The position numbers and the translations under genes were made by a program. Source: Oscillospiraceae bacterium (GTDB taxonomy: Bacteria; Bacillota; Clostridia; Oscillospirales; Ruminococcaceae). Taken from it: a stretch of DNA of 57,719 bases. Position 1 is the first letter of the stretch; every line of letters begins with the position of its first letter. Positions 1 through 57,719 of this stretch are shown here, piece by piece. Under the pieces are notes generated by a model that was given only the letters and a program-made list of their open reading frames with translations, was not told where the DNA came from and did not search any database. The DNA is taken from the NCBI GenBank assembly GCA_017473015.1, contig JAFUNP010000006.1:1-57719 (forward strand), in the 5' to 3' direction.

Positions 1-271
1 TCAGTTCCGTTTGTCAACAACTTTTTTATCTTTTTTACAAGTTTTTTCAAACTTCTTTGTGTGTTTTGCTACCCCTTCCGAGACAGCTCATTTATTATAC
101 CACATCCCTGGGATTTGTCAACCCTTTTCTTTCTCTTTTTTCGGTTTCTTGTGGTTTTGACTGTCTCTCTCAAGACAGCTTGATTATTATAACTCTGCTT
201 TTGGTAAAAGTCAACACTTTTTTTGCTAAAATTTGCAATTTATGACAAAAAAATGTAAAAACAGCCTTTTA

Positions 272-298
272 TACAAAAAGGGCGGCACAGCCGCCCTA
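272..298 (-). terminator. Rho-independent terminator downstream of the B3/4-domain gene (minus strand)
   Basis: GC hairpin gggcggcacagccgccc followed by a T-run on the minus strand, directly after the stop of the 310..1017 ORF. Confidence 0.6.
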
Positions 299-309
299 TA
301 AGTTGTACA

Positions 310-1017
310 TTATTCAATATCCATATCAAAGATACGGTTGTCTTTGTCTATCAGGCCCACCTTTGTTCTGCAGCCCATTTTATTTTTCAGAATATCATCC
401 AGCTCTGCGCGTGCTGCCAGAATTTCCTCCAGGTTCTCTGTAAAGCCATCCAGGATAAACAACAGTTCATTTGTTTCAGCACCGATTTTGCCTTCTTCAC
501 TCTGACGCCATATCCAGCGGCGTGTTCTTACCTTTGTACCTGTGGCATAAACCACTTCATCAATATCAACAGGTTCTCTTTCTTCTGCGCCGAAAGGCAG
601 GAAGGTATCTTCCGCTGTGGCTGTGCGCACGCAGAATTCGCCGTCCATTGTGGCCAGGTCGTGAGCGCCTACAGGCAGATAATGCTTCAGAGAAATGGCA
701 TTGCCCAGGTCAACCACTGCATTGATGTGTGGCATACCTTTTTTCTTCGCAATACGTGTCAGCAGTGCTTCAATACTGCTCATAAACTTGTTTGGATTGA
801 TGCCCAGGGCAGTAAATGCGTTGCGGTATGGCAGCAGTTCTTTTTCCTGCTTTACCACTTTGCCCTCAAAATGTGCTTCGCAGCCAGCGATGCTTTCATC
901 CAGCATTGCATCGATAAAATCATAACCTTTGCTGTTGTCCACACCTTTTACGCTTACCAGACCGAAGCATACATTTGGCATTTTTTCAAATACTTTTTCT
1001 GTTACATAAAAATTCAT
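310..1017 (-). CDS. B3/4 domain-containing protein (PheT B3/B4-like tRNA-binding fold)
   Basis: 235-aa ORF with clean coding statistics. The assignment rests on recalled similarity to the B3/4-domain proteins common in Clostridia; no specific motif was verified. Confidence 0.5.
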   Translation of the reverse strand: MNFYVTEKVFEKMPNVCFGLVSVKGVDNSKGYDFIDAMLDESIAGCEAHFEGKVVKQEKELLPYRNAFTALGINPNKFMSSIEALLTRIAKKKGMPHINAVVDLGNAISLKHYLPVGAHDLATMDGEFCVRTATAEDTFLPFGAEEREPVDIDEVVYATGTKVRTRRWIWRQSEEGKIGAETNELLFILDGFTENLEEILAARAELDDILKNKMGCRTKVGLIDKDNRIFDMDIE

Positions 1018-1215
1018 CTTGTCTCTCCCTTGATTATTTATTCCGTCCTGTTATATCCGGAAACCTTGGGTGCACAAGTACCCGCTACCAAGGGGCAGGG
1101 CCGGTGTAAACAGCAAACCGTTTGTCCCAGTGGGTAATAAGCCATAGGCAGATTGCGTGGGTAATTTACTGTTATATAATGTATTATATATATAATATAT
1201 CAATATTTCAAGATA

Positions 1216-1590
1216 TTATTTTGTTTCTTTCAGTATTGCCCTTTCTATTAAAGCCAGCTGCCTGCCGGTAAAACCGATGATGTACAGGTTTCCGCCGGGA
1301 TATATTATTTTCATTATCCCAGGCAGGCTTTCTCTGAACACAGCCGTCTGTACCCAGGATATATTACTTACTATAATAATAGTTCTGCGGGTGAAAAGTC
1401 TGCCGCTGTGTCTGACGATTTTGTCCCCGGCAATCTCTATTCTCTGACCTGCCAGATAAAACTGAAACCACACTCCTGCTGCTGCAGCAACAGCCAGAGT
1501 AAGTGTATCAGCCGTTAAAAAGGACAAGGCAACCACCCCAGCTGCCCATACAACACCCACAGCAACACGGGAGAAAAACGGTACTTTCAT
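1216..1590 (-). CDS. small membrane protein with YdbS/bPH-like (bacterial PH) domain
   Basis: 124 aa with two N-terminal hydrophobic helices followed by a short soluble domain, an architecture typical of DUF304/bPH_2 proteins. Confidence 0.4.
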   Translation of the reverse strand: MKVPFFSRVAVGVVWAAGVVALSFLTADTLTLAVAAAAGVWFQFYLAGQRIEIAGDKIVRHSGRLFTRRTIIIVSNISWVQTAVFRESLPGIMKIIYPGGNLYIIGFTGRQLALIERAILKETK

Positions 1591-1774
1591 AAAAACACCT
1601 CTGTGGATTTTGGGTCCATAAAGGAAGATTTATGCGATTATAAAAGAATTGAAGATATATTTCAGTATATTTATTTTACATTTTGTAATTTTGTAAATTT
1701 AATTTACAATTTGTTATTTAATAAAAAACAGATGATTATGGCAGATAGTATCCGTCCCTACGCGAAAAAATCTG

Positions 1775-2160
1775 CACTTGAAGAGCTCCCTTGCAGGGGA
1801 GCTGTCAATGTAGCTGACTGAGGGGTTTCTTCCTTGTCGATATGCTTACCGTCACGGGACGATGTGGGCATCGTCCCCTACATAAACCACAGCATAAACT
1901 GACAAGTGTTTTTTGCAAAGCCTACACCTCTGCAAAACTCTGTTTTTCTTTTGCCTTGCTCGCATTTAGCCACAGCTCGCATTTGCGCACGGTCGGCGAT
2001 AAATCGCCTTCCGCGGCCTCACTAGCCTCGCAGGACAAGCTCGGCTTTTTGGCTTCGCCAAAACCATTCCGTCGCTACGCTTACCGGCACGGGTGTTTTT
2101 TGCAAAGCAAAAAACACCCCTCCAGCATTGTTTAGGAAACCATACGGTCAGTACTGTGTC
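1775..2160. repeat. Composite intergenic repeat block (REP hairpin GTAGGGGACGATG...CATCGTCCC plus modules shared with copies at 23990-24075, 26742-26850 and 34375-34505)
   Basis: Segment 1945-2030 is the near-exact reverse complement of 34395-34480. The REP hairpin at 1855-1880 matches 34375-34402. The gctgactgaggg and ctcccttgcaggggag modules recur at 26830, 36512 and 57672. Confidence 0.8.
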
Positions 2161-2213
2161 CAGCGGGAGGGGTGCTTAAAAGCTATTTAATTGTCAACCG
2201 TCAGCAAATAAAA

Positions 2214-3539
2214 TTATTTAACTTTAACGATTTTTTCCAGACCACCCATGTATGGACGGAGAACTTCTGGAATTGTTACAGAGCCGTCAGCCTGCAGGTG
2301 GTTTTCCAGGAATGCAATCAGCATACGTGGAGGAGCAACAACTGTGTTGTTCAGTGTGTAAGCCAGCTGAGTTTTGCCTGTTTCTTCATCTTTGTATTTG
2401 ATGTTCAGACGGCGTGCCTGAGCGTCACCCAGTGTGGAGCAGGAACATACTTCAAAGTATTTCTGCTGACGTGGACTCCATGCTTCGATGTCGCATGATT
2501 TAACTTTCAGGTCTGCCAGGTCACCGGAGCAGCATTCCAGCTGACGAACAGGGATTTCCAGGCTGCGGAACAGTTCTACAGAGTAGTTCCACATTTTGTT
2601 GTACCATTCCATGTGGTCTTCTGGTTTACAGATAACAATCATTTCCTGTTTTTCAAACTGGTGTACACGGTAGATACCGCGTTCTTCGATACCGTGGGAG
2701 CCTTTTTCTTTTCTGAAACATGGGCTGTAAGATGTGAGTGTCAGAGGCAGTTTAGCGCCGTCCAGAGTCTGGTCGATGAAACGGCCAATCATTGTATGTT
2801 CGGATGTACCGATGAGGTAAAGGTCTTCACCTTCGATTTTGTACATCATAGCTTCCATTTCTGGGAAGGACATAACACCTTTAACAACATTACCGTGCAT
2901 CATGAAAGGAGGAATTACATAAGTAAAGCCTTTGCCAATCATAAAGTCACGTGCGTAAGCCAGAACAGCTTCGTGCAGACGGGCTACATCACCCAGCAGG
3001 TAGTAGAAACCGGAACCTGCTACACGGCCTGCGGATTCAAGGTCGATACCGCCCAGGCTGTCAAGAATGTCAGCGTGGTATGGGATTTCCCATTCTGGAA
3101 CAACATTGTCACCGAAGTGCTGAACATCAACGTTTTCAGAGTCATCACGGCCGATTGGTACAGATGGGTCGATGATGTTTGGCAGTGTGTACATGATTGT
3201 CTGGATTCTTTCTTCCAGTTCTGCCTGTTTTGTTTCCAGAGCTGTCAGTTCGTCTTCGTCAGCTTTAACTGCTGCCATATTGGCGTCGATTTTTGCCTGG
3301 ATTTCAGCTTTTTCTTCTTCTGTAGCAGCTTTTTTCAGAGCGCCGAAGAGTGGGCCGTTTTCTTTGGACAGTTTGTTTCTTTCTGCGCGCAGAGCATCTC
3401 TTTTACCCTGGATGTCACGACGGGCAGCGTCCAGTTCGATAACTTCGTCAACCATTGGAAGTTTTTCATCCTGGAATTTCTTTTTGATGTTTTCTTTAAC
3501 GATTTCTGGATTTTCGCGGACAAATTTAATGTCTAACAT
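2214..3539 (-). CDS. serS: serine--tRNA ligase
   Basis: 441 aa with an N-terminal coiled-coil arm followed by a class II aaRS core (motif 2/3-like FRKE...GSH, HQFEKQE). RBS aaggag sits 12 nt after the parB stop, so no leader or T-box is possible. Confidence 0.9.
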   Translation of the reverse strand: MLDIKFVRENPEIVKENIKKKFQDEKLPMVDEVIELDAARRDIQGKRDALRAERNKLSKENGPLFGALKKAATEEEKAEIQAKIDANMAAVKADEDELTALETKQAELEERIQTIMYTLPNIIDPSVPIGRDDSENVDVQHFGDNVVPEWEIPYHADILDSLGGIDLESAGRVAGSGFYYLLGDVARLHEAVLAYARDFMIGKGFTYVIPPFMMHGNVVKGVMSFPEMEAMMYKIEGEDLYLIGTSEHTMIGRFIDQTLDGAKLPLTLTSYSPCFRKEKGSHGIEERGIYRVHQFEKQEMIVICKPEDHMEWYNKMWNYSVELFRSLEIPVRQLECCSGDLADLKVKSCDIEAWSPRQQKYFEVCSCSTLGDAQARRLNIKYKDEETGKTQLAYTLNNTVVAPPRMLIAFLENHLQADGSVTIPEVLRPYMGGLEKIVKVK

Positions 3540-3551
3540 GATAAACTCCTT

Positions 3552-4409
3552 TTATTTCTTTTCAAGCAAATTAGCCAGTTCCATCAGCTGTTCCTGACTA
3601 TTGAATGTAATGTTGAGTGACCCTTTGCCGTCCTTGTAACTGATTTTTACCGGAGTTCCGTGCATTTCTGACAGGGCAATCTCCACTTCCTTTACTATGG
3701 AAGGCACATTAAGGGTTTTGGGCTGTTTCGGAACTTTCTGCAGCTGTTTTGCCAGCAGTTCACACTGGCGGACTGACAGCTGTTTTTCGGCTGTCTGCAC
3801 AGCCAGCTCCATCTGTTTTTCTTCGTCTGTAACCGACAGGATAACCTTTGCATGGCCCAGACTGATTTTATTTTCCTTTACCATCTGCAAAATATCCTGT
3901 GGCAGATTGAGTATGCGCAGGCTGTTTGCTATGGATGAGCGCGGTATAGACAGCTTTTTACTGATTTCATCCTGTGTGAGATTAAAGCTTTCCATCAGGC
4001 TTTTGTAACCGAGAGCCACTTCAACAGGGTCCAGGTCTTCTCTCTGCAGATTTTCAATCAGGGCTATTTCCTTTGCACTCTGGGTGGAAACATCTTTTAC
4101 TATTGCAGGGATTTCTGTCAGGCCTGCCATTCTGGCGGCACGGAAGCGTCTTTCCCCTGCGATAATGGTGTAGCGGCCGATGCCGTTTGGCATCAGCACA
4201 ATAGGCTGCAGCACGCCGTGTTCGAGAATGGACCGGCTGAGCTGCTCAAGACTCTGTGTTTCAAAAGTCTTGCGTGGTTGATACGGGTCAACATCTATGT
4301 CCGATAATTTTACAGTGGATGCCGAGGCATCCGAGATTTGCTGCTCGCTGGATAAAAACAACGAGTCTAATCCTCTCCCTAAACCGGTATTTTTCTTCGC
4401 CATGGGCAT
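3552..4409 (-). CDS. parB: chromosome partitioning protein ParB/Spo0J
   Basis: N-terminal GLGRGLDSLF ParB box, an HTH region and the LQREDL motif; position downstream of parA. Confidence 0.85.
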   Translation of the reverse strand: MPMAKKNTGLGRGLDSLFLSSEQQISDASASTVKLSDIDVDPYQPRKTFETQSLEQLSRSILEHGVLQPIVLMPNGIGRYTIIAGERRFRAARMAGLTEIPAIVKDVSTQSAKEIALIENLQREDLDPVEVALGYKSLMESFNLTQDEISKKLSIPRSSIANSLRILNLPQDILQMVKENKISLGHAKVILSVTDEEKQMELAVQTAEKQLSVRQCELLAKQLQKVPKQPKTLNVPSIVKEVEIALSEMHGTPVKISYKDGKGSLNITFNSQEQLMELANLLEKK

Positions 4410-4608
4410 CTTCCTTTCTTTCGGATTTTGTACATATACACTTGTATTACCTGAAAATACAGTTTCGCAAATTACTGTACTCTATTATCATACTACTTTA
4501 TGAAAAATAACTCAAGTGTTTTATTGATTTTTCCATTTGTGCTGCCAAATATAGCTGTTGCGGCTTTGGTTGCATGTCAGATAGGAAATTTTATATTCTT
4601 CCCCCGCC

Positions 4609-4624
4609 TGTTCCACATAGAACA
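4609..4624. promoter_or_regulatory. degenerate parS-like half-palindrome TGTTCCACATAGAACA
   Basis: Outer arms TGTTCC/GAACA match the parS arms but the centre is diverged. Located just upstream of parB. Confidence 0.25.
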
Positions 4625-4640
4625 TCTTTTATATACATTA

Positions 4641-5192
4641 TTATATATAATAAATGTCGGTGGACCAGTTGGCAGGGTTGTTGGCAATATATTCCGCCTT
4701 TTCCATATAATCCGCCTCATTGCGGATAATATGGTCGTAGTATGAGCGCTGCCATACATCAATTTCTGGCATCAGATAATGAATTTTCTTTGATGAATTC
4801 ATTTTCAGATATCCAACTGCCTTTGATACAACCGAGCGTTTACCGCGTAGGGGCGATTCACGAATCGCCCGCTCTTCTTTTATAGTGAAAAGCAGATGTA
4901 TATGATTTGGCATTATTACATATTCGTTAATCTCTATATTAAATTTTTCAGGCAGTTCACATATTATTTCGTCAACTATACGCCCACAGGAAGACAATCT
5001 GTTTTCGGGCGGTTCGTGAACCGCCCCTACGCGAATCCGGGAAATTTTCCGGTATTCAGTTTTATTTTTATCCGCATTCTTCCAGAATAAATTTTTCCTG
5101 TCTTTGGTACATATTGTGATAAAGTACATACCTGCTGTGCTGTAATCCCAATCTTTCAAACGGATACTTTTTCTTTGCGGCAGATTATCCAT
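4641..5192 (-). CDS. REP-associated tyrosine transposase (RAYT, IS200-like Y1 HuH transposase)
   Basis: 183 aa with YFITICT N-terminus, HuH motif IMPNHIHLL and catalytic WQRSYYDHIIRNE (compare E. coli YafM FWEHAIRN). Lies between parA (stop 5196) and parB. Carries two in-frame REP hairpins at 4843-4872 and 5007-5033. Confidence 0.8.
   Translation of the reverse strand: MDNLPQRKSIRLKDWDYSTAGMYFITICTKDRKNLFWKNADKNKTEYRKISRIRVGAVHEPPENRLSSCGRIVDEIICELPEKFNIEINEYVIMPNHIHLLFTIKEERAIRESPLRGKRSVVSKAVGYLKMNSSKKIHYLMPEIDVWQRSYYDHIIRNEADYMEKAEYIANNPANWSTDIYYI
4843..4872. repeat. REP hairpin inside the RAYT coding sequence (ccgcGTAGGGGCGATTCACGAATCGCCCgc), identical to the intergenic copy at 24126-24152
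   Basis: GTAG head plus palindrome GGGCGATTC/GAATCGCCC. Encodes AIRESPLRG in frame. Confidence 0.8.
5007..5033. repeat. REP hairpin inside the RAYT coding sequence (GGGCGGTTCGTGAACCGCCCCTACGCG), in opposite orientation to 4843-4872
   Basis: Palindrome GGGCGGTTC/GAACCGCCC plus the GTAG head on the gene strand. Encodes RVGAVHEPPE in frame. Confidence 0.8.
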
Positions 5193-5195
5193 TGG

Positions 5196-5960
5196 CTACC
5201 TTCCGTTCTGTCCCAACACTTCCTCGGCCAGTTCCATATAGCTTTTTGCACCTTTGGATGAGGCATCGTAAAAATTGATAGGTTCGCCGTAGCTTGGGGC
5301 TTCGGACAGGCGCACATTTCTTGGAATTGTGGTTTTGTACACCTTATTTGGGAAATACTTCTTAACCTCTGCCACCACCTGTAAGGTAAGGTTAAGACGG
5401 GAATCATACATTGTCAGCAAAACACCTTCAATATCAATGTATTTATTATAGTGTTGCTTAACCAGACGGATGGTATTCATCAGTTCAGAAAGACCTTCCA
5501 GAGCAAAGAATTCGCACTGGATAGGCACCAGCACTGTGTCAGCCGCTGACAGCGCATTGATTGTCAGCAGGTCAAGGGCCGGCGGACAGTCTATAAATAT
5601 AAAATCATAGTTGTCGCTGACTCTGTTCAGCGCTGTGCGCAAACGGGCGTGACGGTTATCAAGAGCCACCAGCTCAACTGCAGCCCCTGCCAGCTTTGTA
5701 GATGACGGCAATACATCAACACCGAATTTTGTCTTTACCAAAGCGTCCCTTACATCATCACCGTCCAAAATAACTGTATAGGTAGAGTGTTCCAGACCTC
5801 TTTTCATTATACCGTAGCCGGATGTAGTGTTTCCCTGGGGGTCCAGGTCTACCAGCAATACCTTTTTACCTTTTGCGGCTATACACGCGGCCAGATTTAC
5901 CGCTGTAGTTGTTTTGCCCACGCCGCCTTTCTGGTTTGCCACCGCTATAATTTTTGCCAT
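5196..5960 (-). CDS. parA: chromosome partitioning ATPase ParA/Soj
   Basis: Deviant Walker A KGGVGKTT; 254 aa, typical of Soj. Confidence 0.9.
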   Translation of the reverse strand: MAKIIAVANQKGGVGKTTTAVNLAACIAAKGKKVLLVDLDPQGNTTSGYGIMKRGLEHSTYTVILDGDDVRDALVKTKFGVDVLPSSTKLAGAAVELVALDNRHARLRTALNRVSDNYDFIFIDCPPALDLLTINALSAADTVLVPIQCEFFALEGLSELMNTIRLVKQHYNKYIDIEGVLLTMYDSRLNLTLQVVAEVKKYFPNKVYKTTIPRNVRLSEAPSYGEPINFYDASSKGAKSYMELAEEVLGQNGR

Positions 5961-6048
5961 AGTTACCCCACCTTTTGCTGTAATAAATAATTTATCGTCA
6001 ATATTTTTATTTTATCATATAACATATAGTTTTTAAAGAGTAATTTTT

Positions 6049-6064
6049 TGTTCCATGTGGAACA
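6049..6064. promoter_or_regulatory. parS-like site TGTTCCATGTGGAACA
   Basis: 16-bp near-palindrome with 3 mismatches to the Firmicutes parS consensus TGTTTCACGTGAAACA. Sits in the parA/noc-like divergent intergenic region. Confidence 0.5.
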
Positions 6065-6123
6065 TATATACCATTTCAAAAACCTCAATAATAAAATTAA
6101 ACGTAGTTTTTAATATACTTTTC

Positions 6124-6153
6124 GGGACGTCGAGGACGCCGTCCCCTACGCGG
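6124..6153. repeat. REP hairpin GGGACGTCGAGGACGCCGTCCCCTACGCG (same unit as 25881-25908 and RAYT2 10858-10886)
   Basis: GTAGGGG head with a GC-rich palindrome. The surrounding 6120-6420 region is a stack of further hairpins (6161-6192, 6273-6310, 6313-6350). Confidence 0.75.
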
Positions 6154-6568
6154 GGTGGGTATCGGGAGGAGTGCAACGCACCTCCCGATTTTTTATAAGC
6201 GCGTGACGTTGAGTTGCCGATTTGAAAATGCGCAGCATTTTTTGGAGGCAATAGTGACGCGCACACCTTCTACGCGTTAGGGGACCGGGGCGAATCGCAA
6301 CGCCCCGGGGCTTTGGTACTTTCACCCTGAAAGTACGTAAAACTTCTTTTGAAGTTTTATCTATATAATCGAGGCTGTTAGCGATAAACGGTAACCCTAA
6401 CTTTCCATCACATAATCCACCAATTTCCACCACCCTTCCCCTTTCTTCCCTATATTTTTACAAAATAAACCGAAAATAATGTAATTTTCTCTGTTTTTCT
6501 GCGATATATAAAGGTATATTTTTTATTTTATATATGTTATTGTAAAATCAAAGAAAGGAGTTTTGCCA

Positions 6569-7369
6569 ATGTTCGCCACAGCATTCAGACCACGCCGGGA
6601 AGTAAACACAGTCATGCAGATACCCTTGTCACAGATTGTCCCCTGTCCTTATCAGCCGCGAAAGCTTATAAACCGTCAGGCATTGGAAGACCTGGCAGAA
6701 AATATAAAGGAAAACGGCATACTTCAGCCGCTGACTGCCACCCGACTGTCTGACGGCCGCTACCAGCTGATTGCTGGTCACCGCAGGCTTTTGGCCGCCA
6801 CCAAGGCCGGACTGGAAACCGTGCCTGTCATCCTTCTGGATAAAACCGAAGAAGAAGTGGCGGTGTTGGCGGTAATAGAAAACCTGCAGCGTGAGGATTT
6901 AAACTTTTTTGAACAGGCTATGGCTATACAGTCACTGATGACCAACCTTAATCTTACCCAGGCCGCCGTAGGCCAGAAGCTTTCCCTTTCCCAGCCGGCA
7001 GTAGCCAACAAACTGAAACTGCTGCAGTTTTCCAAAGAACAGCAGATGAAGATACTGGCTTTCAATCTGTCTGAACGCCACGCACGCGCTATTTCCCGTC
7101 TGCCTGCCGAAAAGCAGGACAAAGCCCTGGACTACATAATCCGCAACAATCTGAATGTTTCCGCCACCGACAGATATGTGAACAGCCTGCTGGCCCCAAA
7201 AGAAAAGCACAAGCAGACTGTAAAAGTAAATATAAAGGATATACGCATATTTTCAAACACAATCGCAAAGGCAGTAAAGATAATGCAGACTGCCGGAATA
7301 AACGCAGGCTGTCAGCAGACCGAAGACGACACCGCTATCCGCTGGCAGATAACAGTACCCAAAATATAG
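6569..7369 (+). CDS. noc: ParB-family paralog, Noc-like (nucleoid occlusion protein-like)
   Basis: ParB box region VPCPYQPRK, LIAGHRR, LQREDL and a C-terminal ERHARA...LNVSATDRYV resembling the B. subtilis Noc C-terminus. ATG at 6569 is preferred over the TTG at 6563 (RBS aaggag 6555-6560). Confidence 0.7.
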   Translation: MFATAFRPRREVNTVMQIPLSQIVPCPYQPRKLINRQALEDLAENIKENGILQPLTATRLSDGRYQLIAGHRRLLAATKAGLETVPVILLDKTEEEVAVLAVIENLQREDLNFFEQAMAIQSLMTNLNLTQAAVGQKLSLSQPAVANKLKLLQFSKEQQMKILAFNLSERHARAISRLPAEKQDKALDYIIRNNLNVSATDRYVNSLLAPKEKHKQTVKVNIKDIRIFSNTIAKAVKIMQTAGINAGCQQTEDDTAIRWQITVPKI

Positions 7370-7370
7370 T

Positions 7371-7396
7371 TAATAAACACCCCGGTGTTTTTAATA
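7371..7396 (+). terminator. intrinsic terminator after the noc-like gene
   Basis: Hairpin aaacaccccggtgttt followed by a T-run. A second hairpin, aaggcacctt/aaggtgcctt, lies at 7429-7460. Confidence 0.5.
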
Positions 7397-7473
7397 TACA
7401 GTTTTTCACCATTCCTATTAACCGCACAAAAGGCACCTTTTACAAGGTGCCTTTTGTGTTTCCGTATCAACCT

Positions 7474-7489
7474 TGTTCCACGTGGAACA
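7474..7489. promoter_or_regulatory. parS site TGTTCCACGTGGAACA (perfect 16-bp palindrome)
   Basis: One mismatch (symmetrised) from the consensus TGTTNCACGTGAAACA. Located downstream of the noc-like gene, near rsmG. Confidence 0.6.
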
Positions 7490-7599
7490 AATAAAATCTA
7501 TAAGTCAGATACTCACATCCGCTCTATTCATAAATAGACAAATATAATTAAACTCCCCATATTTATCAATACAGGGAGTTCTCTATTACATTTCTATTA

Positions 7600-8298
7600 T
7601 CACAGCGGTGCTTTATTTATCTTTCCGCCGTTGCGTGGGTATGGTTTTGGTGTTTCTTTTATTTTCTTTGAAACAATCAGACAGCGTTTGCTTTCATCAG
7701 GCAATGTGAAAGTTTCCATATTTTCATATTTGCCGCCCAGCTTTTCAATGGCTTTCAGCGCAGGTGTCAGCTCCTTTTCGCCGTCGCCTTTCATGGCGAT
7801 GAAATGGCCGCCCACCTTTGCCAGCGGGATGCAGTATTCAGACAACACTCTCATATCTGCCACAGCACGGGCAGTTACCACATCAAACTGTTCTCTCCAC
7901 TGTTTTCTGGCTGCTTCCTCCGCTCTTTCCTTTACTACATGGCCATCAAGACCAAGAGTATCCAGAGCATACTGCAGAAATGTGCAGCGTTTGCCTGTTG
8001 GCTCAATAAGAGTCAGGTCAATTTCCGGTTTGTAAATTTTGGTTACAATACCCGGAAAGCCTGCGCCTGTGCCAACATCAGCCACTTTGCCTTTTACCAG
8101 AGAATGCTTTGCAAACAGCAGGCTGTCCAGAAAATGCTTGTTTTCAATGCCCAGTGGGTCAGTAATAGCTGTCAGATTAACCTTTTCGTTGTAATCCACC
8201 AGTATTTCGGCATACTTGTCCAGCTGGTCCAGCTGTTTTTCTGTCAGTTCTATATCATATTCTTTCAGAGTCTGTACAAAACGAATTCTGTCAATCAT
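7600..8298 (-). CDS. rsmG: 16S rRNA (guanine527-N7)-methyltransferase RsmG (GidB)
   Basis: 232 aa with SAM motif DVGTGAGFPG; adjacent to mnmG. Confidence 0.9.
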   Translation of the reverse strand: MIDRIRFVQTLKEYDIELTEKQLDQLDKYAEILVDYNEKVNLTAITDPLGIENKHFLDSLLFAKHSLVKGKVADVGTGAGFPGIVTKIYKPEIDLTLIEPTGKRCTFLQYALDTLGLDGHVVKERAEEAARKQWREQFDVVTARAVADMRVLSEYCIPLAKVGGHFIAMKGDGEKELTPALKAIEKLGGKYENMETFTLPDESKRCLIVSKKIKETPKPYPRNGGKINKAPL

Positions 8299-8315
8299 AT
8301 TTACTCCTAAATTAA

Positions 8316-10187
8316 TTATTTTTTCATTTCTCGCATTTTAAGCTCCAGCAGCAGTGAAGAAATATCACTTGGGCTTACGCCGGAAATTCTGGATGCCTGA
8401 CCCACATTTGCGGGGCGTATTTTAATCAGCTTTTCTCTGGCTTCCATGCGCAGACCATTCATTGTGCTGTAGTCAATATCTTCCGGAATCAGTGTATTTT
8501 CCAGCTTTTTGGTATGTTCAATCTGTGCCTGCTGGCGTTTTACATAGCCGTCATACTTGATGTCCACTTCCACCTTGCTGCCGATAAACGGTGTCACTTC
8601 TTCTCCTTCACCTATTACTTTTACCAGTTCTTCATAGGTAATCTGTGGGCGTTTCAGGAATTCGTTGGCTCTTACACCTGTGGACAGTGGCGGCAGTCCT
8701 TTGCTTTCCAGCAGCTCTTTCACCTGACCAGGCTTGATTGTGATTGAAGAAATTCTTTCGATTTCTCTGTTTTTCACTTCCAGCACATGGTTGTAATAAT
8801 CCCATCTTTCGTCGTCTACCAGACCTATTTCCCTGCCCATCGGTGTCAGTCTTTCGTCAGCATTGTCCTGGCGGAGATACAGTCTGTACTCACTGCGGCT
8901 GGTCATCATTCTGTATGGGTCCAGAACGCCTTTTGTAATCAGGTCGTCAATCAGTGTGCCGATATAAGAGGACTGGCGTGTGAGAGTGAACTCATCTTTT
9001 CCCTGCAGCTTTCTTGCAGCGTTGATACCTGCTATCAGACCCTGTGCAGCAGCTTCTTCATAACCGGATGTACCGTTGAACTGGCCTGCACCGTAAAGAT
9101 GAGGATATTTTTTGAATTCCAGAGTAGCTTTCAGTTCCAGAGGGTCCACACAGTCATATTCAATGGCGTATGCAGGTCTCATAACCTCCAGATTTTCCAG
9201 ACCTTTGATTGTCTTGTAAAATGCCACCTGTACTTCCTCCGGAAGTGATGAGGACAATCCCTGCAGATACATTTCATCAGTATCAGCACCGCAAGGCTCA
9301 ACGAAGAACTGGTGTCTTGGCTTGTCAGAAAATCTCATTACTTTGTCTTCCAGAGACGGACAGTATCTTGGACCGATACCTTCGATTTTGCCGCCGTACA
9401 GTGGAGAGCGGTGAATATTGTCCATAATTACCTTGTGTGTATCCAGGTTTGTGTACTGAATATGGCAAGGCAGGATGTTTTTGATTTCGTGTCTTGTCAT
9501 AAATGACATAGGCACTGTTTTTTCATCACCTTCCTGCACATCCATTACAGAAAAGTCGATACTACGTTTGTTTACACGGGCCGGTGTGCCTGTTTTAAAG
9601 CGGCGCAGTTCAATGCCTGCAGCTTTCAGGCTGTCAGACAGCTTCATTGCGCTGTGGTGGCCGTCCGGACCGGAATAGTAGGCCGCATCACCCACATAAA
9701 TTTTACCTGTCAGATATGTACCTGTGGCGATAATTACCGCCTTGCAGTCGTACTGTGTGCCCAGCTGGGTTACAACAGCAACAGGCTCGTTGTTTTCATT
9801 GAACTTGATTTCGCAGATTTCTGCCTGTTTCAGGTCCAGGTTTGGCTCTTTTTCCACCAGATTTTTCATATATGAATGATATTTCATACGGTCTGTCTGC
9901 TGGCGCAGAGAGTGAACAGCAGGACCTTTGCCCAGGTTCAGCATTCTCATCTGCAGTGCACAGGCGTCGGCAGCTATGGCCATCACGCCGCCCAGAGCGT
10001 CAATTTCCCTTACCAGATGGCCTTTGGCTGTACCGCCGATGGCAGGGTTACAGGGCAGGTTTCCCACCCCGTCCAGAGTCAGTGTGAACAGACCGGTTCT
10101 GCAGCCCAGTCTTGCGCTGGCCACAGCCGCTTCTATTCCGGCATGACCCGCACCGATAACAATTACATCATAATTTCCTAATACCAT
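8316..10187 (-). CDS. mnmG: tRNA uridine 5-carboxymethylaminomethyl modification enzyme MnmG (GidA)
   Basis: 623 aa with FAD motif [11 protein letters not shown] and a conserved GidA core. Confidence 0.95.
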
Positions 10188-10491
10188 AAATAGCTCCTTT
10201 TAGGTTTAAATGTCTGTTAACTTTGCAATCCCTTTCACCGATTGTAAGCAACTAAAATATATATTCCACCGGTTTCCCGGATGGTTGACTGAATTAAAAT
10301 CTGTTTTTGATATAAATACAGATTTGCTCTTATATTTTCAACATTATTTTTAACAAATGTTGAATTTCTTATATTTTTCACAGTTTTTAAAGAAAAACTG
10401 CAATAAAACCCGGATTTTAAAGATTTTTCGAAAGATCAACAATATTACATTTTGTAATATTTATTTTAATTATATTACTATAAGTATTTTT

Positions 10492-11010
10492 TTATAATAT
10501 TTTACTGTAATACTCATCATCACGCCATTTTGCAGGGTTAGTCAGAATATACTCCACCTTTTCCATATAATCCGTCTCATTGCGGATAATGTGGTCGTAA
10601 TATGAGCGTTGCCATAAATCAATTCCACATTTCTTATTTGTAAACCTCTTGAAGGTTGAAATATATTGTGAAATCAAAGAATTTTCACGCGTAGGGGACG
10701 GCCTCCCGGACGTCCCGCCAGCATTTTTTATTTCAATTATCATGTGTATATGATTGGGCATGATTACATAATGTCCTACATTTATGTTTTCATAAATATC
10801 ATTCATTATTTTTACTTGTTCATCAATAACACGCCCATATTCCGTCAGTTCAATAAACGGGGCGTCGAGGACGCCGCCCCCTACGCGTATTTTGCTTAAA
10901 ATATGCTTTTTACCAACAGTGCATATAGTTATAAAATACATCCCGTCTGAATTATAATCCCAATCTTTCAGGCGCATTTTCTTTCTCTTAGCCAAAGTTT
11001 TCTTTTCCAT
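10492..11010 (-). CDS. REP-associated tyrosine transposase (RAYT) paralog
   Basis: 172 aa with MYFITICT, HuH VIMPNHIHMI and WQRSYYDHIIRNE. Inserted between mnmE and mnmG. Carries in-frame REP hairpins at 10688-10719 and 10858-10886. Confidence 0.8.
   Translation of the reverse strand: MEKKTLAKRKKMRLKDWDYNSDGMYFITICTVGKKHILSKIRVGGGVLDAPFIELTEYGRVIDEQVKIMNDIYENINVGHYVIMPNHIHMIIEIKNAGGTSGRPSPTRENSLISQYISTFKRFTNKKCGIDLWQRSYYDHIIRNETDYMEKVEYILTNPAKWRDDEYYSKIL
10688..10719. repeat. REP hairpin inside RAYT2 (cgcGTAGGGGACGGCCTCCCGGACGTCCCgcc), identical to the intergenic copy at 14874-14903
   Basis: Encodes AGGTSGRPSPTRE in frame; GTAG head plus palindrome. Confidence 0.8.
10858..10886. repeat. REP hairpin inside RAYT2 (GGGGCGTCGAGGACGCCGCCCCCTACGCG), related to 6124-6153 and 25881-25908
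   Basis: Encodes RVGGGVLDAP in frame. Orientation is opposite to the 10688 copy. Confidence 0.8.
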
Positions 11011-11025
11011 AAACCATAACTGACA

Positions 11026-12393
11026 TTATTTACCAACACAGAACTTGGAAAACACCTCATTAACTACTTCGTCGGAAACATTTTCGCCGGTCAAACCATA
11101 CACTGCATATAATGCTTCGTCCACGGCCACGCCGATAATATCCAGGCTGAAACCTTCTTTGAATCGGTCGTTGGCATCTTTTACGGAATTATACGCTGTT
11201 CTTACAGCTTCATATTGTCTTTCGTTTACGATTGCACCGGTGGTTACATCAATATCTGCCACACCCAGCACTTCCATCACATCGTTTTCAAACTCCTTGG
11301 ACATATAAAAATCCTTGGCTGTGATATACAGCACCTTTTTGAAATTGGCTTCCACCTTTGAAACATCAAATTTCTGTTCCAGGTCCTGTTTGTTGATAAT
11401 GGCGACGCTGTTCAGGTCGCGACATCTTTCCGCCAGTTCTATGTCATCAGCTGTGATTTCATTGCTGCCGTCAAACACACAGAACACCAGGTTTGCACCC
11501 TGCAGTCTGTCCAGACTGCGCTGAATGCCCATGGCTTCCACCACATCATCTGTGGCACGGATGCCGGCTGTATCCTGAAGAATCAGGTTCACACCACCCA
11601 GAATAACTTCCTGTTCCACCACATCACGGGTTGTGCCGGCAATAGGTGTAACAATTGCCTTTTCAAAACCGGACAGAGCATTCAGCAATGTGGATTTGCC
11701 CACATTTGGCTTGCCCACAATAGCCGTATTTACACCCTGACGGATTTTCGCGCCGTTGTCGTAACCGTCCATCAGCTTTTTCAGGCTGTTTTCGGCGTTT
11801 GTCAGGATTTCACTTACCTCTTCGTCAGTTACATCCTCCACTGCTTCTTCAGGGTAATCGGTGTAAGCGGAGATATGTCCCACCAGCACCAGCAGGTCGT
11901 CGCGGATTTTTGCCGCTCTTTTGTACAGGTGACCTTCCAGAGCGCTTTTTGCAGCGTTCAGCGCCTGATTTGATGTGGCGTTTATCATTTCCATTACAGC
12001 TTCGGCCTGTGTCAGGCTCATTTTGCCGTTGAGAAATGCCCTTTTGGTGAATTCACCTGCACCTGCAGGCTTTGCACCTGCTTCGTAACAGGCTTTCAGC
12101 AGCTGGTCAGCCACAGCAGAGCCACCGTGACAGCTGATTTCCACCACATTTTCACCGGTGTAGCTGCGTGGTGCGCGGAAAAACAGGGCAACCGCCTGGT
12201 CAACTTCCTCACCTTTTCTATAGAAAGAGCCAAACATGGCTGTGTAGCCCTTGGCATCTTTTACACTTTTATTTTTACTGAAAGGAACAAATACTTTTTC
12301 TGCAATTTCAAAAGCTTCATCGCCTGAAATTCTTATACTGCACAAGCTTGCTTTGCCCGGTGCGGTAGCCATTGCGGCTATACATTCACTCAT
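11026..12393 (-). CDS. mnmE: tRNA modification GTPase MnmE (TrmE/ThdF)
   Basis: 455 aa with G-domain GKPNVGKSTLLN and DTAG motifs, and the C-terminal CVGK typical of MnmE. Confidence 0.95.
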   Translation of the reverse strand: MSECIAAMATAPGKASLCSIRISGDEAFEIAEKVFVPFSKNKSVKDAKGYTAMFGSFYRKGEEVDQAVALFFRAPRSYTGENVVEISCHGGSAVADQLLKACYEAGAKPAGAGEFTKRAFLNGKMSLTQAEAVMEMINATSNQALNAAKSALEGHLYKRAAKIRDDLLVLVGHISAYTDYPEEAVEDVTDEEVSEILTNAENSLKKLMDGYDNGAKIRQGVNTAIVGKPNVGKSTLLNALSGFEKAIVTPIAGTTRDVVEQEVILGGVNLILQDTAGIRATDDVVEAMGIQRSLDRLQGANLVFCVFDGSNEITADDIELAERCRDLNSVAIINKQDLEQKFDVSKVEANFKKVLYITAKDFYMSKEFENDVMEVLGVADIDVTTGAIVNERQYEAVRTAYNSVKDANDRFKEGFSLDIIGVAVDEALYAVYGLTGENVSDEVVNEVFSKFCVGK

Positions 12394-12569
12394 AATCCCT
12401 CTCCTTTTAACATACTTATCTAACTTATCATTTTATCATAATTATTTTTCTATAACAATAGGTATTTTATTATATATTATTGTTTTCTACCACAGTGTTT
12501 TACTTTTATATCTTGAATTACCGCCATATATTTTTTATAATTGAATTAACAATATCAAGGAGAAAAACT

Positions 12570-13493
12570 ATGAAAAAACTGCTTTCCTTTATACTTTCTC
12601 TCGCTTTTGTACTTTGTTTCACCGCCTGCGGCAGCAAAGCCACGGCCGGCTGGCAGGAGCATTATGACCTGGGTATAAAATATGTAAACGAAGCCAGATA
12701 CGAAGAAGCTATTCTTTCTTTCACTAAGGCTTTGGAAATTGACCCCAAACAGGCCCCTGTCTATATCGCCCTGGCAGAAGCTTATGTGCGGCAGGGTGAC
12801 TACACCTCCGCCCGGGCAACTCTGGACAAAGCCGTGACCGAAATCGGTCAGACCGATGAACTGTCCGCCGCAATAGAGAAGGTGGAACAGGCCACCCAGC
12901 CTGAGCCCACACCTGAACCACAGCCTACACCATCTCCTACCCCTCAGGAGGACCTGCCAGTACCTCACCATATTCCGGAAGCCGAGGGCGTGGTAAACAC
13001 CCGGCGTACCGACAATGATGACGGCAGCTATTACATCGAAGAATTTGATGCCGACGGCAAAGTTCTGCGCCGACTGGAATTTGATACCAAGGGCAGATAT
13101 GATTATCTTTACACCTTTGAATACTACCCTGACGGTACAGTAAAGACAGAATTCAAATATAAATACCACATCACCTCTGTTTCACTGAACATCACTACCT
13201 TTGATGAAAACGGACAGAAACTGTGGGGCAACAATACCGCCAATGTAAACGCCACTGCCCAGCCGATTTTCAACGGCGAAGGCCAGCCTTATTCCATTAT
13301 CACAGCCAATATTCATGGCAACACAACCACCACCGATTACAACCTTTTCGGTGATGTTATCCGCGAAGACCACCGCAATGCTGATGGCAGCTATGCAGGA
13401 CTGTGGACCTATGAATACGATGAAAACGGCAACAAAATCAGCGATACTTCCTATGATGCAGACGGAAATATCAATTTCCAGAAATTCTATTGA
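12570..13493 (+). CDS. lipoprotein with TPR repeats, a Pro/Thr-rich linker and YD-like repeats
   Basis: Signal peptide with lipobox (LCFTAC) after the M at 12570; RBS aaggag 12556-12561. TPR-like YEEAILSFTKALEIDP, PEPTPEPQPTPSPTP linker and DADGK/YDYLYTFEYYPDGT repeats. Confidence 0.55.
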   Translation: MKKLLSFILSLAFVLCFTACGSKATAGWQEHYDLGIKYVNEARYEEAILSFTKALEIDPKQAPVYIALAEAYVRQGDYTSARATLDKAVTEIGQTDELSAAIEKVEQATQPEPTPEPQPTPSPTPQEDLPVPHHIPEAEGVVNTRRTDNDDGSYYIEEFDADGKVLRRLEFDTKGRYDYLYTFEYYPDGTVKTEFKYKYHITSVSLNITTFDENGQKLWGNNTANVNATAQPIFNGEGQPYSIITANIHGNTTTTDYNLFGDVIREDHRNADGSYAGLWTYEYDENGNKISDTSYDADGNINFQKFY

Positions 13494-13554
13494 TACCACT
13501 CTGAATACTATACTGCAAAACAAAAGCACACCACACGGTGTGCTTTTAATTTTA

Positions 13555-13815
13555 TTATATTCCTATTCCCGGTATCAGATTCAGTATAAGCAGAATTGTA
13601 TTCATTATCACACCATAAAACGCCCGGACTGCTACAGATACACACAGCAATGCAGTCAATACCCCTGTGAAAAATCTTTTTATTTTGCTTTCTGTCTCTG
13701 TCCTGAACAGTCTGGTTATAATACCATTTTTTCCTGTCATAAAAAGAATATACAAAATGCAGAATAAAATTTTCGGCAGAAACAATATAAATATTGCAGC
13801 AAAATGTTCCAGCAT
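13555..13815 (-). CDS. small hydrophobic membrane protein (hypothetical)
   Basis: 86 aa with two predicted TM helices; immediately upstream of the HIT gene. Confidence 0.3.
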   Translation of the reverse strand: MLEHFAAIFILFLPKILFCILYILFMTGKNGIITRLFRTETESKIKRFFTGVLTALLCVSVAVRAFYGVIMNTILLILNLIPGIGI

Positions 13816-13832
13816 TTTTTGATTTCCTTTTA

Positions 13833-14282
13833 TTACATATCCAGTATTTTATCCAGTTCCCTGTTCAGCTTTGCCTTCATTTCTTCCAGCTGTTCAGGTG
13901 TGGGTACATATTTTTCATTATACATTTCTTCTGCCGGAACTCTCCACACAGGGCCTTTCACATCGCCGTCAATACGGGGGAAAATATGCCAGTGCATATG
14001 CACTCCCACGCCCTGCCCCAGCAGTTCGTAATTCAGCTTGTCACAAGGGAAAGCATTGTACACAGCCTGGGCCACAAGGCTCATTTCTTCCAGAAATTTT
14101 ATTTTAAATTCTCTGTCCAGCTGATGTAATTCTGTTGCATGCTCTTTACACAGCAGCAGGGTATATCCATAAAATTTCTGATGGTCACCGATAACCACAT
14201 ACCCTGTTTCCAGCTCTCTTACAAAATACGGATTTACGCCTTTCTTTATTTTTTCTATTCTGTCACAAACCAGACATTCCAT
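13833..14282 (-). CDS. HIT family hydrolase
   Basis: Histidine triad VHMHWHIFPR (HxHxHxx); 149 aa. Confidence 0.75.
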   Translation of the reverse strand: MECLVCDRIEKIKKGVNPYFVRELETGYVVIGDHQKFYGYTLLLCKEHATELHQLDREFKIKFLEEMSLVAQAVYNAFPCDKLNYELLGQGVGVHMHWHIFPRIDGDVKGPVWRVPAEEMYNEKYVPTPEQLEEMKAKLNRELDKILDM

Positions 14283-14338
14283 TTCAATTCACCTTCAAAT
14301 TGATTGCACAGCAATCCGGAGGGGTTCACCTTCCCCTC

Positions 14339-14677
14339 TCACTGTTCCTTTTTCATATCATTATCTTTAAAAGCCGCACTGAACACTTCTTCCCTTGCAG
14401 TGTTTATTTCTGTATAAATATCCTCCACATATTCACATCCTGTAATCACAACAGGCATCTCGCTTTTGTAGGCGTTATTTATACTGGCACCGCCGTTGGT
14501 AATGTTCATCACACGACAGCTGTACACAAATCCCACCGGTTTATCCCGGCTTATACCGTATTTTACCTCGGCCAGCTTTACCGCTTTTTCCCTTGTGTCA
14601 GCCAAAAGTGCCTTTATCCTTTTGTAGTTGACAGCACCTTTCAAACCTATATCTCTGGAGTAAAAGTAATAAATCAT
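14339..14677 (-). CDS. hypothetical protein
   Basis: 112-aa ORF with good coding statistics but no recognisable motif. Confidence 0.4.
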   Translation of the reverse strand: MIYYFYSRDIGLKGAVNYKRIKALLADTREKAVKLAEVKYGISRDKPVGFVYSCRVMNITNGGASINNAYKSEMPVVITGCEYVEDIYTEINTAREEVFSAAFKDNDMKKEQ

Positions 14678-14827
14678 ATTTTACATTCCTTTATATTTTA
14701 TATAAATATAACTATAAGTAAATTAAATAATTCATTTTATCTTAACTATATGTTATATTATACCAGAAAATTATTTACGGTATATTAAATATATATTAAC
14801 AATATGTTATTTCCTGCAATTATTTTA

Positions 14828-14903
14828 CCGCGTAGGGGACGGGTTTCCCGTCCCGTGGCAGTATCTTAAAACACGCGTAGGGGACGGCCTCCCGGACGTC
14901 CCG
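14828..14903. repeat. REP doublet (two GTAGGGGACG-headed hairpins) plus a REP-like terminator hairpin at 14925-14950
   Basis: ccgcGTAGGGGACGGGtttCCCGTCCC and cgcGTAGGGGACGGCCTCCCGGACGTCCC in tandem, downstream of gyrA. Confidence 0.8.
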
Positions 14904-14954
14904 TTTTAATTATTAATATAAAAAAGGGACGGTTTTCCGCCCCTTTAATTATTT

Positions 14955-17441
14955 TTATTCTTCCACAGCTTCTTCTGTCACAGTTTCTGCTGTTTCTTCA
15001 GCCGTTTCATCAGCTTCGGCGTCTTCGCGCATTGTCACTGCAAATGTCACAGCCTTGTCCTCTGCATCCAGACGCATTACCTTTACACCGCTGGCGTAAC
15101 GGGACTGCACTGCAATATCAGATGCATGCATACGAATAATTATACCACTCATGGAAATCAGGATAATATCGTCATCATCGTTTACAATCCTTACACCGGC
15201 CACATAACCTGCTTTTTCCACGTCATAGTTTCTTACGCCTTTACCGCCTCTGGTCTGCAGACGGTATTCGCTTACATCTGTTCTTCTGCCCTTGCCGTCT
15301 TCAGTGATTGTCAAGAGCTTAGCGCCTTCCTTGGCCACGCCCATACCAACAACAATATCGCCTTCAGCCAGTTCAATGGCCTTTACACCACGGGCGCTTC
15401 TGCCCACCAGACGAACATCATTTTCATGGAATTTTATTGCCTGGCCGCCGCGTGTAGCTACAATCAGTTCATCGTTGTCGCCGGTCACTCTTGTCCATGC
15501 CAGGTCGTCACCTTCGTCCAGAGTGATGGCAATCAGACCGCTCTTGCGCACATTTTTGTATTCTTCCACAGGGGTACGCTTGATGATACCTTTCTGTGTA
15601 ACCATAACCAGATTGCCTTCAAAACCTTCCTCTGTCGGAATAACATTTGTAATTTTTTCGTCAGGCTGCAGCTGCAGCAGGTTAACAATATTGATACCTC
15701 TTGACTGTCTTGAGCCTTCCGGAATTTCATAACCCTTCAGTCTGTACACACGGCCTTTGTCTGTGGCGAACATAATATAGTTATGTGTCATAGCCATAAA
15801 CAGCTCTTTCACATAATCCTCATCACGGCGTGTCATACCGCTGATACCACGGCCGCCTCGGCGCTGTGCCTGATATGTGTTTTTAGGCTGGCGTTTGATG
15901 TAACCGAAGTTTGTAAATGTAAATACACATTCTTCGTTAGGAATCAGGTCTTCGATGTCCACTTCGCCGTTTACATGGGCGATTTCTGTTCTTCTGGCAT
16001 CACCGTATTTTGCTTTGATTTCTCTGATATCTGTTTTCACCTGTTCCAGCACCATTGTGTGGTCAGACAGGAATTTGTTCAGATATTCAATTTTTGCTTC
16101 CAGTTCAGCCAGTTCGTTTACTATTTTTTCCACTTCCAGACCCTGCAGTCTTCTCAGCTGCATGTTCAGGATAGCTGTGGCCTGTATATCAGACAGACCG
16201 AATCTTTCCATCAGTCTTTCTTTTGCATTGTCATAGCTTTCGCGGATAATTCTGATTACTTCATCTATGTTGTCACAGGCGATTTTCAGCCCCAGCAGCA
16301 GATGCTGTCTTTCCATTGCTTTTCTCAGGTCAAATCTGGCTCTTCTTTCCAGAACATCACACTGATGGTCAATGTACTTCTGCAGCATTGTTTTCAGATC
16401 CATAACCTTTGGTACGCCGCCGTCCAGCGCCAGCATAATTGCGCCGAAGGTATCCTGCAGTTCAGTGAGAGAATACAGGTGATTGAGCACTATCTGTGGG
16501 TTTGCTTCCCTTTTCAGCTCAATTACAATTCTCATACCATCGCGGTCAGATTCATCATTCAGGTCGCTGATGCCTTCCAGGCGTTTTTCTTTTACCAGGT
16601 CAGCAATTCTTTCAATCAGTCTTGCTTTGTTAACCATGTAAGGAATTTCTGTCACGATAATCTGGTATCTGCCGTTTGCCTTTTCTTCAATCACAGCACG
16701 GCCACGGAGAGTGATTTTGCCACGGCCTGTGGCATATGCGGAACGGATGCCGCTTCTGCCCATGATAATGCCGCCTGTAGGAAAGTCCGGGCCTGGAATC
16801 AGCTCCATCAGTTCAGAAAATTCTGCATCCGGGTGGTCCACCAGATATTCGATACCGTCACAGATTTCGCCCAGATTGTGAGGCGGAATGTTTGTGGCCA
16901 TACCTACAGCAATACCGGAAGAACCGTTTATCAGCAGGTTTGGAATTTTACTTGGCAGAACAGCAGGCTCCTGACGGGAATCGTCAAAGTTGTTTACAAA
17001 ATCAACTGTTTCCTTGTCGATGTCGCGCAGCATTTCGTCTGTGATTTTTTCCATGCGTGCTTCTGTATAACGGTAAGCAGCAGGAGGGTCGCCGTCCACA
17101 GAACCAAAGTTACCCTGACCGTCAATCAGAGGGTATCTCAGTGAAAAATCCTGTGCCAGACGAACCATGGCATCGTAAACAGATGCGTCACCGTGCGGGT
17201 GGAATTTACCCAGCACTTCACCAACTGTCTGTGCGGATTTCTGATAATCGTGGCTTGCGTCCAGATTATTTTCATACATTGCGTACAGGATACGGCGGTG
17301 AACAGGCTTCAGACCGTCACGCACATCCGGCAGCGCACGGGAAACGATAACAGACATGGAATAATCCAGAAAGCTGCCTTTCATTTCCTTTTCAATATCT
17401 TTAATTATATATCTTGTGTTATCTATCATTTTTATCTCCAA
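14955..17441 (-). CDS. gyrA: DNA gyrase subunit A
   Basis: 828 aa; QRDR region [19 protein letters not shown], active-site Tyr context and C-terminal beta-pinwheel repeats with an acidic tail. Confidence 0.95.
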
Positions 17442-17488
17442 AAAGCCATAAGGTCTTTGTTAATATAAATAGTTTAATTTTCTTTTCA

Positions 17489-18109
17489 CTATTTCAGCAG
17501 TTCGCTTTCCACCCAAGGCTCCAGCTTGTATTTTTCCACAATGCCGTCGCATATTTCTGCCAGCATGGCATCTTCATCAGGGTACATATCTCTTCTCGGT
17601 ACTACCATATATGCAAAGCCACGCAGATTTTTTTCCTTACTGCGTTTCATCACAAAAATGTACAGATGTTTTATAACCTTGATATTTTTTATCAGACTGT
17701 AGTCAAAATATCTTCTCTGTTCATTTGTGAGGAACTCGCATCTGTCCTCGTAAAAGTAAATCATGCCTTTTTCAGGAGTGAAAAACTCATGGGTGTCCTT
17801 ATTGCGCAGAACATGCTGCACAGCCAGATTAAACTCCCTTTTCACACCCCAGAAATAGTTGTAAACAAACAGGAAAAGGAAAATCAGCCATGCGCCCACC
17901 ACAAAAATCATGGTTTCAATCACTATTATCTTTTTTGCTGCCAGTGTCATTACCAGTACAGCAGCCAGTGCCAGCACCACAGATTCTATGATAAAGGTTT
18001 TCACTATGCTTTTTTTCCACAGCTGTGCTTCCAGCTCCTGCTCCAGAATTTCCACCTGGATATAGTCGTCCTGGGAAATATTCACATCAATCTTCAACGG
18101 ATATTCCAT
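17489..18109 (-). CDS. YcxB-like membrane protein (hypothetical) inserted between gyrB and gyrA
   Basis: 206 aa with two central TM helices. The domain organisation resembles YcxB-like, and also the 29893..30402 ORF. Confidence 0.5.
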   Translation of the reverse strand: MEYPLKIDVNISQDDYIQVEILEQELEAQLWKKSIVKTFIIESVVLALAAVLVMTLAAKKIIVIETMIFVVGAWLIFLFLFVYNYFWGVKREFNLAVQHVLRNKDTHEFFTPEKGMIYFYEDRCEFLTNEQRRYFDYSLIKNIKVIKHLYIFVMKRSKEKNLRGFAYMVVPRRDMYPDEDAMLAEICDGIVEKYKLEPWVESELLK

Positions 18110-18118
18110 AACATCACC

Positions 18119-20062
<1,944 letters not shown>

Positions 20063-20305
20063 TTAAATTATTTCAAATCGTTTTTTCAGTATCTGACTGG
20101 ACAGCTCCACAATGTAAACACTGCCGTCCTCCATCAGAATAAAGCTTTTTGGAATATCACTTACCAGATAAGTGATTTTGTTTTCTTTCTGAAGGGTGTT
20201 CAGAAAGTCATTTGTAAATTTATTTGTAGTGGTGTTGTCCAGGTCAAAAATACCTACTATTTTCTCACTGTCCACCAGAACATCCGTAAAAATATCAATA
20301 TACAT
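20063..20305 (-). CDS. remB: DUF370 protein (YaaB/RemB-like) between recF and gyrB
   Basis: 80 aa; position and size match B. subtilis yaaB. Confidence 0.65.
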   Translation of the reverse strand: MYIDIFTDVLVDSEKIVGIFDLDNTTTNKFTNDFLNTLQKENKITYLVSDIPKSFILMEDGSVYIVELSSQILKKRFEII

Positions 20306-20313
20306 AAAATTAA

Positions 20314-20598
20314 TTATCTATACCATTCATTACTTAAATCAGCCCAGGTGGGATTCATACTGTTTATCAGGTCATTTTTCTTTTGTCTTGACCATTTCTT
20401 CAGTTGTTTTTCCCTTTCCAGCGCTGCTTTCACATCTGTTGTATCTTCAAAATAAACCAATTTGTTTACATTGTATTTCTTTGTAAAGCCTTCCATTGTT
20501 TTATTCTTATGCTGATACACTCTTTTTTCCAGATTTCCGGTTACTCCGATATATATTACTTTATCATTCCAGTTGGACATAATGTATACGTAATACAT
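20314..20598 (-). CDS. GIY-YIG nuclease family protein
   Basis: YYVYIMSN...IYIGVTGNLEKRVYQH matches the GIY-YIG motif. 94 aa, inserted between remB and recF, flanked by a 400-bp repeat-rich spacer. Confidence 0.75.
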   Translation of the reverse strand: MYYVYIMSNWNDKVIYIGVTGNLEKRVYQHKNKTMEGFTKKYNVNKLVYFEDTTDVKAALEREKQLKKWSRQKKNDLINSMNPTWADLSNEWYR

Positions 20599-20628
20599 AT
20601 CTTTTCTCCTTTTTTATTGCCTCCGGCA

Positions 20629-20985
20629 AAGATTCCTCGACTTCGCTCGGAATGACATAACTCTGATTTTATCATTATACCATTAACCAACTGTATATCT
20701 AATTTTGCTAAAGCTGTATAAGGCAGATATTTTTATCACATAAAAACTATAGTTCTGTCATTTCGACCAAGCGTAGCGCGTGGACGCGTGCCCTTCAGGG
20801 TAGAAATCTTTGACACCGCGGGTGTCAACTCTATTTAATATTTGATTCTTCTTAACTATCTCTTTTTCAGTTCCTTTACTTTTATTTGTAAAACTAAAAT
20901 AATTATCAAATCATAGTCTGACAATAAAACTAAAATTCTGTCATTCCGAGCGTAGTCGAGGAATCTTTGACACCGCAGGTGTCAA
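20629..20985. repeat. Repeat cluster: TGTCATTCCGAGCG...TCGAGGAATC units (3 copies, one inverted), each followed by the palindrome TTGACACCGC(A/G)GGTGTCAA (2 copies)
   Basis: Copies at 20629-20660 (reverse), 20750-20831 and 20932-20985. Related to the TGTCATYCTGAG family found elsewhere in the window. Confidence 0.75.
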
Positions 20986-21044
20986 CTTTTTTTTATTTTT
21001 ATTTAGAAAAATATTTACATAGACAGAGCATATATAAATATACT

Positions 21045-22148
21045 CTACCCTTCCGTCACACAGCCATCATCCACAAAAAACTTTTTGCTGGCTGACTGCT
21101 GTATCCTGCCTTCGTCACAGCTGGTTATCAGCACCTGTCTGCCTTTGATATTGTTCAGCAGGTAATCCTGTCGGGAAAAATCCAGTTCACTGAGCACATC
21201 GTCCAGCAACACCACCGGGGCGGTGCCTGTGCACTGCTCCATAATATCGCCCTCTGCCAGCTTCATGGCTATCACAATGCTGCGCTGCTGTCCCTGGCTG
21301 GCATACTCCTTGGCCGGCATACCATTCAGCAGTATTTCTATATCCTCGCGGTGCACACCCACGCTGGTATATCCCAGAGCAATATCCCTGCTTCTATTAG
21401 ACACCAGTCTTCCAAAAATTTCGTCCCTTGTTTTTCCCATATCTCGGTAAACAAAGGTCAGCTGTTCTTTCCCCATGGAGATTTTGTCATAATAATCCCC
21501 GGCAAACTGCTGCATCAGACTGCAGAACTCCACTCTCATGCGGTATATTTCATACCCCAGTGCAGACAAAGTCATATCAAAGGTATCAAATATTGCCTCC
21601 TGCTGTTCCCTGTCATAATTTTTTATGGTTTTCAGAAAATTGTTTCTCTGGTCCAGCACATGGTTGTATTTTCTGTAGTCCTCAATAAATTTGGGATACA
21701 TCTGGCACAGACAGGCATCGGCAAACTTTCTGCGCAGGGCAGGACCGCCGCTGACAATAGTCAGATGCACCGGTGAAAATATCACCCGGTAAAAACTGCC
21801 TGCTATTCTGGAGGGCAAAGTAAACTCACCGCCGCCCAGCTTTGCCATACGGCCGGAAAATTTCGGGTTGGTCTTTGAACAGGCTATGGTGATTTTTTCA
21901 TCCCTTTCACCGTCAGAAACTTCCCCCACAATGCGGAAAGCATCCTGACCAAACCCTATCATATCCCTGTCTTTTGTACCGCGGAAGCTTTTGCCCCCGC
22001 TCAGCAGCCATACCGCCTCCATAAAGTTTGTTTTGCCCTGGGCGTTTTCACCCCGGATAATGTTTATACCCGGGCTGAATTCCGCTTTCAGCTGCTTCAG
22101 GTTGCGGTAGCCTGTTATTTCTATATTGTTTATCTGTTGTTTTGGCAT
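21045..22148 (-). CDS. recF: DNA replication and repair protein RecF
   Basis: Walker A GENAQGKTN and an SMC-like signature at the C-terminus; 367 aa. Confidence 0.9.
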   Translation of the reverse strand: MPKQQINNIEITGYRNLKQLKAEFSPGINIIRGENAQGKTNFMEAVWLLSGGKSFRGTKDRDMIGFGQDAFRIVGEVSDGERDEKITIACSKTNPKFSGRMAKLGGGEFTLPSRIAGSFYRVIFSPVHLTIVSGGPALRRKFADACLCQMYPKFIEDYRKYNHVLDQRNNFLKTIKNYDREQQEAIFDTFDMTLSALGYEIYRMRVEFCSLMQQFAGDYYDKISMGKEQLTFVYRDMGKTRDEIFGRLVSNRSRDIALGYTSVGVHREDIEILLNGMPAKEYASQGQQRSIVIAMKLAEGDIMEQCTGTAPVVLLDDVLSELDFSRQDYLLNNIKGRQVLITSCDEGRIQQSASKKFFVDDGCVTEG

Positions 22149-22149
22149 A

Positions 22150-22362
22150 TTATTCTGCTACAACGATAAAATCATCACCGTTGAAAGATACCACGTCACC
22201 TACGCGCAGTTTTTTGCCGCGCTGTGTACACACTTCACCGTTTACTTTCACTTCGCCGTCCTGGATAAAACCTTTGGCGTCGCCGCCTGTGTAAACCATA
22301 TCGGCAAATTTCATAAACTGGTCCAGTTTGATAAATTCTGTACTAATTGCAATCTCAATCAT
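22150..22362 (-). CDS. yaaA: S4-domain RNA-binding protein YaaA
   Basis: 70 aa; lies between dnaN and recF as in B. subtilis yaaA. Confidence 0.7.
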   Translation of the reverse strand: MIEIAISTEFIKLDQFMKFADMVYTGGDAKGFIQDGEVKVNGEVCTQRGKKLRVGDVVSFNGDDFIVVAE

Positions 22363-23458
22363 TTTTAAATCTTACCGGCAGTACCAGATAGGTAAAGTCG
22401 TCTCCTTCCTTAGGAATAATTTTACATGGGGCCAGAGGGCCGGAGAATTTAAAAATCAGCTCTTCTTTCTTGCTGGCCTTCAGTGCATCCAGAATATATC
22501 TGTTGTTGAAGCCGATTTCCAGGTCAGGACCTACCTGTCCCACGCTGATTTCGTCATAAACATCGCCCAGCTCTGTAGCGCATTTTACACTGAGAGTATT
22601 TTCTGCAATATTCATCTTCACAGGGTTTCTCAGTCTTTCTGTGATAATCAGTGAAACTCTTTCCACTGCTTCCTGCAGGCTCTTTGTGTTGATAACTGCA
22701 TCTGTCATGTAGTTTGCAGGGATAGCTTTTTTATAATCCAGGAAATCGCCTTCCAGCAATCTGGACAACACAATAAAATCACCTGCTTTAAACATAACAT
22801 ATCTGCGGGATGCAAAAATTGTCAGTTTGCCGTCCTTGTCACCCACAATTCTTCTTACTTCGTTCATGGCCTTTGCCGGTACAATCATGGTAAAATTGCC
22901 GTCAAAATCCACTTCTCTTTCACACACAGCCAGTCTGTAACCGTCCAGAGCAACCATTGTCAGCTGTCTGTCCTCCAGTTTAATCAGCACGCCTGTGTGT
23001 GCAGGTCTTTTTTCATCTGTGGAAACAGCATAAATAACATAGTCACACATTTCTGTAAACAGGCTGTTTTCAATTTTTACGCTGTTGTCCTTGCCTGCAG
23101 ATGGAAAATCAGGATAATCTGTGGAATCAATACCTTTGATGTTGTATTTTGTGATACCGCTTCTGATTACGCAGTTCATTCTTTCGTCGCAATCAATGGA
23201 AATGGTATCATTGTTTACTTTTCTTACAATGTTGCCCAGCAGCTGTGCTGACAGAACCACATCACCTTCTCTTTCCACTTCACATTCAAAAGTGGTTTTG
23301 ATGCCCATTTCAAAATCGTAGCCTGTCAGTGTCAGGCTGTCATTTTCGGCTATCAGCAGAATGCCTTCGATAGCTGCCAGATTGCTCTTTGCAGCCACTG
23401 CCCTTGAAACTATCTGTATAGCTTCATTCAGCTTGTCTCTGTCGCAAACTATTTTCAT
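22355..23458 (-). CDS. dnaN: DNA polymerase III beta sliding clamp
   Basis: 367 aa with three-domain beta-clamp architecture; downstream of dnaA. Confidence 0.9.
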   Translation of the reverse strand: MKIVCDRDKLNEAIQIVSRAVAAKSNLAAIEGILLIAENDSLTLTGYDFEMGIKTTFECEVEREGDVVLSAQLLGNIVRKVNNDTISIDCDERMNCVIRSGITKYNIKGIDSTDYPDFPSAGKDNSVKIENSLFTEMCDYVIYAVSTDEKRPAHTGVLIKLEDRQLTMVALDGYRLAVCEREVDFDGNFTMIVPAKAMNEVRRIVGDKDGKLTIFASRRYVMFKAGDFIVLSRLLEGDFLDYKKAIPANYMTDAVINTKSLQEAVERVSLIITERLRNPVKMNIAENTLSVKCATELGDVYDEISVGQVGPDLEIGFNNRYILDALKASKKEELIFKFSGPLAPCKIIPKEGDDFTYLVLPVRFKND

Positions 23459-23559
23459 ATTTTTATTCCTTTCAGCTTTTTAACAATTTTTTATTATCAG
23501 CTTTTTATTTTTTCTTCTTAATGGGAAAAAAGTTTCCCACTTGCTATATATTTTAAACA

Positions 23560-23935
23560 GCAGTAGTAGTAGGGGCGGTTGAAATGTTGAAACTCTCCCT
23601 AAACCCTTATGAACACTGGAAATTTTCAACATTTTTCACTGTTGAAAATCTGTTTAAAATTTGTTTAAACACTGTTGACAAAATTTTTGCCTGTTGAAAC
23701 TGTTGAAAACTTATTGTTGAATGTTGAAAACTTTGTTGAAAAAATTTTCATCAAATTCTGAATGATTATTCATACAGTTGAATTTAAAATGAATATATAT
23801 TCACTAAAATTACTTTCCACCAATTTTCACCCTGAAAAGACATATGTTTTTCAACATTTTTCAACAATTTGTTTTATTTCAGTTAAAAATTATAAATTTA
23901 TTTCATTTTTCATGTATTTCTGAATAACAGATTTC
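23560..23935. promoter_or_regulatory. oriC: oriC element (dnaA-dnaN intergenic): about 12 DnaA-box-like 9-mers TGTTGAAAA/TTTTCAACA plus an AT-rich unwinding element at 23870-23935
   Basis: Dense direct and inverted copies (gttgaaatgttgaaact, ttttcaacatttttcactgttgaaaatc, ctgttgaaactgttgaaaacttattgttgaatgttgaaaactttgttgaaaaa). The motif matches TGTGGATAA at 7 of 9 positions. The position is canonical for Firmicutes incC. Confidence 0.7.
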
Positions 23936-23974
23936 CAGGTTTTCATCGATATACAGTAATCCCACAAATCAGAG

Positions 23975-24200
23975 TTCTGTCATCCTGAGGAAGACTTTGT
24001 CTGACGAACCCACTACGCTCGCAGGACAGGCTCGCGTTTTTGCCTACGGCAAAACCATTCAGTCGCTACGCTTATCTCCTCTTGCTCTTTCTGCACAAAC
24101 CTGAAAATATGCTGTGTCGGCTTCCGGGCGATTCGTGAATCGCCCCTACGCGTAGAACCTGCGTATACAAGGCTCCCATTCAGGCGACTGAGGGGTTATA
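23975..24200. repeat. Composite repeat block between oriC and the dnaA stop (TGTCATCCTGAG unit, a module shared with 2020-2095 and 26760-26820, REP 24126-24152, gactgaggg module)
   Basis: cactacgctcgcaggacaggctcg...caaaaccattcagtcgctacgc matches 2020-2095 and is the reverse complement of 26768-26820. The REP is identical to the RAYT1 internal copy. Confidence 0.75.
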
Positions 24201-24205
24201 TTCAG

Positions 24206-25510
24206 TTACAGTGTTTTTACATTTTTTATAATATCTTCCACTGTGTCGCGGAAGAAGGAGTTTGTCTTTATTTTCTTGTCCACCTGTTTCAGTGTGTATA
24301 CAACTGTGGAATGGTCGCGTCCGCCGAACTCTTTGCCTATTTCTTCCATGGTCAGACCGCACACTTCCTTCACCACATGCATGGCCATCTGTCTGGCTTC
24401 GCTGATTTCCCGCTTTCTCTTCTGGCTTCTCACATCAGCAGCTGTCACATTGTATACCTTGCATACATCGGTGATTATTTTTTCGATTGTCACCGGTGTG
24501 CTCATCTGTTCGTTGAGAATATCCTTGATTGCGGCCTGGGCATTTGCCATAATCGGCGGTTTGCCCTCCAGCTTCTGCATTGCATCCAGCTTTTTAACCA
24601 CGCCTTCCAGCTGACGGATGTTGGTTTTCACCTTTGAAGCAATAAATTCAATAACTTCAAATTTGATGTCCATACCCAGCAGGTCAGATTTTCTTTTGAT
24701 GATGGCGCATCTTGTTTCAAAATCCGGTGGCCGTATGTCGGCTATCAGACCCCATTCAAACCTGTTTCTCAGCCTGTCTTCCAGACTTTTGATTTCTTTC
24801 GGCGGTCTGTCAGATACCAGTACTATCTGCTTGCCGGCATTGTGCAGTGCGTTGAAAGTGTGGAAAAATTCTTCCTGTGTACTTTCCCTGCCTGCTATAA
24901 ACTGAATATCGTCCACCAGCAGCACATCTGCCTGACGGTATTTGTTTTTAAATTCACTGGTTTTGTTGTCTTTGATTGCTGCGATGATTTCGTTGGTGAA
25001 ATCCTCACCGGACACATACACAATGTTTGCCCCCGGATTATTTTTCAGAATTTCCGCCCTGATAGCATTCAGCAGATGGGTTTTGCCCAGACCGCTGTCC
25101 CCATGTATAAACAACGGGTTGTAGGAATTGGACGGGTTCTGTGCTACAGCCAGCGCTGCCGCATGGGCAAATTTATTGGAAGAACCTACTATGAAAGTAT
25201 CAAAAGTAAAAGCGTATTCGCCGCTGTTTACAGGTTTTACTTCTTCGGCTGCTTCTTCTTCGGTTGGTTTTATGGCTATGTTCAGCAGAACTGTGAAACC
25301 CAGCACATCCTCAAAAGCCTCTGTCAATAACCCTTTGAATCTGTTGTTTACAGTGTCCTGCAGCCATTCGTTGGCCACATACAGTGTCACAGTGTCACCG
25401 TCCATGCTGCCGGCCTCCATCGGGTCCAAAAACAGCTTGTAAGACGCCTGCACCATGCGCTGTGCACAGTAGTCTTTTACAGCTAAAAATACATCATTGA
25501 AAGATTCCAT
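24206..25510 (-). CDS. dnaA: chromosomal replication initiator DnaA
   Basis: 434 aa with AAA+ Walker A GDSGLGKTHLL and a domain IV DNA-binding signature (ARQMAM...FGGRDHSTV). Confidence 0.95.
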   Translation of the reverse strand: MESFNDVFLAVKDYCAQRMVQASYKLFLDPMEAGSMDGDTVTLYVANEWLQDTVNNRFKGLLTEAFEDVLGFTVLLNIAIKPTEEEAAEEVKPVNSGEYAFTFDTFIVGSSNKFAHAAALAVAQNPSNSYNPLFIHGDSGLGKTHLLNAIRAEILKNNPGANIVYVSGEDFTNEIIAAIKDNKTSEFKNKYRQADVLLVDDIQFIAGRESTQEEFFHTFNALHNAGKQIVLVSDRPPKEIKSLEDRLRNRFEWGLIADIRPPDFETRCAIIKRKSDLLGMDIKFEVIEFIASKVKTNIRQLEGVVKKLDAMQKLEGKPPIMANAQAAIKDILNEQMSTPVTIEKIITDVCKVYNVTAADVRSQKRKREISEARQMAMHVVKEVCGLTMEEIGKEFGGRDHSTVVYTLKQVDKKIKTNSFFRDTVEDIIKNVKTL

Positions 25511-25660
25511 TTATACTCTCCTGACTTATTACATTAATAACTAAAATTATACCATATTTAACCCATAAAAACAACATTTTAATATAAGTATAATAATCTA
25601 AATCATAAATATATAAATAAACAATATTTATCTAAAATAACTAACATTTCCCCCATAAAA

Positions 25661-25669
25661 TGTTGAAAA
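25661..25669. promoter_or_regulatory. single DnaA-box-like 9-mer TGTTGAAAA upstream of dnaA
   Basis: This is the only box-like copy in the 950-bp dnaA-rpmH spacer, which is otherwise filled with REPs. Confidence 0.4.
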
Positions 25670-25693
25670 CTGTTCCTTTTTAAAAACTTAAGA

Positions 25694-26240
25694 GTAGGGT
25701 GCGATGCCCACATCGCACCGTTGCCGGTCTGCCGTGGAAGTGAGCGTAGCGAAACGACCATGTGCAGATGCCGAGTTTCGTTATCGAGGCAAGGCAATGC
25801 GATGCCCACATCCCACCACTTATAAAAAGATTTCCTTTGTTTTGTTGTAATTGCGGCCGGTTGATGTCGCTCATAGTATACCGTAGGGGACGGCGTCCTC
25901 GACGTCCCAAGGGCGGATACTGTCCGCCCCTACGCGAGGCAGCGCACAAATCAGAGTATTGTCATCCTGAGCAAGCGTAGCGCGTCGACGCCTGCCGCAG
26001 CAGGTGTGCAGAGCCGCAACCGAACGAAAGTGAGGCTCTTGGCGGCGAGCAAGGATCTTTGCCGCTACAAGCGGCAACGGGATGTCCAGAGGCCATCCCC
26101 TACGCGAAATGCAAAAGCCTCCCATGTGCAATGGCCCAGGCCAGCTTCTCTTGCCCTTTGGGCAATTCACCGTCGGGGTGGTGGCCGAGTGTAACGCGGC
26201 CGGAGGGGTTGTTTATTCAAATCTCCGCGGGACGGGGAGC
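25694..26240. repeat. Large REP/BIME-like cluster upstream of dnaA (bracketed GCGATGCCCACATCGCACC hairpins, two GTAGGGG REPs at 25881-25936, TGTCATCCTGAG unit 25955-26075, REP 26078-26106)
   Basis: At least six GC-rich hairpins with GTAG(G) heads. The hairpin GGGACGGCGTCCTCGACGTCCC equals 6124-6153. Confidence 0.8.
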
Positions 26241-26462
26241 CTGTATTGGCTTGCTCGCCTTCTCCTGTATTTTCCGTCATTTCCACTATTTTTCTGTTTT
26301 AAAATATAATATTTTACCCAAATTCACCTTTTTTTGCACTTGACAATTTACCTTCTTTTATTATATACTTTTATCTTGCAAGGTTATGACCTTGACAGAT
26401 ACAGTCGGCAGCGGATTTTCCGTTTGCATATATAAAAATAATAAGACAGGAGGACAAAAACA

Positions 26463-26597
26463 ATGAAAAGAACTTATCAGCCAAAGAAAAGAACTCGCGC
26501 AAGAGTACACGGCTTTCTGAACAGAATGGCTACAAAAAACGGCAGAAAAGTAATCGCTAAAAGAAGATCAAAAGGCAGAGCTAAACTCGCAGTTTAA
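26463..26597 (+). CDS. rpmH: 50S ribosomal protein L34
   Basis: Translation [44 protein letters not shown] (44 aa), the canonical L34. Absent from the ORF track because it is under 60 aa. Confidence 0.9.
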
Positions 26598-26741
26598 TTC
26601 TCACAGCCTTTGTTTGTTCTCTTATTTCTGAAAATAAACTTAGCAAGGCCACCTCGCGTGGTCTTTGTTTCTATTTACAGATTTTTTATCTGTATAAAGA
26701 ATAAAAGATGAAATATTCAATGCTTTTATTTACTTTAAAAG

Positions 26742-26850
26742 GCTCCCTTGTGTAAAGTCGGCGTAGCCGAATGAATGGTTTTGCCGCAGGCAAAAACGTG
26801 AGCTTGTCCTGCGAGCGTAGTGAAGCTGTCAGCAAAGCTGACTGAGGGAT
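26742..26850. repeat. Composite repeat (ctcccttgtgtaaag head, a module that is the reverse complement of 24008-24075, gctgactgaggg tail) between rpmH and rnpA
   Basis: Shares modules with 1775-1825, 36512-36700 and 57672-57719. Confidence 0.7.
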
Positions 26851-26926
26851 TGTAAAGTAAAAATCATTTTTTCAGAAAAAGAGACAACAGATTTTCCCAA
26901 ACCTTTCATTGAAAGAAAGGAAAAAG

Positions 26927-27295
26927 ATGAAGTTCAAATCTATCAACCAGAACACACAGTTTATCAGGGCCTACCGCAAAGGGGCTTCTTATGTTACCCC
27001 TCTGCTGGTTACTTATGTTATCAAAAACCGCTGGGGCCATGTCCGTATAGGCATCACCTCCAGCAAAAAAATAGGCGGCGCGGTGCAGCGCAACAGAGCG
27101 CGTCGTGTTATCCGCGCTGCAGTGCGTGCTTTGAACCTGGATATGAACCAGGGCTATGACATTATCTTTGTGGCGCGCAGCAAAACAACCCGCTGCAAAT
27201 CATGGCAGCTGGAACCCCTGATAAAACAACGGCTTACAGATGCGGGAGTTATAAATGCTGAAAAAATTACTGATATTTCCAATCAGGCTTTATAA
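26927..27295 (+). CDS. rnpA: ribonuclease P protein component
   Basis: Basic protein with the RNR motif region ([11 protein letters not shown]). Start at the second Met, with a purine-rich RBS. Confidence 0.85.
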
Positions 27296-27500
27296 AAAAT
27301 TCATCTCTCCCCTTTTGGGCCATCATTGCCGCTACTGGCCTACCTGCAGCAGTTATATGATACAGGCTATCGAAATTCACGGCGCCGCCAAAGGTCTGCT
27401 TCTTGGCACATGGCGCATACTGCGCTGCAACCCCTGGTCAAAGGGCGGTTACGACCCTGTCCCGCCGAAAGGTATGTGGACAAATATTAAACAGCCGTAA
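27255..27500 (+). CDS. yidD: membrane protein insertion efficiency factor YidD
   Basis: 81 aa; conserved YWPTCS...RCNPW...GGYDPVP. Confidence 0.8.
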
Positions 27501-27526
27501 GAAATTTACGGCCCGGAGGAAAATTT

Positions 27527-28552
27527 ATGGAATTAATTGCAACCCCACTTGGCTGGCTGATGCGCCGGATTTATAATTTTGTGGGCAACTATGGTGTGAC
27601 ACTTATCCTTTTCACACTGGTTACAAAAATCATCCTTATGCCTCTGACTGTAAAGCAGAAAAAATCCATGATACGCATGAATGCTTTCCAGCCAGAAATT
27701 CAGAGAATTCAGAAAAAATACGCTACAGACACACAGAAACAGCAGGAAGAGCTGACACGCCTGCAGACAGAACACAATTTCTCCATGACAAGCGGCTGTC
27801 TGCCTATGCTTATCCAGATGCCTATCCTGTTCGGTCTGATTGACGTTATCTACAAACCTCTGCGCCATATCGTAGGTGTAAACAAAAATCTGATTGCTGA
27901 CACACTTACACCAATGGCGGAAAAAATGCTGGGCACTCTTTCCAGATACAGCCCACAGACAGATATTATCAAAGCAATCAAACAGGCTCCAGAAGCTTTC
28001 GCAGATGTACTGGATGCAGCTACAATCACTACAGTTCAGGAAATGGACCTGACTTTCCTGGGCATGGACCTTTCCGCTACACCAAGCCTGAAAGTGTTCA
28101 ACTCCCTGCTGCTTATCCCTGTGCTGTCTGTTATATTCATGCTGCTGCAGCAGTATCTCACACAGAAACTCAACGGTCAGCAGTCCAACGGCCAGACAAC
28201 AGCTATGCTGGGCATGACTACACTGATGTTCGGCTATTTTGCATTTATGATGCCTGCAGGTGTTTCTATCTACTGGATTTTCTCCAGCGTATTCGGCATC
28301 CTTCAGGAACTGGTACTGCGCATCTTTATTGACCCTGAAAAAGAAAAAGCAAAAATCGAAGAAGAAATTTACGAAGCACGCAAAGCAAGAAAAGAAAAAG
28401 AAAAACAGCGCCCTGCAAAAGTAGCCAAGGCTAAAGAAAAAGCCAAGGACAAATATGTGGCAGATGTTTACGAATCAGAAGAAGAAGCTGAAAGAGTAAG
28501 AAAACGTCTGGAAAAAGCAAGAGCACTGGATAAAGAAAAATACGGTGATTAA
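27527..28552 (+). CDS. yidC: membrane protein insertase YidC/SpoIIIJ (Oxa1 family)
   Basis: 341 aa with five-TM core and a C-terminal basic tail; position after rnpA/yidD. Confidence 0.9.
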   Translation: MELIATPLGWLMRRIYNFVGNYGVTLILFTLVTKIILMPLTVKQKKSMIRMNAFQPEIQRIQKKYATDTQKQQEELTRLQTEHNFSMTSGCLPMLIQMPILFGLIDVIYKPLRHIVGVNKNLIADTLTPMAEKMLGTLSRYSPQTDIIKAIKQAPEAFADVLDAATITTVQEMDLTFLGMDLSATPSLKVFNSLLLIPVLSVIFMLLQQYLTQKLNGQQSNGQTTAMLGMTTLMFGYFAFMMPAGVSIYWIFSSVFGILQELVLRIFIDPEKEKAKIEEEIYEARKARKEKEKQRPAKVAKAKEKAKDKYVADVYESEEEAERVRKRLEKARALDKEKYGD

Positions 28553-28556
28553 TACA

Positions 28557-29588
28557 ATGAGAGAAGTAATTAAAACAGCTGCTACAGTTGAAGAAGCTGT
28601 ACAGCTTGGCGCGCAGGAACTGGGCCTCTCCGTTGACAGTGTATCATACGAAGTTCTCCAGATGCCTGAAAAGAAATTCTTCCTTTTCAAAAGCAAACCT
28701 GCCCAGGTTCGCATTTACGAAAAAGAAGAAGATTTTGATGTAAAATCCCTCTTTGGCAAAGAAGAAGCCAAAGAAGTGAAAAAAGAAGAAAAAGCTGCTC
28801 CTAAAGCTAAAAAGGAACAGCCAAAAGAAGAAAGAAAACCACAGCCTAAACAGGAAAAGAAAGAAAACAAAAAATCTGCTCCTAAACAGGAAAAACCGGC
28901 TAAAGAAGCTGTAAAAGAAGTGGTTAAAGAAGAAATCAAAGCTGAAGCAAAACCTGTGGAAACAGCTGTTTCTGTGGAAGAACTGAGCGACAAAGCAAAA
29001 TACGCCATGGAATTTCTGGAAAGTATTATCGGCCAGTTCCACAAAGGCAACTATACACTGACACCGGTGAAAACTGAAACAGGTTATGTTATCAAAATCA
29101 GCGGTGACGATGTAGGCGCACTGATTGGCCGCAAAGGCGAAACAATGGAAGCCCTGTCCTATCTGACAGGCCTGGCTGCAAACCGCTCCGACGACAGCTT
29201 TGAAAAAATCAGCGTAGATGTGGCTGACTACCGTCAGAAACGCGAAAAAGACCTGGTGGCTTCCGCCAAAAAAGCAGCAGCAAAAGTGCTGAAAACAGGC
29301 CGTCCGTTCGGTTTTGAACCAATGAACCCTTACGACCGCCGCATCATCCACGCAGCTATCGGTCAGATTGACGGTGTAAAGAGCGAATCCAAAGGCGAAG
29401 GCGCCAGCCGTCGTGTAATGGTTTACTCCACTAACCCAAAACCACGCTACGACAAAAACAAAGGCGGCAAAAAGCCTTACAACAAGTCAAACCGCAGAGA
29501 AAAACCAGCTCCACAGGCACAGAAAACACGCACTGAAAAGCTGGTGGACGAATCAAGCTTCGGCCTCTACTCCAAAATTGACCTGTAA
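28557..29588 (+). CDS. jag: RNA-binding protein Jag/KhpB (Jag_N, KH, R3H) with a long Lys/Glu-rich linker
   Basis: N-terminal Jag_N (VEEAVQLGAQELG); C-terminal R3H (RRIIHAAI...G). ATG at 28557 is preferred (RBS ggtga); an alternative GTG lies at 28545. Confidence 0.8.
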   Translation: MREVIKTAATVEEAVQLGAQELGLSVDSVSYEVLQMPEKKFFLFKSKPAQVRIYEKEEDFDVKSLFGKEEAKEVKKEEKAAPKAKKEQPKEERKPQPKQEKKENKKSAPKQEKPAKEAVKEVVKEEIKAEAKPVETAVSVEELSDKAKYAMEFLESIIGQFHKGNYTLTPVKTETGYVIKISGDDVGALIGRKGETMEALSYLTGLAANRSDDSFEKISVDVADYRQKREKDLVASAKKAAAKVLKTGRPFGFEPMNPYDRRIIHAAIGQIDGVKSESKGEGASRRVMVYSTNPKPRYDKNKGGKKPYNKSNRREKPAPQAQKTRTEKLVDESSFGLYSKIDL

Positions 29589-29600
29589 TCGCAGATAATA

Positions 29601-29630
29601 AAAGGACACCACCCGGTGTCCTTTTTATTT
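29601..29630 (+). terminator. intrinsic terminator after jag
   Basis: Hairpin ggacaccacccggtgtcc followed by a T-run. Confidence 0.7.
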
Positions 29631-29694
29631 TCTCCGTATTGTTTCAGCTTTTAAATCAGATTATTTAACAAATACAGAAATACAAATATAAAAT

Positions 29695-29758
29695 CAGTGT
29701 CGTTCTGAGCGCAGCGAAGAATCTCCGCCCAAATGACAGAACAGATATAAATGATATG
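29695..29758. repeat. About 65-bp repeat unit TGTCRTTCTGAGNNNNNCGAAGAATCTCC...AATGACAG...AATGAYA (copy 1 of 3)
   Basis: Closely similar copies at 37388-37455 and 45628-45695. Confidence 0.8.
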
Positions 29759-29892
29759 CCCAAAGCACTTTACGAAGCAAAATTTATTTCATATCCCGGC
29801 GCTTACCAACACTTAAAAATTATTTTCCTCTTTAACTTCCCTGTCCGTTGTGATAAAATATCTTATAAATAAATTTGTAAAGGACATAATTA

Positions 29893-30402
29893 ATGACCTC
29901 ATATATATCAAAAACTGAAATAACTCTGGAAAAATATATGGAAATAAGCAACAGGCCTCTGGGCAAAAAGGCCCGTGCTGACCTGAACCGCTGGAAAATC
30001 ACAAAAATTGCCGGAATCGCAGTTTCTGCTGCTATCGCAGGATTGGCCCTTAATTCCGGCATGGGCGAATTTTCACTTATCAGCGGAGTGTTTGGTCTGG
30101 TGATGGCTTATCAGTTGTTTTTCCAGCGAAAAAACCTTATAAAGAAGAAATATGCCGAAACAGTTGACCTGCTGCCGGATAAAAAATGGGTGCGCACCAT
30201 CACATTTGATGATAAAATCACTGTGGCCGACGGCAACAATTCCTCTGTTTTCGCCTACTCCGATTACAAATGGGCATCCGAAAACGAGGGTTATTTCCTG
30301 CTGTACCGCAATGAAAACATAGTTCTCCGTGTGGAAAAAGGCAGCTTCACCTACGGTAATGAAAAAGACTTCCTCCGCTGGATTAGCAATAAATTAAAAT
30401 AG
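29893..30402 (+). CDS. YcxB-like membrane protein (hypothetical)
   Basis: 169 aa with two central TM helices and a PH-like C-terminal region. Paralog-like relative of the gene between gyrB and gyrA. Confidence 0.5.
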   Translation: MTSYISKTEITLEKYMEISNRPLGKKARADLNRWKITKIAGIAVSAAIAGLALNSGMGEFSLISGVFGLVMAYQLFFQRKNLIKKKYAETVDLLPDKKWVRTITFDDKITVADGNNSSVFAYSDYKWASENEGYFLLYRNENIVLRVEKGSFTYGNEKDFLRWISNKLK

Positions 30403-30452
30403 TATTGATGCATAAGGGCGGCAATCTGCCGCCCGATTAATAAAATTTTTAC

Positions 30453-30528
30453 GCTTGTGTGGCTCAGCTGGCAGAGCAGCTCACTCGTAATGAGCAGGTC
30501 GTGAGTTCGAATCTCATCACAAGCTCCA
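30453..30528 (+). tRNA. tRNA-Thr (anticodon CGU)
   Basis: Manual cloverleaf: acceptor gcttgtg/cacaagc, D-arm gctc...gagc, anticodon stem gctca/tgagc with loop cuCGUaa, T-arm gtgag-ttcgaat-ctcat, encoded CCA. Followed by a terminator hairpin acccggtt..accgggt and a T-run. Confidence 0.85.
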
Positions 30529-30539
30529 CCCTACCCGGT

Positions 30540-31110
30540 TTTACACCGGGTATTTTTTTATTCCATAACTTTTCAACTTTTTAAACATTTTTAAACTTTT
30601 AGATGTTGAAATGAGAAAATAATACATAACTATATAATACATAATTTCACACTTTGGCACAAAATTGACCACCGGTTTTACTATTTGTAAAGTTTTAAAC
30701 AAAGTTTTCAACACCATGTTGAAAACTAAAATTAAATAAAAATGCTTATTTTTGGGCAAAAACACTGATTTTGGTAAAAAATGGCAGTTGAAAATTTTTT
30801 CGCCGTTTTACTATCTGTAATTTTCCACAGTTTTTAACATTTTCAACAGAGTTTTCAACATTTTCTCAGTTTTCAACGAAAAAATTAAGTTTTTATCATT
30901 AAATTGTTGAAAACTCTGTTGAATTCGTGGAAAACTATACCCAAAAACTACATTTTCAACTGGAAATCCGGTCCGTAATCCAATATTTTGGCAAAAATAT
31001 GTGGAAAACATTCTATATATAGTGTAAAATAAAAATCAGATTAAAAGTTAAGGGGATGTTAAAAACTGTGGAAAAATTGCTATTTTCTCAACAAATTTAC
31101 CATTTTGGCG
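30540..31110. promoter_or_regulatory. Second DnaA-box-like cluster (about 16 copies of TGTTGAAAA/TGTGGAAAA in both orientations) downstream of jag/tRNA-Thr
   Basis: Examples: ttttcaacagagttttcaacattttctcagttttcaacg, ttgttgaaaactctgttgaattcgtggaaaact, tatgtggaaaac, ctgtggaaaaa. Positionally analogous to the B. subtilis jag-thdF DnaA-box cluster. Extends into the first 50 nt of the queG ORF. Confidence 0.6.
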
Positions 31111-31856
31111 TCGTAAGTTTTCAACATTTAAACATTCTGAATGTCCGTTCAAAATCCAGAATTCCACCGGATTGTACCGCAGCAATCGCCATAATTTTTC
31201 CTTATTACAACAAAAATGCCTTTATGGGAAACATCAGTGCATATTGCAGTGTCCCGGACTATCACATTGTGGTTATGGAACAACTAAAATCCATATGTGA
31301 GAAACTGTCGGAAAAATATCCCGGTCACAGCTTTGTCCCTTTTGTAGACTCCTCTCCCGTAGATGAAGTGGACATGGCGGTGAAGGCCGGTCTGGGCGTA
31401 AAGGGGGACAATGGTCTGCTGATTACCCCCACTTTCGGCTCCTATGTGTTTATAGGTGAAATCCTCACCACCCTGCCCCTTGCCTCCACCTGTCATGCTG
31501 ACCGCGGCTGTCTGCACTGTGGTCGCTGTGCCACTGCCTGCCCCGGCGGTGCCATAGCAGAGGGCCGTGTTAATACAGAAACCTGTGCCAGCCATATCAG
31601 CCAGAAAAAAGGTGAACTGACAGAAAAAGAAACTGATATTCTCTCCCGTGCCCACACCGTTTTCGGCTGTGATATATGCCAGACTGTCTGCCCAATGAAC
31701 AGAAATGTAAAAGAAACCGAAAACCTGTTTTCACAGGATATTATTTCAACAATCACCACGGAAAATGTGGAAAGTCTGTACAAAAACCGTCCTTTCGGCT
31801 GGCGTGGACTACCGGTTCTGAAAAGAAACCTGGAAATTTATTATAACGGCAGATAA
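31056..31856 (+). CDS. queG: epoxyqueuosine reductase QueG (short form)
   Basis: DUF1730-like N-terminus (VPDYHIVV, FVDSSPV...AGLGVKGDNGLLITP.GSYVFIGEILT) followed by two 4Fe-4S motifs CLHCGRCATACPGGAI and FGCDICQTVCPMN, the QueG signature. Start uncertain (internal Met at 31224). Confidence 0.7.
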   Translation: MLKTVEKLLFSQQIYHFGVVSFQHLNILNVRSKSRIPPDCTAAIAIIFPYYNKNAFMGNISAYCSVPDYHIVVMEQLKSICEKLSEKYPGHSFVPFVDSSPVDEVDMAVKAGLGVKGDNGLLITPTFGSYVFIGEILTTLPLASTCHADRGCLHCGRCATACPGGAIAEGRVNTETCASHISQKKGELTEKETDILSRAHTVFGCDICQTVCPMNRNVKETENLFSQDIISTITTENVESLYKNRPFGWRGLPVLKRNLEIYYNGR

Positions 31857-31916
31857 GCGCAGAACCAGTCCCTGTATATTTCAATAAAAAAGACAGGATA
31901 AAATCCTGTCTTTTTT

Positions 31917-32438
31917 TTATTTCAATGTCTGCCATCTGGCGCTGATTTCCCACACAGCTTCGCCTGCGGCCAGTGACCGTGGCACATTTATCACACGCTG
32001 GTTGCTGCTGCCTTTGAAACCGCCGGACAGTGTGCGCTGGGCTAGCACAAAAGGTCCGTCCACCAGTATGTCACACAGCTCCAGCAGTCGGTATTCATCG
32101 CTTGAGCTGTCTTTTGTCAGCTGTTCGTATGTAAAACCGGAATATACCGCTATTTCATATCCGTCGGCTTTCAGCAGCTTTGCCAGCTCATAAAATCCAT
32201 TCCGCTGGCAGAACGGTTCACCGCCGGAAAAGGTGACCCCGCGCACCAGAGGGTCTTTTTTAATCATTTTGTAAATATCCTCCACATCGTATTTTTCACC
32301 GATGCCGAAAGGATGGGTTTCCGGGTTGTGGCAGCCGGGACAGTTGTGTATACACCCCTGGCAGAACACTGCAAATCTCAGCCCCGGTCCGTCTGTAATA
32401 CTGTTTGGTGCAAAGCCTGAAATATCTATAACAGCCAT
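31917..32438 (-). CDS. nrdG: anaerobic ribonucleoside-triphosphate reductase activating protein (radical SAM)
   Basis: 173 aa; FCQGCIHNCPGCHNP cysteine cluster typical of NrdG-type activases. No nrdD in the window. Confidence 0.7.
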   Translation of the reverse strand: MAVIDISGFAPNSITDGPGLRFAVFCQGCIHNCPGCHNPETHPFGIGEKYDVEDIYKMIKKDPLVRGVTFSGGEPFCQRNGFYELAKLLKADGYEIAVYSGFTYEQLTKDSSSDEYRLLELCDILVDGPFVLAQRTLSGGFKGSSNQRVINVPRSLAAGEAVWEISARWQTLK

Positions 32439-32468
32439 ATTGTTTCCCCCTGTAATCCTTTGTTTTCC

Positions 32469-33035
32469 TCAGTCATATTTCTGCCACCGGCTGATTTTGT
32501 GGTTCAGCAGTGCAAAACGGTAATGGTCTTCCCATTTGCCGTTTATCTCCAGACACTGTTTTGACAGTCCCTCGTTTTCAAAGTTGAATTTTTTCATTAT
32601 CCGCAGACTTTTTGCGTTTCTTGGCATAACCTGGGCTTCTATTCTGTGCAGCTCCAGTGTTTTGAAAGCAAAATCAATTATCTCTGCCACCGCCTCACTG
32701 CAATAGCCCTGATTGCGGTAGTCTTTGTCCACTTTATATGACAGTGTACAGCTTTTCACACTGCCGAACATTATCATTCCTATGCACACTGTGCCTATCA
32801 CCTTTTTTTCGCCTTTCAGCGTCATATAATAGCGGAACTCTCTGCAGTGCATAGCGTCCTTGTAGTCCATTCTCAGGTAGGCCTTCTGTCCCTTTTTTGT
32901 AAAAAACATGGATGGGCGCATTGGCTCCACATCCATCAGAGCCTCTCTGTTGCGCATATTAAAATCGGCCACCTCTGCTGCCATACGGGGATTAGCCAGT
33001 GTCAGATACATTCTTTCAGTAACCAGCCTGTACAT
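32469..33035 (-). CDS. GNAT family N-acetyltransferase (RimJ/RimL-like)
   Basis: 188 aa with acetyl-CoA binding motif region (QGYCSEAV...). Confidence 0.75.
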   Translation of the reverse strand: MYRLVTERMYLTLANPRMAAEVADFNMRNREALMDVEPMRPSMFFTKKGQKAYLRMDYKDAMHCREFRYYMTLKGEKKVIGTVCIGMIMFGSVKSCTLSYKVDKDYRNQGYCSEAVAEIIDFAFKTLELHRIEAQVMPRNAKSLRIMKKFNFENEGLSKQCLEINGKWEDHYRFALLNHKISRWQKYD

Positions 33036-33230
33036 AGCTTATACTCTCCTGATTTTTCCTTTATTTTCGCAGAAAAAACAATAATTTAGTATTGTTTTAT
33101 TTTTATAAATATAGTATTATATTTTATTGGGCACAAATGTTTGGTGCCGTCTGTCTGATACAATTAATTATACGACAATCCACCATCGGTATCAAGGCAG
33201 AAAATATACAAAATATAAAGGGGAATTTTA

Positions 33231-34319
33231 ATGTTTTCACATAAAGTAAGGGCAGACAGACTGAGAAAAGTGCTGGAGCTTATCAAAGCTGACGCCTGCA
33301 TAGTAAAAAGCGAAGAAAGCCGCCGCTACCTGACAGGTATCACCACCAGCCAGGGCATGGTGGTAATCACCCGTGCCGGCAACAGATATTTTCTCACGGA
33401 CACCAGCTATGAAGAAATGGCCACCCGTTCACTGTCACCACAGGGCTTTACAGTAAGAACTGTAGGCCGGCAGGCGGAATACGCCATGTTTATCAATGAA
33501 ATTATCCAGGCAGACAAAATCAAAGTGGCACTGCTGGAATCAAACGGTATCAGCCATGAAGAATACCTGGCCTTGGAAAATGCTCTTTACGCCAGAGTGC
33601 TGCCGCTGAAAACCCAGCTGGATAAACTGCGCATGGTAAAAGACCTGGCTGAAGTGGAAAATATAAAAACCGCCCAGAGAATAAATGAAAAAAGCTTTGA
33701 GGACCTGCTGGGTTATATCAAACCGGGCATGACAGAAAAACAGGTACAGGCCAAACTGGTACAGCTGATGCTGGAAAACGGCTCTGACCTTGAAAAATTC
33801 CACATCTGCTGTGTATCTGGTGCAAACTCCAGCCTGGTGCACGGCTCTGCCACAGACAAACGCATTGAAAAAGGCGACAACCTTATGCTGGAATTCGGTG
33901 CAGTGTACAACGGTTACCGTTCAGATATGGCCCGTACCATTTCTATCGGCCAGCCTTCTGATGAATTCAGAAAAGCTTATCAGATAGTACAGAATGCATG
34001 TGTTATCGGTCAGAGATATATCCGGAAAGGTGTTTCCGGCCGTGCGGCAGACAGAGAAATCCGCCGGTACATAGAGGACAACGGCTACAGAAACTATTTC
34101 CGTCACTCACTGGGTCACGGCATAGGTATCCAGCTTCACGAAGGTCCTTATCTTGCACGGGATTCAACAGATGTTCTCACTGTGGGCAATGTGGTTACCA
34201 TGGAACCTGGCATATATATCAAAGGCAGATTCGGTATCAGAATAGAAGACCTGCTGTATATTTCCTCCATGGGTACAGAAAACCTGACCCGTACTACCCG
34301 CGACCTGATTATTCTGTAA
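33231..34319 (+). CDS. Xaa-Pro aminopeptidase (M24 family)
   Basis: Pita-bread fold metal ligands HSLGHGIGIQLHE...E..I.IED. A Creatinase_N-like N-terminus. Confidence 0.85.
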   Translation: MFSHKVRADRLRKVLELIKADACIVKSEESRRYLTGITTSQGMVVITRAGNRYFLTDTSYEEMATRSLSPQGFTVRTVGRQAEYAMFINEIIQADKIKVALLESNGISHEEYLALENALYARVLPLKTQLDKLRMVKDLAEVENIKTAQRINEKSFEDLLGYIKPGMTEKQVQAKLVQLMLENGSDLEKFHICCVSGANSSLVHGSATDKRIEKGDNLMLEFGAVYNGYRSDMARTISIGQPSDEFRKAYQIVQNACVIGQRYIRKGVSGRAADREIRRYIEDNGYRNYFRHSLGHGIGIQLHEGPYLARDSTDVLTVGNVVTMEPGIYIKGRFGIRIEDLLYISSMGTENLTRTTRDLIIL

Positions 34320-34329
34320 AGAATATTAT

Positions 34330-34358
34330 TTTTGCACAGTCACCCGGCTGTGCAAAAT
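34330..34358 (+). terminator. intrinsic terminator after the M24 aminopeptidase
   Basis: ttttgcacagtcacccggctgtgcaaaa hairpin. Confidence 0.6.
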
Positions 34359-34374
34359 TAAGTTAAGGGAAAAT

Positions 34375-34505
34375 CCGTAGGGGACGATGCCCACATCGTC
34401 CCGTTGGCGCTTTGCCGCGGAAGGCGATTTATTCGCCGACCGTGCGCAAATGCGAGCTGTGGCGAAATGCGAGCAAGCCAATACGATGCCCACATCGTCC
34501 CACAG
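34375..34505. repeat. BIME-like element: two direct REP hairpins GGGACGATGCCCACATCGTCCC (34375-34402, 34483-34501) bracketing an 80-bp core
   Basis: The core is the reverse complement of 1945-2030 and the left hairpin equals 1855-1880. Confidence 0.8.
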
Positions 34506-34570
34506 AAATATTTCCCAAACCATAAATAATAAATTCAATCAACATATATAAATATAGAGAAGGAGAAAAA

Positions 34571-36016
34571 ATGAAAAATTCAGCTGCAAAAAGAGCATGG
34601 ATTATTGCAATATCCATGATTTTTATTCTGTTTTTCAAATATCTGCCTGCCCCTGCCGGTATGACCACCGCCGCAATGCAGGTAACAGGTATTTTTATAG
34701 GCGTACTGATTATGTGGATGACCATTTCCATCGACTGGCCAAGTATGCTGTGTCTGGCTGCGCTGGCTTTTGTGCCGGGCATCAGCATGAACAGTATTCT
34801 GTCCTCTGGCATGGGTAACGCCACATTTGCATTCCTTATGTTCACATTCATGTGTACATACACCCTGAGCCAGACACCGTTTATCCGTCGCTGTGCTATT
34901 GCTTTTCTGACAACAAAAACAGCCCAGAAAAGCCCGTGGAGATTTATTATTCTCTATTTTGCCAGCGTGCTGTTCCTTGGCTCATTTATGTCACCAACTG
35001 TTCTGGTGGTTATAATGATAGCTATTACAGAAGAAATCTACGCTGTTCTCGGTCTGGAAAAAGGCGACAAAACTGCGGATATGATGATGATGGGTATGGT
35101 TTTCTGTTCATCTATTTCTGCCGGTATGACACCTATCGCCCATGTGTTCCCTCTTATGGCTATGGGTTATTACACCACAGCCAGCGGCAACACCATCAGC
35201 TATGCTGATTACATGGCTATGGGTATTCCTGTGGGCCTGGTGGCAGCGGTGATTATGGTGCTGATGTTCAGATTTATACTGAAACCTGACCTGTCTGCCC
35301 TGAAATCACTGGATGTTTCCTCACTGAAAGAAACTCTCCCGCCTATGGGCAGAAGAGAAAAATACTCTCTGGCCATTTTCTTCGGCGTGGTTGCCCTGTG
35401 GGTTGTTCCTGGCGTGGTAAGACCATTTCTGCCTCAAGTATATAACTATATCAACAGCTTTGGCACCGCTATGCCCCCTCTGCTGGGTGCTGTGGCAATG
35501 GCTATCGTTACAGTTGACGGCCAGCCTCTGCTCAGCTTCAAGGACGCCACAAGCAAAGGTATCCCATGGGCCAGTCTTATTATGGTTTCTGCCACACTGG
35601 CACTGGGCAGCGTTATGACCAATGCTGATGTTGGCCTGACAGCCTGGATAAGCGACAAAATAGCCCCTGTTACAGCAGGTATGGGCGTAATGGCTCTGGC
35701 ATTCCTCTTTGCGCTGTGGGCAGCGGTACAGACCAACCTGTCCTCAAATATGGTTACAGTTACTGTGGTATGCGCCATCGCTCTGCCTATCTGTATGGCT
35801 ACACCGGGCGTAAACACTGCAGCTATCGCCGCAATTATCGGTATGATGGCCTCCTATGCATTCGCCACACCACCGGCCATGGCCACCATCGTTTTTGCTA
35901 TCGGCTCCGGCTGGACAACCACCACCCAGGTTGCAAAATACGGCTTCCTTCTGATGGCAGCCGGCGTGCTTCTGGCCACATTTATGGGCTACCCTATCGC
36001 CGCAATGGTTATGTGA
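34571..36016 (+). CDS. ion-transporter superfamily permease (ArsB/NhaD/DASS-like anion or citrate transporter)
   Basis: 481 aa, about 12 TM helices, repeated halves. No specific substrate signature recognised. Confidence 0.5.
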   Translation: MKNSAAKRAWIIAISMIFILFFKYLPAPAGMTTAAMQVTGIFIGVLIMWMTISIDWPSMLCLAALAFVPGISMNSILSSGMGNATFAFLMFTFMCTYTLSQTPFIRRCAIAFLTTKTAQKSPWRFIILYFASVLFLGSFMSPTVLVVIMIAITEEIYAVLGLEKGDKTADMMMMGMVFCSSISAGMTPIAHVFPLMAMGYYTTASGNTISYADYMAMGIPVGLVAAVIMVLMFRFILKPDLSALKSLDVSSLKETLPPMGRREKYSLAIFFGVVALWVVPGVVRPFLPQVYNYINSFGTAMPPLLGAVAMAIVTVDGQPLLSFKDATSKGIPWASLIMVSATLALGSVMTNADVGLTAWISDKIAPVTAGMGVMALAFLFALWAAVQTNLSSNMVTVTVVCAIALPICMATPGVNTAAIAAIIGMMASYAFATPPAMATIVFAIGSGWTTTTQVAKYGFLLMAAGVLLATFMGYPIAAMVM

Positions 36017-36176
36017 TAAAAAGATAAAATAAAGCCACCCGCAAGGGTGGTGCTCATAAGACAGTTAACAGTCACAACAGCCTGATCTGCTGTGACTGTT
36101 CTTGTATCATTTGCTTTGGTGTGGTAACATGTAACTAAACAGAACGATAAACTTGAATTTGACAGGAGGAACGAAA

Positions 36177-36422
36177 ATGAAGTGCCCTAAATGTGGAAAA
36201 GATATGATATTGGGAGAACTTGCTAATCATCGTGGAGATATGTCTTTTTACTGGCTACCACAGTCTTTTATAGATAAGCATTGGGCTTTTCCGTATACTC
36301 ACACAAAGAAAACCGTTGAAAATGAAGGTGGAATGATTATTAAGGCGAATAGCAAGGTTAATCAAGTGTCACCTTGCTATGGATGCAAAGAGTGTAATAT
36401 AATCGTAGTGGATTGCAATTAG
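36177..36422 (+). CDS. small zinc-ribbon protein (hypothetical)
   Basis: CPKCG...CYGCKEC double CxxC; 81 aa from the Met with RBS ggagga. Confidence 0.45.
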   Translation: MKCPKCGKDMILGELANHRGDMSFYWLPQSFIDKHWAFPYTHTKKTVENEGGMIIKANSKVNQVSPCYGCKECNIIVVDCN

Positions 36423-36511
36423 GTAAATTCCATTTTGTCGAACGGATAAAGGGCGCACTTCTATACACTTACTGCGTATACCGTGCGATGTACGGTCTTG
36501 CACCGCACCAA

Positions 36512-36775
36512 AGCCTCCCTTGTGTAAAGGGAGGTGGGCCGCCGAAAGGCGGCTCGGAGGGATTGTGCAGCAGGCACTTACCCCAAAGGCAACCCTTCGG
36601 CGAAATCGTACTGCGGTAACAATCCCTCAGTCAAAAATCAAAAGATTTTTGACAGCTCCCTTTGCACAAGGGAGCCTTGGGCGCTCCCACGCCAGTGCAT
36701 AACACAAAAACCGACCTATGATCGTAACCATAGGTCGGTTTAACTGTTTTACGAACCCCCGGCTAAGGGTGGTTT
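36512..36775. repeat. Composite repeat (ctcccttgtgtaaaggga hairpin, ...ccctcagtc..., ctccctttgcacaagggag hairpin, aaaccgacctatgatcgtaaccataggtcggttt hairpin)
   Basis: The final hairpin plus flank is the inverted counterpart of 57597-57650. The head modules match 26742, 57672 and 1775. Confidence 0.7.
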
Positions 36776-37067
36776 TTTATTTATCCTCCGGCTGACAGTT
36801 GGTTTTATAAGGCACAGCATCTTCACTGCCGTCCGCATCCCCGTCCAGGAACAAATCCTTTCCCGGCACATCTGTTTTATAAAAAGTGGTTCTGTTGCCG
36901 TCCACAATTTTGGTTATATAAAAGCTGTCCTCGTATATAATCTTTTCCTTCTCTTTCATAATCTTACCTTTGGATATATTTTAAATACATTTTGTATTCA
37001 TTACCAACATTATAACTTATTTTAGATGCAAAATAAATACAAAATACATTTTATATAAGGTGATTTT

Positions 37068-37235
37068 ATGGCTATTAAAAGTTTATCTATACGAATTGAT
37101 GAAGAAATGCTGCACAAACTTCATGTAGTTGCCGACTATGAAGGGCGCTCTGCCAACAGTCAGGTGCTTATACTTATCCGCGACTGTATCAAAAAATATG
37201 AACAGGAAAACGGCACAATAGAAATAGAGAAATAA
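37068..37235 (+). CDS. ribbon-helix-helix (Arc/CopG/ParD-like) DNA-binding protein, orphan
   Basis: 55 aa MAIKSLSIRIDEEMLHKLHVVADYEGRSANSQVLILIRDCI, the RHH beta-strand/helix pattern. RBS aaggtga; terminator hairpin 37245-37272. Under 60 aa, so absent from the ORF track. Confidence 0.5.
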   Translation: MAIKSLSIRIDEEMLHKLHVVADYEGRSANSQVLILIRDCIKKYEQENGTIEIEK

Positions 37236-37387
37236 AACGGAAAATCAAAACCACCTGTGAAAGTGGTTTTTGTTTCGCAGACATACGGCGTTAGTTCAGC
37301 AGGAACAGCAGATTATAGTTTTGTATTTCGTATTTTTATAACAAAAATCAAAGCTCATAATTAATATAGAACAGTAAATTAAAATCA

Positions 37388-37455
37388 CTGTCATTCTGAG
37401 GAGTGTAACGACGAAGAATCTCCCCCAAGATGACAGCCCAGATATGAATGACACG
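37388..37455. repeat. About 65-bp TGTCATTCTGAG...CGAAGAATCTCC...ATGACAG...AATGACA repeat (copy 2 of 3)
   Basis: Near-identical architecture to 29695-29758 and 45628-45695. Confidence 0.8.
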
Positions 37456-37559
37456 CGGTAGGGTGCAGTTCTCCGCCATTAGTATTTTGCCTATCATTCT
37501 CATACAACAAAACCCCGGTGCCTTGCGGCTGCCGGGGCTTGCTTTTATAACTGTCTGTT

Positions 37560-40109
37560 TTACAGATTTTCATTTTTCAGTGCGTCGATGGTATTTTCCC
37601 GGCTCACTCTGCGTCCGGCGTAATACATAGTGACCGCCACCACTGTCATCACCACTGTAACGGCGATTATTATGCCTTTCAGCGGCAGCACATAGCCGGA
37701 AGAATAACCACTGCTGACAATATCATGTATAATCAGGCTGAATCCCAGCCCCACCGGCACACCCAGTCCGATGGCTCTGATGCCGCACAGCATACATTCG
37801 TACATCATCATTCTGCCCATGCCGCCTCGGGCCATGCCCACGCTGCGCATTACGGCAAACTCTCTGCGGCGCAGATTTATATTGGTGGAAACAGTGTTGA
37901 ACACATTGGCTGCCGCAATCAGCCCTATCAGCACTATAAAGCCCAGAGTAAACACATTTACAATGTTTATAATGGCTCTGCTGCGCCGGTATTCCTGATA
38001 GGTATTCTGAATGCGGGCTGCTGACGGTCCACCGCCCAGCGTACTGTACATTTTCGTTTCTGTGGCATAAGGGTCCTTTGCTGAAAACACCATATTTGTG
38101 TAATGCATATATGGCTCTATTCCCGGTATAACCTTTTCTATCATGCTGTAAGGCATTATCAGCGGCATCTGGGTTTTCATATCTGATATACCATAAGGCA
38201 CATTGTCGCAGAAATCAGCAATATACAGTTTCGTATCGTATTGATATAGAGAAACTGTAACAGGATTCTGCTTCAATGTGTTTACATAGTACGCTCCGGC
38301 ACCTCCGCTGTCCCACAGCTCCATACAGTTGGTGGTATAAGCGACAGGTACTCCGTCCATATACCTTGCCGGGCTGTAGCCGTTTTTCTCCAGCCACCGG
38401 TTATAGTTTTCATCGTCCACAAACACAATAAGAGACTGGAAATAAGTCTGGTCGTCCTGCGGCATATTTTTGTTTGCAGCATCCGGATTTATGCACCACC
38501 GGGCCGCACCGGCATCTGCCATAATAGTGATGTTATAGCCGGATTTATAAATGCCGTTCAGCTTTTTCAGCCTGCTGTAGATTTCTCCCATGGCAGGCCC
38601 CTGGTCATCAGGATAAAATGTGTAGGACAGGTCGTAATCGGTGCTGTCCACCAGGTCGTCTATGCTGCCTTTCAGTTCGGTGGAAAAGCTGTAAGCGGAA
38701 ATAAACAGCACAATGCTGATAAACAGGCTGATAATAGTGGCTCTGTAGCGGCGACGGCTGCGGCGGAAGTTCCTGGCGGCTATCATTCCCTCAAAACGGA
38801 AAATCCTGGCTGCCAGAGGAGAGGTTTTTATATCCTTTTCCCCTATATTTATTTCATTTGTCTGGCGTATAGCCTCTATGGCTGACCCTTGTACCGCCTT
38901 CCACGCCGGTATCAGGGCGGACACCAGTACCGTGATTACACCGGTTATAGCAGGAATAATAACAGAGCGCCATGATACCTCCATTCGGAAATATACATCA
39001 TCGGCCCCCATAAATACCAGCTCTTCGAAGCCTATGCGGAACAGATTTTGCGTCAGGTACAGAGTGGCACCGATACCTGCCAGCCCGGATGCTATTCCCA
39101 ATGGTACAGCTGCCAGGCACAGGGTCAGCGCCTCGTATATCACAGAGCCGAATATCTGTTTTCGGGTTGCGCCCAGGGAGGACAGCAGGCCGAACCGCTT
39201 TGTCCTTTCGCTTACTGAAATGGTAAATGCGTTGTAAATAAGCGATATTGATGCAAATACTATAATGGACATAAGCACACTGCCCAGTCCGTACAGCACT
39301 TTGTTCAGCCCCTTTTCCCGGCTGTCGCCGGTAAAGCGCATCAGGGTGGAATTTATAGTACTGTGTACTCCCTTTGCTTCGCAGATGTCTGCTATTGTGT
39401 AAACATCGTATGGGTCATAGGTGGAAAAGTACACATTCACCGGGTACATACCCGGTATGCCTGACATTGTCAGTGCGCTGTAGCCCGGCGCAGGCCAGTC
39501 TTCAAAGGCCGGTCTTTCATAAAACCCGGTAACAGTGTAGGTCAGGGTTTCATCAATAATCAGTTCCTCTCCGGCGTCCAGCTCGTTGTACTGCCACAGA
39601 GTTTGTGTGCTGTCGCCCCTCTGCATCACACGGTGTCCCACATCCAGGGTGATTTCCTGTCCCAGGCTGAATTCCACGCCGCCGTTGTACTCTATATGCT
39701 CTGGCAGCAGTATTTCAGTGTTATTTTCCGGCAATCGTCCGGACACCAGCTTCACCGGCATGTTGTCAAAAAAGTCGTTGTTTACAGCGCCGATGTAGAT
39801 ATACGGTTTATAGCTGTTTGACCCGCCCTCCAGCATGGCGTAGCCTATGCTTTCAGTGGTGAAATAATTTTTTATCACACTGTCCGACACTATATGTTCA
39901 GCGGTTTTCGGGGTGGTCTGCTGTACTATGCCATGCCAGTTGCCATAGCTGGCCTTTGCGCTGTTCATCAGATACTCCTGGCTGGAGCTGATAAGCACCG
40001 TAACACTGGTCATCATAGACAGTGAAAGTATAATCCCCATTATGGTGACGATGGTGCGGCTGCGGTTGGCGGCCAGATTTTTCAATGTATATCTGCCCAG
40101 AATACTCAC
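37560..40109 (-). CDS. ABC transporter permease, FtsX-like double domain (MacB-type exporter)
   Basis: 849 aa; two FtsX 4-TM modules with large extracytoplasmic domains. Its stop overlaps the ATPase gene. Confidence 0.85.
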   Translation of the reverse strand: MSILGRYTLKNLAANRSRTIVTIMGIILSLSMMTSVTVLISSSQEYLMNSAKASYGNWHGIVQQTTPKTAEHIVSDSVIKNYFTTESIGYAMLEGGSNSYKPYIYIGAVNNDFFDNMPVKLVSGRLPENNTEILLPEHIEYNGGVEFSLGQEITLDVGHRVMQRGDSTQTLWQYNELDAGEELIIDETLTYTVTGFYERPAFEDWPAPGYSALTMSGIPGMYPVNVYFSTYDPYDVYTIADICEAKGVHSTINSTLMRFTGDSREKGLNKVLYGLGSVLMSIIVFASISLIYNAFTISVSERTKRFGLLSSLGATRKQIFGSVIYEALTLCLAAVPLGIASGLAGIGATLYLTQNLFRIGFEELVFMGADDVYFRMEVSWRSVIIPAITGVITVLVSALIPAWKAVQGSAIEAIRQTNEINIGEKDIKTSPLAARIFRFEGMIAARNFRRSRRRYRATIISLFISIVLFISAYSFSTELKGSIDDLVDSTDYDLSYTFYPDDQGPAMGEIYSRLKKLNGIYKSGYNITIMADAGAARWCINPDAANKNMPQDDQTYFQSLIVFVDDENYNRWLEKNGYSPARYMDGVPVAYTTNCMELWDSGGAGAYYVNTLKQNPVTVSLYQYDTKLYIADFCDNVPYGISDMKTQMPLIMPYSMIEKVIPGIEPYMHYTNMVFSAKDPYATETKMYSTLGGGPSAARIQNTYQEYRRSRAIINIVNVFTLGFIVLIGLIAAANVFNTVSTNINLRRREFAVMRSVGMARGGMGRMMMYECMLCGIRAIGLGVPVGLGFSLIIHDIVSSGYSSGYVLPLKGIIIAVTVVMTVVAVTMYYAGRRVSRENTIDALKNENL

Positions 40110-40789
40110 TTTCTTATCACCTCGTCACGCACTATTCTGCCGTCCTGCAAACCGATAATTCTGTCCGCCTGCAGTGCTATGTTTTCGTCATGGGTAATAA
40201 CTATCAGTGTCTGGTTATAGTTTTTGTTCGACAGTCGCAGCAGGTCCACTATCTGCTGGCTGTTTTTGCTGTCCAGGTTGCCCGTTGGCTCATCTGCCAG
40301 TACTATAGCCGGGGCGTTTATCAGCGCACGGCCGATGGATACCCTCTGCTGCTGACCGCCTGACAGCTGGTTTGGCAGATGTTTTTCCCTGCCCTTCAGT
40401 TCCAGCAGCTCCAGCAGCCGGTCAAGCCTTTCCCGGTTTACCTGGCGTGAGTCCAGCAATACCGGCATTGTGATGTTTTCCACCACATTCATAACCGGTA
40501 TCAGGTTGTAAAACTGATAAATCAGCCCCACTTCCCTGCGGCGGAATATGGCCAGCTGTTCATCGCTCTGCCGGTAAATATCCCTGCCGTCCACAAACAC
40601 TTTGCCGGATGTAGGGGTGTCTACACCGCCCAGAATGTGCAGCAGTGTGCTTTTGCCGCTGCCGGATGCACCTATTATCGCCACAAATTCTCCCTGCTTT
40701 ACGGTAAGGGAAACATTGTCCAGAGCCACAACCCTGTTTTCGCCCTGTCCGTAAATTTTACATAAATTTTCTGCACGCAATATTTCCAT
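40106..40789 (-). CDS. ABC transporter ATP-binding protein (MacB/LolD-type)
   Basis: Walker A GASGSGKST, signature LSGGQQQRVSIGRAL and Walker B IVLADEPTGNLD. Confidence 0.9.
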   Translation of the reverse strand: MEILRAENLCKIYGQGENRVVALDNVSLTVKQGEFVAIIGASGSGKSTLLHILGGVDTPTSGKVFVDGRDIYRQSDEQLAIFRRREVGLIYQFYNLIPVMNVVENITMPVLLDSRQVNRERLDRLLELLELKGREKHLPNQLSGGQQQRVSIGRALINAPAIVLADEPTGNLDSKNSQQIVDLLRLSNKNYNQTLIVITHDENIALQADRIIGLQDGRIVRDEVIRK

Positions 40790-40861
40790 CTTTACCCTCC
40801 GGTTTAGTTTATGGTTTTATTATATACCGTCAATATTACTTTAAAGTGACTGCAATATTAC

Positions 40862-40883
40862 AATTCTGTAATATTCAGCGCCG
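40862..40883. promoter_or_regulatory. inverted repeat AATATTACA-attc-TGTAATATT upstream of the ABC exporter operon (candidate operator)
   Basis: 9-bp perfect inverted repeat with a 4-bp spacer in the promoter region of the 40789 gene. Confidence 0.35.
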
Positions 40884-41008
40884 CCCGCAGCGGCTTGCTT
40901 TAACTGAGATGACAGCACTGACTGATATGATACAGACAGATTTGGCATCTGCACCACTGCCGGTCCAATGTCAATACAAGGCACCCCGTAGGGTGCCTTG
41001 ATTATTGT

Positions 41009-42187
41009 TTAAATAACAGGACCCAGGCAGAAAATGTCCATACTGCCAAAGTATCCCAGTGCTTCGTTTTTTGTCATTTTGCCGTTGAGAGTGTCCAGCA
41101 GCATCCGGAATGCTTCTTCGCCCACCTGGTCAATGCTCTTTTCACCGGTGAGAATGCGGCCTGCGTTCAGGTCCATATCATGCTGCATTCTTTCATATGT
41201 GTTTGGGTTGCCGCATATTTTGATAACCGGCATGGACGGGAACCCCTGTGGTGCGCCGCGTCCGGTGGAGAACATCATCACCTGTGCACCTGTGGCCGCC
41301 ATACCTGTGAGAATTTCCGGCTCTCTGCCCGGAGTATCTTTTATCCACAGCCCTTTGTGGTCGGTCACCATTTCGGTGTATTCCATCACACCCTGGATAG
41401 GTCTGTGGCCGGATTTTACTATAGCGCCCAGACTCTTTTCTTCTATGCTGGACAGACCTCCGGCAATATTGCCCGGTGTAGGCTGTCCGCCGCGCATATC
41501 CTCACCTACCGACATGGCTCTCTTTTCCATTTCGTCCACTATCTGATAGATTTTCTGTCCCACAGGACCGTTTTCACCGCCTACAGCACGGCGTGCCAAT
41601 ATATGTTCGCCTCCCAGAAATTCTGTGGTTTCGCCGAACACCACTGTTGCACCCAGGTCCACCAGCTTGTCTGCCACATAGCCGATTACACAGTTGGATG
41701 CCATACCGCTGGTGGTGTCAGAGCCGCCGCATTTGATTGACATAACCAGATTGGAAATATCCGCCGGCACTCTCTGAATACCGCTGATTTCCTGTACCAG
41801 ACGCTGTGCCGCATCGATTCCGGCCTGGATTGCACGGGATGTGCCGCCCAGTTCCTGAATATGTATGATTTCCACAGGTTTGCCTGTGGCTTTGATTTCT
41901 TCGTAAATTTTCTGGTGGTCAGTGCCCTCACAGCCCAGTGAAACTATCAGTGCCGCGCCTACATTGGGGCTCTGACCCAGCCGGCTGAGAGTTTCGGTCA
42001 CTCTTTTCAGGTCCAGCGGCAGCTGGCAGCAGCCCTGATGATGAAAATAGCCTATGGTGCCCTGTACCTGGCGGCACACAGCCTGGGCCACATCATTGGC
42101 ACACACTACGCTGGGGATAACCGCCACCAGATTTCGCACGCCATACTTTCCGTCGGGGCGCGGATAACCCATAAATGTATATGACAT
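41009..42187 (-). CDS. UxaA-family (altronate/galactarate) dehydratase, large C-terminal subunit
   Basis: 392 aa; homology pattern of the UxaA C-terminal domain. Paired with the upstream SAF-domain small subunit. Confidence 0.75.
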   Translation of the reverse strand: MSYTFMGYPRPDGKYGVRNLVAVIPSVVCANDVAQAVCRQVQGTIGYFHHQGCCQLPLDLKRVTETLSRLGQSPNVGAALIVSLGCEGTDHQKIYEEIKATGKPVEIIHIQELGGTSRAIQAGIDAAQRLVQEISGIQRVPADISNLVMSIKCGGSDTTSGMASNCVIGYVADKLVDLGATVVFGETTEFLGGEHILARRAVGGENGPVGQKIYQIVDEMEKRAMSVGEDMRGGQPTPGNIAGGLSSIEEKSLGAIVKSGHRPIQGVMEYTEMVTDHKGLWIKDTPGREPEILTGMAATGAQVMMFSTGRGAPQGFPSMPVIKICGNPNTYERMQHDMDLNAGRILTGEKSIDQVGEEAFRMLLDTLNGKMTKNEALGYFGSMDIFCLGPVI

Positions 42188-42197
42188 AATTTACCTC

Positions 42198-42494
42198 CTA
42201 CAAATCGCCGCGGCCGCGCATTGCTTCCAGATTATGCACATGCACATAGTCGCCTTTTTTAATGTCACAGCTGGCACGGCCTATTCTTTCGCCGTATTTG
42301 ATTATGCCTTCGCCTTTTGCTATATCTGCCACAGCTATTTTGTGGCCGTATGGCACATCGCCGCTGACTGTAATTATTTCACTGATGCCCTTTTTGTCGC
42401 GCATTTCCACCTGCATGCCATCGGTGATACCATTGGCAAATATGGTTGCAACATTGTCTGCATCATCCACTTTGAGAGCAAGTTTCAGTTCCAT
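42198..42494 (-). CDS. UxaA-family dehydratase, small N-terminal SAF-domain subunit
   Basis: 98 aa, SAF-like beta domain. Split-gene arrangement with the 41009 ORF. Confidence 0.7.
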   Translation of the reverse strand: MELKLALKVDDADNVATIFANGITDGMQVEMRDKKGISEIITVSGDVPYGHKIAVADIAKGEGIIKYGERIGRASCDIKKGDYVHVHNLEAMRGRGDL

Positions 42495-42626
42495 TCTGTC
42501 CTCCCTGTATTTTCACATATTTAATTACTTTAATTATAAATAAAGCAATGGTAAAATACAACTTATAATTTGTACAAACTCCAAATATATGGTATACTGG
42601 AAAAAACCACACAACGGAGAGATAAA

Positions 42627-43427
42627 ATGATTAAACTGATAGCAACTGACCTGGACGGCACTCTGATAAACGGCATCACACGCGCAGTACCCCAAGACCT
42701 GGAGGAAGTGTGGGACCGCCTGAATGAAAGGGGCATTGTGTTTCTGGCGGCATCCGGCAGAGACTACAATGGCGCGGCAGGTTTTTTCGGTCCTTTAGCT
42801 GAAAAAATGATGTTTATCTGCGACAACGGCGCAAATATTTATGACAAAGGTCAGCTGCTGGAAACCCACAATATCCCCCGTGACAGAGTTCACACACTGC
42901 TGCACCTGATTGACGGCATCGAAAACGCTGACCCTATGCTGTGTGGCACAAAAGGCACTTATGTGACCGCAGGCAGCCCTGCCTTTATGGAAAAAATGGC
43001 AAAACACTATTCACCGCTTACATGGGTGGACAATCTTTACGAAATAGACGATGAAATATTCAAAGTGTCTGTTTACGACGCCACCGGCGATATAAAGGGC
43101 CACACCTACGACCCTCTGGCTGCACGGGTTGGTGAAGATTACACCATACACATGTCTGCCAATATCTGGGTGGATATTATGGACACCGCCGCTGATAAAG
43201 GCATCGCTATCAGACGGGTGCAGTCTATGCTGAATGTGACAAAGGAAGAAACCATGGCTTTTGGTGACTTTTACAACGATGTGCCTCTGCTGGACCGGGC
43301 AGGTTACGCCTTTGTAATGGCCAACGGCACTGACGAACTGAAAGCAAAATATCCATATCAGGCCGCCAGCAACAACGAAGACGGCGTGACAAAAGCTATA
43401 AAAGAATGGATATTGGACAAAGAATAA
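42627..43427 (+). CDS. Cof-type HAD-IIB family hydrolase
   Basis: DLDGTL motif I, cap domain, and FGDFYNDVPLL motif IV. Start at the Met with RBS ggagag. Confidence 0.85.
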   Translation: MIKLIATDLDGTLINGITRAVPQDLEEVWDRLNERGIVFLAASGRDYNGAAGFFGPLAEKMMFICDNGANIYDKGQLLETHNIPRDRVHTLLHLIDGIENADPMLCGTKGTYVTAGSPAFMEKMAKHYSPLTWVDNLYEIDDEIFKVSVYDATGDIKGHTYDPLAARVGEDYTIHMSANIWVDIMDTAADKGIAIRRVQSMLNVTKEETMAFGDFYNDVPLLDRAGYAFVMANGTDELKAKYPYQAASNNEDGVTKAIKEWILDKE

Positions 43428-43435
43428 AAAACAGC

Positions 43436-43470
43436 AAAAGCTGCGGCAGTTATACGCCGCAGCCTTTTTT
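43436..43470. terminator. bidirectional intrinsic terminator
   Basis: aaaagctgcggcagttatacgccgcagcctttttt. Confidence 0.7.
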
Positions 43471-43551
43471 ATGCCGGTTTCACAGCAGTTGCCGCTGTTT
43501 AAACTGCAAATAAAAACAGGCGGCAAACAGCCGCCTGCTGAAAATCTGTTG

Positions 43552-43791
43552 TCAGACCCGTACGCCGTAGATAATTTCGGCCATTATAACCGGAGTAATC
43601 TGCCACATTATCATCCATACAATCATTCCCCAGCCAAGGGCAAATATCAGCCTGCCAATATTGAGAAAAAGGGATTTCCTGCATTTTTTCATTATTACAA
43701 AGCCGATAATGACCATCAGAATGCTGATGATATAATCCCAGTCAGGCAACGCGGCAGTTGTAAATGCAGTCACACCTATGAAAGTGTCCAT
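43552..43791 (-). CDS. small membrane protein (hypothetical)
   Basis: 79 aa, two TM helices, upstream of ung. Confidence 0.35.
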   Translation of the reverse strand: MDTFIGVTAFTTAALPDWDYIISILMVIIGFVIMKKCRKSLFLNIGRLIFALGWGMIVWMIMWQITPVIMAEIIYGVRV

Positions 43792-43792
43792 A

Positions 43793-44470
43793 TCATTCCT
43801 CCTGAATGGTCCAGTCGATTGGCTGTCTGCCTGTTTTTATCAGAAAATCATTGGCTGCCCTGAAATGCCCACAGCCGAAAAAGCCCCTGTAGGCCGACAG
43901 CGGGCTGGGGTGTACGCTGGTCAGCACCAGATGCTTTGTTTCGTCAATGAGAGACTTTTTCTTTATTGAATGGCTGCCCCACAGCAGGAAAACCACCGGG
44001 TCCTCCCTTTCGTTCAGCTTTTTAATCACATTGTCGGTAAAAATCTGCCAGCCTGCATCTTTATGGCTGTTGGCGTTATGGGCGCGGACAGTCAGTGTGG
44101 TGTTCAGCAGAAGCACGCCCTGTTTGGCCCATTTGGTCAGATTGCCGTAGTTTTTTGGCATCTCTACGCCGAATTCGTTTTCAATTTCCTTATATATATT
44201 CACCAGTGATGGCGGCGGCATTATCCCTTTCTGCACCGAAAAAGACAGCCCGTGGGCCTGGTTGGGTCCGTGGTATGGGTCTTGCCCCAGAATAACCACC
44301 TTCACATCGCTGTAGGATGTGTATTTCAGCGCGTTGAAAATATCATACATGTTTGGATAGATGGTGTGATAGGTGTATTCCTCTTTCAGAAACTGGCGCA
44401 GCTTCAGATAGTACTCCTTATCAAATTCGCCTTCCAGCACCTTGTCCCATTCGTTGCCCAGATTGACCAT
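43793..44470 (-). CDS. ung: uracil-DNA glycosylase
   Basis: [22 protein letters not shown] water-activating loop and C-terminal HPSPLS motif. Confidence 0.9.
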
Positions 44471-44550
44471 AATCTGCCTCCTCTGAATTTATATCTATAT
44501 ATTAGCCTAATTATATCAAAAAAACAAGCACCCCTCAGGGTGCCTGGTTG

Positions 44551-45426
44551 TCAGATGCTTGCTTTGAATACGTCAGCTACTTCGTGGAGGGTGATGTATG
44601 CTTTCGGGTCTATCCGGTGAATAATGTCCTTCATTTTTGTAACCTGAAAACGGTTTACCACAAACCATACGATTGTTTTCTGCCGGTTGGAATAGCCGCC
44701 TATAGCATTTACACGGGTGGAACCCGATTCAAACTCCTGTGAAAGTGCGGCGGAAACCTCGTTTGGACATTCAGTTACAATCATGGCACATTTTGCCCTG
44801 TCAAAGCCGTCTACGATAAAGTCTATTGTTTTCAGCGCTGCCATATATGTAACGATAGAGTACAGCGGCAGTATCCAGCTTTCCAGCGCCACGCCGCAAA
44901 CCACATACAGCACCACATTGTACAGCATTACAAAGGTGCCTACAGAAATACCCATTTTCTTTGCAAAAATAACTGCAAGAACATCGATGCCGTCCATGGC
45001 ACCGCCCCAGCGCATTGTCAGACCACTGCCGGTACCGGAAATCATGCCGCCAAACAGAGCGCACAGCAGCAGGTCAGACCCGGCCAGCGGTGAAACCACG
45101 CTTACATCCACTGGCAGCACATCGGTAATCAGCCATGCCATAAAGGAGTAAACGCCTACCGCATAAATGGAATAAACAGTGAATTTTATGCCCTGGCGTT
45201 TCAGCCCGTAGATAAACAGCGGTACATTCAGTATTATCAGCAAGGTGGACAAAGACAGCCCGCTCATCTGTGACAGCAGCATACTTGTACCGGAAATACC
45301 GCTGTCGTACAGCTTTACAGGTGACAGAAAAAATGTAACGCCGAATGCGTTTATAATACCGGCCACTGTAAGCATCATAAAGTTTTTTGCCTCAAATCCC
45401 TTTGTGTATATCTTCAGAGAAGTCAT
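44551..45426 (-). CDS. YitT family membrane protein (DUF161/DUF2179)
   Basis: Four to five TM helices plus a C-terminal DUF2179 domain. Confidence 0.75.
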   Translation of the reverse strand: MTSLKIYTKGFEAKNFMMLTVAGIINAFGVTFFLSPVKLYDSGISGTSMLLSQMSGLSLSTLLIILNVPLFIYGLKRQGIKFTVYSIYAVGVYSFMAWLITDVLPVDVSVVSPLAGSDLLLCALFGGMISGTGSGLTMRWGGAMDGIDVLAVIFAKKMGISVGTFVMLYNVVLYVVCGVALESWILPLYSIVTYMAALKTIDFIVDGFDRAKCAMIVTECPNEVSAALSQEFESGSTRVNAIGGYSNRQKTIVWFVVNRFQVTKMKDIIHRIDPKAYITLHEVADVFKASI

Positions 45427-45627
45427 AATTTCTCTTTCCCCTTTCGTTTTTTTAAAATCCTTTAAATTCTATCATACAGCTGGAAAAGATTCAATGCGGA
45501 CCGGAAAAACTTTACATAAATTTCATAAGATGAAAAGGGAGTGCGCCCGGCAATAAAGACCTTCAATTTTATGCTTTATCCTTTTTATCAAATCAAATTT
45601 CATATCAATATAAAGCAATAAATATGA

Positions 45628-45695
45628 ATGTCATTCTGAGAAGTGCAACGGCGAAGAATCTCCCCCCGAATGACAGCCAAGATAAAATGACACGC
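45628..45695. repeat. About 65-bp TGTCATTCTGAG...CGAAGAATCTCC...AATGACAG...AATGACA repeat (copy 3 of 3)
   Basis: Matches 29695-29758 and 37388-37455. Confidence 0.8.
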
Positions 45696-45751
45696 AAATG
45701 GGCGGCAAGCTGCCGCCCATGGTAAATTGTGCATATTACTGTCGTTATCCT

Positions 45752-46108
45752 CTACTCCCGGCTGTTTGGCTTTTTCAGCAAGGCGGCGATAAATGCAAAC
45801 ACCAGGCTGGCCCGCACGCCGCCGGCACAGGCCGTAAAGCCTCCGGTGAATATGCCTATAAAGCCTTCCTTTGCCACCGATTCTTTCATGCCCTGAGCCA
45901 GCGTATGACCAAACCCCACAATGGGAACCAACGCTCCTGCTCCGGCAAAATCCACCACCGGCTCCCACAGCCCCAGTGCAGACAGTGCCACTCCCGACAC
46001 CACAAAGGCTGTCAATATTCTGGCCGGTGTCATTTTTGTCAGGTCTATCAGTATCTGTCCCAATACACAGATTAATCCCCCGGTAATAAAGGCTGCAATA
46101 TAATCCAT
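45752..46108 (-). CDS. spoVAE: stage V sporulation protein AE (SpoVAE/SpoVAEB-like)
   Basis: 118 aa from the internal Met; 3-TM SpoVAC/SpoVAEB family; immediately downstream of spoVAD. Confidence 0.75.
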   Translation of the reverse strand: MDYIAAFITGGLICVLGQILIDLTKMTPARILTAFVVSGVALSALGLWEPVVDFAGAGALVPIVGFGHTLAQGMKESVAKEGFIGIFTGGFTACAGGVRASLVFAFIAALLKKPNSRE

Positions 46109-46110
46109 AG

Positions 46111-47109
46111 CTAATTCCTTTCTGTCTGTATCTCCACCAGATGTGCAATCCCCGGTATGCTTTCCTGCTGCATTGTGGTGGTGGGGCTCAGCAGCGCACC
46201 TGTCGCCATAAACAGTATCCTGTTTATTTTTTTCTGCTCCATCTGCGGCAGTATATGGGCGCTCAGCACACATCCGCTGCACCCGCAGCCCGATGCCCCC
46301 GCCTGTACCTGCTGGCTCTCTCTGTCAAATATTATCAGCCCGCAGTCCTGGTGGTTTGTCAGCTCTATGTCCTCTTTCTGCAGCAGCTCCTTCAGCAGCA
46401 CACTGCCCACCATTCCCAGGTCCCCGGTGTATATGGCATCATAGTTTTCCGGCTTTTCTCCTGTTTCCCTGAAAAACTCCTTCAGCGTCAGCGCTGCAGC
46501 CGGAGCCATGGCTGCTCCCATGTTGTTGGCGTCCTTTACACCCAGGTCGGCTATCCTGCCAAACATAACCCTGGTGATAAATGGTCCTTTGCCCTCTCTT
46601 TCCAGCAGTGAATGAGCTGCCCCTGTCACTGTCCACTGGGCTGTGGGGGTGCGTTTGCCGCCGTAATCCAGCGGTGTGCGGAATTGTCTTTCCGCTGTGG
46701 CAAAATGACTGCTGGCACTGCACAGTGCGTTGTCTACAATTCCGCCGCTTACCAGACATGCCCCTATGGCCATGCTTTCCGCCATGGCACTGCATGCTCC
46801 GTACAGCCCCAGAAAGGGTATTGTAATATCCCTGTAGCAGAAAGCGGTGCTGGTTATCTGGTCGCACAGGTCCCCGCCCAACGCCACCTGAATAGCCTGT
46901 GGTTTTATATCCCTCTTTTTCAGTATGGTGTAAAAAGAGCGCTTCAGCATTTCGGTTTCCGCTTTTTCCCATGTGTCCTGACCGAAATAATCGTCATCGC
47001 TTATCATGTCAAAATAGTCTCCCAGCGGCCCTTTTCCCTCTTTTTTACCGCCCACACAGCTGTGGGTGGTGATGGCCACCGGCTTTTTCAGTGTAATAAC
47101 CCTGCTCAT
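46111..47109 (-). CDS. spoVAD: stage V sporulation protein AD
   Basis: 332 aa, thiolase-like fold (SpoVAD family). Confidence 0.85.
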   Translation of the reverse strand: MSRVITLKKPVAITTHSCVGGKKEGKGPLGDYFDMISDDDYFGQDTWEKAETEMLKRSFYTILKKRDIKPQAIQVALGGDLCDQITSTAFCYRDITIPFLGLYGACSAMAESMAIGACLVSGGIVDNALCSASSHFATAERQFRTPLDYGGKRTPTAQWTVTGAAHSLLEREGKGPFITRVMFGRIADLGVKDANNMGAAMAPAAALTLKEFFRETGEKPENYDAIYTGDLGMVGSVLLKELLQKEDIELTNHQDCGLIIFDRESQQVQAGASGCGCSGCVLSAHILPQMEQKKINRILFMATGALLSPTTTMQQESIPGIAHLVEIQTERN

Positions 47110-47112
47110 ATC

Positions 47113-47562
47113 CTACCTCCCCATGGGACTTACAAAAAACAGTATCAGTCCGTAAACCACCGATGCCAGCACACCGTACACAATCACCGGCCCGGCTATG
47201 ACAAACATCTTTGCCCCCACACCGGTAATCAGTCCTTCTGACCGGAACTCCATGGCCGGGCTTACCACTGCGTTGGCAAAGCCGGTTATGGGCACCAGCG
47301 TGCCTGCTCCAGCCCTTTTTGCCAGTCGGCTGTACCACCCCAGACCGGTAAACAGGGCGGACAACCCCACCAGCGTAATACTGGACATCAGCCTGGCATC
47401 ACTGATAATAAATCCCATATTCATATAAAATCGGTACAGCCATTCGCCCAGTGCGCATATGCTTCCACCTGTCATAAATGCCCATGTGCAGTTTTTCACC
47501 AGCCGTGACGGCGGCGAAGCCTTCTCCACCATGCGGGAATATTCTTTTTTGCTTGTTTTCAT
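47113..47562 (-). CDS. spoVAC: stage V sporulation protein AC
   Basis: 149 aa, four TM helices, SpoVAC family. First gene of the spoVAC-D-E operon. Confidence 0.85.
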   Translation of the reverse strand: MKTSKKEYSRMVEKASPPSRLVKNCTWAFMTGGSICALGEWLYRFYMNMGFIISDARLMSSITLVGLSALFTGLGWYSRLAKRAGAGTLVPITGFANAVVSPAMEFRSEGLITGVGAKMFVIAGPVIVYGVLASVVYGLILFFVSPMGR

Positions 47563-47706
47563 CGGTTCATCTCCGTTTTTTATAGATTGTGGACAGAATT
47601 TTCACCTTTATGCATACCCAAAACCCGTTGCGAAAAAAAGGATATAATGATATGATAAGCTATAGTACTCATATCATTTTGTAAATCAAACAAAAGGAGA
47701 ATATAT

Positions 47707-48807
47707 ATGATTAACCGTGATTTAGTAAAAAAACTTTCCGCACAGCTGAAAGCTGACGGAGTTTCCGCTCTGCTGGTAGCTCCAAGCGGTGACCTTGTAT
47801 TTCTGCTGGGTCACAAGCCTTACCTGTGTGAACGCTTCCAGGCTCTGGTAGTTACAGACAAGGAAGAACTGTTCTACATCTGCAACCGTCTGACCGAAGC
47901 CGAAGCCATCGGCTTTATGGAAGGCAACAAGGTTTATCAGTGGATGGATTCCGACGGCTTTGAAGCCACAGCAAAACAGGCTTTTGAAGATTTCGGCCTT
48001 ATCGGCAAGAAAATCGCTGTAAACGGTACAGTGAGAGCTTTCAATCTTATCAAACTGCTGAAAGCCATTGACTTTGAAGCTGTAAACGGCAAAGATTATC
48101 TGGAACTGACCAGAATTATCAAAACACCGGAAGAACTGGAAAACCTGCGCAAATCCTCACTGATTGTTGACAAGGTTTTTGAAGACATTGTTAAATTTAT
48201 CAAACCTGGCATGACAGAAAGAGATGTGAAAAACGAAATCGCCCGTCTGTGCAAGGTATACGGCGGTGAAGACTGCCACGGCGGTATCGTTGCTGTTGAC
48301 GCAAATGCTGCCAACCCACACTACTTCGGTGACAGCGCCGTAATCGGTGAACATGCTGTGGTTGAAATGGACTACGGCTGTACATATAAGGGCATGTATT
48401 CCGACATTACCCGTACAGTTATCGTGGGCAAAGCCACCGAAAGAGAAAAACAGCTGTACAACACTGTTCTCCGGGCTAACCTGGCCGGTGAAGCTGCTGC
48501 TGTAAACGGTGCATGGATTCCTGATGTGGATATGGCCGCCAGAAAAGTTATCCAAGATGCAGGCTACGGCTATGAATTCAACCACCGCCTGGGCCACGGC
48601 ATTGGTTATGCAGGTCACGAAGCACCATACATCCACGGCGACTACAAAATGCATCTGGCTCCTGGCATGGCTTTCTCCTGTGAACCTGGTATCTATATCC
48701 GCGGTGAAATCGGTATCCGTATCGAAGATGTTGTAATCATCAACGAAAAAGGCGAAACAGAAGTGCTGAACAAATGCACAAAAGAGCTTATCGAAATCCC
48801 AGTATAA
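47707..48807 (+). CDS. M24 family Xaa-Pro dipeptidase/aminopeptidase
   Basis: HRLGHGIGYAGHE...E..I.IEDV metal ligands; second M24 paralog in the window. Confidence 0.85.
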   Translation: MINRDLVKKLSAQLKADGVSALLVAPSGDLVFLLGHKPYLCERFQALVVTDKEELFYICNRLTEAEAIGFMEGNKVYQWMDSDGFEATAKQAFEDFGLIGKKIAVNGTVRAFNLIKLLKAIDFEAVNGKDYLELTRIIKTPEELENLRKSSLIVDKVFEDIVKFIKPGMTERDVKNEIARLCKVYGGEDCHGGIVAVDANAANPHYFGDSAVIGEHAVVEMDYGCTYKGMYSDITRTVIVGKATEREKQLYNTVLRANLAGEAAAVNGAWIPDVDMAARKVIQDAGYGYEFNHRLGHGIGYAGHEAPYIHGDYKMHLAPGMAFSCEPGIYIRGEIGIRIEDVVIINEKGETEVLNKCTKELIEIPV

Positions 48808-49348
48808 TATTAGAAAAAACAAGAAGCACCCAATCAGGGTGCTTTTTGTTTTATGCTGTCATTTCAATCCCTGTCCCGACCTCGCAGACTTTTTTCCGTG
48901 ATTGATACTTTCTTCCGTGGTATAACATACATGAAGACAAAAATTGCCAGCGCTGGTGGCTGGGCCCTCAGATGGGAAATGCGTAATTCTGGCATTGCCA
49001 CCGCGGTGCACACGGGCGTACCCGTTGTGTATACCGGCAGCTGCTGTCTTTGCAATGGGCAATCGCTGCGGCGACGGGGTTCAACTCCCCACAGATACTT
49101 ATAATAGCACTGTAAGCTCAATTGGATGATTTTTTTTAAACTTAACCGTTCCGCCCGGACTCCCTGTACGGCTCTGCCGTCGGGGTATCTGAGGCAAATA
49201 CAGCACCTGCCCTGTCCGCCTGGCAGATACCGGTGCCCTTCCCCTCAGGCCAGCTTTTGTCCGCCTGCCGGGAATGCTCCTTACACCGGCGGCCGCAGCT
49301 GCAGTATGAACGGTTATCCGACTTTTCTTACCACGGAGGTATTTATAT

Positions 49349-50449
49349 ATGAGAAAAATAGTTATCAACGAAAATCAGAAAGCACTCCTTTTCAAAAACG
49401 GCGAATTTGTAAAAGTTCTCCCTTCAGGCCGTCATATCCTTACTTCAAAGCATACAGCCGAGGTGCTGAATGTGGAAAAAGCTGTTGTTTCGGGTAACAG
49501 CTCGGTGAAAAAGCTGATAAGCAATCCTGATTTTGCCGCTCAGACAGAATTTGTACAGGTGGCGGACGGCCAGTTTGCCCTGCATTTTGTGGACGGCCGC
49601 TTTGCCCACTTCCTGCCAAAAGGCGACCACGCCTACTGGAAGGATGCAGGCCGGCATTCCTTCACCTTTGTGGATGCCACATCTCCTGAGGTGGGTAAAG
49701 ATATACCTGAATATCTGTTCCCTTACATACCTGTGATGTACTATACCAAAGCAGAGGTACAGCCTTACCAGAAAGGCCGCCTGTACTTTGACGGCGTTTT
49801 CCAGCGTCTGCTGGAACCGGGCACATACTATTTCTGGCGCAATGGCGTTACTGTTACCTGCCAGCCGGTGGACACCCGTGTGATGTCCATGGATATTTCC
49901 GGCCAGGAAATGCTGACAGCGGATAAGGTAACACTGCGTATAAATTTTGTGATAAACTACCGCATCACAGATTTTGTAAAAATCGCCCACGAAATAGACA
50001 ATTACAAAGAGCAGCTCCGCCTGCAGGCACAGCTGGCCCTGCGCCGGTATATAGGCGGTCACAAGCTGGACGAAATACTTGAAAACAAGGAAGAAATCGC
50101 ACAGTTTGTTTTCAACAGCCTGAAAGAAAAAGAGCCGCAGCTGTTTGTGCAGTTCTGCGATGCCGGTGTGAAAGATATTATCCTGCCTGGTGAAATCCGC
50201 GATATTATGAACACCGTTCTTATCGCAGAAAAACGCGCCCAGGCCAATGTTATCACTCGCCGTGAGGAGGTGGCCTCCACACGTTCACTGCTGAACACTG
50301 CCCGTCTTATGGATGAAAACCAGACCCTTTACCGCCTGAAAGAACTGGAATACATCGAAAAAATCTGCGAAAATGTGGGCAATATCACAGTAAACAGTGG
50401 CGGTGATATACTCTCCCGGCTTTCCACACTGCTGCAAAAGCAGCGGTAG
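49349..50449 (+). CDS. SPFH/band-7 domain protein (slipin/flotillin-like)
   Basis: 366 aa; PHB domain followed by coiled-coil-rich heptads (AEKRAQANVITRREEVASTRSLLNTARL). Confidence 0.75.
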   Translation: MRKIVINENQKALLFKNGEFVKVLPSGRHILTSKHTAEVLNVEKAVVSGNSSVKKLISNPDFAAQTEFVQVADGQFALHFVDGRFAHFLPKGDHAYWKDAGRHSFTFVDATSPEVGKDIPEYLFPYIPVMYYTKAEVQPYQKGRLYFDGVFQRLLEPGTYYFWRNGVTVTCQPVDTRVMSMDISGQEMLTADKVTLRINFVINYRITDFVKIAHEIDNYKEQLRLQAQLALRRYIGGHKLDEILENKEEIAQFVFNSLKEKEPQLFVQFCDAGVKDIILPGEIRDIMNTVLIAEKRAQANVITRREEVASTRSLLNTARLMDENQTLYRLKELEYIEKICENVGNITVNSGGDILSRLSTLLQKQR

Positions 50450-50504
50450 CCGCCACAAGTGTTTAATAATCAAACATAAACTGCGACACAGAATACCGCA
50501 AAAC

Positions 50505-50537
50505 AAAAAAGCAGAGATTAAATCTCTGCTTTTTTGC
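50505..50537 (+). terminator. intrinsic terminator after the SPFH gene
   Basis: aaaaaagcagagattaaatctctgcttttttgc. Confidence 0.75.
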
Positions 50538-51201
50538 TATTGGGTGGTAGGTTTAACATGATATATAACACCTGTTATTATGAACGAAGGAAAATGTACT
50601 TATACGGAACTACCAATGAAAAAACATGCTACACAGGTATGTCACAATGGACCGGCAAACCTTCCAGCCACGGCATATTCAAATGCTGATATATTTAAAA
50701 TACTTTATCCCAGGCGGCCTTGCCGCCTATGTTTTATATAATAGCATCATTTCTGTATTTTGCAAGGAATGCATTTTCTGCATAAAAAATAAGTGACCAG
50801 TTTTACGGTGGGAAAAAAGTATTAAATTCGTCTTTTTGCACAACGGCAATTAAAAATAAAAATTATAAAACCAATATTTTTTGTGACCTGTGCATACCAA
50901 AAGGGCTGAAAATTGTATATTTTTGTGATTTTTAACGAAATTTCTGTTTGCTTTGTAATTGTATATAAAACATTTGTTTTTTATACGAGTTCATTCCCTT
51001 AGATGTTATGGTTGTGTATTGATACAAATTTGTATTTAATATAAAAACATATGTTGCTGAACAAAAGATAACTTTTTAGCTATGGCAGCGGATTGGTTAT
51101 TATGACAGCACCATTTGTTTCAATTAAATACAAAATTATTGTATTTTTATGATTTATCAATTATAATGAATTCATTGAAATCACACACAGGAGTATTTAC
51201 T

Positions 51202-52656
51202 ATGAAATATGTAACAGAAGGTTATGAACCTAAAAAAGTTCTTCAGTATTTTGAAGATATTTCCCGTATCCCTCGCGGCAGCACAAACGAAGCCGCAGTA
51301 GCGCAGTACATCTACGACTGGGGTAAAAATCTGGGTCTGGACGCCTACAAAGACGAAGCCAACAATGTTGTGCTGAAAAAACCTGGTTCCGCAGGCTGTG
51401 AAAACCTGCCGCCTGTTATCCTCCAGGGCCATACAGACATCGTAGCTGTAAAGCTGCCTGAATCCGACCACAACTTCCTGACAGACCCACTGCCAATCTA
51501 TGTGGAAAACGGTATTCTCCGTTCAAAAGGCACCACACTGGGCGCTGATAACGGTAACGCTGTTTCTTATATGATGGGCGTTCTTTCTGACAACACACTG
51601 GTACATCCACCTGTTGAATGTATCTTTACCTCCAGCGAAGAAATCGGCCTTATCGGTGCTGACAAGCTGTCTGCAGATGCTTTCACAGGCAAACGCATGA
51701 TTAACCTGGACGGCGGCATCGGCGACCCGCCATCTACCACAGTTTCCTGCGCAGGCGGCCTGGAGCTGAAAATGCGCCAGAAACCTGAATGGCAGAAAGC
51801 TGAAGGCAATTTTATCTCCCTGTTTATTCACGGTCTTCAGGGTGGCCATTCCGCAGGAGCTATTGACAAAGGCCGCGGCAACGCCGGCAAACTGATGGCC
51901 AGAATCCTCAACCATGTAAATCTGTTTACACCTGTGGCTGTGGCAGCAATGAACGGCGGCGAAAAGATGAATGCCATCATGTCTGACATGACGGCTGTTA
52001 TCAGCGTGGAAAACAAAGAAGTTGCCCTGGCAGAAATTGCCAAAACAGTGGCCGACATCAAAGAAGAACTGCGCGTGACAGATGCAGGCTTTGTGTGCGA
52101 AGTGGCTGAATGTGAAGCACCTGAAAAAATGCTGGGAACTGCCCAGTCCAAACGCCTGATTCAGTTTATCCTTGCAATCCCTGCAGGTGTAAGAGACATG
52201 AGCTTTGAAATTGAAAACCTGGTTCTGAACTCCAACAACCTGGCTGCAGTACATCTCCGTGAAGACGAAATCTTTGTATGGACAATGGGCCGCAGCGGTG
52301 ACGACTCCCGTCAGGCAGCCATGGGCGAAGAAGTTAAAGCCATGGCAGATGCTTTTGGCTACAGCGTGGAAGTAGGCTCCAACTTCAACGGCTGGAAATA
52401 CAATCCGGCTTCAAAAATGCGCGAACTGCACATGAGACTGTTTGAAGAAACATTCGGTCAGAAAATGACAATCAACGCAGGTCACGGCGGTCTGGAATGT
52501 GGCGTATTCTGCGGCAAAGAACCTGAAATGGACATTATTACATTCGGTCCTCGCGGCGGCGGAGCACACACACCTGACGAATGGCTGGATTTGAAATCCT
52601 TTAAGGAAATCTACGAATACCTCTGCAATTTCCTGGCAGAACTTACAAAAGAATAA
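51202..52656 (+). CDS. pepD: aminoacyl-histidine dipeptidase PepD (M20C)
   Basis: 484 aa from the Met with RBS aggag; ILQGHTDIV metal-binding motif; M20 dimerisation domain. Confidence 0.85.
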   Translation: MKYVTEGYEPKKVLQYFEDISRIPRGSTNEAAVAQYIYDWGKNLGLDAYKDEANNVVLKKPGSAGCENLPPVILQGHTDIVAVKLPESDHNFLTDPLPIYVENGILRSKGTTLGADNGNAVSYMMGVLSDNTLVHPPVECIFTSSEEIGLIGADKLSADAFTGKRMINLDGGIGDPPSTTVSCAGGLELKMRQKPEWQKAEGNFISLFIHGLQGGHSAGAIDKGRGNAGKLMARILNHVNLFTPVAVAAMNGGEKMNAIMSDMTAVISVENKEVALAEIAKTVADIKEELRVTDAGFVCEVAECEAPEKMLGTAQSKRLIQFILAIPAGVRDMSFEIENLVLNSNNLAAVHLREDEIFVWTMGRSGDDSRQAAMGEEVKAMADAFGYSVEVGSNFNGWKYNPASKMRELHMRLFEETFGQKMTINAGHGGLECGVFCGKEPEMDIITFGPRGGGAHTPDEWLDLKSFKEIYEYLCNFLAELTKE

Positions 52657-52701
52657 TTCCCCTTGCAATATACCGAAAGCCACCCATATGGGTGGCTTTC
52701 T

Positions 52702-52730
52702 CCGTATGGGACGGATTTTCCGTCCCGTGG
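52702..52730. repeat. REP hairpin ccGTATGGGACGGAttttCCGTCCCgtgg (GTATGGG head variant)
   Basis: Same stem family as 14828-14858. Confidence 0.7.
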
Positions 52731-52940
52731 CGGTTTGTCTGCAATCCGCCGCCTGGTTTCATATCAGTCCCTGTCGTCATTTACGATGAGATTCTTACCC
52801 TGAAGGACAGGCGTCACTGCGTTCAGAATGAAAAAACACTTGCAAAAATTTTTTTCTGTGGTATACCACACTGCAGAAAAAATACAAGTCTTGTTTTTGT
52901 GTTTAATATATAGTATTAAATATATAAGAGGTGATATTTT

Positions 52941-53717
52941 ATGAATACTTATGATAAATATATCTGGCAGTGGGCCATGATGTACTACGCCGGCAGAATA
53001 CAGGAAATGGGTTACTCCTCCCTGTATACACCGGGCGAATACTTCCAGATGACATTGGATATGTCAGAAAAAGCTAAAAAATTCCCTTTCTTCCGCGATG
53101 AAACAAAACCCGAAATCAGCCTTTCCCGCCGGATGAGCCGTCTGATGACTGATTATAATAATTTCATTATGCCGTCTCTGAAGGCTGCCCTGCACCGGGG
53201 CCAGGTGACCTTTGTCACACCTTACAACGCCACCGGCCGCTGGAGCTATGCTGACCGCCACGGCGATGTGCTGGTGGTGGCCGACGAAGAAATGGCGGAG
53301 GACCTGAGACACCGCGTTACAGCTTCCGGTATGCAGCTGCAAAAAGGTATTCAGATATGCGCTGCTGATATAACCGATGCCGGCAGCCTGGAAAACCTGT
53401 GGAACAGAACTGCCTTTGACAATCCTGTTTATTTCAGCCTGGGGCTGCTGCCTCTGACTGCCACACCGGAATACATCCGGAAAACACTGCGGGCCCTTTC
53501 ATCACTGCTTACCCCTGTGGACAATCTGGCCTTTGGGTTTGTCAGCTCACGGGGCAGCAATCTGCCAAAGACTATCCCGATATACCAGTCCCTGGATATG
53601 GAAAAAGCCCTGTCCCGGTTGGGTTATAATGTGTACGAGGACGGCAGCCACATGGCTCTTGACGGCACAGAGGTTACCTTTATGCTGCGGGTAAAGAAAA
53701 TAAACCGTCACAAATAA
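52941..53717 (+). CDS. hypothetical protein
   Basis: 258-aa ORF with good coding statistics; no recognisable motif. Confidence 0.4.
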   Translation: MNTYDKYIWQWAMMYYAGRIQEMGYSSLYTPGEYFQMTLDMSEKAKKFPFFRDETKPEISLSRRMSRLMTDYNNFIMPSLKAALHRGQVTFVTPYNATGRWSYADRHGDVLVVADEEMAEDLRHRVTASGMQLQKGIQICAADITDAGSLENLWNRTAFDNPVYFSLGLLPLTATPEYIRKTLRALSSLLTPVDNLAFGFVSSRGSNLPKTIPIYQSLDMEKALSRLGYNVYEDGSHMALDGTEVTFMLRVKKINRHK

Positions 53718-53953
53718 AATATTACGGGCCTCTGCCACGGCAGAGGCTCTTTATTTCGCTGTGAAAAAATAGTATAATTATATAAATATATGAAAGTGAG
53801 CTTTTACAATGACTGTCGCAGTCCTTATGCCGCTGATAAAACTGCTGGTGACTACCATTGTTACAACTGTTGCGTATCTTTTATCCTCAGCTCAGCCGGC
53901 AGCTGAGATAGCGGCTACGGCTTATTCTTAACTGATTTAAAGGGAGATATATT

Positions 53954-54220
53954 ATGGATTATTCTTTCAGACTTCTGCTCAGTCCTCTGCTGGGAGGAAT
54001 GGGCGTGGCTGGCAGATTTGTGATTGCGCTGGGTATACTGGCTATACTCAGATTTCTGGACAAAAACGACCCCGAAACAGACAAAGGTATCAGAAAACTG
54101 CTGGTATGGCGGATTATCTTTGTGGTATTGGCTGTGTTTGTGATGGCTTTTCTTGCAGGTCTGTATATTTACGGCTTTGCCATGCCGCTGGACTATCTGT
54201 TTGACTTTATAATGTGGTGA
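53954..54220 (+). CDS. small membrane protein (2 TM)
   Basis: Strong RBS agggag; 88 aa; hydrophobic. Confidence 0.45.
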   Translation: MDYSFRLLLSPLLGGMGVAGRFVIALGILAILRFLDKNDPETDKGIRKLLVWRIIFVVLAVFVMAFLAGLYIYGFAMPLDYLFDFIMW

Positions 54221-54236
54221 TAAAAGGAGATTTATT

Positions 54237-54473
54237 ATGTCTGTACCGTTTTTTCTGATTACGGCGCCGGCTTATTCGCCGGTTCTTACCAAATGGGATA
54301 TACTGCGATGTATTGCTATGATTGTGGCCACAGCGGCACTGATTCCCACAATATACCGCCGCTCCACAGGTACAAAGCGTACTGCACTTATTGCTTTTGC
54401 AGTGCTGGTCTGCCTGTTTGTATGCGGAAGCATCCTGCTGCCGGTATGGATAAGTGACCTTATGGTATATTAA
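54237..54473 (+). CDS. small membrane protein (2-3 TM)
   Basis: Strong RBS aaggag; 78 aa. Followed by terminator 54481-54515. Confidence 0.45.
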   Translation: MSVPFFLITAPAYSPVLTKWDILRCIAMIVATAALIPTIYRRSTGTKRTALIAFAVLVCLFVCGSILLPVWISDLMVY

Positions 54474-54670
54474 AGCAGCCGGACCTCCCCTATGATAAAC
54501 GGGGGAGGTTTTTAATATCTGGTGATAAATGCACCAATTATGGCTTTGTCAGTTGAAAGCCTCCCCCTGTCTGGCAATCACACTTTTCTCCCAGTATCAT
54601 ACATATTTTAAATGTGAAAATTTTCCATTTGTCAATATATGCTTTCACTAACTTTTTACATTTGTTTTTG

Positions 54671-54699
54671 TTGACAATGCAAAAACGCTGTGGTAAAAT
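54671..54699 (+). promoter_or_regulatory. sigma-A-type promoter of the P-type ATPase (TTGACA-17-TGgTAAAAT, extended -10)
   Basis: Consensus -35 TTGACA at 54671-54676 and TGnTAAAAT at 54691-54699. Confidence 0.6.
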
Positions 54700-54705
54700 T
54701 TAGTT

Positions 54706-54831
54706 GTTAATAAGGGAGTAGTCGACAGATTACCTGTTACATGGCCAACAACCGCAGCTGCCATCAGCCGCTGGCGATGTATGAAATGACGAGACTTATC
54801 TGCACAAACAAGGGCAGATAGGTCCTTTTTT
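54706..54831 (+). ncRNA. structured 5-prime leader with intrinsic terminator; candidate yybP-ykoY (Mn2+) riboswitch
   Basis: aAGGGAGUAG at 54711-54720 resembles the conserved L1 GGGGAGUAG of yybP-ykoY. Strong hairpin gacuuaucugc...gcagauagguc (54793-54822) followed by U7. Mn riboswitches are known to control P-type ATPases (for example Streptococcus mgtA). Confidence 0.4.
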
Positions 54832-54886
54832 TATGACTTATCCCCATAGCCCTGAACAAATACACCATAAGAAAAGGGGAGTAATT

Positions 54887-57523
54887 GTGAAACACTATCT
54901 TGAAGAATTTGCAAAAATTATGAAAGACCTTTCCGTTACAGATGCAGGTCTTTCCCAGGCCGAAGCTGCCGACAGACTGGCAAAATACGGCCCTAACAAG
55001 CTGAAAGAAGGCGAAAAAGAAAGCCTGATTTCAAAATTTTTAAAAGAACTTTCCGACCCGATGACAATCATCCTGATTGTTGCAGCTGTTATTTCAGCTG
55101 TTACAGCATCTATTTCCGGCGAAGGCTATGCAGACGTATTTATCATTATGTTTGTTGTAATCATGAACGCTGTGCTGGGTGTTTACCAGGAAAGCAAGGC
55201 TGAAGCTGCCATCGAAGCACTGCAGCAGATTGCAGCCGCTACAAGCAAAGTAATGCGCGACGGTCACCAGCTGACAATCAAAAGTGAAGAACTGGTACCT
55301 GGCGACATCATCCTGCTGGAAGCCGGCGACAGCGTACCTGCTGATGCCCGTATCATCGAAAGCGCCAGCATGAAAATCGAAGAAGCTGCCCTGACAGGTG
55401 AATCTGTACCTGTTACAAAACACGCTGATGTGCTGACAGCTGAAGCAAACGGCGAAGTACCTCTGGGCGACAGAAAGAACATGGTTTACATGGGTTCTAC
55501 AGTTGCTTATGGCCGTGGCCGTGCTGTAGTTACAGCTACAGGTATGGAAACAGAAATGGGTAAAATCGCTGATGCCCTCACACAGGCAAAAGACGAAGAC
55601 ACACCTCTGCAGGTTAAAATGGGCGAACTGTCCAAAATCCTGTCCTTTATCGTTCTGGGTATCTGTGCTGTAATCTTTGCAGTAGATATTTTCAGAAACT
55701 TCTCCACAGGCATTACAGGCACAATGATGCTGGATACATTCATGGTTGCTGTATCACTGGCTGTTGCAGCCATTCCGGAAGGTCTGTCTGCTGTTGTTAC
55801 TATCCTGCTGTCCATCGGCGTTACAAAAATGAGTAACAACCAGGCTATCATCAGAAAACTGACAGCTGTTGAAACACTGGGCTGTACACAGATTATCTGC
55901 TCTGACAAGACAGGTACTCTCACACAGAACAAAATGACAGTTGTTCAGCGTCATACAGACAATGACGAACTCCATGTAAAAGCTATGGCTCTCTGTTCTG
56001 ACGCCGAAATGGAAGGCGAAAGCGCAGTGGGCGAACCTACAGAATGTGCTCTGGTTAACGATGCTTTCAAAGAAGGCATGCACAAAGCACAGCTGAAAGC
56101 TGACTACCCACGTGTGGGCGAAGCTCCATTTGACTCCGGCAGAAAAATGATGAGTACAGTACATGCTGACCCACAGGGCGGCTTTGTACAGTTTACAAAA
56201 GGTGCTCCTGACGAAATTCTGAAACGCTGTACAAAAGCATTTGTAAACGGCAAAGTGGTGGAAATGACTGAGGAAGTAAGAGATTCCATCCTGGCTGCAA
56301 ACAAATCCATGGCTGACCAGGCTCTGCGTGTTCTCTGCTCCGCTTACAGAACATACAGCGAAAAACCAGCTTCCAACGAAGCCGGTGACCTGGAACAGGA
56401 TATGATTTACCTGGGCCTGTCCGGTATGATTGACCCTATCAGACCAGAAGTAAAAGACGCTATCGTTGAATGTAAAAACGCCGGTATCCGCGCTATCATG
56501 ATTACAGGTGACCACAAAGATACAGCTGTTGCTATTGCAAACCAGCTGGGCATCCTGGGCGAAGGCCAGCATGCTATCACAGGCGCACAGCTGAACGAAC
56601 TCAGCGACGAAGAGCTGGAAGCAAGAATCGAATCCTTCTCTGTATATGCCCGTGTACAGCCTGAACACAAAGTAAGAATTGTTTCCGCATGGAAAGCAAA
56701 AGGCAAAATCACAGCTATGACAGGTGACGGCGTAAACGACGCTCCATCCATCAAAACAGCTGACATCGGCGTTGGTATGGGTATTACCGGTACTGACGTT
56801 ACAAAGAACGTAGCTGATATGGTTCTGGCAGACGACAACTTTGCCACAATCGTAAAAGCTGTAGCAGAAGGCAGAAGAATTTACGACAACATCCGTAAAA
56901 CAATCCAGTATCTGCTGTCCACAAACGTAGCCGAAGTTCTGGCTGTATTCTTTGCAACACTGCTGAACTTCACAATCCTGGAACCAGCTCACCTGCTGTG
57001 GATTAACCTGGTTACAGACTCCCTGCCAGCTATCGCTCTGGGCATGGAAGAAACAGAAGCCGACAGTATGAAGAGACCTCCTCGTGATTCTGAAGAAGGT
57101 ATCTTTGCCGGCGGTATGGCATTTGATATAATTTATCAAGGTGCTGTAATCGCAGCTCTCACATTCCTGTCATTTATGATGGGTCACTGGATGGAAACAG
57201 GCATCTGGGAAATCACAGATTCCTCCCACGGTGTAACAATGGCCTTCCTGTCACTGTCACTTATGGAAATGCTGCACTCTGTAAACATGCGTTCCCGCCG
57301 TGGCTCCCTGCTGAAAATCCCTCATCAGAACAAATATCTGCTGTACTCACTGACAGGCACATTCCTGACAACACTGGCAGCTATTTATGTTCCTTTCCTC
57401 AGCGATGCATTCGGCTTCACACACATTTCCCCAATGGAATGTATCGTGGCTATCGTTATCGCTGTATCCATCATCCCAATCATGGAAGTGGTAAAAGCAA
57501 TACAGAGAAAATCAGGCAAATAA
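54887..57523 (+). CDS. calcium (Ca2+/Mn2+)-translocating P-type ATPase, PMCA/SERCA-like (P2 type)
   Basis: DKTGTLT phosphorylation site, TGES, MITGDH, TGDGVNDAPS, 10 TM helices. GTG start at 54887 with RBS aaagggga is preferred over the RBS-less ATG at 54833. Confidence 0.85.
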   Translation: MKHYLEEFAKIMKDLSVTDAGLSQAEAADRLAKYGPNKLKEGEKESLISKFLKELSDPMTIILIVAAVISAVTASISGEGYADVFIIMFVVIMNAVLGVYQESKAEAAIEALQQIAAATSKVMRDGHQLTIKSEELVPGDIILLEAGDSVPADARIIESASMKIEEAALTGESVPVTKHADVLTAEANGEVPLGDRKNMVYMGSTVAYGRGRAVVTATGMETEMGKIADALTQAKDEDTPLQVKMGELSKILSFIVLGICAVIFAVDIFRNFSTGITGTMMLDTFMVAVSLAVAAIPEGLSAVVTILLSIGVTKMSNNQAIIRKLTAVETLGCTQIICSDKTGTLTQNKMTVVQRHTDNDELHVKAMALCSDAEMEGESAVGEPTECALVNDAFKEGMHKAQLKADYPRVGEAPFDSGRKMMSTVHADPQGGFVQFTKGAPDEILKRCTKAFVNGKVVEMTEEVRDSILAANKSMADQALRVLCSAYRTYSEKPASNEAGDLEQDMIYLGLSGMIDPIRPEVKDAIVECKNAGIRAIMITGDHKDTAVAIANQLGILGEGQHAITGAQLNELSDEELEARIESFSVYARVQPEHKVRIVSAWKAKGKITAMTGDGVNDAPSIKTADIGVGMGITGTDVTKNVADMVLADDNFATIVKAVAEGRRIYDNIRKTIQYLLSTNVAEVLAVFFATLLNFTILEPAHLLWINLVTDSLPAIALGMEETEADSMKRPPRDSEEGIFAGGMAFDIIYQGAVIAALTFLSFMMGHWMETGIWEITDSSHGVTMAFLSLSLMEMLHSVNMRSRRGSLLKIPHQNKYLLYSLTGTFLTTLAAIYVPFLSDAFGFTHISPMECIVAIVIAVSIIPIMEVVKAIQRKSGK

Positions 57524-57540
57524 TCAATAACCAAAAAATA

Positions 57541-57567
57541 AAACCAGGGTTTATACCCTGGTTTTTC
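57541..57567 (+). terminator. intrinsic terminator after the P-type ATPase
   Basis: aaaccagggtttataccctggttttt. Confidence 0.75.
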
Positions 57568-57596
57568 ATTGCACAACAAAAGCCGTGGCTTACGGC

Positions 57597-57719
57597 AGTG
57601 TTCGTAAAACAGTTAAACCGACCTGTGATTGTAATCACAGGTCGGTTTTCTGTAATGTGTACCGTAGTCGGAAAGGCTCCCTTGTGTAAAGGGAGCTGTC
57701 AGCGAAGCTGACTGAGGGA
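57597..57719. repeat. Composite repeat at the window edge (aaaccgacctgtgattgtaatcacaggtcggttt hairpin, ctcccttgtgtaaaggga hairpin, gctgactgaggg tail)
   Basis: Inverted counterpart of 36714-36760. The head and tail modules match 26742-26850. Confidence 0.7.

Follow-up and report, generated by a model that had tools for sequence, protein, structure and literature searches.

Members of subclass 2.4 of the TnpA_REP/TnpA_Y1 proteins were described by Quentin, Siguier, Chandler and Fichant in 2018 with emphasis on Cyanobacteria and Bacteroidetes, and REPs inserted in frame within the tnpA_REP gene are an already published trait of this subclass (PMC6006769). In the scheme of Bertels et al. 2017 it is RAYT group 4. 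The tnpA_REP gene of the E. coli REPtron (TnpA_REP/YafM/RayT; PDB 4ER8) is present as a single copy with REP pairs on its flanks, lies outside housekeeping operons, and is accompanied by hundreds of REPs, which are cited as binding sites of gyrase, IHF and Pol I (PMC6006769). In the Pseudomonas REPIN-RAYT (RAYT group 3) and Stenotrophomonas systems, multiple paralogs each co-evolve with their own REP type, the REPs occur as inverted pairs, and each RAYT is reported to be a stable single locus, inherited vertically and flanked by REPINs.

Two genes of this kind were found in the window, that is, the whole stretch of 57,719 nucleotides that was analysed. As reported in the initial annotation, one lies in the parA/parB junction and the other in the mnmE/mnmG junction, both on the minus strand like their neighbours, and the gaps are those claimed: RAYT1 begins with an ATG 3 bp behind the stop codon of parA, and the ATG of RAYT2 follows that of mnmE after 15 bp. 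The genes and spacers of the region are as follows.

3552-4409, minus strand: parB/spo0J (Pfam ParB_N, HTH_ParB, ParB_C)
4410..4640, minus strand: RAYT1-parB spacer, with promoter-like TTGAGT-17-TATGAT (4515..4487) and a hairpin plus U-run (4480-4453)
4641-5192, minus strand: RAYT1 (Y1/RAYT-like ORF 1), 183 aa, GC 0.39
5196-5960, minus strand: parA/soj partition ATPase (Pfam AAA_31/CbiA; junction sequence)
6563-7369, plus strand: noc-like gene
7600-8298, minus strand: rsmG
8316-10187, minus strand: mnmG (gidA; TIGR00136, 830 bits)
10188..10491, minus strand: spacer before mnmG, AT-rich and hairpin-rich
10492-11010, minus strand: RAYT2 (RAYT-like ORF 2), 172 aa, paralog of RAYT1, GC 0.37
11026-12393, minus strand: mnmE (trmE/thdF; TIGR00450, 355 bits)

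Since the noc-like gene is on the plus strand, the region consists of two separate minus-strand blocks. The gene dnaA (24206-25510), followed by dnaN, recF, gyrB and gyrA, all on the minus strand, is 12-20 kb away from the two RAYT genes, and yidC starts at 27527 on the plus strand. This gene order within the same window supports the proposed proximity of both RAYTs to the origin.

Judged from sequence and predicted fold, both ORFs fit paralogous genes for REP-associated tyrosine (HUH/Y1) single-stranded DNA endonucleases of a TnpA_REP/RAYT subclass 2.4-like type, in agreement with their first description as RAYTs. The HUH motif and the catalytic tyrosine are present in RAYT1 (NHIH at 96-99, W147-Q148, Y168-IANNP) and in RAYT2 (NHIH, WQ, Y-ILTNP). 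Subclass 2.4 shares with them the HuH motif NH[IFV]H, the W motif WQ, the Y motif YIxNNP, a length of about 170-195 aa, several low-identity copies per genome, canonical GTAG REPs and in-frame internal REPs. The Pfam model Y1_Tnp matched RAYT1 with 39 bits (cut-off 23), while the NCBIfam scores for REP_Tyr_transpos (79.2 for RAYT1 and 68.3 for RAYT2) were both slightly under the curated cut-off of 80. The top match by sequence and by fold was TnpA_REP of E. coli (4ER8), which shares the monomeric-type HUH/Y1 fold and the conserved WQ...R residues that are linked to the recognition of GTAG, although sequence identity was only about 17%. The two genes are separate copies with 46% identity and different REP hairpins, and no further RAYT copies or remnants were detected in the window by tblastn and a family HMM. 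Their GC content (0.37-0.39) was lower than that of neighbouring genes (0.45-0.50). The dN/dS values of the RAYTs were 0.14-0.38, which is 4-8 times those of the neighbours; these values are read as purifying selection with retained function.

Within each ORF, two GTAG-REP hairpins of its own stand in frame and inverted relative to each other. These and the REPs outside genes that are referred to below are the following.

4847..4870, plus strand: RAYT1 in-frame REP hairpin 2, inverted, GTAGGGGCGATTCACGAATCGCCC on the plus strand
5007..5030, minus strand: RAYT1 in-frame REP hairpin 1, sense, GTAGGGGCGGTTCACGAACCGCCC, encoding VGAVHEPP
6124..6149, minus strand: extragenic REP in the divergent parA-noc spacer, RAYT2 hairpin-1 type with one compensated base pair
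10691..10716, plus strand: RAYT2 in-frame REP hairpin 2, inverted, GTAGGGGACGGCCTCCCGGACGTCCC
10859..10884, minus strand: RAYT2 in-frame REP hairpin 1, sense, GTAGGGGGCGGCGTCCTCGACGCCCC
14832..14902, plus strand: two tandem extragenic REPs 3' of gyrA
24126..24149, minus strand: extragenic REP 3' of dnaA, identical to RAYT1 hairpin 2
25694..26103: four-REP cluster upstream of dnaA (25694 and 25883 on the plus strand, 25911 and 26079 on the minus strand)

Hairpin 2 of RAYT1 encodes RAIRESPL directly behind the HUH strand, in a segment with low pLDDT in the structure model; the internal pairs are best explained as sitting in loops that flank the HUH strand, one on each side. Throughout the family, REP identity was 0.89 within one gene versus 0.54 between genes, a value reached in 0 of 2000 permutations, and the stems were preserved by compensatory changes. 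Of this REP type the window has 14 GTAG hairpins (altogether 18 with GT[AG]G), compared with an expectation of 1.6. Ten matching hairpins lie outside genes, nine of them in the 26 kb on the dnaA side, including the four directly upstream of dnaA, and some are identical to RAYT-internal copies. The second REP 3' of gyrA (14877-14902), for example, has the same sequence as RAYT2 hairpin 2, while the first corresponds to the REPs inside the mnmE/mnmG RAYT of a relative (L003). The GTAG at the hairpin foot and the spread of cognate REPs through intergenic regions are as in E. coli, although about 10 REPs in 58 kb were found here, and the inverted pairs and paralog-specific REP types resemble the Pseudomonas and Stenotrophomonas systems, except that the pair here lies within the ORF. 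Flanking REPs were absent from the spacers adjoining RAYT1 and RAYT2. The locus differs in this from the description of subclass 2.4, as it also does in the fixed inverted arrangement around the HUH strand with concerted evolution per gene, in its clostridial host (an uncultured member of the Oscillospiraceae), and in the embedding directly behind housekeeping genes, which is not described for the subclass in PMC6006769.

The initial annotation regarded parA-RAYT-parB and mnmE-RAYT-mnmG as operons. On the upstream side this is plausible. Given the short gaps and the lack of any terminator-like site between parA and RAYT1 or between mnmE and RAYT2, both RAYTs are open to the upstream gene. A GGAAGG Shine-Dalgarno sequence for RAYT1 lies inside the 3' end of parA; a convincing one was not found for RAYT2. 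No recognisable dedicated promoter was present for either RAYT, but promoter-like hexamers inside parA (5437..5403) and mnmE (11163..11135) leave room for internal promoters. RAYT1-like genes started no more than 6 bp from the end of the upstream same-strand gene, or overlapped it, in eight of ten gene-called contexts, with several housekeeping genes (lepA, tsaC, miaB/mutS and the ORF preceding gyrA) and an M20 peptidase among the partners, which suggests dependence on host transcription. The RAYTs thus probably borrow the transcription of parA and mnmE. Tight same-strand spacing as such is gene-like and non-diagnostic, since in crude ORF calls on the same metagenome loci it was no more frequent for RAYTs (33%) than for other ORFs (28%, p=0.45). 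The downstream side did not fit the operon model as well. The gaps, on which the initial annotation is silent, are large (231 bp from RAYT1 to parB and 304 bp from RAYT2 to mnmG), and parB and mnmG have conserved upstream regions of their own. The RAYT1-parB spacer has a counterpart in relatives, whether they carry a RAYT or lack it. The last ~65 nt before mnmG, including TTGCTTACAATCGGTGAAAGGGATTGCAAAGTTAAC (~10216-10251), are nearly identical in the RAYT-free closest relative (L001), and the core element of this spacer is also kept in L003, L004 and L005.

The proposed synteny comparison covered 80 related species, sampled with parA. Either junction held a RAYT in only about four of them, all close relatives (loci L002-L004). 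The arrangement is therefore not universal and does not appear as an ancestral feature of the clade; the RAYTs are additions to junctions that are otherwise empty of them, as in L001, L005 and L006. In L001 the mnmE/mnmG copy is missing, and the missing part is exactly the CDS. The L002 copy is a frameshifted pseudogene, and in L003 a deleted RAYT has left its final 38 nt behind (score 39 versus a shuffled maximum of 27). Different RAYT types occupy one and the same junction: between L003 and L004, dS at the mnmE/mnmG slot was 1.81 for the RAYT versus 0.60 for the flanking mnmE. Conversely, the AIHESP type is present in three different slots, and RAYT1 and the RAYT before gyrA in L081, which occupy different slots, differed by a dS of 0.82, close to that of the flanks (0.66-0.68). 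The C-terminal tails are slot-specific. This turnover between close species distinguishes the loci from the stable Pseudomonas and Stenotrophomonas RAYTs. Together with the non-orthologous replacement, the low GC content and the raised dN/dS, the variable occupancy, the frameshift and the deletion remnant contradict the term "domesticated" used in the initial annotation.

A true domestication, in which the RAYTs serve the partition, tRNA-modification or replication clusters, for instance by processing REPs around oriC, dnaA and gyrA and so structuring or regulating the origin in a function tied to replication and segregation, is accordingly quite improbable. It would agree with the intact catalytic motifs and purifying selection, the accumulation of REPs on the dnaA side, the protein-binding E. 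coli REPs and the recurrence of the family by gyrB, gyrA, dnaN and mnmE in independent contigs (L081, L095, L146, L159, L103, L173). Yet about 75 of the 80 species have these junctions free of RAYTs, the closest relative among them at mnmE/mnmG, and pseudogene, remnant and type replacement occur at fixed slots. The same subfamily also sits as readily and as tightly behind lepA, tsaC, miaB/mutS and the M20 peptidase, so that selection for expression near the origin, as suggested earlier, is probably too narrow an explanation. Ordinary autonomous IS200/IS605-type insertion sequences that landed in two operons by chance are hardly credible. RAYT1 matches Y1_Tnp, and the HUH/Y1 core, the hairpin recognition and the fold are like those of the IS608 and ISDra2 TnpA proteins, but the Y motif is Y-x3-NP rather than Y-x3-Q, tnpB is absent, element ends with subterminal hairpins outside the ORF are lacking, the indel relative to empty sites comprises the CDS only, the two copies are far from near-identical, and the top matches are TnpA_REP.

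That the RAYTs are neutral passengers in permissive spacers which gather small accessory genes, with neither targeting nor selection for their expression there, is unlikely, but less so than either of these. The junctions are generally permissive: among relatives the gaps are 5-1162 bp for parA/parB and 13-1462 bp for mnmE/mnmG, and in other Oscillospiraceae unrelated same-strand ORFs fill them, coding for instance for a GNAT, a membrane protein or a (metallo)phosphoesterase (L005, L006, L009-L011, L024, L030, L032, L037, L079). The coupling statistics equal to those of ordinary ORFs point the same way. Against it stand the intact ORFs with dN/dS far below 1, the tight couplings in the gene-called contexts, and the fact that at least four junctions in a ~20-kb stretch of one genus (ORF/gyrA, downstream of gyrA, mnmE/mnmG and parA/parB) were repeatedly filled specifically by RAYTs of different types. 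The recurrence at these junctions or next to gyrB, gyrA, dnaN and mnmE in related genomes is the non-random part. A targeting preference of the element, also suggested initially, may exist; the junctions showed neither a shared motif nor a target sequence.

The favoured reading, held with moderate confidence, is that of promoter-less RAYTs that are read through from housekeeping transcripts and kept by purifying selection, yet turn over. Each unit would be an essentially bare ORF that fills the first part of the spacer behind a constitutive housekeeping gene. Transcription would most likely be read-through from parA and mnmE, and translation of RAYT1 may be coupled to that of parA or follow close behind. 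The insertions would be tolerated because parB and mnmG retain their conserved leader regions. The need for host transcription would account for the same-strand, leading-strand orientation, which may additionally reflect replication-fork-coupled chemistry of Y1 enzymes, since IS200/IS605-like single-stranded DNA chemistry on the lagging-strand template would yield the observed co-orientation with replication. By analogy with E. coli TnpA_REP, the enzymes presumably work in trans, with the REP hairpins scattered around replication genes as their targets. The arrangement appears to be lineage-specific and in flux, with slots filled, emptied, pseudogenised and re-filled with other RAYT types. In this, paralogs probably recombine through the blocks conserved at their N and C termini; a mosaic pattern of identity, seen in only 10 sequences, suggests gene conversion between slots. 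The enzyme family is thus already known, and what varies is its placement, which is recent and changeable and not a fixed part of either operon.

The genes of the window were mapped from an ORF listing together with Pfam and NCBIfam scans, and both RAYT genes were located between two conserved genes:

2214-3539, minus strand, serS
3552-4409, minus strand, parB
4641-5192, minus strand, RAYT1, Y1-transposase-like, 183 aa
5196-5960, minus strand, parA
6563-7369, plus strand, noc-like gene between the two minus-strand blocks
7600-8298, minus strand, rsmG
8316-10187, minus strand, mnmG
10492-11010, minus strand, RAYT2, 172 aa
11026-12393, minus strand, mnmE
24206-25510, minus strand, dnaA

As described in the initial annotation, a RAYT gene lies on the same strand in each junction, and the gaps of 3 bp between parA and RAYT1 and of 15 bp between mnmE and RAYT2 proved exact. 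The gaps downstream, which had not been mentioned there, are large (231 bp to parB and 304 bp to mnmG). The sequence GGAAGG is present seven bases upstream of the RAYT1 ATG. A terminator scan gave no match in the gaps that separate the RAYTs from parA and mnmE, and its sole matches within the RAYTs were REP hairpins (GTAG-footed hairpins). The tight gaps and the lack of a terminator-like site suggest that the RAYTs lack a dedicated promoter and would depend on read-through of the parA and mnmE transcripts, with which genes they are probably co-transcribed. Dependence of RAYT expression on upstream read-through transcripts was already suggested by Di Nocera et al. 2013 (PMC3733652). No further RAYT copy or remnant was detected in the window by tblastn or a relaxed HMM search.

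Beyond mnmE the minus strand carries gyrA, a 206-aa ORF, gyrB, recF, dnaN and dnaA, followed by yidC on the plus strand, and this order on one strand places the RAYT region close to dnaA. While in B. subtilis mnmE-mnmG-rsmG and parA-parB-serS lie across the origin, in window positions 1-27000 they are on the same strand, downstream of dnaA-dnaN-recF-gyrB-gyrA. The search for DnaA boxes found no cluster beside dnaA and no site in the dnaA upstream or dnaA-dnaN spacers, and distance from the origin is therefore stated relative to dnaA only. The only such cluster comprised four DnaA-box-like TTTTCCACA sites in AT-rich DNA at 30330-31075, about 5 kb from dnaA. The noc gene is inverted relative to parA in the window and its relatives L001-L006, and not in more distant ones. 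The 206-aa ORF (17489-18109; 3374-3994 in the contig L081) is conserved between gyrB and gyrA and had no Pfam match; the two copies are 66% identical with a dN/dS of 0.21.

RAYT1 and RAYT2 are 46% identical. The HUH motif reads MPNHIHLL in RAYT1 (N96-H99) and MPNHIHMI in RAYT2 and was invariant in an alignment of 22 sequences. The catalytic tyrosine motif Y-x3-NP is represented by Y168-IANNP in RAYT1, which aligns to DYIYINP of PDB 4ER8 with Y168 at the position of E. coli Y115, and by Y-ILTNP in RAYT2. Both ORFs contain the block WQRSYYDHIIR, in which W147, Q148 and R157 are invariant; their E. coli counterparts W94, Q95 and R104 are linked to GTAG recognition. The closest solved structure by sequence was E. 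coli TnpA_REP (4ER8), with the HUH and tyrosine segments aligned. It was also the top Foldseek PDB match of the AlphaFold model of RAYT1 (pLDDT 79.4; E 9e-8, TM 0.56/0.62), ahead of the IS200/IS605 TnpAs of IS608 and ISDra2. The best family for both proteins was NCBIfam NF047646 (REP_Tyr_transpos), against which RAYT1 scored 79.2 bits and RAYT2 68.3, just under the curated cut-off of 80 bits; this model appears to be tuned to proteobacterial RAYTs. An exact-sequence look-up of RAYT2 returned no entry on record.

By their motifs and in-frame REPs, both proteins match the published TnpA_Y1 subclass 2.4, which has NH[IFV]H, WQ and YIxNNP and for which in-frame REPs within tnpA_REP were named the unique feature (Quentin et al. 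2018, PMC6006769). RAYT1 has NHIH, WQ and YIANNP, and RAYT2 has NHIH, WQ and YILTNP, which is one deviation. An IS200/IS605 insertion sequence is contradicted by the degree of identity between the two copies, by Y-x3-NP in place of Y-x3-Q, and by comparison with empty sites, from which the occupied sites differ by the CDS only. Subterminal hairpin ends outside tnpA were not found for either RAYT. The GC content of the RAYTs is 0.37-0.39 versus 0.45-0.50 in neighbouring genes. Their dN/dS of 0.14-0.38, compared with about 0.05 for parA and mnmE, shows that they are under purifying selection.

Inside each of the two ORFs are a pair of GC-rich hairpins with GTAG ahead of them. Hairpin 1 has the sense orientation and lies about 125-165 nt from the gene start, hairpin 2 is inverted and lies at about 315-345 nt, so that the HUH strand is bracketed. 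In RAYT1 both are read in frame and yield RVGAVHEPP and RAIRESPLR. The window contained 18 GT[AG]G hairpins versus 1.6 in shuffles. Four REPs are intragenic, and the ten extragenic copies, of at least five sequence types, are located as follows:

1856-1881, orphan REP of the type of the L004 parA-parB RAYT
6124-6149, extragenic REP
14832-14902, REPs including an orphan of the internal L003 type (14832-14854) and a base-for-base copy of RAYT2 hairpin 2 (14877-14902)
24126-24149, base-for-base copy of RAYT1 hairpin 2
25694-26103, extragenic REPs
34377-34402, orphan REP of the type of the L004 parA-parB RAYT

Nine of the ten lie in the dnaA-side 26 kb, four of them just upstream of dnaA. RAYT types matching the three orphans were found only in the sister species L003 and L004. 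Flanking REPs, the REPtron arrangement, were absent from the 3-bp and 15-bp upstream gaps and from both downstream spacers of the window; they were seen in some relatives (L083, L169, L086 and L159).

In a sample of 80 metagenomic relatives, an in-frame REP pair was present in 39 of 74 family ORFs. REP identity was 0.89 within one gene and 0.54 between genes, and none of 2000 permutations reached the observed value. Double changes in the stem occurred in six of eight pairs; as this set was pre-selected for pairing, the covariation alone counts, and it points to stems kept through compensatory changes. Sequences P0017, P0064 and P0097 have extra in-frame insertions with more VGAVHE.P / RALREAPLQ motifs, which are additional REP copies that entered the ORF beside those already there. 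In the AlphaFold model, confidence was lowest for the REP-encoded segment after the HUH strand, in agreement with the published view that in-gene REP insertions occupy peripheral loops. Intragenic REPs as such are not new, having been published for subclass 2.4 (PMC6006769).

To compare the two junctions, the homologous region was retrieved from 80 GTDB species representatives with parA as a probe, and the genes were mapped.

State of the mnmE-mnmG and parA-parB junctions in the closest relatives; percentages refer to parA
L001, nearest relative (95%): mnmE-mnmG without RAYT, absence precise to the CDS and downstream spacer homologous; at parA-parB the contig stops at the parA stop
L002 (about 90%): mnmE-mnmG not covered; parA-parB with a frameshifted RAYT pseudogene
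L003 (about 90%): mnmE-mnmG with RAYT; parA-parB "empty", with the last 38 nt of a RAYT kept
L004 (about 90%): RAYT at both junctions
L005 and L006 (about 85%): mnmE-mnmG without RAYT and with a 154-aa GNAT-like ORF directly after mnmE; parA-parB without RAYT

Apart from the window, only three of the 80 species loci (L002-L004) had a RAYT at either junction, and none was found in the more distant genomes of this sample. The arrangement is thus not universal, which answers the synteny comparison proposed in the initial annotation. The remnant in L003 (..KWAEDKYY..) had a local score of 39 against a shuffled maximum of 27, and because these last 38 nt were retained, its parA-parB junction represents a deletion. 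At the empty sites of L001 and L005 no RAYT remnant scored above shuffled sequences.

The types of RAYT in the junctions also differed. At mnmE-mnmG the RAYTs of the window and L004 are of the same type, with 66% amino acid identity and a dS of 0.99 versus 1.1-1.5 in the flanks, and are compatible with orthology. Between L003 and L004 the dS was 0.60 for mnmE and 1.81 for the RAYTs behind it, and the hairpin differs, indicating a non-orthologous replacement. At parA-parB three different types were present in the window, L002 and L004. The "AIHESP" type of RAYT1 recurred between the 206-aa ORF and gyrA in L081 and downstream of gyrA in L003; the dS between RAYT1 and the L081 RAYT was 0.82 versus 0.66-0.68 in the flanks. 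At their extreme C-termini the RAYTs differ by slot (..YYI*, ..YYS.*, ..TEG*), while internally they track the type, and this mosaic is best explained by recombination between paralogs. Occupancy of the junctions is lineage-restricted and polymorphic, with loss, pseudogenisation and type replacement.

The spacers themselves are variable. Among the relatives parA-parB measures 5-1162 bp, with a median near 50 bp, and mnmE-mnmG 13-1462 bp, with a median near 190 bp. Both are hot spots for accessory genes in general. Unrelated small same-strand ORFs were present at mnmE-mnmG in L005 (4023-4487) and L006 and at parA-parB in L009-L011, and such ORFs also occurred at these junctions in L024, L030, L032, L037 and L079. 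Those of other Oscillospiraceae encode, among others, a GNAT-like acetyltransferase, a metallophosphoesterase and a small membrane protein. At 3440-3510 of L004, downstream of the mnmE-mnmG RAYT, a 68-nt insertion relative to L003 carries a pair of GC-rich palindromes (CCACCACCTTTGGTGGTCC; CCCTCCCTTTCACAAGGGAGG) with no relation to the GTAG REPs.

The sequences directly ahead of parB and mnmG were conserved with or without a RAYT. All close relatives share one promoter-like element and leader hairpin ahead of parB; in the window (4453-4515, minus strand) these are TTGAGT-17-TATGAT and, within 10 nt, a hairpin with U-run (GTACAGTAATTTGCGAAACTGTATTTTC), and an equivalent hairpin is at the same position in L002-L004. 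The hairpin and U-run may be an attenuator or operator. A near-invariant element of about 36 nt, TTGCTTACAATCGGTGAAAGGGATTGCAAAGTTAAC, precedes mnmG just upstream of the ribosome-binding site (about 10216-10251, minus strand) and was also found in L001, L003, L004 and L005. It is almost invariant among species with 10-20% divergence in coding regions, and it possibly serves mnmG as a leader or regulatory element. An Rfam scan of window positions 1-30000 gave no family match, including for this element, and the spacers thus contain no known riboswitch or leader.

In the wider family, contexts were determined with a gene caller for ten RAYT1-like proteins on long contigs. Eight of the genes overlap the upstream same-strand gene or start at most 6 bp from its end. 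In two cases the upstream partner was a small XRE-type HTH gene, one of these being just before dnaN. In the remaining six it was the 206-aa ORF ahead of gyrA, a 70-aa ORF, an M20 peptidase, lepA, tsaC/Sua5-CoaE or miaB, the last case having mutS 3 bp downstream. The other two stand alone, each with a REP just upstream. XRE-type HTH genes of 69-78 aa were located by RAYT1-like genes on three unrelated contigs (L086 3795-4004, L173 3773-3994, L176 4536-4772), directly upstream (overlapping or at 6 bp) or convergent, and the pair may be a recurrent two-gene module.

The 80 metagenome loci had been selected by RAYT similarity alone. In them RAYTs were placed between gyrB and gyrA (L095; L159, L160 and L164), immediately ahead of gyrB in L146 and immediately ahead of mnmE in L103. 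These placements were several-fold more frequent than for random genes, for which about 1% was roughly estimated, a comparison made on short, partly related loci with no proper control sample. By crude ORF calls, tight upstream coupling applied to 33% of RAYTs and 28% of ordinary ORFs in the same loci, which was not significant (p=0.45). The RAYTs behave as ordinary operon genes, unlike autonomous insertion sequences, and no conserved target or junction motif was seen at their borders. At 5900-6600 of L159, and also in L160 and L164, gyrB and gyrA enclose a classical REPtron, with a 153-aa RAYT lacking internal REPs and GTAGGGGCCGGGCATGCCCGGCCC copies on its flanks. A 99%-identical RAYT next to a 64%-identical gyrB in these loci was considered as a recent targeted transfer, which was rejected on account of an identity jump inside gyrB at a conserved motif. 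L160 reaches about 100% identity to L159 only from mid-gyrB on and is probably a chimeric or recombinant contig, and the three were therefore counted as one locus.

By analogy with E. coli TnpA_REP, the RAYTs would act on REP hairpins. Slots would be refilled by recombination between paralogs. Their persistence behind essential genes might reflect a need for host transcription together with protection from deletion. Both, as well as the ssDNA chemistry of Y1 enzymes, lead one to expect co-orientation with replication (background in PMC6006769). A wider reading, which we consider rather unlikely, is a slot-and-cassette system in which a few fixed sites near oriC are refilled, emptied and swapped among the promoter-less RAYT 2.4 ORFs of this lineage. 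These sites (mnmE-mnmG, parA-parB, the ORF before gyrA and the position downstream of gyrA) would each directly follow, on the 3' side, a gene for replication, segregation or tRNA modification. Through the internal REP pair, enzyme and substrate would travel as one unit of about 0.5 kb, exchange would proceed via internal REPs or conserved gene ends, and the bias to replication genes would stem from fork-coupled ssDNA targeting rather than chance.

The initial observation was confirmed and its interpretation in part supported. Two independent same-strand insertions were borne out. The term "domesticated" does not fit genes that occupy the junctions in the window and only three of 80 species loci, where one copy is a pseudogene, another is deleted down to a remnant and one slot has been taken over by a non-orthologous type. 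The preference looks broader than the origin, for positions directly behind conserved housekeeping genes, several of them replication genes.

No description of this operon-riding habit and slot turnover in Oscillospiraceae was found in the literature searched. Subclass 2.4, equivalent to Bertels group 4, is to our knowledge the least studied group of REP transposases. While stable vertical inheritance was reported for proteobacterial RAYTs, those described here appear to turn over rapidly. The window and its sister genomes provide a compact natural series in which junctions flanked by highly conserved genes are empty, filled, pseudogenised, deleted or type-swapped, and this series argues for RAYTs as promoter-less riders on housekeeping transcripts with fast turnover. 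As each gene holds its own two REPs, easily testable enzyme-substrate pairs are available. For annotation, the operon is not necessarily disrupted when a "transposase" turns up inside parA-parB or mnmE-mnmG.

Follow-up and report, generated by a model that had tools for sequence, protein, structure and literature searches.

Two genes for REP-associated tyrosine transposases (RAYTs, or TnpAREP proteins) each carry two REP hairpins within their own reading frame, one on either side of the codons for the HuH motif, and this internal pair is an inherited arrangement across a large family of such genes. The paired, co-evolving internal layout apparently stands in for the hairpins by which RAYT genes are normally flanked. 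Both genes lie in the DNA analysed here, referred to throughout as the window (57,719 nt; a MAG contig), the relevant features of which are collected in Table 1, where S1 denotes the internal hairpin lying in the sense orientation ahead of the HuH codons and S2 that lying in the antisense orientation beyond them.

The two genes and their internal hairpins

Judged from sequence and predicted structure, the products of both genes are intact REP-associated tyrosine transposases of subclass 2.4 type, the equivalent of RAYT group 4 (Bertels et al. 2017). Both open reading frames encode intact Y1/HuH proteins, and the HuH motif, the catalytic Tyr and an Asn four residues downstream of it are invariant in two alignments (A1 and A2) that include them, the Asn of RAYT1, N172, being aligned with N119, the Mg ligand in E. 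coli TnpAREP. The motifs of RAYT1 (NHIH, WQ and YIANNP) fit the signature NH[IFV]H, WQ, YIxNNP given for subclass 2.4 in the text of Quentin et al. (2018), while those of RAYT2 (NHIH, WQ and YILTNP) deviate from it once. Scores against the Pfam profile PF01797 (39.3 bits for RAYT1 and 17.2 bits for RAYT2) fall respectively above and below its cut-off of 23, and both genes fall below the cut-off of 80 for the NCBIfam profile NF047646, REP_Tyr_transpos (79.2 and 68.3 bits), apparently because the two inserted loops depress the scores. The top PDB match of RAYT1 by sequence is 4ER8 (E 2e-9), which is TnpAREP bound to REP, and a Foldseek search with its AlphaFold2 model (mean pLDDT 80, with the majority of the core above 90) likewise returned 4er8_A first (E 3e-7, probability 1.00). 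The residues with which the E. coli enzyme binds the GTAG foot (W94, Q95, W99, E100, H101 and R104, as listed in the legend to Fig. S11, PMC6006769) correspond by alignment to W147, Q148, Y152, D153, H154 and R157 of RAYT1, four of them identical and two conservatively replaced.

The heptamer GTAGGGG occurs 15 times in the window against 3.7 expected, a count reached in none of 100 shuffles, so that chance is ruled out as an explanation of the palindromes. Of 14 GTAGGG-headed hairpins, 10 are intergenic and four intragenic; all four of the latter lie within RAYT1 and RAYT2, and none is found among the other 42 long open reading frames of the window. The original prediction, made from the sequence of the window, had placed two GTAGGGG-headed palindromes in frame in each gene, in opposite orientation on either side of the HuH motif and of a different REP class in each paralog, and in all these respects it is borne out, the HuH codons of both genes being bracketed by hairpins; it had also proposed that each site adds about 10 residues relative to E. 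coli, in good agreement with the 9–11 found by alignment with E. coli TnpAREP. In RAYT1, S1 (an 8-bp stem with a 4-nt loop) is located in the loop joining strand beta1 to the first long helix, and S2 lies immediately past the HuH strand; in both genes S2 is an in-frame REP in the variable beta3/alphaC region. The corresponding parts of the RAYT1 model have pLDDT values below 50 (residues 43–61 for S1 and 109–116 for S2), and the REP segments, which show a very strong skew in codon use, have a GC content of 70% as against 40% for the remainder of the gene.

One hairpin in each gene is, as had been claimed, an exact copy of an intergenic REP, though the coordinates originally given were 1–2 nt off: positions 4844–4871 are the exact reverse complement of 24125–24152 (28 nt), and 10686–10717 are identical to 14872–14903 (32 nt). 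The first of these, originally described as an equality of 4843–4872 with 24126–24152, is thus exact, but as a reverse-complement match rather than one on the same strand. The non-identical internal copy of each gene, S1, shows two changes relative to an intergenic class with stem pairing kept, that of RAYT1 being a variant of the class at 24126–24149 with a compensated A-T to G-C change and that of RAYT2 a compensated variant of the class at 6124–6149 and 25883–25908. A 5′ CGC extension is common to all four internal copies and six of the 10 intergenic copies, and is present at only two of 66 homologous S1 sites; among homologous loci more generally, a 3-nt 5′ prefix is common to internal and external copies in 19 of 77 cases against 5.3 expected, a moderate enrichment, some of these cases possibly being pseudogene fragments. 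The CGC prefix makes it plausible that internal and intergenic copies undergo some exchange or gene conversion, and to that extent the earlier suggestion stands.

The canonical flanking REP pair is absent at both genes, there being no REP within 950 bp of either and the inverted pair being instead inside the open reading frame; for RAYT1 the closest external REPs lie at distances of 957 and 2760 bp, and for RAYT2 at 3822 and 4337 bp. A search of Rfam returned no RNA family over the region.

Table 1 Features of the window relevant to the internal REP hairpins.
Feature	Position	Strand	Description
RAYT1 gene	4641–5192	minus	183 aa, Y1/HuH TnpAREP-type protein (ORF, profile and structure matches)
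RAYT1 S1	5007–5033	minus (sense to gene)	CGC + GTAGGGGCGGTTCACGAACCGCCC (palindrome 5007–5030); encodes R-VGAVHEPP
RAYT1 HuH motif, H97-I-H99	4896–4904	minus	Invariant in alignments A1 and A2
RAYT1 S2	4844–4870	plus (antisense to gene)	CGC + GTAGGGGCGATTCACGAATCGCCC (palindrome 4847–4870); encodes RAIRESPLR
RAYT1 catalytic Tyr168 (YIANNP)	4689–4691	minus	From alignment
RAYT2 gene	10492–11010	minus	172 aa, paralog, 52% identity to RAYT1
RAYT2 S1	10859–10887	minus (sense to gene)	CGC + GTAGGGGGCGGCGTCCTCGACGCCCC (palindrome 10859–10884); encodes R-VGGGVLDAP
RAYT2 HuH motif, H87-I-H89	10744–10752	minus	
RAYT2 S2	10688–10716	plus (antisense to gene)	CGC + GTAGGGGACGGCCTCCCGGACGTCCC (palindrome 10691–10716); encodes GGTSGRPSPTR
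RAYT2 catalytic Tyr154 (YILTNP)	10549–10551	minus	
Intergenic REP, class GACGATGCCCACATCGTC	1856–1881	minus	No RAYT of this class in the window
Intergenic REP, class GACGGCGTCCTCGACGTC	6124–6149	minus	Closest relative of RAYT2 S1
Intergenic REP, class of RAYT2 S2	14877–14902	plus	In direct tandem with 14832–14854, a REP of a different class
Intergenic REP, class of RAYT1 S2	24126–24149	minus	
Four-REP intergenic cluster upstream of dnaA	25694–26103		25694–25719 (+), 25883–25908 (+), 25911–25933 (-), 26079–26103 (-)
Intergenic REP, class GACGATGCCCACATCGTC, second copy	34377–34402	plus	
Further REP classes of the genome			GACGGGTTTCCCGTC, GCGGACAGTATCCGC

The internal pair across the family

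Homologous genes were collected as two independent samples of 86 and 83, and in 102 of these 169 (64 in sample 1 and 38 in sample 2) both S1 and S2 are present, at the same two positions and with their GTAG heads pointing outward, separated by a span of about 190 nt (median 193 nt). Carriers are mostly Clostridia/Oscillospiraceae and include isolates, for instance Gemmiger formicilis (L056); the wider family comprises about 20,000 clusters at 50% identity when gathered at E <= 1e-3. A further 37 genes over both samples have S2 alone, in many cases as a double-foot REP, and since 24 of these belong to sample 2 the pair is evidently not obligatory. The idea that the hairpins are lineage-specific or recent insertions does not survive this comparison, as the same two sites occur family-wide with a REP class that co-diverges with the protein core. 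It had been envisaged that orthologs would reveal either ancestral peptide segments or inserted palindromes; the closest homologs (50–60% identity) keep near-invariant segments (consensus VGAIHESP and RAIRESPL[RQ]) with palindromic codons, so that the segments are at once ancestral and palindromic REPs.

Two regularities in the hairpins themselves are apparent. The REP class co-diverges with the protein core: gene pairs have the same class in 1% of cases at core identities below 40% and in 86–100% at identities above 70% (Spearman rho -0.28; none of 999 permutations as extreme). The two hairpins of one gene also evolve in concert, each with its own perfect stem intact, such that S1 and S2 within a gene differ at 2.5 and 2.8 of 20 nt (samples 1 and 2), as against 11.9 and 11.7 of 20 nt for hairpins between genes. 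Differences at S1-S2 stem pairs comprise 25 that are compensated and five that are not, figures that (like the codon statistics) are partly conditioned by the requirement for a fully paired stem of 5 bp or more in hairpin detection, and none of 244 positions in the GTAG heads differs between S1 and S2. A REP of the gene's own class is present within 10 kb at 38% of homologous loci, compared with 3% for foreign classes, these counts of external copies being lower bounds because many of the loci lie on short MAG or metagenome contigs. An origin-proximal location was considered as a general rule and rejected, only four of 80 loci lying near parAB/mnmG/mnmE/dnaA.

The loop peptides, in contrast to the DNA, are passengers: they vary, are translated in several different frames and, by prediction, are disordered. 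S1 is always read as GTA-GGG (66 of 66 genes in sample 1), while S2 is read in two frames in that sample (54 and 23 genes) and in up to three across genes. Hypervariable, multi-frame peptides that are also predicted to be disordered imply that the constraint acts on the DNA and not on the peptide, and conservation at the peptide level was rejected on these grounds.

The presence of the internal pair is inversely associated with that of flanking REPs. REPs occur on both flanks of four of 93 genes having both internal hairpins, as against eight of 14 genes having none, a comparison in which the REP-less genes are few and phylogenetically non-independent; in sample 1 the proportions are 1/63 and 4/6 (p = 8e-5), and in sample 2 they are 3/30 and 4/8 (p = 0.025). 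The flanking REPs of REP-less genes are mostly arranged heads-out, and the REP-less homologs L040, L055, L063 and L078 have this canonical flanking layout.

A few individual loci deserve brief mention. At L022 two adjacent genes encode identical protein sequences, hinting at local duplication. At one locus (L026_2, positions 8045–8365 of L026) a single clean deletion extends in frame from S1 to a point shortly beyond S2, and gene remnants at L052 and L039 have an intact S1 at their 5′ ends, both observations being anecdotal. Inverted copies of the S1–S2 module were looked for among the homologous loci and none was found.

Weighing the alternatives

On balance we slightly favour the interpretation, drawn from sequence comparison, that each gene is an intact RAYT whose reading frame incorporates the REP hairpins cognate to it, the internal pair replacing flanking REPs; in this reading it would be a REPtron with both ends inside the open reading frame. 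A somewhat unlikely but substantial alternative is that the hairpins are neutral, REPs having landed in two permissive loops on the surface of an ancestral RAYT and thereafter been inherited and overwritten by gene conversion, whether with REPs elsewhere in the genome as donors or with each inverted copy converting the other, without any role in cis. In keeping with this, both loops are predicted to be disordered and REP-less homologs show that they can be short; in-frame REPs occur in many unrelated genes of other bacteria (PMC3733652), and in the text of Quentin et al. (PMC6006769) the beta3/alphaC insertion is modelled as peripheral and possibly neutral, and little impact on activity is suggested. 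The genome-specific CGC prefix, found on internal and intergenic copies alike, points to exchange, and repeated overwriting from the genomic pool could maintain the integrity of the hairpins without cis function. Palindromes are, however, prone to deletion, and their in-frame loss should be tolerable, yet both sites and their orientation persist at core identities of 35–60%; the restriction of intragenic REPs in the window to the RAYT genes and the replication of the inverse association with flanking REPs in two samples also speak against this alternative. Elements of about 25 nt are, moreover, poor substrates for homologous conversion.

It has also to be considered whether the hairpins act in the mRNA, where a duplex of S1 with S2 around the HuH-coding segment might throttle translation or trigger RNase cleavage of a message that encodes a potentially harmful nuclease. 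The minimum-energy folds of both S1–S2 intervals do indeed pair S1 with S2 over about 27 bp, at -77.2 kcal/mol (z = -6.8) and -83.8 kcal/mol (z = -7.7), and no fold among 200 shuffles was as good; but low energies of this kind follow automatically from any inverted pair of REPs, S2 stands alone in the 37 genes mentioned above, and the preponderance of compensated differences keeps the local stems while breaking S1:S2 pairing. The long-range duplex was accordingly rejected as a selected feature in favour of local hairpins, differences being compensated within each, and regulation at the RNA level appears improbable. Less probable by far is a function of the Gly/Pro-rich loops as parts of the enzyme, for example in specificity for a hairpin class, the REPs of the genome being then derived from the gene. 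S2 does immediately precede the helix in contact with the REP stem in 4ER8 (Fig. S7 legend, PMC6006769), and the loop sequence necessarily varies with REP class; against this, the peptides are alike only where the GTAG head and CCC foot dictate it (VG...P; ...PT or PL[QR]), S2 hairpins are translated in two to three frames, pLDDT values are low in both loops, and it is the palindrome that dictates codon use. As for an artefact of assembly or sequencing, or chance palindromes, the window is admittedly a MAG contig, but a check for assembly error found the reading frames intact, GTAGGGG is fourfold enriched, and the same architecture recurs in 102 genes from independent assemblies and from isolates, a recurrence that refutes such an origin and leaves it a negligible probability.

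Relation to known systems and a possible role in cis

The original prediction held that REPs inside the enzyme's own gene were an undescribed arrangement. This is not so, since in-frame REP insertions in tnpAREP genes of subclass 2.4 were already reported by Quentin et al. in 2018 (BMC Genomics 19:475, PMC6006769). As described in the text of that study, subclass 2.4 resembles the present genes in its REP type (GTAG followed by GGG...CCC, with a stem of 8–9 bp and a loop of 3–5 nt, e.g. GTAGGGGCAATTCATGAATTGCCC, given for Chlorobium), in having a REP inserted in frame into the beta3/alphaC loop, which lies between HuH and Tyr, and in its double-foot REPs, found here in the S2-only relatives; the REP types listed in its Table S1 match those found here. 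The genes described here differ in having a regular second site before HuH, such that each gene has a heads-out pair belonging to a single class, in usually having no flanking REPs and in belonging mostly to Clostridia/Oscillospiraceae. Figure S10 aside, the text of Quentin et al. (2018) contains no mention of an N-terminal site, of concerted evolution, of co-divergence with the core or of an inverse relation to flanking REPs; elsewhere in the literature, in which subscription journals were sparsely covered, no description of an internal REP pair was found. An N-terminal site, concerted evolution within the pair and its inverse association with flanking REPs were likewise not found described in the literature covered.

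Other systems offer partial parallels. These genes agree with the canonical REPtron (Nunvar et al. 2010; Ton-Hoang et al. 2012; Corneloup et al. 2021) in fold, in the residues used for catalysis and GTAG binding, in having two inverted cognate REPs whose GTAG heads point outward, and in the co-evolution of enzyme lineage with REP class, but here the pair is within the open reading frame, about 190 nt apart and translated, and brackets only the part from helix A to the HuH strand. In IS200/IS605 elements (IS608, ISDra2), which give a fold match of probability 1.00, a Y1 HuH enzyme again recognises folded single-stranded hairpins near its own gene, but those hairpins are extragenic, on one strand, and define a mobile unit, whereas the present ones are inverted and intragenic. 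REPINs (Bertels and Rainey) are two close inverted REPs, jointly folding into a single long hairpin and replicating together; S1 and S2 are inverted and predicted to pair, but lie about 190 nt apart. In-frame REP insertions in unrelated genes (Di Nocera et al. 2013) resemble the present ones as short palindromes that are tolerated, adding 8–10 residues, presumably in loops, but they are sporadic, species-specific and spread over many gene families, whereas here the host gene encodes the cognate enzyme, the sites and their orientation are fixed family-wide, and no other gene in the window carries one. The geometry in question is readily summarised: S1 is fixed in the sense orientation in the loop after beta1, and S2 in the antisense orientation in the loop right after the HuH strand. 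Rickettsia palindromic elements (RPE) are a further case of in-frame insertions in unrelated protein genes.

The heads-out arrangement of the internal pair reproduces the geometry of two REPs flanking a canonical RAYT gene, and heads-out geometry implies exactly one 5′-GTAG-hairpin per DNA strand. The role of the flanking REPs as cis-acting recognition sites may have passed to the internal pair. Whenever the gene became single-stranded, during replication or transcription, the hairpins could fold and be bound by the enzyme, probably via the GTAG foot and the stem by analogy with the E. coli, Stenotrophomonas and Marinomonas enzymes, for which such binding has been shown; strand-specific binding of folded REP is on record (PMC8266576). 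Enzyme and seed copy of its REP class would in this way stay physically joined whenever the gene is duplicated or transferred; internal and intergenic copies could be kept alike by strand transfer or gene conversion, and the internal hairpins may also damp expression. It is a bolder and rather doubtful step to propose, from sequence patterns, that the heads-out pair is a working cis-element, the REPtron ends having shifted into the open reading frame, such that the enzyme binds, and possibly cuts and rejoins, hairpins in its own gene. Were this true, the gene would carry its REP class with it as a self-contained seed, the S1–S2 module that encodes HuH might be excised or lost as a self-limiting switch, and two surface loops of a protein would be dictated by, and co-evolve with, the DNA structure that the protein recognises.

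Some practical points follow for work on this family. Surveys confined to gene flanks would miss intragenic REPs, which may be part of the reason why group 4 RAYTs were reported to be weakly associated with REPs (Bertels et al. 2017). In annotation, the apparently ‘conserved’ VGAIHESP and RAIRESPLQ should be recognised as DNA repeats, not protein motifs. The system also lends itself to clean experiments, since synonymous recoding can alter the hairpins while leaving the protein unchanged, and the protein can be changed with the hairpins left intact. For domesticated transposases as a whole, cognate hairpins embedded in the gene across a large clade bear on what ties a RAYT lineage to its REP class and on what purpose RAYT-adjacent REPs serve, and would provide a simple physical explanation of the linkage between RAYT and REP.

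REP copies within the two RAYT genes

The window covers the dnaA region of an Oscillospiraceae MAG (parB, soj, a second parB-like gene, rsmG, mnmG, mnmE, dnaN and dnaA) and contains two ORFs, RAYT1 and RAYT2, 5.3 kb apart, that match both the IS200-like Y1 transposase domain and the NCBI model for REP-associated tyrosine transposases. The best structural match of the window's RAYT is TnpAREP in complex with REP, and of the GTAG-reading residues W, Q, H and R are identical, while one W is replaced by Y and E by D. As originally predicted, each gene holds two GTAGGGG-headed palindromes on opposite strands, S1 (sense) upstream of the HuH codons and S2 (antisense) just downstream. The accompanying claim that these match intergenic REPs exactly is true of S2 in both genes, whereas S1 of either gene is a variant with two changes from an intergenic class, stem pairing being retained. 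GTAGGGG occurs 15 times in the window (3.7 expected), and of 14 GTAGGG-headed hairpins 10 are intergenic and four intragenic, all four in RAYT1 or RAYT2 and none in the 42 other long ORFs; given these exact identities, this excess and this confinement to the RAYT genes, the in-gene copies are real rather than chance occurrences. The triplet CGC lies immediately 5' of GTAG in all four internal and six of the ten intergenic copies, and since it is rare at S1 sites elsewhere (2/66), it suggests that internal copies of this genome have recently exchanged sequence with intergenic ones.

Features in the window and in homologous sampled loci (L numbers)
Sequence	Feature	Position	Strand	Remarks
Window	RAYT1	4641-5192	minus	ORF between soj and parB
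Window	S2 of RAYT1	4844-4871		exact reverse complement of 24125-24152, 28 nt
Window	Lys/Asn-rich insertion of RAYT1	5043-5084		14 residues (~37-50), WKNADKNKTEYRKI, directly upstream of S1; in none of the aligned homologs
Window	RAYT2	10492-11010	minus	ORF between mnmE and mnmG
Window	S2 of RAYT2	10686-10717		identical to 14872-14903, 32 nt
Window	intergenic REPs	24125-24152; 14872-14903
Window	two REPs, different classes	14832-14902		direct tandem, 22 nt spacing; between convergent genes 14300-14788 (+) and 14955-17441 (-)
Window	dnaA	24206-25510	minus
Window	REP cluster in gap upstream of dnaA	25694-26103		four REPs, four classes
Window	tail-to-tail REPs, two classes	25883-25908; 25911-25933	plus; minus	upstream of dnaA, 2 nt apart
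Window	REPs of three classes without RAYT in window	1856-1881; 34377-34402; 14832-14854; 25911-25933
Window	tRNA-Cys	49018-49099		82 nt, by ARAGORN; not reported by Rfam at gathering threshold
L026	106-aa RAYT ORF	8045-8365		in-frame deletion from S1 head to just beyond S2, HuH motif lost; TAG stop is part of flanking REP's GTAG head
L039	RAYT remnant	~9960-10183		intact S1 at 5' end, then skips to HuH region
L039	RAYT with extra REP unit	10226-10756
L045	RAYT with extra REP unit	992-1594
L052	RAYT remnant	~8760-9063		begins at S1 head, intact S1 at 5' end; S2 also lost
L073	RAYT near mnmE	9998-11862		different lineage from window's

The gap upstream of dnaA, with its four REPs, may be the replication origin region. 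Two of the three REP classes without a RAYT in the window are the same as internal classes of RAYTs in other genomes (L043; L075), exactly or to within one loop base, and the third has part of its stem in common with L020 and L112, loop and stem length both being different; on the strength of this likeness, more RAYT paralogs are predicted on this genome's other contigs.

Occurrence and co-evolution across the family

A protein search gave 2,675 relatives. Two alignments of the nearest (28 and 46 sequences, 50–60% identical) place the palindrome-encoded residues among the most conserved of the protein (consensus VGAIHESP and RAIRESPL[RQ]). The original prediction had raised lineage-specific insertion of these segments of about 10 residues as a point to check; their retention in the closest homologs, together with hairpins at the same sites in both samples of loci, shows that they are not such insertions. 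Sample 1 comprised 80 loci from species-representative genomes, with the RAYT1 family as seed, and sample 2 comprised 80 metagenome loci, for which REP-less relatives served as seed in order to reach another part of the family. With hairpins called as perfect stems of at least 5–6 bp, and in samples that are phylogenetically non-independent and consist mostly of short-flanked contigs of MAGs or metagenomes, both sites were present in 64 of the 86 HuH-bearing genes of sample 1 and 38 of the 83 genes of sample 2, S2 alone in 13 and 24 (many of the latter having “double-foot” REPs), S1 alone in 2 and 3, and neither in 7 and 18. S1 is invariably sense, in the frame GTA-GGG (66/66 and 39/41), and S2 invariably antisense, with two reading frames in sample 1 and three in sample 2 (...PT, ...PL[QR], rarely ...PY). 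The family extends to 20,234 clusters at 50% identity (E ≤ 1e-3), and both peptide signatures occur in 80 of 144 full-length proteins from the 150 best-scoring cluster representatives.

Judged from sequence and modelling, the conserved feature is the DNA hairpin rather than the peptide. Dozens of different REP classes are found at S1 and S2, encoding peptides such as VGAIHESP, VGDGVLDVP, VGADAHIGP and VGANCVRP, and the encoded amino acids covary (I with S, L with A, V with P) in the pattern expected of a conserved DNA stem. The REP segments have a GC content of 70%, against 40% in the rest of the same genes, and favour GGG (64% vs 18%), TCG (71% vs 15%) and CTA (39% vs 5%), these codon figures being partly conditioned by the way the segments were selected. 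An AlphaFold2 model has a mean pLDDT of 80, with the core mostly above 90 and values below 50 at residues 43–61 and 109–116, which are the two REP-encoded loops.

S1 and S2 of one gene evolve together: over 20 positions, the differences between them number 2.5 in sample 1 and 2.8 in sample 2, as against 11.9 and 11.7 when S1 is compared with another gene's S2. Each copy is maintained as a proper REP, because stem changes are compensated (25 double changes leaving both stems perfect, 5 otherwise) and the GTAG head is invariant (0/244 differences), while the three nucleotides upstream of it vary freely (101/183). The mRNA folding called for by the original prediction did yield a fold dominated by a long-range S1:S2 duplex (z = -6.8 and -7.7), but as stem differences are compensated within each copy this duplex is more likely a by-product than a selected feature. 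RAYT lineages inherit their hairpin class, which is predicted by core identity with loops masked (0/999 permutations as extreme): 1% of gene pairs share a class below 40% identity, 30% at 50–60%, 63% at 60–70% and 86–100% above 70%. A copy of a gene's own class lies outside it, within 10 kb, at 38% of loci, compared with 3% for classes from other loci.

Some homologs (proteins P0017 and P0064; loci L045, L039 and L072) have further in-frame REP units, or duplicated ones, at S1/S2 or beside them, one example being a ~45-residue insert with another VGAVHERP...RALREAPLQ pair; L072 has a GPSRTPV unit in three copies. RAYT paralogs with differing REP classes are grouped within a few kb in L005, L022, L026, L052, L056, L072 and the window (4641-11010). 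Two RAYT genes 303 bp apart in L022 encode identical proteins, and L026 and L052 have three RAYT-related ORFs apiece, some truncated or with a stop. RAYTs of other lineages lie close to mnmE in L073 and within 3–4 kb of the parB-soj-noc-rsmG-mnmG cluster in L048 and L054; such proximity, counting the dnaA-linked L039, was seen at 4/80 loci and so may be due to chance.

Relation to flanking REPs and possible function

No REP lies within 950 bp of RAYT1 or RAYT2 in the window. Where “flanked” means a REP on both sides within 300 bp, this was true of 1/63 genes with both internal hairpins in sample 1 and 3/30 in sample 2, as against 4/6 and 4/8 genes with none (Fisher p = 8e-5 and 0.025). This inverse association, although replicated in the second sample, is suggestive rather than proven, since the REP-less genes are few and mutually related. 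In the REP-less genes of sample 1 whose flanks were read directly (L040, L055, L078, L032), the upstream REP is nearly always sense and the downstream one antisense; as in the canonical REPtron, this flanking pair thus points heads-out in the way the internal S1/S2 pair does.

TnpAREP is known to bind folded single-stranded REP strand-specifically, via GTAG and stem-loop features, and both to cleave and to rejoin this substrate (PMC8266576). With cognate REPs arranged heads-out, as in the genes studied here, each strand presents one 5'-GTAG hairpin. We lean, if only a little, towards the internal pair supplying the cis sites of the enzyme instead of flanking REPs, which would tie the enzyme inseparably to a seed of its REP class and let internal and intergenic copies be homogenised; RAYT expression may be affected as well. 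The main rival, in which REPs are inherited neutrally in permissive loops and overwritten by gene conversion, seems to us less likely.

The original prediction also held the arrangement to be undescribed. This was mistaken, because the signature of TnpAREP subclass 2.4 (NH[IFV]H / WQ / YIxNNP), for which in-frame REP insertions were briefly reported (Quentin et al. 2018), fits RAYT1 and nearly fits RAYT2, and the REPs listed for it are of the same type as the window's. In the parts of that paper available to us nothing was found on a site upstream of HuH or a paired heads-out layout, nor on concerted evolution, co-divergence or an inverse relation to flanking REPs, and other literature searches turned up nothing more. 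The association of RAYT group 4, which is equivalent to this subclass, with abundant flanking 16-mers was judged weak (Bertels et al. 2017), but that measure would overlook in-gene REPs. The feature in the window is real and of the kind reported in 2018, in a regular two-site co-evolving form, and is not without precedent, as was first thought. The internal pair seems to substitute for the flanking REPs of the canonical REPtron, and is of moderate interest as a clear variant that is open to testing.

Follow-up and report, generated by a model that had tools for sequence, protein, structure and literature searches.

The spacer between dnaA and dnaN in a stretch of 57,719 nucleotides (hereafter the window) from an uncultured, gut-type Oscillospiraceae MAG very probably contains the incC/oriC2-type unwinding half of the chromosomal origin, and the tightly packed 9-mers of the spelling TTTTCAACA found there would be the DnaA boxes of that origin. 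While this reading is drawn from sequence, the identity of the 9-mers as DnaA boxes is strongly supported by the architecture of the region and by its conservation in related bacteria.

In the window, which belongs to a clade of Clostridia with ~44% G+C, the minus strand carries dnaA, dnaN, an S4-domain gene, recF and gyrB, which is the classical Firmicute origin gene set, while rpmH, rnpA, yidC and jag lie on the plus strand and are transcribed away from dnaA, such that gene orientation switches divergently at the origin locus. The genes flanking the spacer were identified by Pfam: the 434-aa product of dnaA matches Bac_DnaA (7e-73) and Bac_DnaA_C (1e-24), and that of dnaN matches the N-terminal, central and C-terminal domains of DNA_pol3_beta (E 1e-30 to 3e-24). 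This orientation switch and an A/T skew that flips sign at ~25-26 kb of the window speak for an origin here; against it, GC skew shows no clean sign change within the window and only weakens, from ~-0.15 to ~-0.03, near 25 kb. When the spacer was searched for structured RNA (Rfam, E<=1), two sub-threshold chance matches and nothing else were returned. The features to which the following paragraphs refer are:

22355-23458, minus strand: dnaN, DNA polymerase III beta clamp, the downstream flank of the origin
23459-23557, no strand assigned: A+T-rich stretch, putative DNA unwinding element
23558-23572, plus strand: five DnaA-trios, 5'-CAGCAGTAGTAGTAG-3', three 3'-GAT-5' followed by two 3'-GAC-5'
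23573-23578, no strand assigned: GC cluster, GGGCGG, separating the trios from the box pair
23577-23593, minus strand: box pair of the unwinding module, GTTTCAACA (23585-23593) and the weaker ATTTCAACC (23577-23585)
23623-23631, plus strand: single inverted exact TTTTCAACA box, just outside the array
23640-23742, minus strand: head-to-tail array of ten boxes directed towards the trios and dnaN
23745-23866, plus strand: boxes of opposite orientation directed towards dnaA, TTTTCATCA, TTTCCACCA, TTTTCACCC and two exact TTTTCAACA (23848, 23858)
24206-25510, minus strand: dnaA
25661-25669, minus strand: isolated exact box, upstream of dnaA at 159 nt from its start
30570-31134, no strand assigned: second cluster of ~20 boxes, between tRNA-Thr and a queG-like gene

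The part of the spacer closest to dnaN displays the organization of a DnaA-dependent unwinding module. On the dnaA-sense (minus) strand the trios read CTACTACTACTGCTG, with a central A in all five, and positions 23593 to 23558 read 5'-GTTTCAACA-TTTCAACC-GCCC-CTA-CTA-CTA-CTG-CTG-3', such that 12 nt separate the end of the strong box GTTTCAACA from the first trio. The weak proximal box ATTTCAACC, which overlaps the strong box by 1 nt and the last two bases of the GC cluster, is poorly conserved in relatives; the GC cluster itself stays C/G-rich in them. Directly 3' of the trios, and extending up to dnaN, is the A+T-rich stretch (~77% A+T over 23459-23560), from which a DNA unwinding element is inferred and which also holds the dnaN leader and ribosome-binding site. 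The trio module lies ~96 nt from dnaN, at an equal distance in relatives, and a scan of the 57.7-kb window found the combination of a box, a GC spacer and at least three CTA trios at this site only. The basal unwinding system, established in B. subtilis and then sought throughout bacteria, consists of a DnaA box, which a second, weaker one may accompany, a GC-rich interval and three or more trios whose middle base is adenine, the spacer having a limit of 16 bp and a commonest length of 13 (PMC8287927). Every one of these sequence features is found here, in the form of the 12-nt spacer, the five trios, the GC cluster and the A+T-rich tract, and, as for the basal unwinding system (Richardson 2016; Pelliciari 2021), the module is kept in relatives. 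Placement of the repeats in the dnaA-dnaN (incC-type) interval beside an A+T-rich element, as put forward in an earlier note on this DNA, is thus borne out by the Pfam-identified flanks, the trio module, the base composition and conservation.

Upstream of the module, exact TTTTCAACA boxes occupy four positions of the head-to-tail array (23640, 23701, 23722 and 23734), and the variants TTTTAAACA, GTTTAAACA, TTGTCAACA, GTTTCAACA and CATTCAACA also occur in it. Four array boxes, spanning 23640-23681, are spaced at exactly 11 bp, and a block within the array, TTTTCAACAnAGTTTTCAACATTCAACAGnAAGTTTTCAACAGTTTCAACAGG, is nearly invariant across seven genomes. Among the boxes directed towards dnaA, the pair at 23848 and 23858 is kept in most of six aligned relatives (alignment columns 350-380). 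These elements suggest a course of events in which domain IV of DnaA would bind the dense array (23640-23742) and the box pair (23577-23593), an oligomer of ATP-DnaA would grow from the box pair across the GC cluster onto the trios (23558-23572), and the oligomer would then stretch one strand and open the A+T-rich stretch (23459-23557) for helicase loading.

The arrangement is shared with B. subtilis incC and Clostridioides difficile oriC2 in its dnaA-dnaN location, in the order of its elements, in its A+T-rich tract and in the trio CTACTACTA (dnaA-sense), with a spacing of 12 nt compared to the published mode of 13; the trios likewise resemble the C. difficile oriC2 trio CACCTACTACTATTACTACTATGA (PMC7561715). 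Unlike in those two species, TTTTCAACA is found here instead of TTATCCACA, the array is much denser, with ~15 boxes packed into 290 bp, only one exact box is present in the rpmH-dnaA spacer, and DnaA residues 423, 435 and 439 differ.

Counts of the 9-mer identify it as the dominant repeat of the region. The window contains 16 exact copies of TGTTGAAAA/TTTTCAACA where 1.61 would be expected, and 0 of 100 shuffles attain 16, and 74 copies against 32 expected are found when one mismatch is allowed. Seven exact copies lie at 23623-23866, one at 25661, six at 30705-31126 and two elsewhere, such that 14 of the 16 fall within three regions near dnaA, mostly intergenic (one is inside the queG CDS). 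An unbiased k-mer count, for which the expectation was computed from the rest of the window, ranks TTTTCAACA as the most enriched 9-mer of the dnaA-dnaN spacer (7 versus 0.04 expected) and also of the second cluster (5 versus 0.04 expected), and reveals no other enriched candidate motif in the dnaA-dnaN spacer. Across 11 clade genomes the enrichment of TTTTCAACA over the flanks is 14.8-fold. In addition to the exact copies, one-mismatch boxes with an intact or near-intact core are found at 23585, 23651, 23673, 23692 and 23745, further one-mismatch copies lie within the A+T-rich stretch at 23477 and 23551, and several copies in the spacer carry two mismatches; ~15 boxes (<=2 mismatches, core intact) are contained within 23577-23866. 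The earlier claim of about 12 packed direct and inverted 9-mers accordingly agrees with the seven exact and five one-mismatch boxes, to which weaker copies are added, and the dominance claimed for TTTTCAACA over TTATCCACA holds.

With respect to canonical spellings, TTTTCAACA differs from TTATCCACA by two mismatches, at positions 3 and 6, and thereby lies within the TTATNCACA family of DnaA boxes; as is characteristic of such boxes, it is over-represented and clusters in intergenic DNA flanking dnaA. The C at position 6 (C6) that forms part of the CACA core of that family is replaced by A (A6) in ~90% of boxes. Of 30 matches to the degenerate motif TT[TA]TC[AC]ACA across the window, 17 belong to the two clusters or to the box that precedes dnaA. 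Perfect TTATCCACA is absent from the intergenic DNA of the window, as had been stated, but it occurs twice rather than once within ORFs: at 19330 in gyrB and at 41341 in the ORF at 41009-42187. No cluster of canonical boxes, near dnaA or elsewhere, is present within the window. The occasional exact TGTGGAAAA previously reported for 23560-23935 is not found there; exact copies are located in the second cluster, at 30821, 31000 and 31067.

Conservation of the spacer was assessed in relatives whose dnaA regions (DnaA 60-94% identical) were gathered by exact-protein look-ups; a genome-collection scan returned none above 54% DnaA identity among the matches listed. In a footprint alignment of seven dnaA-dnaN spacers, comprising the window and six relatives with DnaA 76-94% identical, columns identical to the window amount to 81% in boxes, 93% in trios, 51% in between-box spacers and 71% in the A+T-rich stretch, the figure for trios referring to the 12 scored columns of the core CTACTACTAC. 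Including the window, 12 of 13 close-clade loci carry the trio module (L092 is the exception), it lies 96-110 nt from dnaN in every clade locus having one except L090, and it is present in several more distant Oscillospirales as well. Orthologous boxes interchange TCAACA, TCCACA and TAAACA between relatives; in one of them (L086), for instance, TTTCCACAGG and TTTTCCACAA stand opposite TTTCAACAGG and TTTTCAACAG of the window. Among Oscillospirales further removed from the clade, the box that precedes the trios by 12-13 nt is spelled TTTTCCACA at three loci (L002, L008, L065) and TTTTCAACA at a fourth (L003). Because the orthologous pre-trio box can be TTTTCCACA, TTTTCAACA in the window stands exactly where relatives have a DnaA box.

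Boxes of the same spelling are found at additional sites in the window. The single box at 25661-25669 is likely an autoregulation site, and a box at -159/-160 from dnaA is also found in two relatives (L084, L089). The second cluster contains six exact TTTTCAACA, one of which is inside the queG CDS, three exact TTTTCCACA and variants, and it is conserved and linked to queG in six relatives, at a distance from dnaA of 4.7-9.9 kb. It may represent an origin-proximal DnaA-box cluster, of the kind described in B. subtilis, for example, between jag and thdF (PMC2533591). Like the jag-thdF cluster it is dense, intergenic, a few kb from dnaA, beyond jag and without an unwinding module, while its linkage to a queG-like gene rather than thdF/mnmE distinguishes it. 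The second cluster may serve in titration or in the control of initiation or of queG; the possibility that it is the true unwinding site was rejected, since it lacks the module of box, GC cluster and trios. Between jag and the second cluster is a conserved ORF of 169 aa (29893-30402) with no Pfam match, and similar unannotated ORFs of 179-204 aa are found at the equivalent place in two relatives (L084, L086).

A small group of boxes is also observed at 10335-10382 (TTTTCAACA, TTTTTAACA, inverted AATTCAACA and TTTTTCACA), upstream of a 623-aa ORF (8316-10187) that is taken to be mnmG/gidA on the basis of its length and a neighbouring 455-aa mnmE-like ORF. These are possible DnaA-regulated or origin-associated sites and, together with the second cluster, they fit the pattern of a DnaA regulon or of titration. 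The motif is read as a DnaA box in part because it also marks the kinds of site that DnaA binds in B. subtilis (PMC2533591), namely upstream of dnaA, beyond jag and upstream of mnmG. Two box-like 9-mers within coding sequence (24859-24867 and 31118-31126) are conserved across relatives and appear to be accounted for by the encoded protein sequence, EEFFHTF (dnaA) and SFQHLN (queG-like gene), respectively; classing them as regulatory boxes would require more evidence.

The rpmH-dnaA spacer (25511-26463) is occupied mostly by G+C-rich repeats and carries only the exact box at 25661. In B. subtilis the corresponding spacer is the site of the large incA/incB box clusters, and two relatives (L081, L082) have five boxes in theirs; in this genome, the upstream half of a bipartite origin may have shrunk or moved elsewhere. 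The G+C-rich, hairpin-rich repeats lie at 23963-24200, 25690-26230 and 26750-26850, as well as at 37389 and 45629, share a common module, CACAAATCAGAGTnnTGTCATCCTGAG, and have no Rfam match. A 55-nt segment at 24011-24065 is 93% complementary to 26768-26822. These repeats look like small mobile insertions that have invaded both the dnaA-dnaN and the rpmH-dnaA spacers, and the closest relative (L084, DnaA 94%) lacks the dnaA-dnaN copy, its spacer measuring 457 nt compared to 747 nt in the window.

How unusual the box spelling is can be gauged from usage in other Firmicutes. Boxes were counted as 6-mers in the dnaA-dnaN spacers of sampled loci, and the fractions with A at position 6 (A6) and T at position 3 (T3) were as follows:

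This clade (DnaA identity >=60%), 11 loci: TCAACA 80, TCCACA 9; A6 0.90, T3 0.86
Other Oscillospirales-type DnaAs (S435/Y439), 15 loci: TCAACA 28, TCCACA 49; A6 0.36, T3 0.97
Canonical T435/H439 Firmicutes, 39 loci: TCAACA 22, TCCACA 107; A6 0.17, T3 0.24

Judging from these spacers, T3 is common to the whole order while A6 is specific to the clade in which DnaA is at least 60% identical, which suggests a picture of two steps: an order-wide adoption of T3, as in the cyanobacterial-type box TTTTCCACA, and then a shift of this clade to A6. Drift towards A+T as the sole cause of A6 is unsupported, given that spacer G+C is 0.30 in the clade and 0.33 in the canonical T435/H439 Firmicutes, in which A6 stands at 0.17 although their spacers are comparably A+T-rich. 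Across 86 Firmicute loci T3 tracks loss of the His at the position of E. coli H439, an association confounded by phylogeny: the T3 fraction is 0.24 (T435/H439) and 0.36 (S435/H439) where His is kept, 0.87-1.0 in the Y/S439 groups SY, TS, SS and AS, and 0.67 in two T435/Y439 loci.

In the published record, position 6 is C in every one of the experimentally defined high-affinity boxes that have been tabulated, species-specific boxes deviate by one or two bases, and the H. pylori box, with two mismatches, is the most distant 9-mer (PMC4285127). Because C6 is present in all high-affinity boxes, a DnaA of the E. coli type would be expected to bind TTTTCAACA poorly. The sequence 'ttttcaaca' has been used as a non-perfect box in DoriC-based work (PMC2671203), and a full-text literature search for TTTTCAACA in connection with DnaA returned nothing on Clostridia. 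Several known systems nonetheless come close. As given in PMC3322544, which cites Cordova et al. 2002, the mollicute box consensus is 5'-TT(A/T)TC(C/A)ACA-3', of which TTTTCAACA is a literal instance, and boxes flank dnaA in mollicutes as well; in mollicutes, however, position 6 alternates between C and A and there are few boxes, whereas A predominates here by ~9:1. The oriC of Thermoanaerobacter tengcongensis, for which DnaA binding has been demonstrated experimentally, has the consensus TTATCNACA (PMC1888806) and, like the present origin, belongs to a Firmicute without being restricted to C at position 6, though it lies upstream of dnaA, keeps A3 and shows no preferred base at position 6. 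The cyanobacterial DnaA box, TTTTCCACA (PMC10225481), shares T3 but keeps C6, and is the norm in other Oscillospirales. The degree of atypicality first attached to the box is overstated in view of the mollicute and Thermoanaerobacter precedents. The TTTTCAACA spelling is at the edge of the known range and still inside it, and constitutes a lineage-specific spelling of the box, not a new kind of element, positions 3 and 6 being variable in other bacteria.

Domain IV of the DnaA encoded in the window had been described as conventional, a description that does not survive comparison with E. coli. The base-contacting residues R399, P423, D433, H434, T435 and H439 were taken from the literature (PMC2533591, PMC7561715, PMC5043019), and in an ungapped alignment to E. 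coli 1J1V chain A three of the six are replaced (P423E, T435S, H439Y) while R399, D433 and H434 are kept. The recognition helix reads RDHSTVVY, E stands at the position of E. coli P423, and the motif FGGRDHSTVVY predominates among 120 homologues. Substitutions specific to the clade are R405E and T418C (T in 72 of 75 others). The contact residues have been said to be conserved in all Firmicutes (PMC7561715), and changes at 435, 438 and 439 accompany altered box recognition in epsilonproteobacteria (PMC5043019).

Two alternatives to a DnaA-box identity of the 9-mers were weighed. The earlier note had raised the possibility that they are Spo0A '0A boxes' by which the sporulation regulator would control the origin; sites used jointly by DnaA and Spo0A are a variant of this reading. 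TGTTGAA is indeed one base removed from TGTCGAA, and at the origin of B. subtilis the boxes of Spo0A and DnaA reportedly overlap; the differing base, however, is the C of the CGAA core, exact TGTCGAA occurs in the window only at 36436 and 40227 (2 versus 5.5 expected) and in none of the three box-bearing regions, and none of the dnaA-dnaN spacers at 13 close loci contains TCGACA. Moreover, the orthologous sites of relatives become TCCACA, a change towards the DnaA consensus and away from the 0A box, and a position 12 nt before DnaA-trios is a geometry specific to DnaA. The Spo0A reading was rejected on the absence of TGTCGAA from the origin regions and on the direction of the shift in relatives, and is scarcely credible. 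Somewhat less remote, but still highly improbable, is the proposal that the repeats are bound by another origin-associated or regulatory protein and that DnaA acts through a few weak sites. Such a proposal draws on the two mismatches between TTTTCAACA and TTATCCACA, one of which affects the normally invariant C6, and on the conserved ORF without a Pfam match beside the second cluster. It would, however, leave DnaA without boxes beside its own trios, since no other motif is enriched in the spacer. DnaA is the more economical reading because boxes at orthologous positions switch to TTTTCCACA and because position 6 is known from the literature to vary between C and A.

Within the preferred reading, that of DnaA boxes, a further question concerns the protein itself: the DnaA of this clade might have changed its specificity so as to prefer A6/T3 and discriminate against TTATCCACA. 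This is rather doubtful. Suggestive of it are the rise in A6 across the three groups counted above at similar spacer G+C, the replacement of three of six contact residues relative to E. coli, and the clade-specific R405E and T418C. Against it, the second cluster retains TCCACA alongside TCAACA boxes, origins of the T. tengcongensis type accept any base at position 6, and the single Thermoanaerobacterales locus sampled has canonical contact residues. The candidate determinants also fare poorly when taken individually. H439Y was rejected, as one clade member (L081) has H439 and still uses TCAACA over TCCACA by 7 to 1, and as the helix RDHSTVVY is also that of Oscillospirales in which TCCACA predominates; replacements of P423 bear no consistent relation to A6, with E, A, Q, V, K and S found in both groups; and the case for R405E and T418C is weakened by the presence of this E and this C in the DnaA of Aquifex aeolicus (2HCB/1L8Q). 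Given the evidence on H439Y, the helix and R405E/T418C, no residue can be tied to the A6 shift. The shift may reflect either a tolerant DnaA accompanied by drift of the boxes or a true retuning; a co-evolution of DnaA and its boxes to a T3/A6 code, driven by residues 423, 435 and 439 and possibly by R405E and T418C, is a tentative suggestion that seems rather unlikely.

What is described here is an ordinary, well-formed Firmicute-type origin that reveals no new mechanism, and its significance lies in the spelling of its boxes and in the protein presumed to read them. Origin predictors that use TTATCCACA with <=1 mismatch would miss nearly every box of this clade. For these Oscillospiraceae the motif to supply is TTTTCAACA or TTTTCMACA, which would aid peak-to-trough growth estimates and the design of oriC vectors in uncultured gut and rumen bacteria. 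The clade also offers a clean natural example of a shift at position 6, the base that is C in all experimentally defined high-affinity boxes, and its DnaA, which differs at half of the canonical contact residues, contradicts the statement that these are conserved in all Firmicutes (PMC7561715). Should the co-evolved code prove true, the succession from TTATCCACA in canonical Firmicutes, through TTTTCCACA in other Oscillospirales, to TTTTCAACA here would provide a stepwise series for how DnaA reads positions 3 and 6.

Follow-up and report, generated by a model that had tools for sequence, protein, structure and literature searches.

The segment 30570-31126, which lies upstream of a QueG-like gene and extends into it, is probably a conserved DnaA-box cluster outside the origin that serves as the 5' control region of this gene, with DnaA repressing queG and being buffered there. 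The segment is enriched in a nine-base motif identical to that of the origin, its architecture and its linkage to queG are conserved, it overlaps the predicted queG promoter, and synonymous sites are constrained at the box which lies within queG codons; from these observations we infer DnaA binding at the cluster, repression of queG and titration of DnaA. Positions refer to the window, i.e., the whole stretch of 57,719 nucleotides that was analysed, and the features are collected in Table 1. The source organism is an uncultured MAG.

Table 1. Features of the origin spacer, the box cluster and the neighbouring genes (window positions).
Feature	Position	Strand	Remarks
AT-rich stretch	23459-23557		Between DnaA-trio and dnaN start
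DnaA-trio CAGCAGTAGTAGTAG and GC cluster GGGGCGG	23558-23578	+	dnaA-dnaN spacer; trio itself at 23558-23572
Origin box cluster	23585-23866		Same 9-mer, 7 copies exact and 7 with one mismatch
tRNA-Thr(CGT)	30453-30528	+	ARAGORN; Rfam tRNA 67 bits; variable left neighbour, outside the conserved element
Intrinsic terminator of the tRNA	30532-30562	+	Terminator scan; 8-bp stem and T run
Distal group	30570-30612		30570(-) AGTTGAAAA, 30579(-) TGTTTAAAA, 30604(+) TGTTGAAAT; left edge of conserved element
Palindrome 1, TTTAC-N5-GTAA	30677-30690		Not a DnaA box
Box triad	30693-30725		Starts 30693, 30705, 30717; TTTTAAACA and TTTTCAACA codirectional, TGTTGAAAA opposite; 3-bp gaps
Solitary box AGTTGAAAA	30786-30794	+	GGTTGAAAA in relatives; G-T-K-GAAAA invariant in alignment A1
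Palindrome 2, TTTAC-N5-GTAA	30807-30820		130 bp from palindrome 1; directly upstream of box array
Leftward five-box array	30821-30878	-	Starts 30821, 30831, 30840, 30852, 30870; spacing 10, 9, 12, 18 bp
Rightward array facing leftward array	30905-30934	+	TGTTGAAAA, TGTTGAATT, CGTGGAAAA; spacing 10-11 bp
Box AGTTGAAAA	30953-30961	-	Box scan
Predicted queG promoter	31000-31030	+	-35 TGGAAA 31002-31007, 17-bp spacer, -10 TAAAAT 31025-31030
QueG-like gene	31056-31856	+	Pfam DUF1730 and 4Fe-4S dicluster (Fer4_16); 266-aa ORF
Boxes over translation start	31057-31093		31057(+) TGTTAAAAA, 31067(+) TGTGGAAAA, 31085(-) TGTTGAGAA
Box TTTTCAACA in queG codons (S-F-Q-H)	31118-31126	-	Right edge of element

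Box motif and architecture of the cluster

The motif TGTKGAAAA, or TTTTCMACA on the opposite strand, occurs 26 times in the whole window against 2.6 expected, with 7 exact copies in the dnaA-dnaN spacer (23623-23866) and 9 in 30705-31126. When one mismatch is allowed, 30570-31126 holds 20 sites (9 exact and 11 one-mismatch) on both strands, several of them in tandem with a start-to-start spacing of 9-12 bp, and the density is 33 per kb (20 sites in 560 bp) in comparison to about 1.7 per kb for the background. Dinucleotide-preserving shuffles (n=1000) of 30529-31130 itself, which has 27% GC, gave a mean of 0.11 and a maximum of 2 exact sites in comparison to the 9 observed, and a mean of 2.2 and a maximum of 8 sites with at most one mismatch in comparison to the 20 observed, so the cluster is not explained by AT-richness. 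The account in the preliminary description of about 16 copies, in both orientations and some in tandem, running into the 5' end of queG, was correct, with the sites at 31057, 31067, 31085 and 31118 lying in or at the start of the open reading frame.

Judged by its sequence and context, the motif very probably represents this clade's DnaA box. The same 9-mer is common to the cluster and the dnaA-dnaN spacer, where it lies against the DnaA-trio, oriented as DnaA boxes would be, and this supports both earlier proposals, that the motif is the DnaA box of the host organism and that a second DnaA-box cluster lies near the origin. Under the criterion TTWTNCACA with one mismatch tolerated (PMC7561715), TTTTCCACA matches exactly and TTTTCAACA matches with one mismatch; the latter is the commonest box and deviates from the classical consensus at C6, a position important in E. 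coli. In this DnaA, E, S and Y stand where the E. coli protein has P423, T435 and H439, and these clade-wide changes would fit an altered box specificity. Across metagenome lineages the correlation of DnaA recognition residues with box type was mixed, lineages with canonical residues also having the convergent pair GTTTTCMACA-N3-TGTKGAAAAC adjoining dnaA, and as support for altered specificity this correlation is weak. Among 82 metagenome matches to the convergent pair, 31 adjoin dnaA, dnaN, rpmH, recF or gyrB, in lineages whose DnaA is only 23-51% identical.

Alternatively, the boxes could mainly serve another regulator, such as a Spo0A-like protein, that recognises origin sites as well, in which case the cluster would be a complex queG promoter. 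The TGTTGAA of the cluster is similar to TGTCGAA, the Spo0A 0A-box, DnaA boxes in the origin of B. subtilis are overlapped by 0A-boxes, TGTCGAAA variants are found in locus L006, and additional conserved palindromes are present. We consider this explanation quite improbable, however, given that the 9-mer which abuts the DnaA-trio also adjoins dnaA in far-apart lineages and is within one mismatch of the DnaA consensus, and that an arrangement of about 20 sites repeating every 9-12 bp is characteristic of DnaA oligomers rather than of a dimeric regulator.

The architecture was followed through nine genome loci, a seven-species alignment (A1) and six further contexts found via QueG homologues. 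Relative to the queG-like start, the boxes keep their order, orientation and spacing in about 20 related uncultured Oscillospiraceae, box by box across species whose Jag is 46% to 78% identical to that of the window, and the boxes stand out as islands of conservation in A1. At the left edge, TGTTGAAAT followed by GAGAAAATAATACA is invariant in A1. Palindrome 1, a possible target of an accessory dimeric factor, is conserved directly upstream of the box triad, even in L026 and L030, which are distant relatives. The triad, which includes a palindrome with 11-bp arms (AGTTTTCAACA-N3-TGTTGAAAACT), is the most conserved core; the window has it and so, with the outlier L032 excepted, does each of the 15 related queG-upstream regions that were drawn. 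A1 shows little or no variation at the columns TTAACATTTTCMACAGAGTTTTCAACA of the leftward array, and in the rightward array TGTTGAATT has two mismatches in the window, with TGTTGAAAA at the same place in relatives.

Other explanations of the region as a coding or RNA feature were set aside. The minus-strand ORFs at 30541-30765 and 30811-31011 were treated as chance ORFs in AT-rich DNA because conservation tracks the boxes and not the reading frame. An Rfam scan of 23300-31400 returned the tRNA only and no known RNA that explains the region, the matches to mir-9261 and MicX being far below the gathering scores and arising from the box palindromes.

The origin, the neighbourhood and the QueG-like gene

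The dnaA-dnaN spacer is the unwinding origin. It holds the trio, the AT-rich stretch and boxes of its own; the trio is conserved, as a (TAG)3-5 run, in 21 of 22 genomes (the window and 21 related loci), and upstream of dnaA there is a single exact box, at 25661. A search of 30529-31130 for a DnaA-trio or unwinding element of its own found none, and the number of boxes in the cluster was greater than that in the origin spacer in every genome compared. The cumulative GC skew, which the preliminary description had suggested following across 25-31 kb, falls steeply to about 26 kb and then stays flat without an upturn, while the AT skew changes sign at 25-26 kb; the pattern points to the dnaA/rpmH divergence, although it is confounded by coding strand and 25 and 31 kb are not separable by it.

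The identities of Jag, YidC, RnpA, DnaA and DnaN were confirmed by Pfam, and that of the tRNA-Thr to the left of the cluster by ARAGORN. The tRNA is missing from L003 and L004 and lies on the other strand in L002, with same-strand copies in other relatives, and its terminator is predicted to shield the cluster from read-through. The cluster lies 5.5 kb from dnaA and about 1 kb downstream of jag in the window, and the earlier statement that it is beside jag does not hold, as jag ends at 29588 and the tRNA and a 169-aa ORF without family match (29893-30402) intervene. The mnmE-mnmG-rsmG-noc-parAB genes are located beyond gyrA as described, in the form of an mnmE-mnmG-rsmG-noc-like-parA-parB block left of gyrA, with mnmE (11026-12393) on the other side of the origin.

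The QueG-like protein probably has 262 aa, read from the GTG at 31068, and the database copy P0001 (262 aa) also begins at GTG. The box at 31067 overlaps this conserved start, which falls in a GTG/TTG/ATG column in relatives. The TIGR00276 (QueG) score was 156.8 bits in comparison to the curated cut-off of 200 bits, covering model positions 82-252 of 337, and the name QueG-like is therefore used; 1215 homologues were found. The gene forms a monocistronic unit and is followed by NrdG (31917-32438), which is convergent to it.

A box lies over the core promoter predicted by the consensus scan, as in DnaA-repressed promoters: the predicted -35 hexamer sits inside the box TGTGGAAAA at 31000-31008. 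The promoter columns GTGGAAAA and ATATAGTGTAAAATA are invariant in A1, and the promoter spacer holds a palindrome, ACACAATATATAGTGT in relatives and a degenerate ATTCTATATATAGTGT at 31010-31025 in the window. Compared with the NrdR consensus, this NrdR-box-like palindrome matches fully in L001 and L002 and with one mismatch in L003, L004, L006, L007 and L012; its assignment as an NrdR box was set aside, the window copy being degenerate and not above chance and no second box at the proper spacing having been seen. Further downstream, the box within the queG codons (GTTTTCAACATTTAAACAT) is identical in 13 of 16 species, and identity at third codon positions is 0.83 there in comparison to 0.58 for the whole gene, the highest value in the gene, demonstrating constraint on synonymous sites.

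Linkage of the cluster in related genomes

The distance from jag to queG ranges from about 2 to 9 kb with different genes between, and in the closer relatives of the window the cluster lies 6-13 kb from the origin. In L026-L031 and L035 queG and the cluster are found elsewhere, with no dnaA or jag within 10 kb. An alternative context of this kind places them between an Mrp-like gene and rpe/rnf genes. The Mrp-like gene is not an obligatory partner, being absent from the window and from L001-L025. The MAG GCA_017505635.1 carries queG with the cluster (L026) and dnaA-jag (L025) on different contigs, and contig geometry places the cluster at least about 32 kb from jag. In L034, where jag is 6 kb downstream of queG on the opposite strand, the cluster has the inverse orientation to jag. 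Its tie to queG is strong and not absolute, since L006 has a rearranged cluster without an adjoining queG and L032, a distant QueG homologue, is without the cluster.

These results bear directly on the earlier proposal that the cluster is the equivalent of the B. subtilis jag-thdF (mnmE) cluster retained at a synteny breakpoint, i.e., an orthologue left beside jag as mnmE-mnmG-rsmG-noc-parAB moved. A DnaA-bound cluster does exist between jag and thdF in B. subtilis, and the positions of jag and of the mnmE block in the window agree with such a history. The synteny comparison nevertheless contradicts it, as the cluster keeps its register with queG and not with jag, occurs away from jag or inverted relative to it as described above, and has no counterpart at mnmE: no exact box was found between the adjacent jag and mnmE of the metagenome lineages L048, L051 and L100, and upstream of mnmE in the window there are no boxes. 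The jag-thdF cluster of B. subtilis forms the thdF promoter, and even among Bacillus species it is reportedly not conserved (PMC2533591). Orthology with it is thus hardly credible.

The same linkage data were used to weigh a displaced oriC1, under which the cluster would be the box-rich half of a bipartite origin that loops to the dnaA-dnaN half from 5.5 kb away. Origins in clostridia have two parts, of which the one between rpmH and dnaA holds 9-19 boxes, and in C. difficile both halves are needed for unwinding in vitro (PMC7561715). The dnaA-rpmH spacer has 0-5 boxes in the window and most relatives in comparison to 8-21 in the queG cluster, and the 6-13 kb from the origin in closer relatives would also suit a displaced half. 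However, the cluster does not flank dnaA, it is on another contig than jag in at least one MAG and inverted relative to jag in L034, it reaches into a coding region and promoter without a trio, and L004 has both a cluster upstream of dnaA and a queG cluster. The second origin half suggested earlier is unlikely because the trio and AT-rich stretch are confined to the dnaA-dnaN spacer and linkage to the origin is inconstant, and we regard a displaced oriC1 as very improbable.

Length differences between lineages step by about 11 bp, the gap between the facing arrays being 54 or 65 bp and another interval 188-189, 200, 210 or 223 bp, while the promoter-proximal 210-213 bp are constant between lineages. 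A Rayleigh test for helical phasing was set aside because the approximation gave negative p-values and the sequences are non-independent, and the steps are thus taken qualitatively only.

Such spacing would also suit a DARS- or datA-like element, in which DnaA on oppositely oriented boxes and a bending factor on TTTAC-N5-GTAA do more than hold DnaA and change its nucleotide state, through release of ADP or hydrolysis of ATP. Indel steps of about 11 bp preserve helical phase, the conserved core consists of three boxes, two one way and one opposite, with 3-bp gaps, and conserved non-box palindromes flank the arrays like the IHF and Fis sites in datA and DARS2. Against this, there are about 20 boxes here rather than 3-5, opposed arrays are also found in ordinary origins and in B. 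subtilis clusters, and we know of no DARS or datA system in Firmicutes. The resemblance is one of geometry (compared on box number, direction and gap), with a gap of 3 bp in comparison to the 5 bp in the DARS core, in which boxes I and II of three are opposite (PMC6868365), and a DARS- or datA-like element is an unlikely explanation.

A broader possibility, to which we give a small chance, is that the clade has lost the classical origin half upstream of dnaA and that its role was taken over by a mobile, gene-embedded DnaA platform at queG. This would influence the dnaA-dnaN origin from a distance or else, in the manner of DARS or datA, reset DnaA's nucleotide state by means of a factor on the TTTAC-N5-GTAA palindromes. 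If this were true, it would be the first such element outside Proteobacteria, with initiation coupled to a tRNA-modification-type gene.

Proposed role and comparison with known systems

For the explanation which we prefer, an extra-origin DnaA-box cluster that controls queG, the following mechanism is proposed. DnaA would nucleate on the exact TTTTCMACA boxes, and oligomers would then spread along the tandem 9-12 bp arrays that face each other, with the triad, the five leftward boxes and the three rightward boxes as assembly units. The complex would reach over the -35 hexamer, the start codon and queG codons 17-20, so that queG transcription would drop at high DnaA occupancy. With about 20 sites, more than in the origin spacer, the locus could hold a sizeable share of cellular DnaA and would thereby buffer the free initiator, like the B. 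subtilis DnaA-box clusters, and an accessory factor would probably bind both conserved palindromes. The earlier suggestion of a DnaA sink or regulator is thus plausible from the sequence, although a titration role tied to origin proximity is weakened by the inconstant distance to oriC. Among the papers searched, none connected queG or epoxyqueuosine reductase to DnaA boxes, and TTTTCAACA together with DnaA appeared only in two unrelated ones.

Work on a few model species has established that extra-origin DnaA-box clusters tune initiation and turn DnaA into a transcription factor. A locus tied to one QueG-family Fe-S gene wherever it is placed, in uncultured gut and rumen Oscillospiraceae, thus offers a natural test bed for how DnaA oligomer geometry (opposed arrays, indel steps of about 11 bp) relates to function, for datA- or DARS-like control in Firmicutes, and for specificity, from the variant TTTTCAACA and the DnaA changes at the three E. 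coli positions. It is also a warning for origin-prediction tools, in that the densest box cluster near dnaA may lie outside the origin.

In comparison to DnaA-repressed promoters (dnaA autoregulation, B. subtilis ywlC and yydA, and P. aeruginosa gidAB-parAB at oriCII), the queG region likewise has a box over the predicted core promoter, and the gene it would target is akin to a tRNA-modification enzyme near the origin, a trait shared with thdF-gidA of B. subtilis and gidA of P. aeruginosa; it differs in a box number far above the needs of repression and in a QueG assignment below the curated cut-off. Like the oriC1 between rpmH and dnaA in B. subtilis and C. difficile, the cluster is box-rich without its own trio or unwinding element and similar in box number (9-19), but it does not adjoin dnaA, is inconstantly linked to the dnaA-dnaN half, and overlaps a promoter and coding region. 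In E. coli DARS1, DARS2 and datA the direction and spacing of the boxes determine function, and DARS2 and datA also require accessory DNA-bending proteins. The queG cluster shares with them the location of boxes outside the origin, and its triad, with two boxes one way and one opposite, looks similar to the DARS core, whereas it has many more boxes, a 3-bp instead of a 5-bp gap, and belongs to another phylum.

The closest comparison is with the B. subtilis DnaA-box clusters, which regulate adjoining genes and jointly hold back initiation, the deletion of all six leading to early initiation (PMC3245932, PMC2533591). In both cases DnaA boxes of the organism's own type are densely packed into a promoter or intergenic stretch that is separate from the unwinding origin, in many cases near it. 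The queG cluster differs in its QueG-like neighbour, with no positional homology to any of the six, in its larger size (about 20 boxes in 560 bp, more than the origin spacer), in entering the coding sequence by about 60 bp, and in relocating with its gene away from oriC, and it is best read as a functional analogue, not an orthologue, of the B. subtilis clusters.

Repeat enrichment and identity of the motif

The 9-mer TGTKGAAAA (reverse complement TTTTCMACA) occurs 26 times in the window, one entire contig (57,719 bp) of an uncultured Oscillospiraceae MAG, in comparison to 2.6 copies expected, with seven exact copies in the dnaA-dnaN spacer and nine within 30705-31126. With up to one mismatch allowed, 20 sites were found in 30570-31126 in comparison to about 1.7 per kb elsewhere in the window, and 1000 shuffles of the cluster region itself (27% GC) gave a mean of 0.11 exact (maximum 2) and 2.2 near-exact copies (maximum 8). 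This mapping bears out what a preliminary description had reported on copy number, the two orientations, tandem copies and the reach into the 5' end of queG.

Four lines of evidence argue that the 9-mer is a DnaA box. It also fills the dnaA-dnaN spacer, the canonical unwinding origin of Firmicutes, where next to the boxes lie a GC cluster and the textbook DnaA-trio CAGCAGTAGTAGTAG (23558-23572), and from there AT-rich sequence extends to the dnaN start; a (TAG)3-5 run was present in this spacer in 21 of 22 genomes (the window and 21 related loci). Measured against the relaxed consensus TTWTNCACA, the form TTTTCCACA is an exact fit and TTTTCAACA has one mismatch, the criterion applied to clostridial origins being at most one mismatch (PMC7561715). 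When metagenomes were scanned for the convergent pair GTTTTCMACA-N3-TGTKGAAAAC, at least 82 matches in at least 80 loci came up, and among the matches listed 31 of 82 lay within about 2.5 kb of dnaA, dnaN, rpmH, recF or gyrB, in lineages whose DnaA is only 23-51% identical to that of the window. Binding by a regulator other than DnaA is a poor fit for the boxes that adjoin the trio at the origin and for the pair's association with dnaA in many lineages. An exact box upstream of dnaA (25661) is as expected for dnaA autoregulation. Among the matches listed, the pair was also observed in the recF-gyrB interval, at 150-420 bp from the 5' end of gyrB (L042, L054, L055, L071, L073, L079, L091, L095 and L102, all metagenome loci), and may represent a recurrent DnaA-regulated gyrB promoter.

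Six residues of E. coli DnaA make base-specific contacts, R399, P423, D433, H434, T435 and H439 (PMC2533591), and domain IV was compared between the window (24206-24514) and the related loci L002-L025. Nearly all clade members retain R399, D433 and H434 (L006 and L015 differ), and the equivalents of P423, T435 and H439 are E/A/K, S/A and Y in the window and most relatives. The changed residues coincide with heavy use of TTTTCAACA in place of TTATCCACA, and the three changed contacts would fit a shifted box preference; across other lineages the correlation was mixed, lineages with canonical residues also having the pair near dnaA.

Architecture of the cluster and its linkage to queG

Features of the cluster and its gene neighbourhood in the window
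Feature	Position	Strand	Remark
serS, parB, IS200-like gene, parA, noc-like gene (+), rsmG, mnmG, mnmE			left block, in order
gyrA, gyrB, recF, dnaN, dnaA		mostly -	next block, in order
rpmH, rnpA, yidD, yidC, jag, 169-aa ORF, tRNA-Thr(CGT)		+	plus-strand block
169-aa ORF	29893-30402		between jag and tRNA-Thr
tRNA-Thr(CGT)	30453-30528	+	own terminator, then repeat cluster
Distal box group	30570-30612
Palindrome TTTAC-N5-GTAA, first copy	30677-30690
Box triad	30693-30725		two in same direction, one opposite; 3-bp gaps
Solitary box	30786
Palindrome TTTAC-N5-GTAA, second copy	30807-30820
Five leftward boxes	30821-30878		spacing 10, 9, 12, 18 bp
Three rightward boxes	30905-30934		facing leftward array
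Single box	30953
Box with predicted -35 inside	31000-31008		TGGAAA
Predicted -10	31025-31030		TAAAAT
Box across start codon	31067		conserved GTG
Box within queG	31118-31126		codons S-F-Q-H
QueG-like gene	31056/31068-31856	+	5' end overlapped by cluster
NrdG gene	31917-32438		convergent with QueG-like gene

The gene 3' of the cluster scored 156.8 bits in comparison to the curated QueG cut-off of 200, and 'QueG-like' is therefore the safe name. In nine related genome loci (the related loci are all from Oscillospiraceae MAGs), a cluster with the same box order, orientation and spacing lies directly 5' of the queG-like gene and overlaps its start, and in a seven-species alignment the boxes stand as conserved islands amid otherwise diverged sequence. 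Thirteen of 16 species share the box inside queG, GTTTTCAACATTTAAACAT, unchanged, with a third-codon-position identity of 0.83, the gene maximum, in comparison to the gene mean of 0.58. Distances within the cluster change between lineages in steps of about 11 bp (separation of the opposed arrays, 54 or 65 bp; triad to rightward array, 188-189, 200, 210 or 223 bp), and the promoter-proximal 210-213 bp are constant; such steps, one box unit or helical turn, are what selection acting on a DnaA lattice would be expected to leave.

Across those nine loci jag and queG are about 2 to 9 kb apart, with different intervening genes, and the tRNA may lie on one strand or the other or be missing. Contigs were further traced for QueG homologues of 51-64% identity. 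In L026-L031 and L035 the queG-like gene is flanked by a divergent Mrp-like ATPase gene on one side and rpe/rnf genes on the other, with neither dnaA nor jag within 10 kb; L026 and L025 are separate contigs of one MAG, which by contig geometry places the L026 queG no less than about 32 kb from jag. Downstream of queG in L034, jag is found at 6 kb on the opposite strand. The roughly 560 bp upstream of queG have the same architecture in all of these (L026-L031, L034 and L035). The conserved register and the queG-linked contexts away from jag and dnaA thus argue that the element belongs to queG and is tied neither to jag nor to a fixed origin distance. There are two exceptions: L032 (a 50%-identical homologue) has no cluster, and L006 has a rearranged one (17690-18470; promoter palindrome at left, arrays in other order) with no queG beside it and a degenerate minus-strand tRNA-Thr remnant at about 18420-18470.

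The earlier reading of the cluster as the B. subtilis jag-thdF equivalent, kept beside jag, consequently fails on synteny, because the cluster moves with queG in register with its start while jag distance and context vary, and three lineages with adjacent jag and mnmE have no exact boxes between them. It fails on the literature too, because the B. subtilis cluster forms the promoter of thdF and lacks conservation across Bacillus species (PMC2533591).

The box count of the queG cluster exceeded that of the origin spacer in every genome where both were countable. The dnaA-rpmH spacer, which holds 9-19 boxes in clostridial origins (PMC7561715), is almost empty in these genomes (0-5), and this emptiness makes a displaced oriC1 attractive; that reading is contradicted by linkage and orientation that vary, by the gene overlap, and by the presence in L004 of both dnaA-upstream and queG clusters, and a second origin half is unlikely. 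The resemblance to DARS or datA is geometric only: the conserved triad looks like the three-box core of DARS, in which boxes I and II point in opposite directions (PMC6868365), and an accessory factor could bind at the conserved palindromes that are not boxes. We consider it improbable that the cluster serves the origin as a distant module or is a Firmicute counterpart of datA/DARS.

Neighbouring and related elements

The queG promoter spacer contains a 16-bp palindrome, ACACAATATATAGTGT, that adjoins the -10; the copies in L001 (9744) and L002 (13357) are perfect, those in L003 (5524), L004 (17316), L006 (17783), L007 (13934) and L012 (17028) have one mismatch, and the window copy (31010-31025) is degenerate. 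The palindrome matches what we take to be the NrdR-box consensus, the convergent neighbour being the NrdG gene; no second box at the proper spacing was seen. L014 has a small four-box cluster (11478-11569) right after jag, before a 59-aa Cys-rich ORF, and L004 has five exact boxes in its dnaA-rpmH spacer (7593-7916).

The 169-aa ORF had no match in Pfam or NCBIfam and a 40%-identical copy in L002 only. An IS200-like Y1 transposase gene (4641-5192) splits parA (5196-5960) from parB (3552-4409), and a second ParB-family (noc-like) gene lies on the opposite strand (6563-7369). GC skew right of the origin (26000-57719) is never positive, at about -0.03 to -0.1 across 20 kb, and genes there are of mixed orientation in comparison to uniformly minus-strand genes on the left, which suggests right-replichore rearrangements or weak skew in this genome. 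GC-rich repeats, which look like MITE- or REP-like insertions, flank dnaA on either side and also occur between rpmH and rnpA (23940-24200, 25690-26240, 26750-26860): 23963-23993 and 25945-25975 are 90% identical, 24011-24065 and 26768-26822 are 93% identical and inverted, and 25700-25719 recurs at 25798-25817. They enlarge the origin spacers to 750 and 952 bp in comparison to about 300-450 and 330 bp in relatives.

In L043, from a high-GC human-gut organism, a DnaA-box cluster (4650-5000) lies outside oriC between two ORFs whose opening residues suggest a SpoU/TrmH-type methyltransferase in one and a penicillin-binding protein in the other; at least 15 metagenome loci are near-identical (L041, L047, L052, L062, L064, L072, L075, L080, L086, L087, L096, L097, L104, L109 and L113). 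It shares the tandem triple of the rightward array, TGTTGAAAAC-CC-TGTTGAAAG-CG-TGGAAAAC, and has a TACAAACCGTA element, and may thus be a related module in a different gene context.

Proposed mechanism and comparison with B. subtilis

Enrichment, conservation, gene linkage and overlap with the predicted promoter are directly observed at the cluster; DnaA binding, queG repression and DnaA titration are what we infer. DnaA would nucleate on the exact boxes and oligomerise along the opposed arrays, and the complex would extend across the -35 hexamer and the start codon into the early queG coding region, so that queG is proposed to be repressed at high occupancy; the roughly 20 sites could also sequester substantial DnaA. 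Among the papers searched, none ties queG to DnaA boxes.

At the sequence level the locus has the hallmarks of a B. subtilis-type DnaA-box cluster and of a DnaA-repressed promoter, and may work like both. We rate it as a probable DnaA-box cluster of known type, unusual in size and conservation. The B. subtilis clusters outside oriC, described with the same DnaA-binding, repression and sequestration roles as proposed for the queG cluster, control neighbouring genes, and deletion of all six leads to early initiation (PMC2533591, PMC3245932).

Follow-up and report, generated by a model that had tools for sequence, protein, structure and literature searches.

The yybP-ykoY riboswitches include canonical four-way-junction members (RF00080), among them those of L. 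lactis yoaB, E. coli mntP and X. oryzae. A further architecture is represented by the mgtA (caxP) riboswitch SN44 of S. pneumoniae (Martin et al. 2019, PMC6649816), and an RNA catalogued as SSRC10 (RF02617, 'Streptococcus sRNA 10') lies just upstream of a calcium-transporter gene in S. pyogenes (Tesorero et al. 2013, PMC3675131). Documented targets of manganese riboswitches comprise CaCA-family exporters (PMC8546581) and P-type ATPases (PMC11477304).

Here, we analyzed a window of 57,719 nt, i.e., the whole stretch of DNA under study, taken from the forward strand of contig JAFUNP010000006.1 (GCA_017473015.1, Oscillospiraceae bacterium). A first-pass annotation had read the leader of a P-type ATPase gene in this window as a candidate yybP-ykoY Mn2+ riboswitch acting by antitermination, and this reading is borne out by a full set of sequence and structure hallmarks in a large covarying family that precedes exporter genes. 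What lies ahead of the pump gene is very probably a manganese-sensing riboswitch with the three-way junction familiar from streptococci. Such switches are known and ordinary, even though the standard database model misses the one in the window.

Results

The leader follows a sigma-70-type promoter on the forward strand (54671–54699), composed of a TTGACA -35 box (54671–54676), a 17-nt spacer and an extended -10 element, TGgTAAAAT (54691–54699). With 11/12 matches plus the extended -10 TG it is close to the consensus that the first-pass annotation had claimed, and transcription is predicted to start at about 54706–54708, immediately ahead of the aptamer. Promoter-like sites are about as frequent in shuffled sequence (3 found vs 2.6 expected), so the match by itself proves little; its placement is conserved in relatives, where 53/65 related leaders, vs 6/65 coding controls, have a promoter of at least 9/12 matches no more than 55 nt upstream of the element, with the -10 usually ending about 6–8 nt 5' of the aptamer. 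Two small open reading frames further upstream (53954–54220 and 54237–54473), for which no significant family was found, form a unit that ends in a terminator of its own (54481–54513; stem 54481–54508 plus U5, -17.8 kcal/mol), which sets them apart from the leader.

Translation of the pump was correctly placed at a GTG with a good ribosome-binding site: GGGGAG at 54876–54881 precedes the GTG at 54887–54889 on the forward strand, and the resulting protein of 878 aa fits its homologues, most of which have 877–879 aa. An ATG at 54833, which gives the 896-aa protein of database entry P0001, was rejected because it abuts the U-tract and in view of these homologue lengths. The stretch 54833–54895 contains no significant structure, folding no better than shuffles (z = +0.48). 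For want of a fold signal, and because close relatives do not conserve the repeat in question, a second regulatory layer between terminator and start, in the form of an anti-SD element or a GACUUAU/AUAAG repeat, was likewise discarded.

The leader as a whole folds much better than shuffles (z = -4.2, 0/200 as good). It contains the only aptamer copy in the 57.7-kb window, a forward-strand element of about 94 nt (54708–54801) that scores 78 bits (E about 9e-17) against a model of its clade, R1, and belongs to the yybP-ykoY class in its three-way-junction (mgtA/SSRC10) subtype. All features given below lie on the same strand, and each element named by the first-pass annotation was found exactly or within 1–2 nt of where it had been placed. 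The switch helix P1 is formed by AUAAG (54710–54714) and CUUAU (54795–54799); with alignment-free anchoring, 69/69 leaders pair at its positions 1–4, where AT and GC replace each other (33/35 at position 3). Next comes the 5' side of L1, GGAGUA (54715–54720), in invariant alignment columns and preceded by G54714, so that GGGAGUA (54714–54720) stands opposite GAGA (54791–54794). These L1 motifs are invariant across the aligned leaders in their conserved parts, the 3' side consisting of a variable base (G in 48, A in 19 and C in 2 leaders) and an invariant AGA. The likeness of the start of the leader to the invariant loop of the family, noticed at first reading, is located in AAGGGAGUAG at 54712–54721. 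A54717 is the counterpart of the adenosine that makes the A-minor contact in the family (PMC6649816, PMC12153347).

Inside L1, the helix P1.1 joins GUCG (54721–54724) to UGAC (54787–54790). Its three core pairs form in 69/69 leaders with GC/AT, UA/CG and CG/UA swaps (97.9% paired). The helix named P1.1 here is called P1.2 in some papers. The P2 hairpin, ACAG-AUUAC-CUGU (54725–54737), is 96% paired (84.6% on the unfitted alignment) with double changes at all 4 pairs. P3 pairs 54738–54747 with 54772–54781 and is closed by an invariant pair, C54746-G54773, followed by A54747-U54772; it is 93.6–93.9% paired, with double changes at 7–8 of 9 pairs. It is followed by the L3 bulge ACAACC (54748–54753), of which ACA is invariant in the clade, and A54750 is the equivalent of the adenosine that coordinates Mn2+ and is absolutely conserved in the family, whose L3 consensus is ACAUACU (PMC12153347). 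Both the ACA bulge and the conserved C-G receptor pair are thus present, with C in place of the consensus A at position 5. The distal hairpin beyond L3, GCAGCUG-CCAU-CAGCCGC (54754–54771), is not conserved in sequence, yet 56/69 leaders have a hairpin of at least 4 bp directly next to the conserved U-GG. P4 is replaced by a UGAAA linker (54782–54786), which corresponds to the 'invariant UNAAA' of streptococci (PMC6649816); clade linkers are U-N-A-A-A-like. Counting against this reading, the copy in the window is imperfectly paired at two places, with mismatches in P3 (G.G, 54743/54776) and in the distal hairpin (A.C).

A strong hairpin plus U7, which the first-pass annotation had placed at 54793–54831, follows directly on the aptamer as an intrinsic terminator at 54793–54832 with an 11-bp stem, a 10-nt loop and a folding energy of -16.3 kcal/mol. 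Its stem pairs GACUUAUCUGC (54793–54803) with GCAGAUAGGUC (54814–54824), followed by a C and the U7 run (54826–54832). The 5' arm holds part of the 3' side of L1 and the entire 3' strand of P1 (54795–54799), which is therefore common to aptamer and terminator, and it is this competition between terminator and switch helix that supports the proposed control by antitermination. The arrangement is conserved: a hairpin plus T-run occurs in 68/69 leaders of relatives, and the terminator stem includes at least 4 of the 6 nucleotides of the P1 3' side in 65/69. The terminator fold is far more stable than the aptamer fold (-33.2 vs -20.7 kcal/mol), and the default state would therefore be OFF.

Searches with public covariance models gave a divided picture. 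The first-pass annotation had named an RF00080 scan as the check on its proposal. For this sequence the scan is negative, with no match in the whole window at the gathering score (45 bits) and none at E<=10 in 451 nt or 104 nt of the leader, so the refutation that the annotation attached to such an outcome, read literally, would have discarded a correct idea. RF00080 fails because the public model is insensitive to this clade, its gathering score being reached by 0/40 related leaders. Two relatives give sub-threshold but significant matches (L038, 39.3 bits, E 3.7e-7; L007, 31.3 bits, E 9e-5); of these, L007 matches RF02617 as well. Not until the comparative results were available did we treat the RF00080 miss as a problem of sensitivity instead of a refutation. 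A P4-bearing relative, L043, scored 14.7 bits against RF00080, a match that disappeared on a shorter stretch and was not relied on, as it depends on filtering. The RF02617 model 'SSRC10' matches the leader in the window over its full length (model positions 1–113), terminator included, with 35.8 bits (E 3.8e-5), which lies below its gathering score of 56 bits; relatives score 25.9–39.2 bits.

Comparative analysis supports the fold. The element precedes the orthologous ATPase gene in 69/80 Clostridia genomes, always on the same strand, and occurs nowhere else in 315 kb. When the remaining 11 ATPase loci were searched again with filters off, only noise was obtained (<=12 bits), and these loci are therefore truly without the element. 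Pairing holds for 92.5% of cells when the MAFFT alignment is left unfitted, vs 76.9% in shuffles (0/500 reach the observed value) and vs 24–46% with slid partners; this last control is somewhat biased towards the structure, which was itself obtained from the sequences tested. Double-sided changes are found at 19/23 pairs in the unfitted alignment and at 26/28 in the model alignment, and P1, P1.1, P2 and P3 are each 85–98% paired, as expected of a two-legged three-way junction with UGAAA in the place of P4.

A motif-anchored metagenome scan yielded 69 hits with a downstream open reading frame, which encoded mntP in 38/69 cases, CaCA-family proteins in 11, an ATPase in 6, and TerC and CDF proteins in 1 each. 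The element thus stands in cis ahead of classes of Mn2+ export genes, and at five loci it precedes an mntP-ATPase operon. Position 5 of L3 follows the transporter class, being A for mntP, U for CaCA and C for ATPase genes. These mntP-dominated contexts and the mntP-ATPase operons, together with the RF00080 matches in two relatives, make Mn2+ the likely ligand.

The regulated gene (54887–57523, forward strand) encodes a P2A-type cation P-type ATPase of the LMCA1/CaxP-MgtA/YoaB kind, as judged from NCBIfam models, Pfam domains and PDB comparisons. The initial label 'PMCA-type' is wrong: the SERCA-type (648 bits) and PMR1-type (644 bits) NCBIfam models score higher than the PMCA-type model TIGR01517 (491.2 bits vs a cut-off of 507), with all three under their own cut-offs, and the closest solved structure is LMCA1 of Listeria (688 bits), followed by SPCA1 and SERCA. 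We therefore assign the pump to the P2A group (LMCA1/SPCA-like). Judging by its leader, it is most likely a metal-inducible exporter, with Mn2+ detoxification as its likeliest role.

Discussion

Taken together, these results make it very probable that the leader is a yybP-ykoY (Mn2+) riboswitch which turns transcription ON and has the three-way junction of streptococcal mgtA. It combines GGGAGUAG, the invariant C-G pair above L3, the ACA of L3, UGAAA, GAGA and an overlapping terminator, and we take these features as hallmarks of a Mn2+ switch because they match the list given for S. pneumoniae mgtA (PMC6649816). The elements themselves, the covariation of the fold, the conserved competition between P1 and terminator and the gene context are observed directly; that the RNA binds a metal, which metal this is and what the pump transports we infer.

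In the mechanism that we propose, transcription would begin at about 54706, and the nascent RNA would fold into two helical legs, P1-L1-P1.1-P2 and P3-L3-distal hairpin, with P4 replaced by the UGAAA linker. When metal is absent, the weak, A-U-rich P1 of 5 bp would be outcompeted by the 11-bp terminator that uses its 3' strand, and transcription would stop at U7 (54826–54832), leaving an RNA of about 125 nt. A rise in cytoplasmic Mn2+ would allow the ion to bridge L1 (GGAGUA/GAGA) and L3 (ACA...), thereby docking the legs and keeping P1 closed, such that the terminator is blocked and polymerase reads through into the P2A ATPase gene. The pump would then export the surplus cation, i.e., Mn2+ and probably also Ca2+.

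The same fold and the same antitermination could instead serve calcium homeostasis, with Ca2+, or Ca2+ plus Mn2+, as the physiological ligand of the ATPase-linked subtype. The nearest relative of the pump is the Ca2+-ATPase LMCA1, CaCA-family genes are among the targets, and the S. pneumoniae aptamer binds Ca2+ and shows some Ca2+-dependent read-through in vitro (PMC6649816). In vivo, however, only Mn2+ was effective in S. pneumoniae and B. subtilis, and Ca2+ up to 10 mM elicited no response (PMC6649816), while in B. pertussis a yybP-ykoY switch controls a CaCA protein that exports Mn2+ (PMC8546581). The evidence from L3 is similarly two-sided. Since ATPase-linked aptamers have C at position 5 whereas the family consensus and mntP-linked aptamers have A, affinity or selectivity may differ; yet the ATPase-type L3 (ACAUC...) governs the mntP-ATPase operon at 5/5 such loci, and the metal-contacting nucleotides (GGA, ACA, AGA) are identical in all gene classes. 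We consider a calcium switch improbable on this balance. Slightly less probable still is the stronger proposal that ATPase-linked aptamers constitute a distinct subtype (L3 ACA-N-C, three-way, missed by RF00080) with a Ca2+ or Ca2+/Mn2+ response in gut Clostridia; if true, this would be the first case of a riboswitch that responds to calcium in vivo.

It is more doubtful again that the leader has no ligand and either attenuates constitutively or encodes a small RNA, with a product of about 125 nt that acts in trans and with read-through that is leakage. Northern blots detected SSRC10 as a discrete small RNA (PMC3675131), Rfam files it as 'Gene; sRNA', and in thermodynamic terms the ground state is the terminator fold. 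Terminated riboswitch leaders have, however, often been catalogued first as sRNAs, e.g., BprK (PMC8546581) and SN44 (PMC6649816), and in every case the element stands in cis ahead of cation exporters. Moreover, the conserved nucleotides coincide exactly with the metal-pocket residues of a structurally solved riboswitch class, and the overlap of P1 and terminator in 65/69 leaders is the signature of a switch. Finally, the notion that the hairpin plus U7 terminates the upstream small-protein operon and that the likeness to GGGAGUAG is due to chance, for which only proximity speaks, is refuted, given that a strong terminator already closes the upstream unit, that the promoter sits between this terminator and the hairpin, and that the element travels with ATPase or mntP genes across dozens of genomes with differing upstream genes.

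The Mn2+-riboswitch reading explains the long leader in this genome and has consequences beyond it. A whole clade, widespread in gut Clostridia, is overlooked by the public Mn-riboswitch model, whose gathering score is reached neither by the window nor by the 40 relatives, and Mn regulons of gut Clostridia are under-annotated as a result. RF02617 is listed as an sRNA of streptococci but is evidently this riboswitch in its terminated form. The relation between L3 position 5 and transporter class offers a concrete handle on whether L3 tunes metal affinity.

Comparison with known systems

Among characterized loci, C. difficile CD2503 (PMC11477304) shares with the window a Mn2+ riboswitch ahead of a cation P-type ATPase gene in a Clostridia species, and BP3410/BprK of B. 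pertussis (PMC8546581), first catalogued as an sRNA, is a Mn riboswitch ahead of the gene of a CaCA-family exporter; both are recognised by RF00080, whereas the clade of the window is not. E. coli alx (PMC12153347) is, like the window, a natural three-way-junction member of the family, and the junction is therefore not a fixed family feature. It differs in being without P2 rather than P4, in its translational, pH-coupled mode of action and in its L3, UCAUUAC. Canonical yybP-ykoY riboswitches share with the window the pocket nucleotides of L1 and L3, the two legs, the P1 switch helix and a Mn-exporter context that includes a P-type ATPase (YoaB), but have a P4 and a model of 177 positions, in contrast to the P4-less aptamer of about 90 nt described here.

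The RF02617 SSRC10 consensus contains GGGAGUAG, UGAAA and GAGA, the hallmarks of the three-way-junction mgtA type that are also found in the window. It differs in its Rfam type ('Gene; sRNA') and in an annotated structure without the long-range P1 and P1.1 pairs.

The closest parallel is the S. pneumoniae mgtA (caxP) riboswitch (PMC6649816). The host of the window belongs to the Clostridia (Oscillospiraceae-like) and the helix sequences are unrelated; linkers of the wider clade resemble UNAAA without being invariant, unlike those of streptococci. Common to both are the L1 sequence GGGAGUA and its 3' side, G plus AGA, the replacement of P4 by UNAAA (UGAAA in the window), and the CA of L3 three nucleotides after the invariant C-G pair. 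In both, an intrinsic terminator follows straight after the aptamer, with an ON logic that we infer for the window, and a P2A Ca2+/Mn2+-type ATPase gene lies downstream.

The leader and its gene

The leader of the P-type ATPase gene (54887-57523, plus strand) follows a sigma-70 promoter at 54671-54699 that matches 11 of 12 consensus positions, with a -35 box TTGACA (54671-54676) and, after a 17-nt spacer, an extended -10 element TGgTAAAAT (54691-54699); transcription is predicted to start at about 54706-54708, directly 5' of AAUAAGGGAGUAG. An 11-bp terminator stem formed by GACUUAUCUGC (54793-54803) and GCAGAUAGGUC (54814-54824) is followed by a C and a U7 tract (54826-54832), and the leader folds much more stably than shuffled sequences (z = -4.2). 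No structure was found between the terminator and the ribosome-binding site in the window. Translation from the GTG at 54887 (54887-54889), with GGGGAG as ribosome-binding site upstream, gives a product of 878 aa. The database entry P0001, an identical protein of 896 aa, starts at an ATG (54833-54835) that abuts the terminator U-tract; homologue lengths, mostly 877-879 aa, and the ribosome-binding site favour the GTG. Promoter, leader, hairpin with U7 and gene start are all as the first-pass annotation had described them. Upstream of the leader lie two small hydrophobic ORFs of 88 and 78 aa (53954-54220 and 54237-54473), for which a family search gave no significant match. Since this unit has a strong terminator of its own (54481-54513, -17.8 kcal/mol), the leader hairpin as the end of the upstream operon is ruled out.

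By its Pfam domains, the pump is a cation P-type ATPase. Its initial label, PMCA-type, did not hold: among NCBIfam models, SERCA-type (648 bits) and PMR1-type (644 bits) score highest and PMCA-type reaches 491 bits, all three falling below their cut-offs. Among solved structures, Listeria LMCA1 is the nearest (688 bits over the full length), followed by SPCA1, a Ca2+/Mn2+ pump, and SERCA. Judged by sequence, the pump is a P2A ATPase, not a PMCA.

Aptamer architecture and Rfam models

In the helix nomenclature of Martin et al. (elsewhere, P1/P1.1 are termed "P1.1/P1.2" and P3/distal "P3.1/P3.2"), the predicted aptamer is closed by P1 (AUAAG 54710-54714 with CUUAU 54795-54799), followed by L1 (GGAGUA 54715-54720 facing GAGA 54791-54794) and the inner helix P1.1 (GUCG 54721-54724 with UGAC 54787-54790). 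A P2 hairpin (54725-54737) precedes P3 (54738-54747 with 54772-54781), which contains one G.G mismatch and ends in the pairs C54746-G54773 and A54747-U54772; L3 (ACAACC, 54748-54753), a distal hairpin (54754-54771) and a UGAAA linker (54782-54786) complete the fold. In the published family L3 consensus, ACAUACU, the adenosine at position 3 coordinates Mn and is absolutely conserved (PMC12153347); A54750 is its predicted counterpart in the window.

A scan with RF00080, the Rfam model of the yybP-ykoY Mn2+ riboswitch and the check named beforehand, gave no match in the leader at E<=10 under permissive filters, neither on 451 nt nor on the 104-nt aptamer alone. The sole gathering-level Rfam match in the window is a tRNA gene (30453-30525, 67.1 bits). 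With permissive filters, the only real match of the leader is RF02617 (SSRC10, "Streptococcus sRNA 10"; 54709-54831), whose alignment spans the full model including the terminator and scores 35.8 bits (E 3.8e-5), below the gathering score of 56. SSRC10 is a ~113-nt terminated transcript of S. pyogenes that maps directly 5' of SPyM3_0440, a "putative calcium transporter", and shares that gene's strand (PMC3675131). The leader of S. pneumoniae mgtA/caxP, whose pump is an orthologue of the window ATPase, has been shown to be a yybP-ykoY riboswitch, and its three-way junction is conserved in streptococci (Martin et al., PMC6649816). In this riboswitch, an invariant UNAAA takes the place of P4, L1 carries G+AGA on its 3' side, L3 has an invariant CA three nucleotides past a C-G pair, and a terminator follows the aptamer; expression is ON with Mn2+, and Ca2+ binds in vitro without activation in vivo (PMC6649816). 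Because the RF02617 consensus in the cmscan output contains GGGAGUAG, UGAAA and GAGA, matching the streptococcal mgtA riboswitch, plus the terminator, RF02617 looks like this Mn2+ riboswitch in its terminated state rather than an sRNA gene.

Among 40 related leaders, 0/40 reached gathering for RF00080 or RF02617. At E-value thresholds, RF00080 aligned leaders L038 (39.3 bits, E 3.7e-7) and L007 (31.3 bits, E 9e-5) at full length, and RF02617 aligned L001, L049, L019 and L007 (39.2-25.9 bits); L007 (1029-1174 for RF02617) is matched by both models. Three leaders before orthologous ATPases (L043:1036-1142, L046:1038-1144 and L051:1038-1143) carry an extra hairpin, CCUGC...GCAGG, at the P4 position and look like four-way-junction forms; they score poorly with RF00080 (14.7 bits) and with our clade covariance model R1 (18-21 bits). 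That Rfam overlooks this clade and appears to mis-type RF02617 is of secondary interest.

Comparative evidence for the fold

Relatives of the pump occur in Oscillospiraceae and other Clostridia, and GGGAGUA lies ~135-220 nt 5' of the start in most of 80 orthologue-carrying genomes. Promoter placement is kept as well, with a strong promoter that ends ~6-8 nt 5' of the aptamer in 53/65 leaders versus 6/65 controls. Anchoring without alignment on GGAGUA and AGAC, with the best-pairing AGAC site taken as the 3' anchor, was applied to 69 distinct leaders. All 69 pair at P1 positions 1-4 (position 3 is A-U in 33 and G-C in 35) and at the three core positions of P1.1, the latter with GC/AU, UA/CG and CG/UA swaps. 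With CAACA and UGG as anchors, 4-6 pair types were seen at positions 6-8 of P3. The distal hairpin is of variable length and sequence but has at least 4 bp next to the conserved U-GG in 56/69. On A1, a MAFFT alignment of 35 sequences fitted to no structure, the three-way-junction model pairs 92.5% of cells versus 76.9% in shuffles (0/500 reach the observed value), with double-sided changes in 19/23 pairs. Slid partners gave 24-46%, a control in which the structure, derived from A1's own sequences, is somewhat favoured.

R1, built on A1, finds a single copy in the window (54708-54801, 78 bits, E ~9e-17, R1 E-values being rough). Across 80 loci it finds 71 copies in 69 loci, all upstream of the gene and on its strand, and no further match elsewhere in their 315 kb; a re-search of the other 11 loci confirmed that the element is truly absent. 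The R1-fitted alignment has 87.7% of cells paired and double changes in 26/28 pairs. Two loci carry tandem aptamer-plus-terminator units before one ATPase gene (L033:772-866 and 971-1063; L050:757-861 and 1012-1114), for which a sharper dose response would be expected. An FMN riboswitch (L041:741-883, minus strand) and a ZTP riboswitch (L025:690-767, minus strand) lie on the opposite strand just 5' of Mn-riboswitch leaders.

Gene context

At five loci, mntP is inserted between riboswitch and ATPase (L027:534-1103, L042:563-1123, L058:571-1134, L044 and L055), matching PF02659 at E 1e-51 to 1e-57 in the three of five tested. A metagenome contig scan with the pattern GGGAGTAGT-N-TCAACA-N-GAGACT, which leaves out the window's own CCAACA variant, returned at least 80 loci; R1 confirms 78 of the 80 listed, with 81 R1 matches in all. 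Among the matches listed, 69 have a classifiable downstream ORF. The first gene encodes MntP in 38, a CaCA/Na_Ca_ex family protein in 11 (one representative was Pfam-tested, the remainder joined by BLAST clustering), a P2A ATPase in 6, an ABC ATPase in 3 (L089, L106, L154) and TerC, CDF or CitMHS (L116) in one each; 8 are of ambiguous class. To our knowledge, ABC-transporter ATP-binding proteins and CitMHS are not classic Mn-riboswitch targets. Two loci harbour opposite-strand riboswitch pairs ~2 kb apart, one copy before a CaCA-family antiporter and the other before an MntP-like gene (L135:3345-3496(+)/5588-5688(-); L146:1782-1882(+)/3971-4122(-)). The major target classes are all documented for yybP-ykoY, ATPases by C. 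difficile CD2503 and L. lactis YoaB (PMC11477304), and the B. pertussis CaCA protein BP3410 is a Mn2+ exporter whose riboswitch was initially called an sRNA (PMC8546581).

The pocket nucleotides are identical across gene classes. L3 position 5 is A before mntP (27/30 among the matches listed, reproducing ACAUACU), U before CaCA genes (9/11 among the matches listed) and C before P2A ATPases (45/59; C54752 in the window). It is also C in 5/5 mntP-ATPase operons, so the ATPase-type pocket governs a bona fide Mn exporter too. The association may reflect lineage or metal-affinity tuning; like the tandem copies, it is of further secondary interest.

Expression platform and relation to known riboswitches

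A hairpin with a T-run follows the aptamer in 68/69 leaders, and in 65/69 the P1 3' strand lies inside the terminator 5' arm (at least 4 of 6 nucleotides), so that the P1-closed fold competes with termination. In the window, the terminator conformer (-33.2 kcal/mol) is more stable than the P1-closed aptamer (-20.7 kcal/mol) and is part of the MFE structure, which argues for OFF as the default state; a ligand stabilising P1 would turn the gene ON. Control by antitermination, as the first-pass annotation had proposed, is supported by this overlap. Its riboswitch reading gains support from the hallmarks, covariation, gene context and platform: on all testable features but the curated Rfam score, the element is best described as a yybP-ykoY Mn2+ riboswitch of the streptococcal three-way-junction subtype, and would work like one. 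We infer metal binding, the identity of the ligand and the substrate of the pump. The kind of riboswitch is already known, and this member is what is new here; its predicted OFF-default, ligand-ON logic is that shown experimentally for mgtA.
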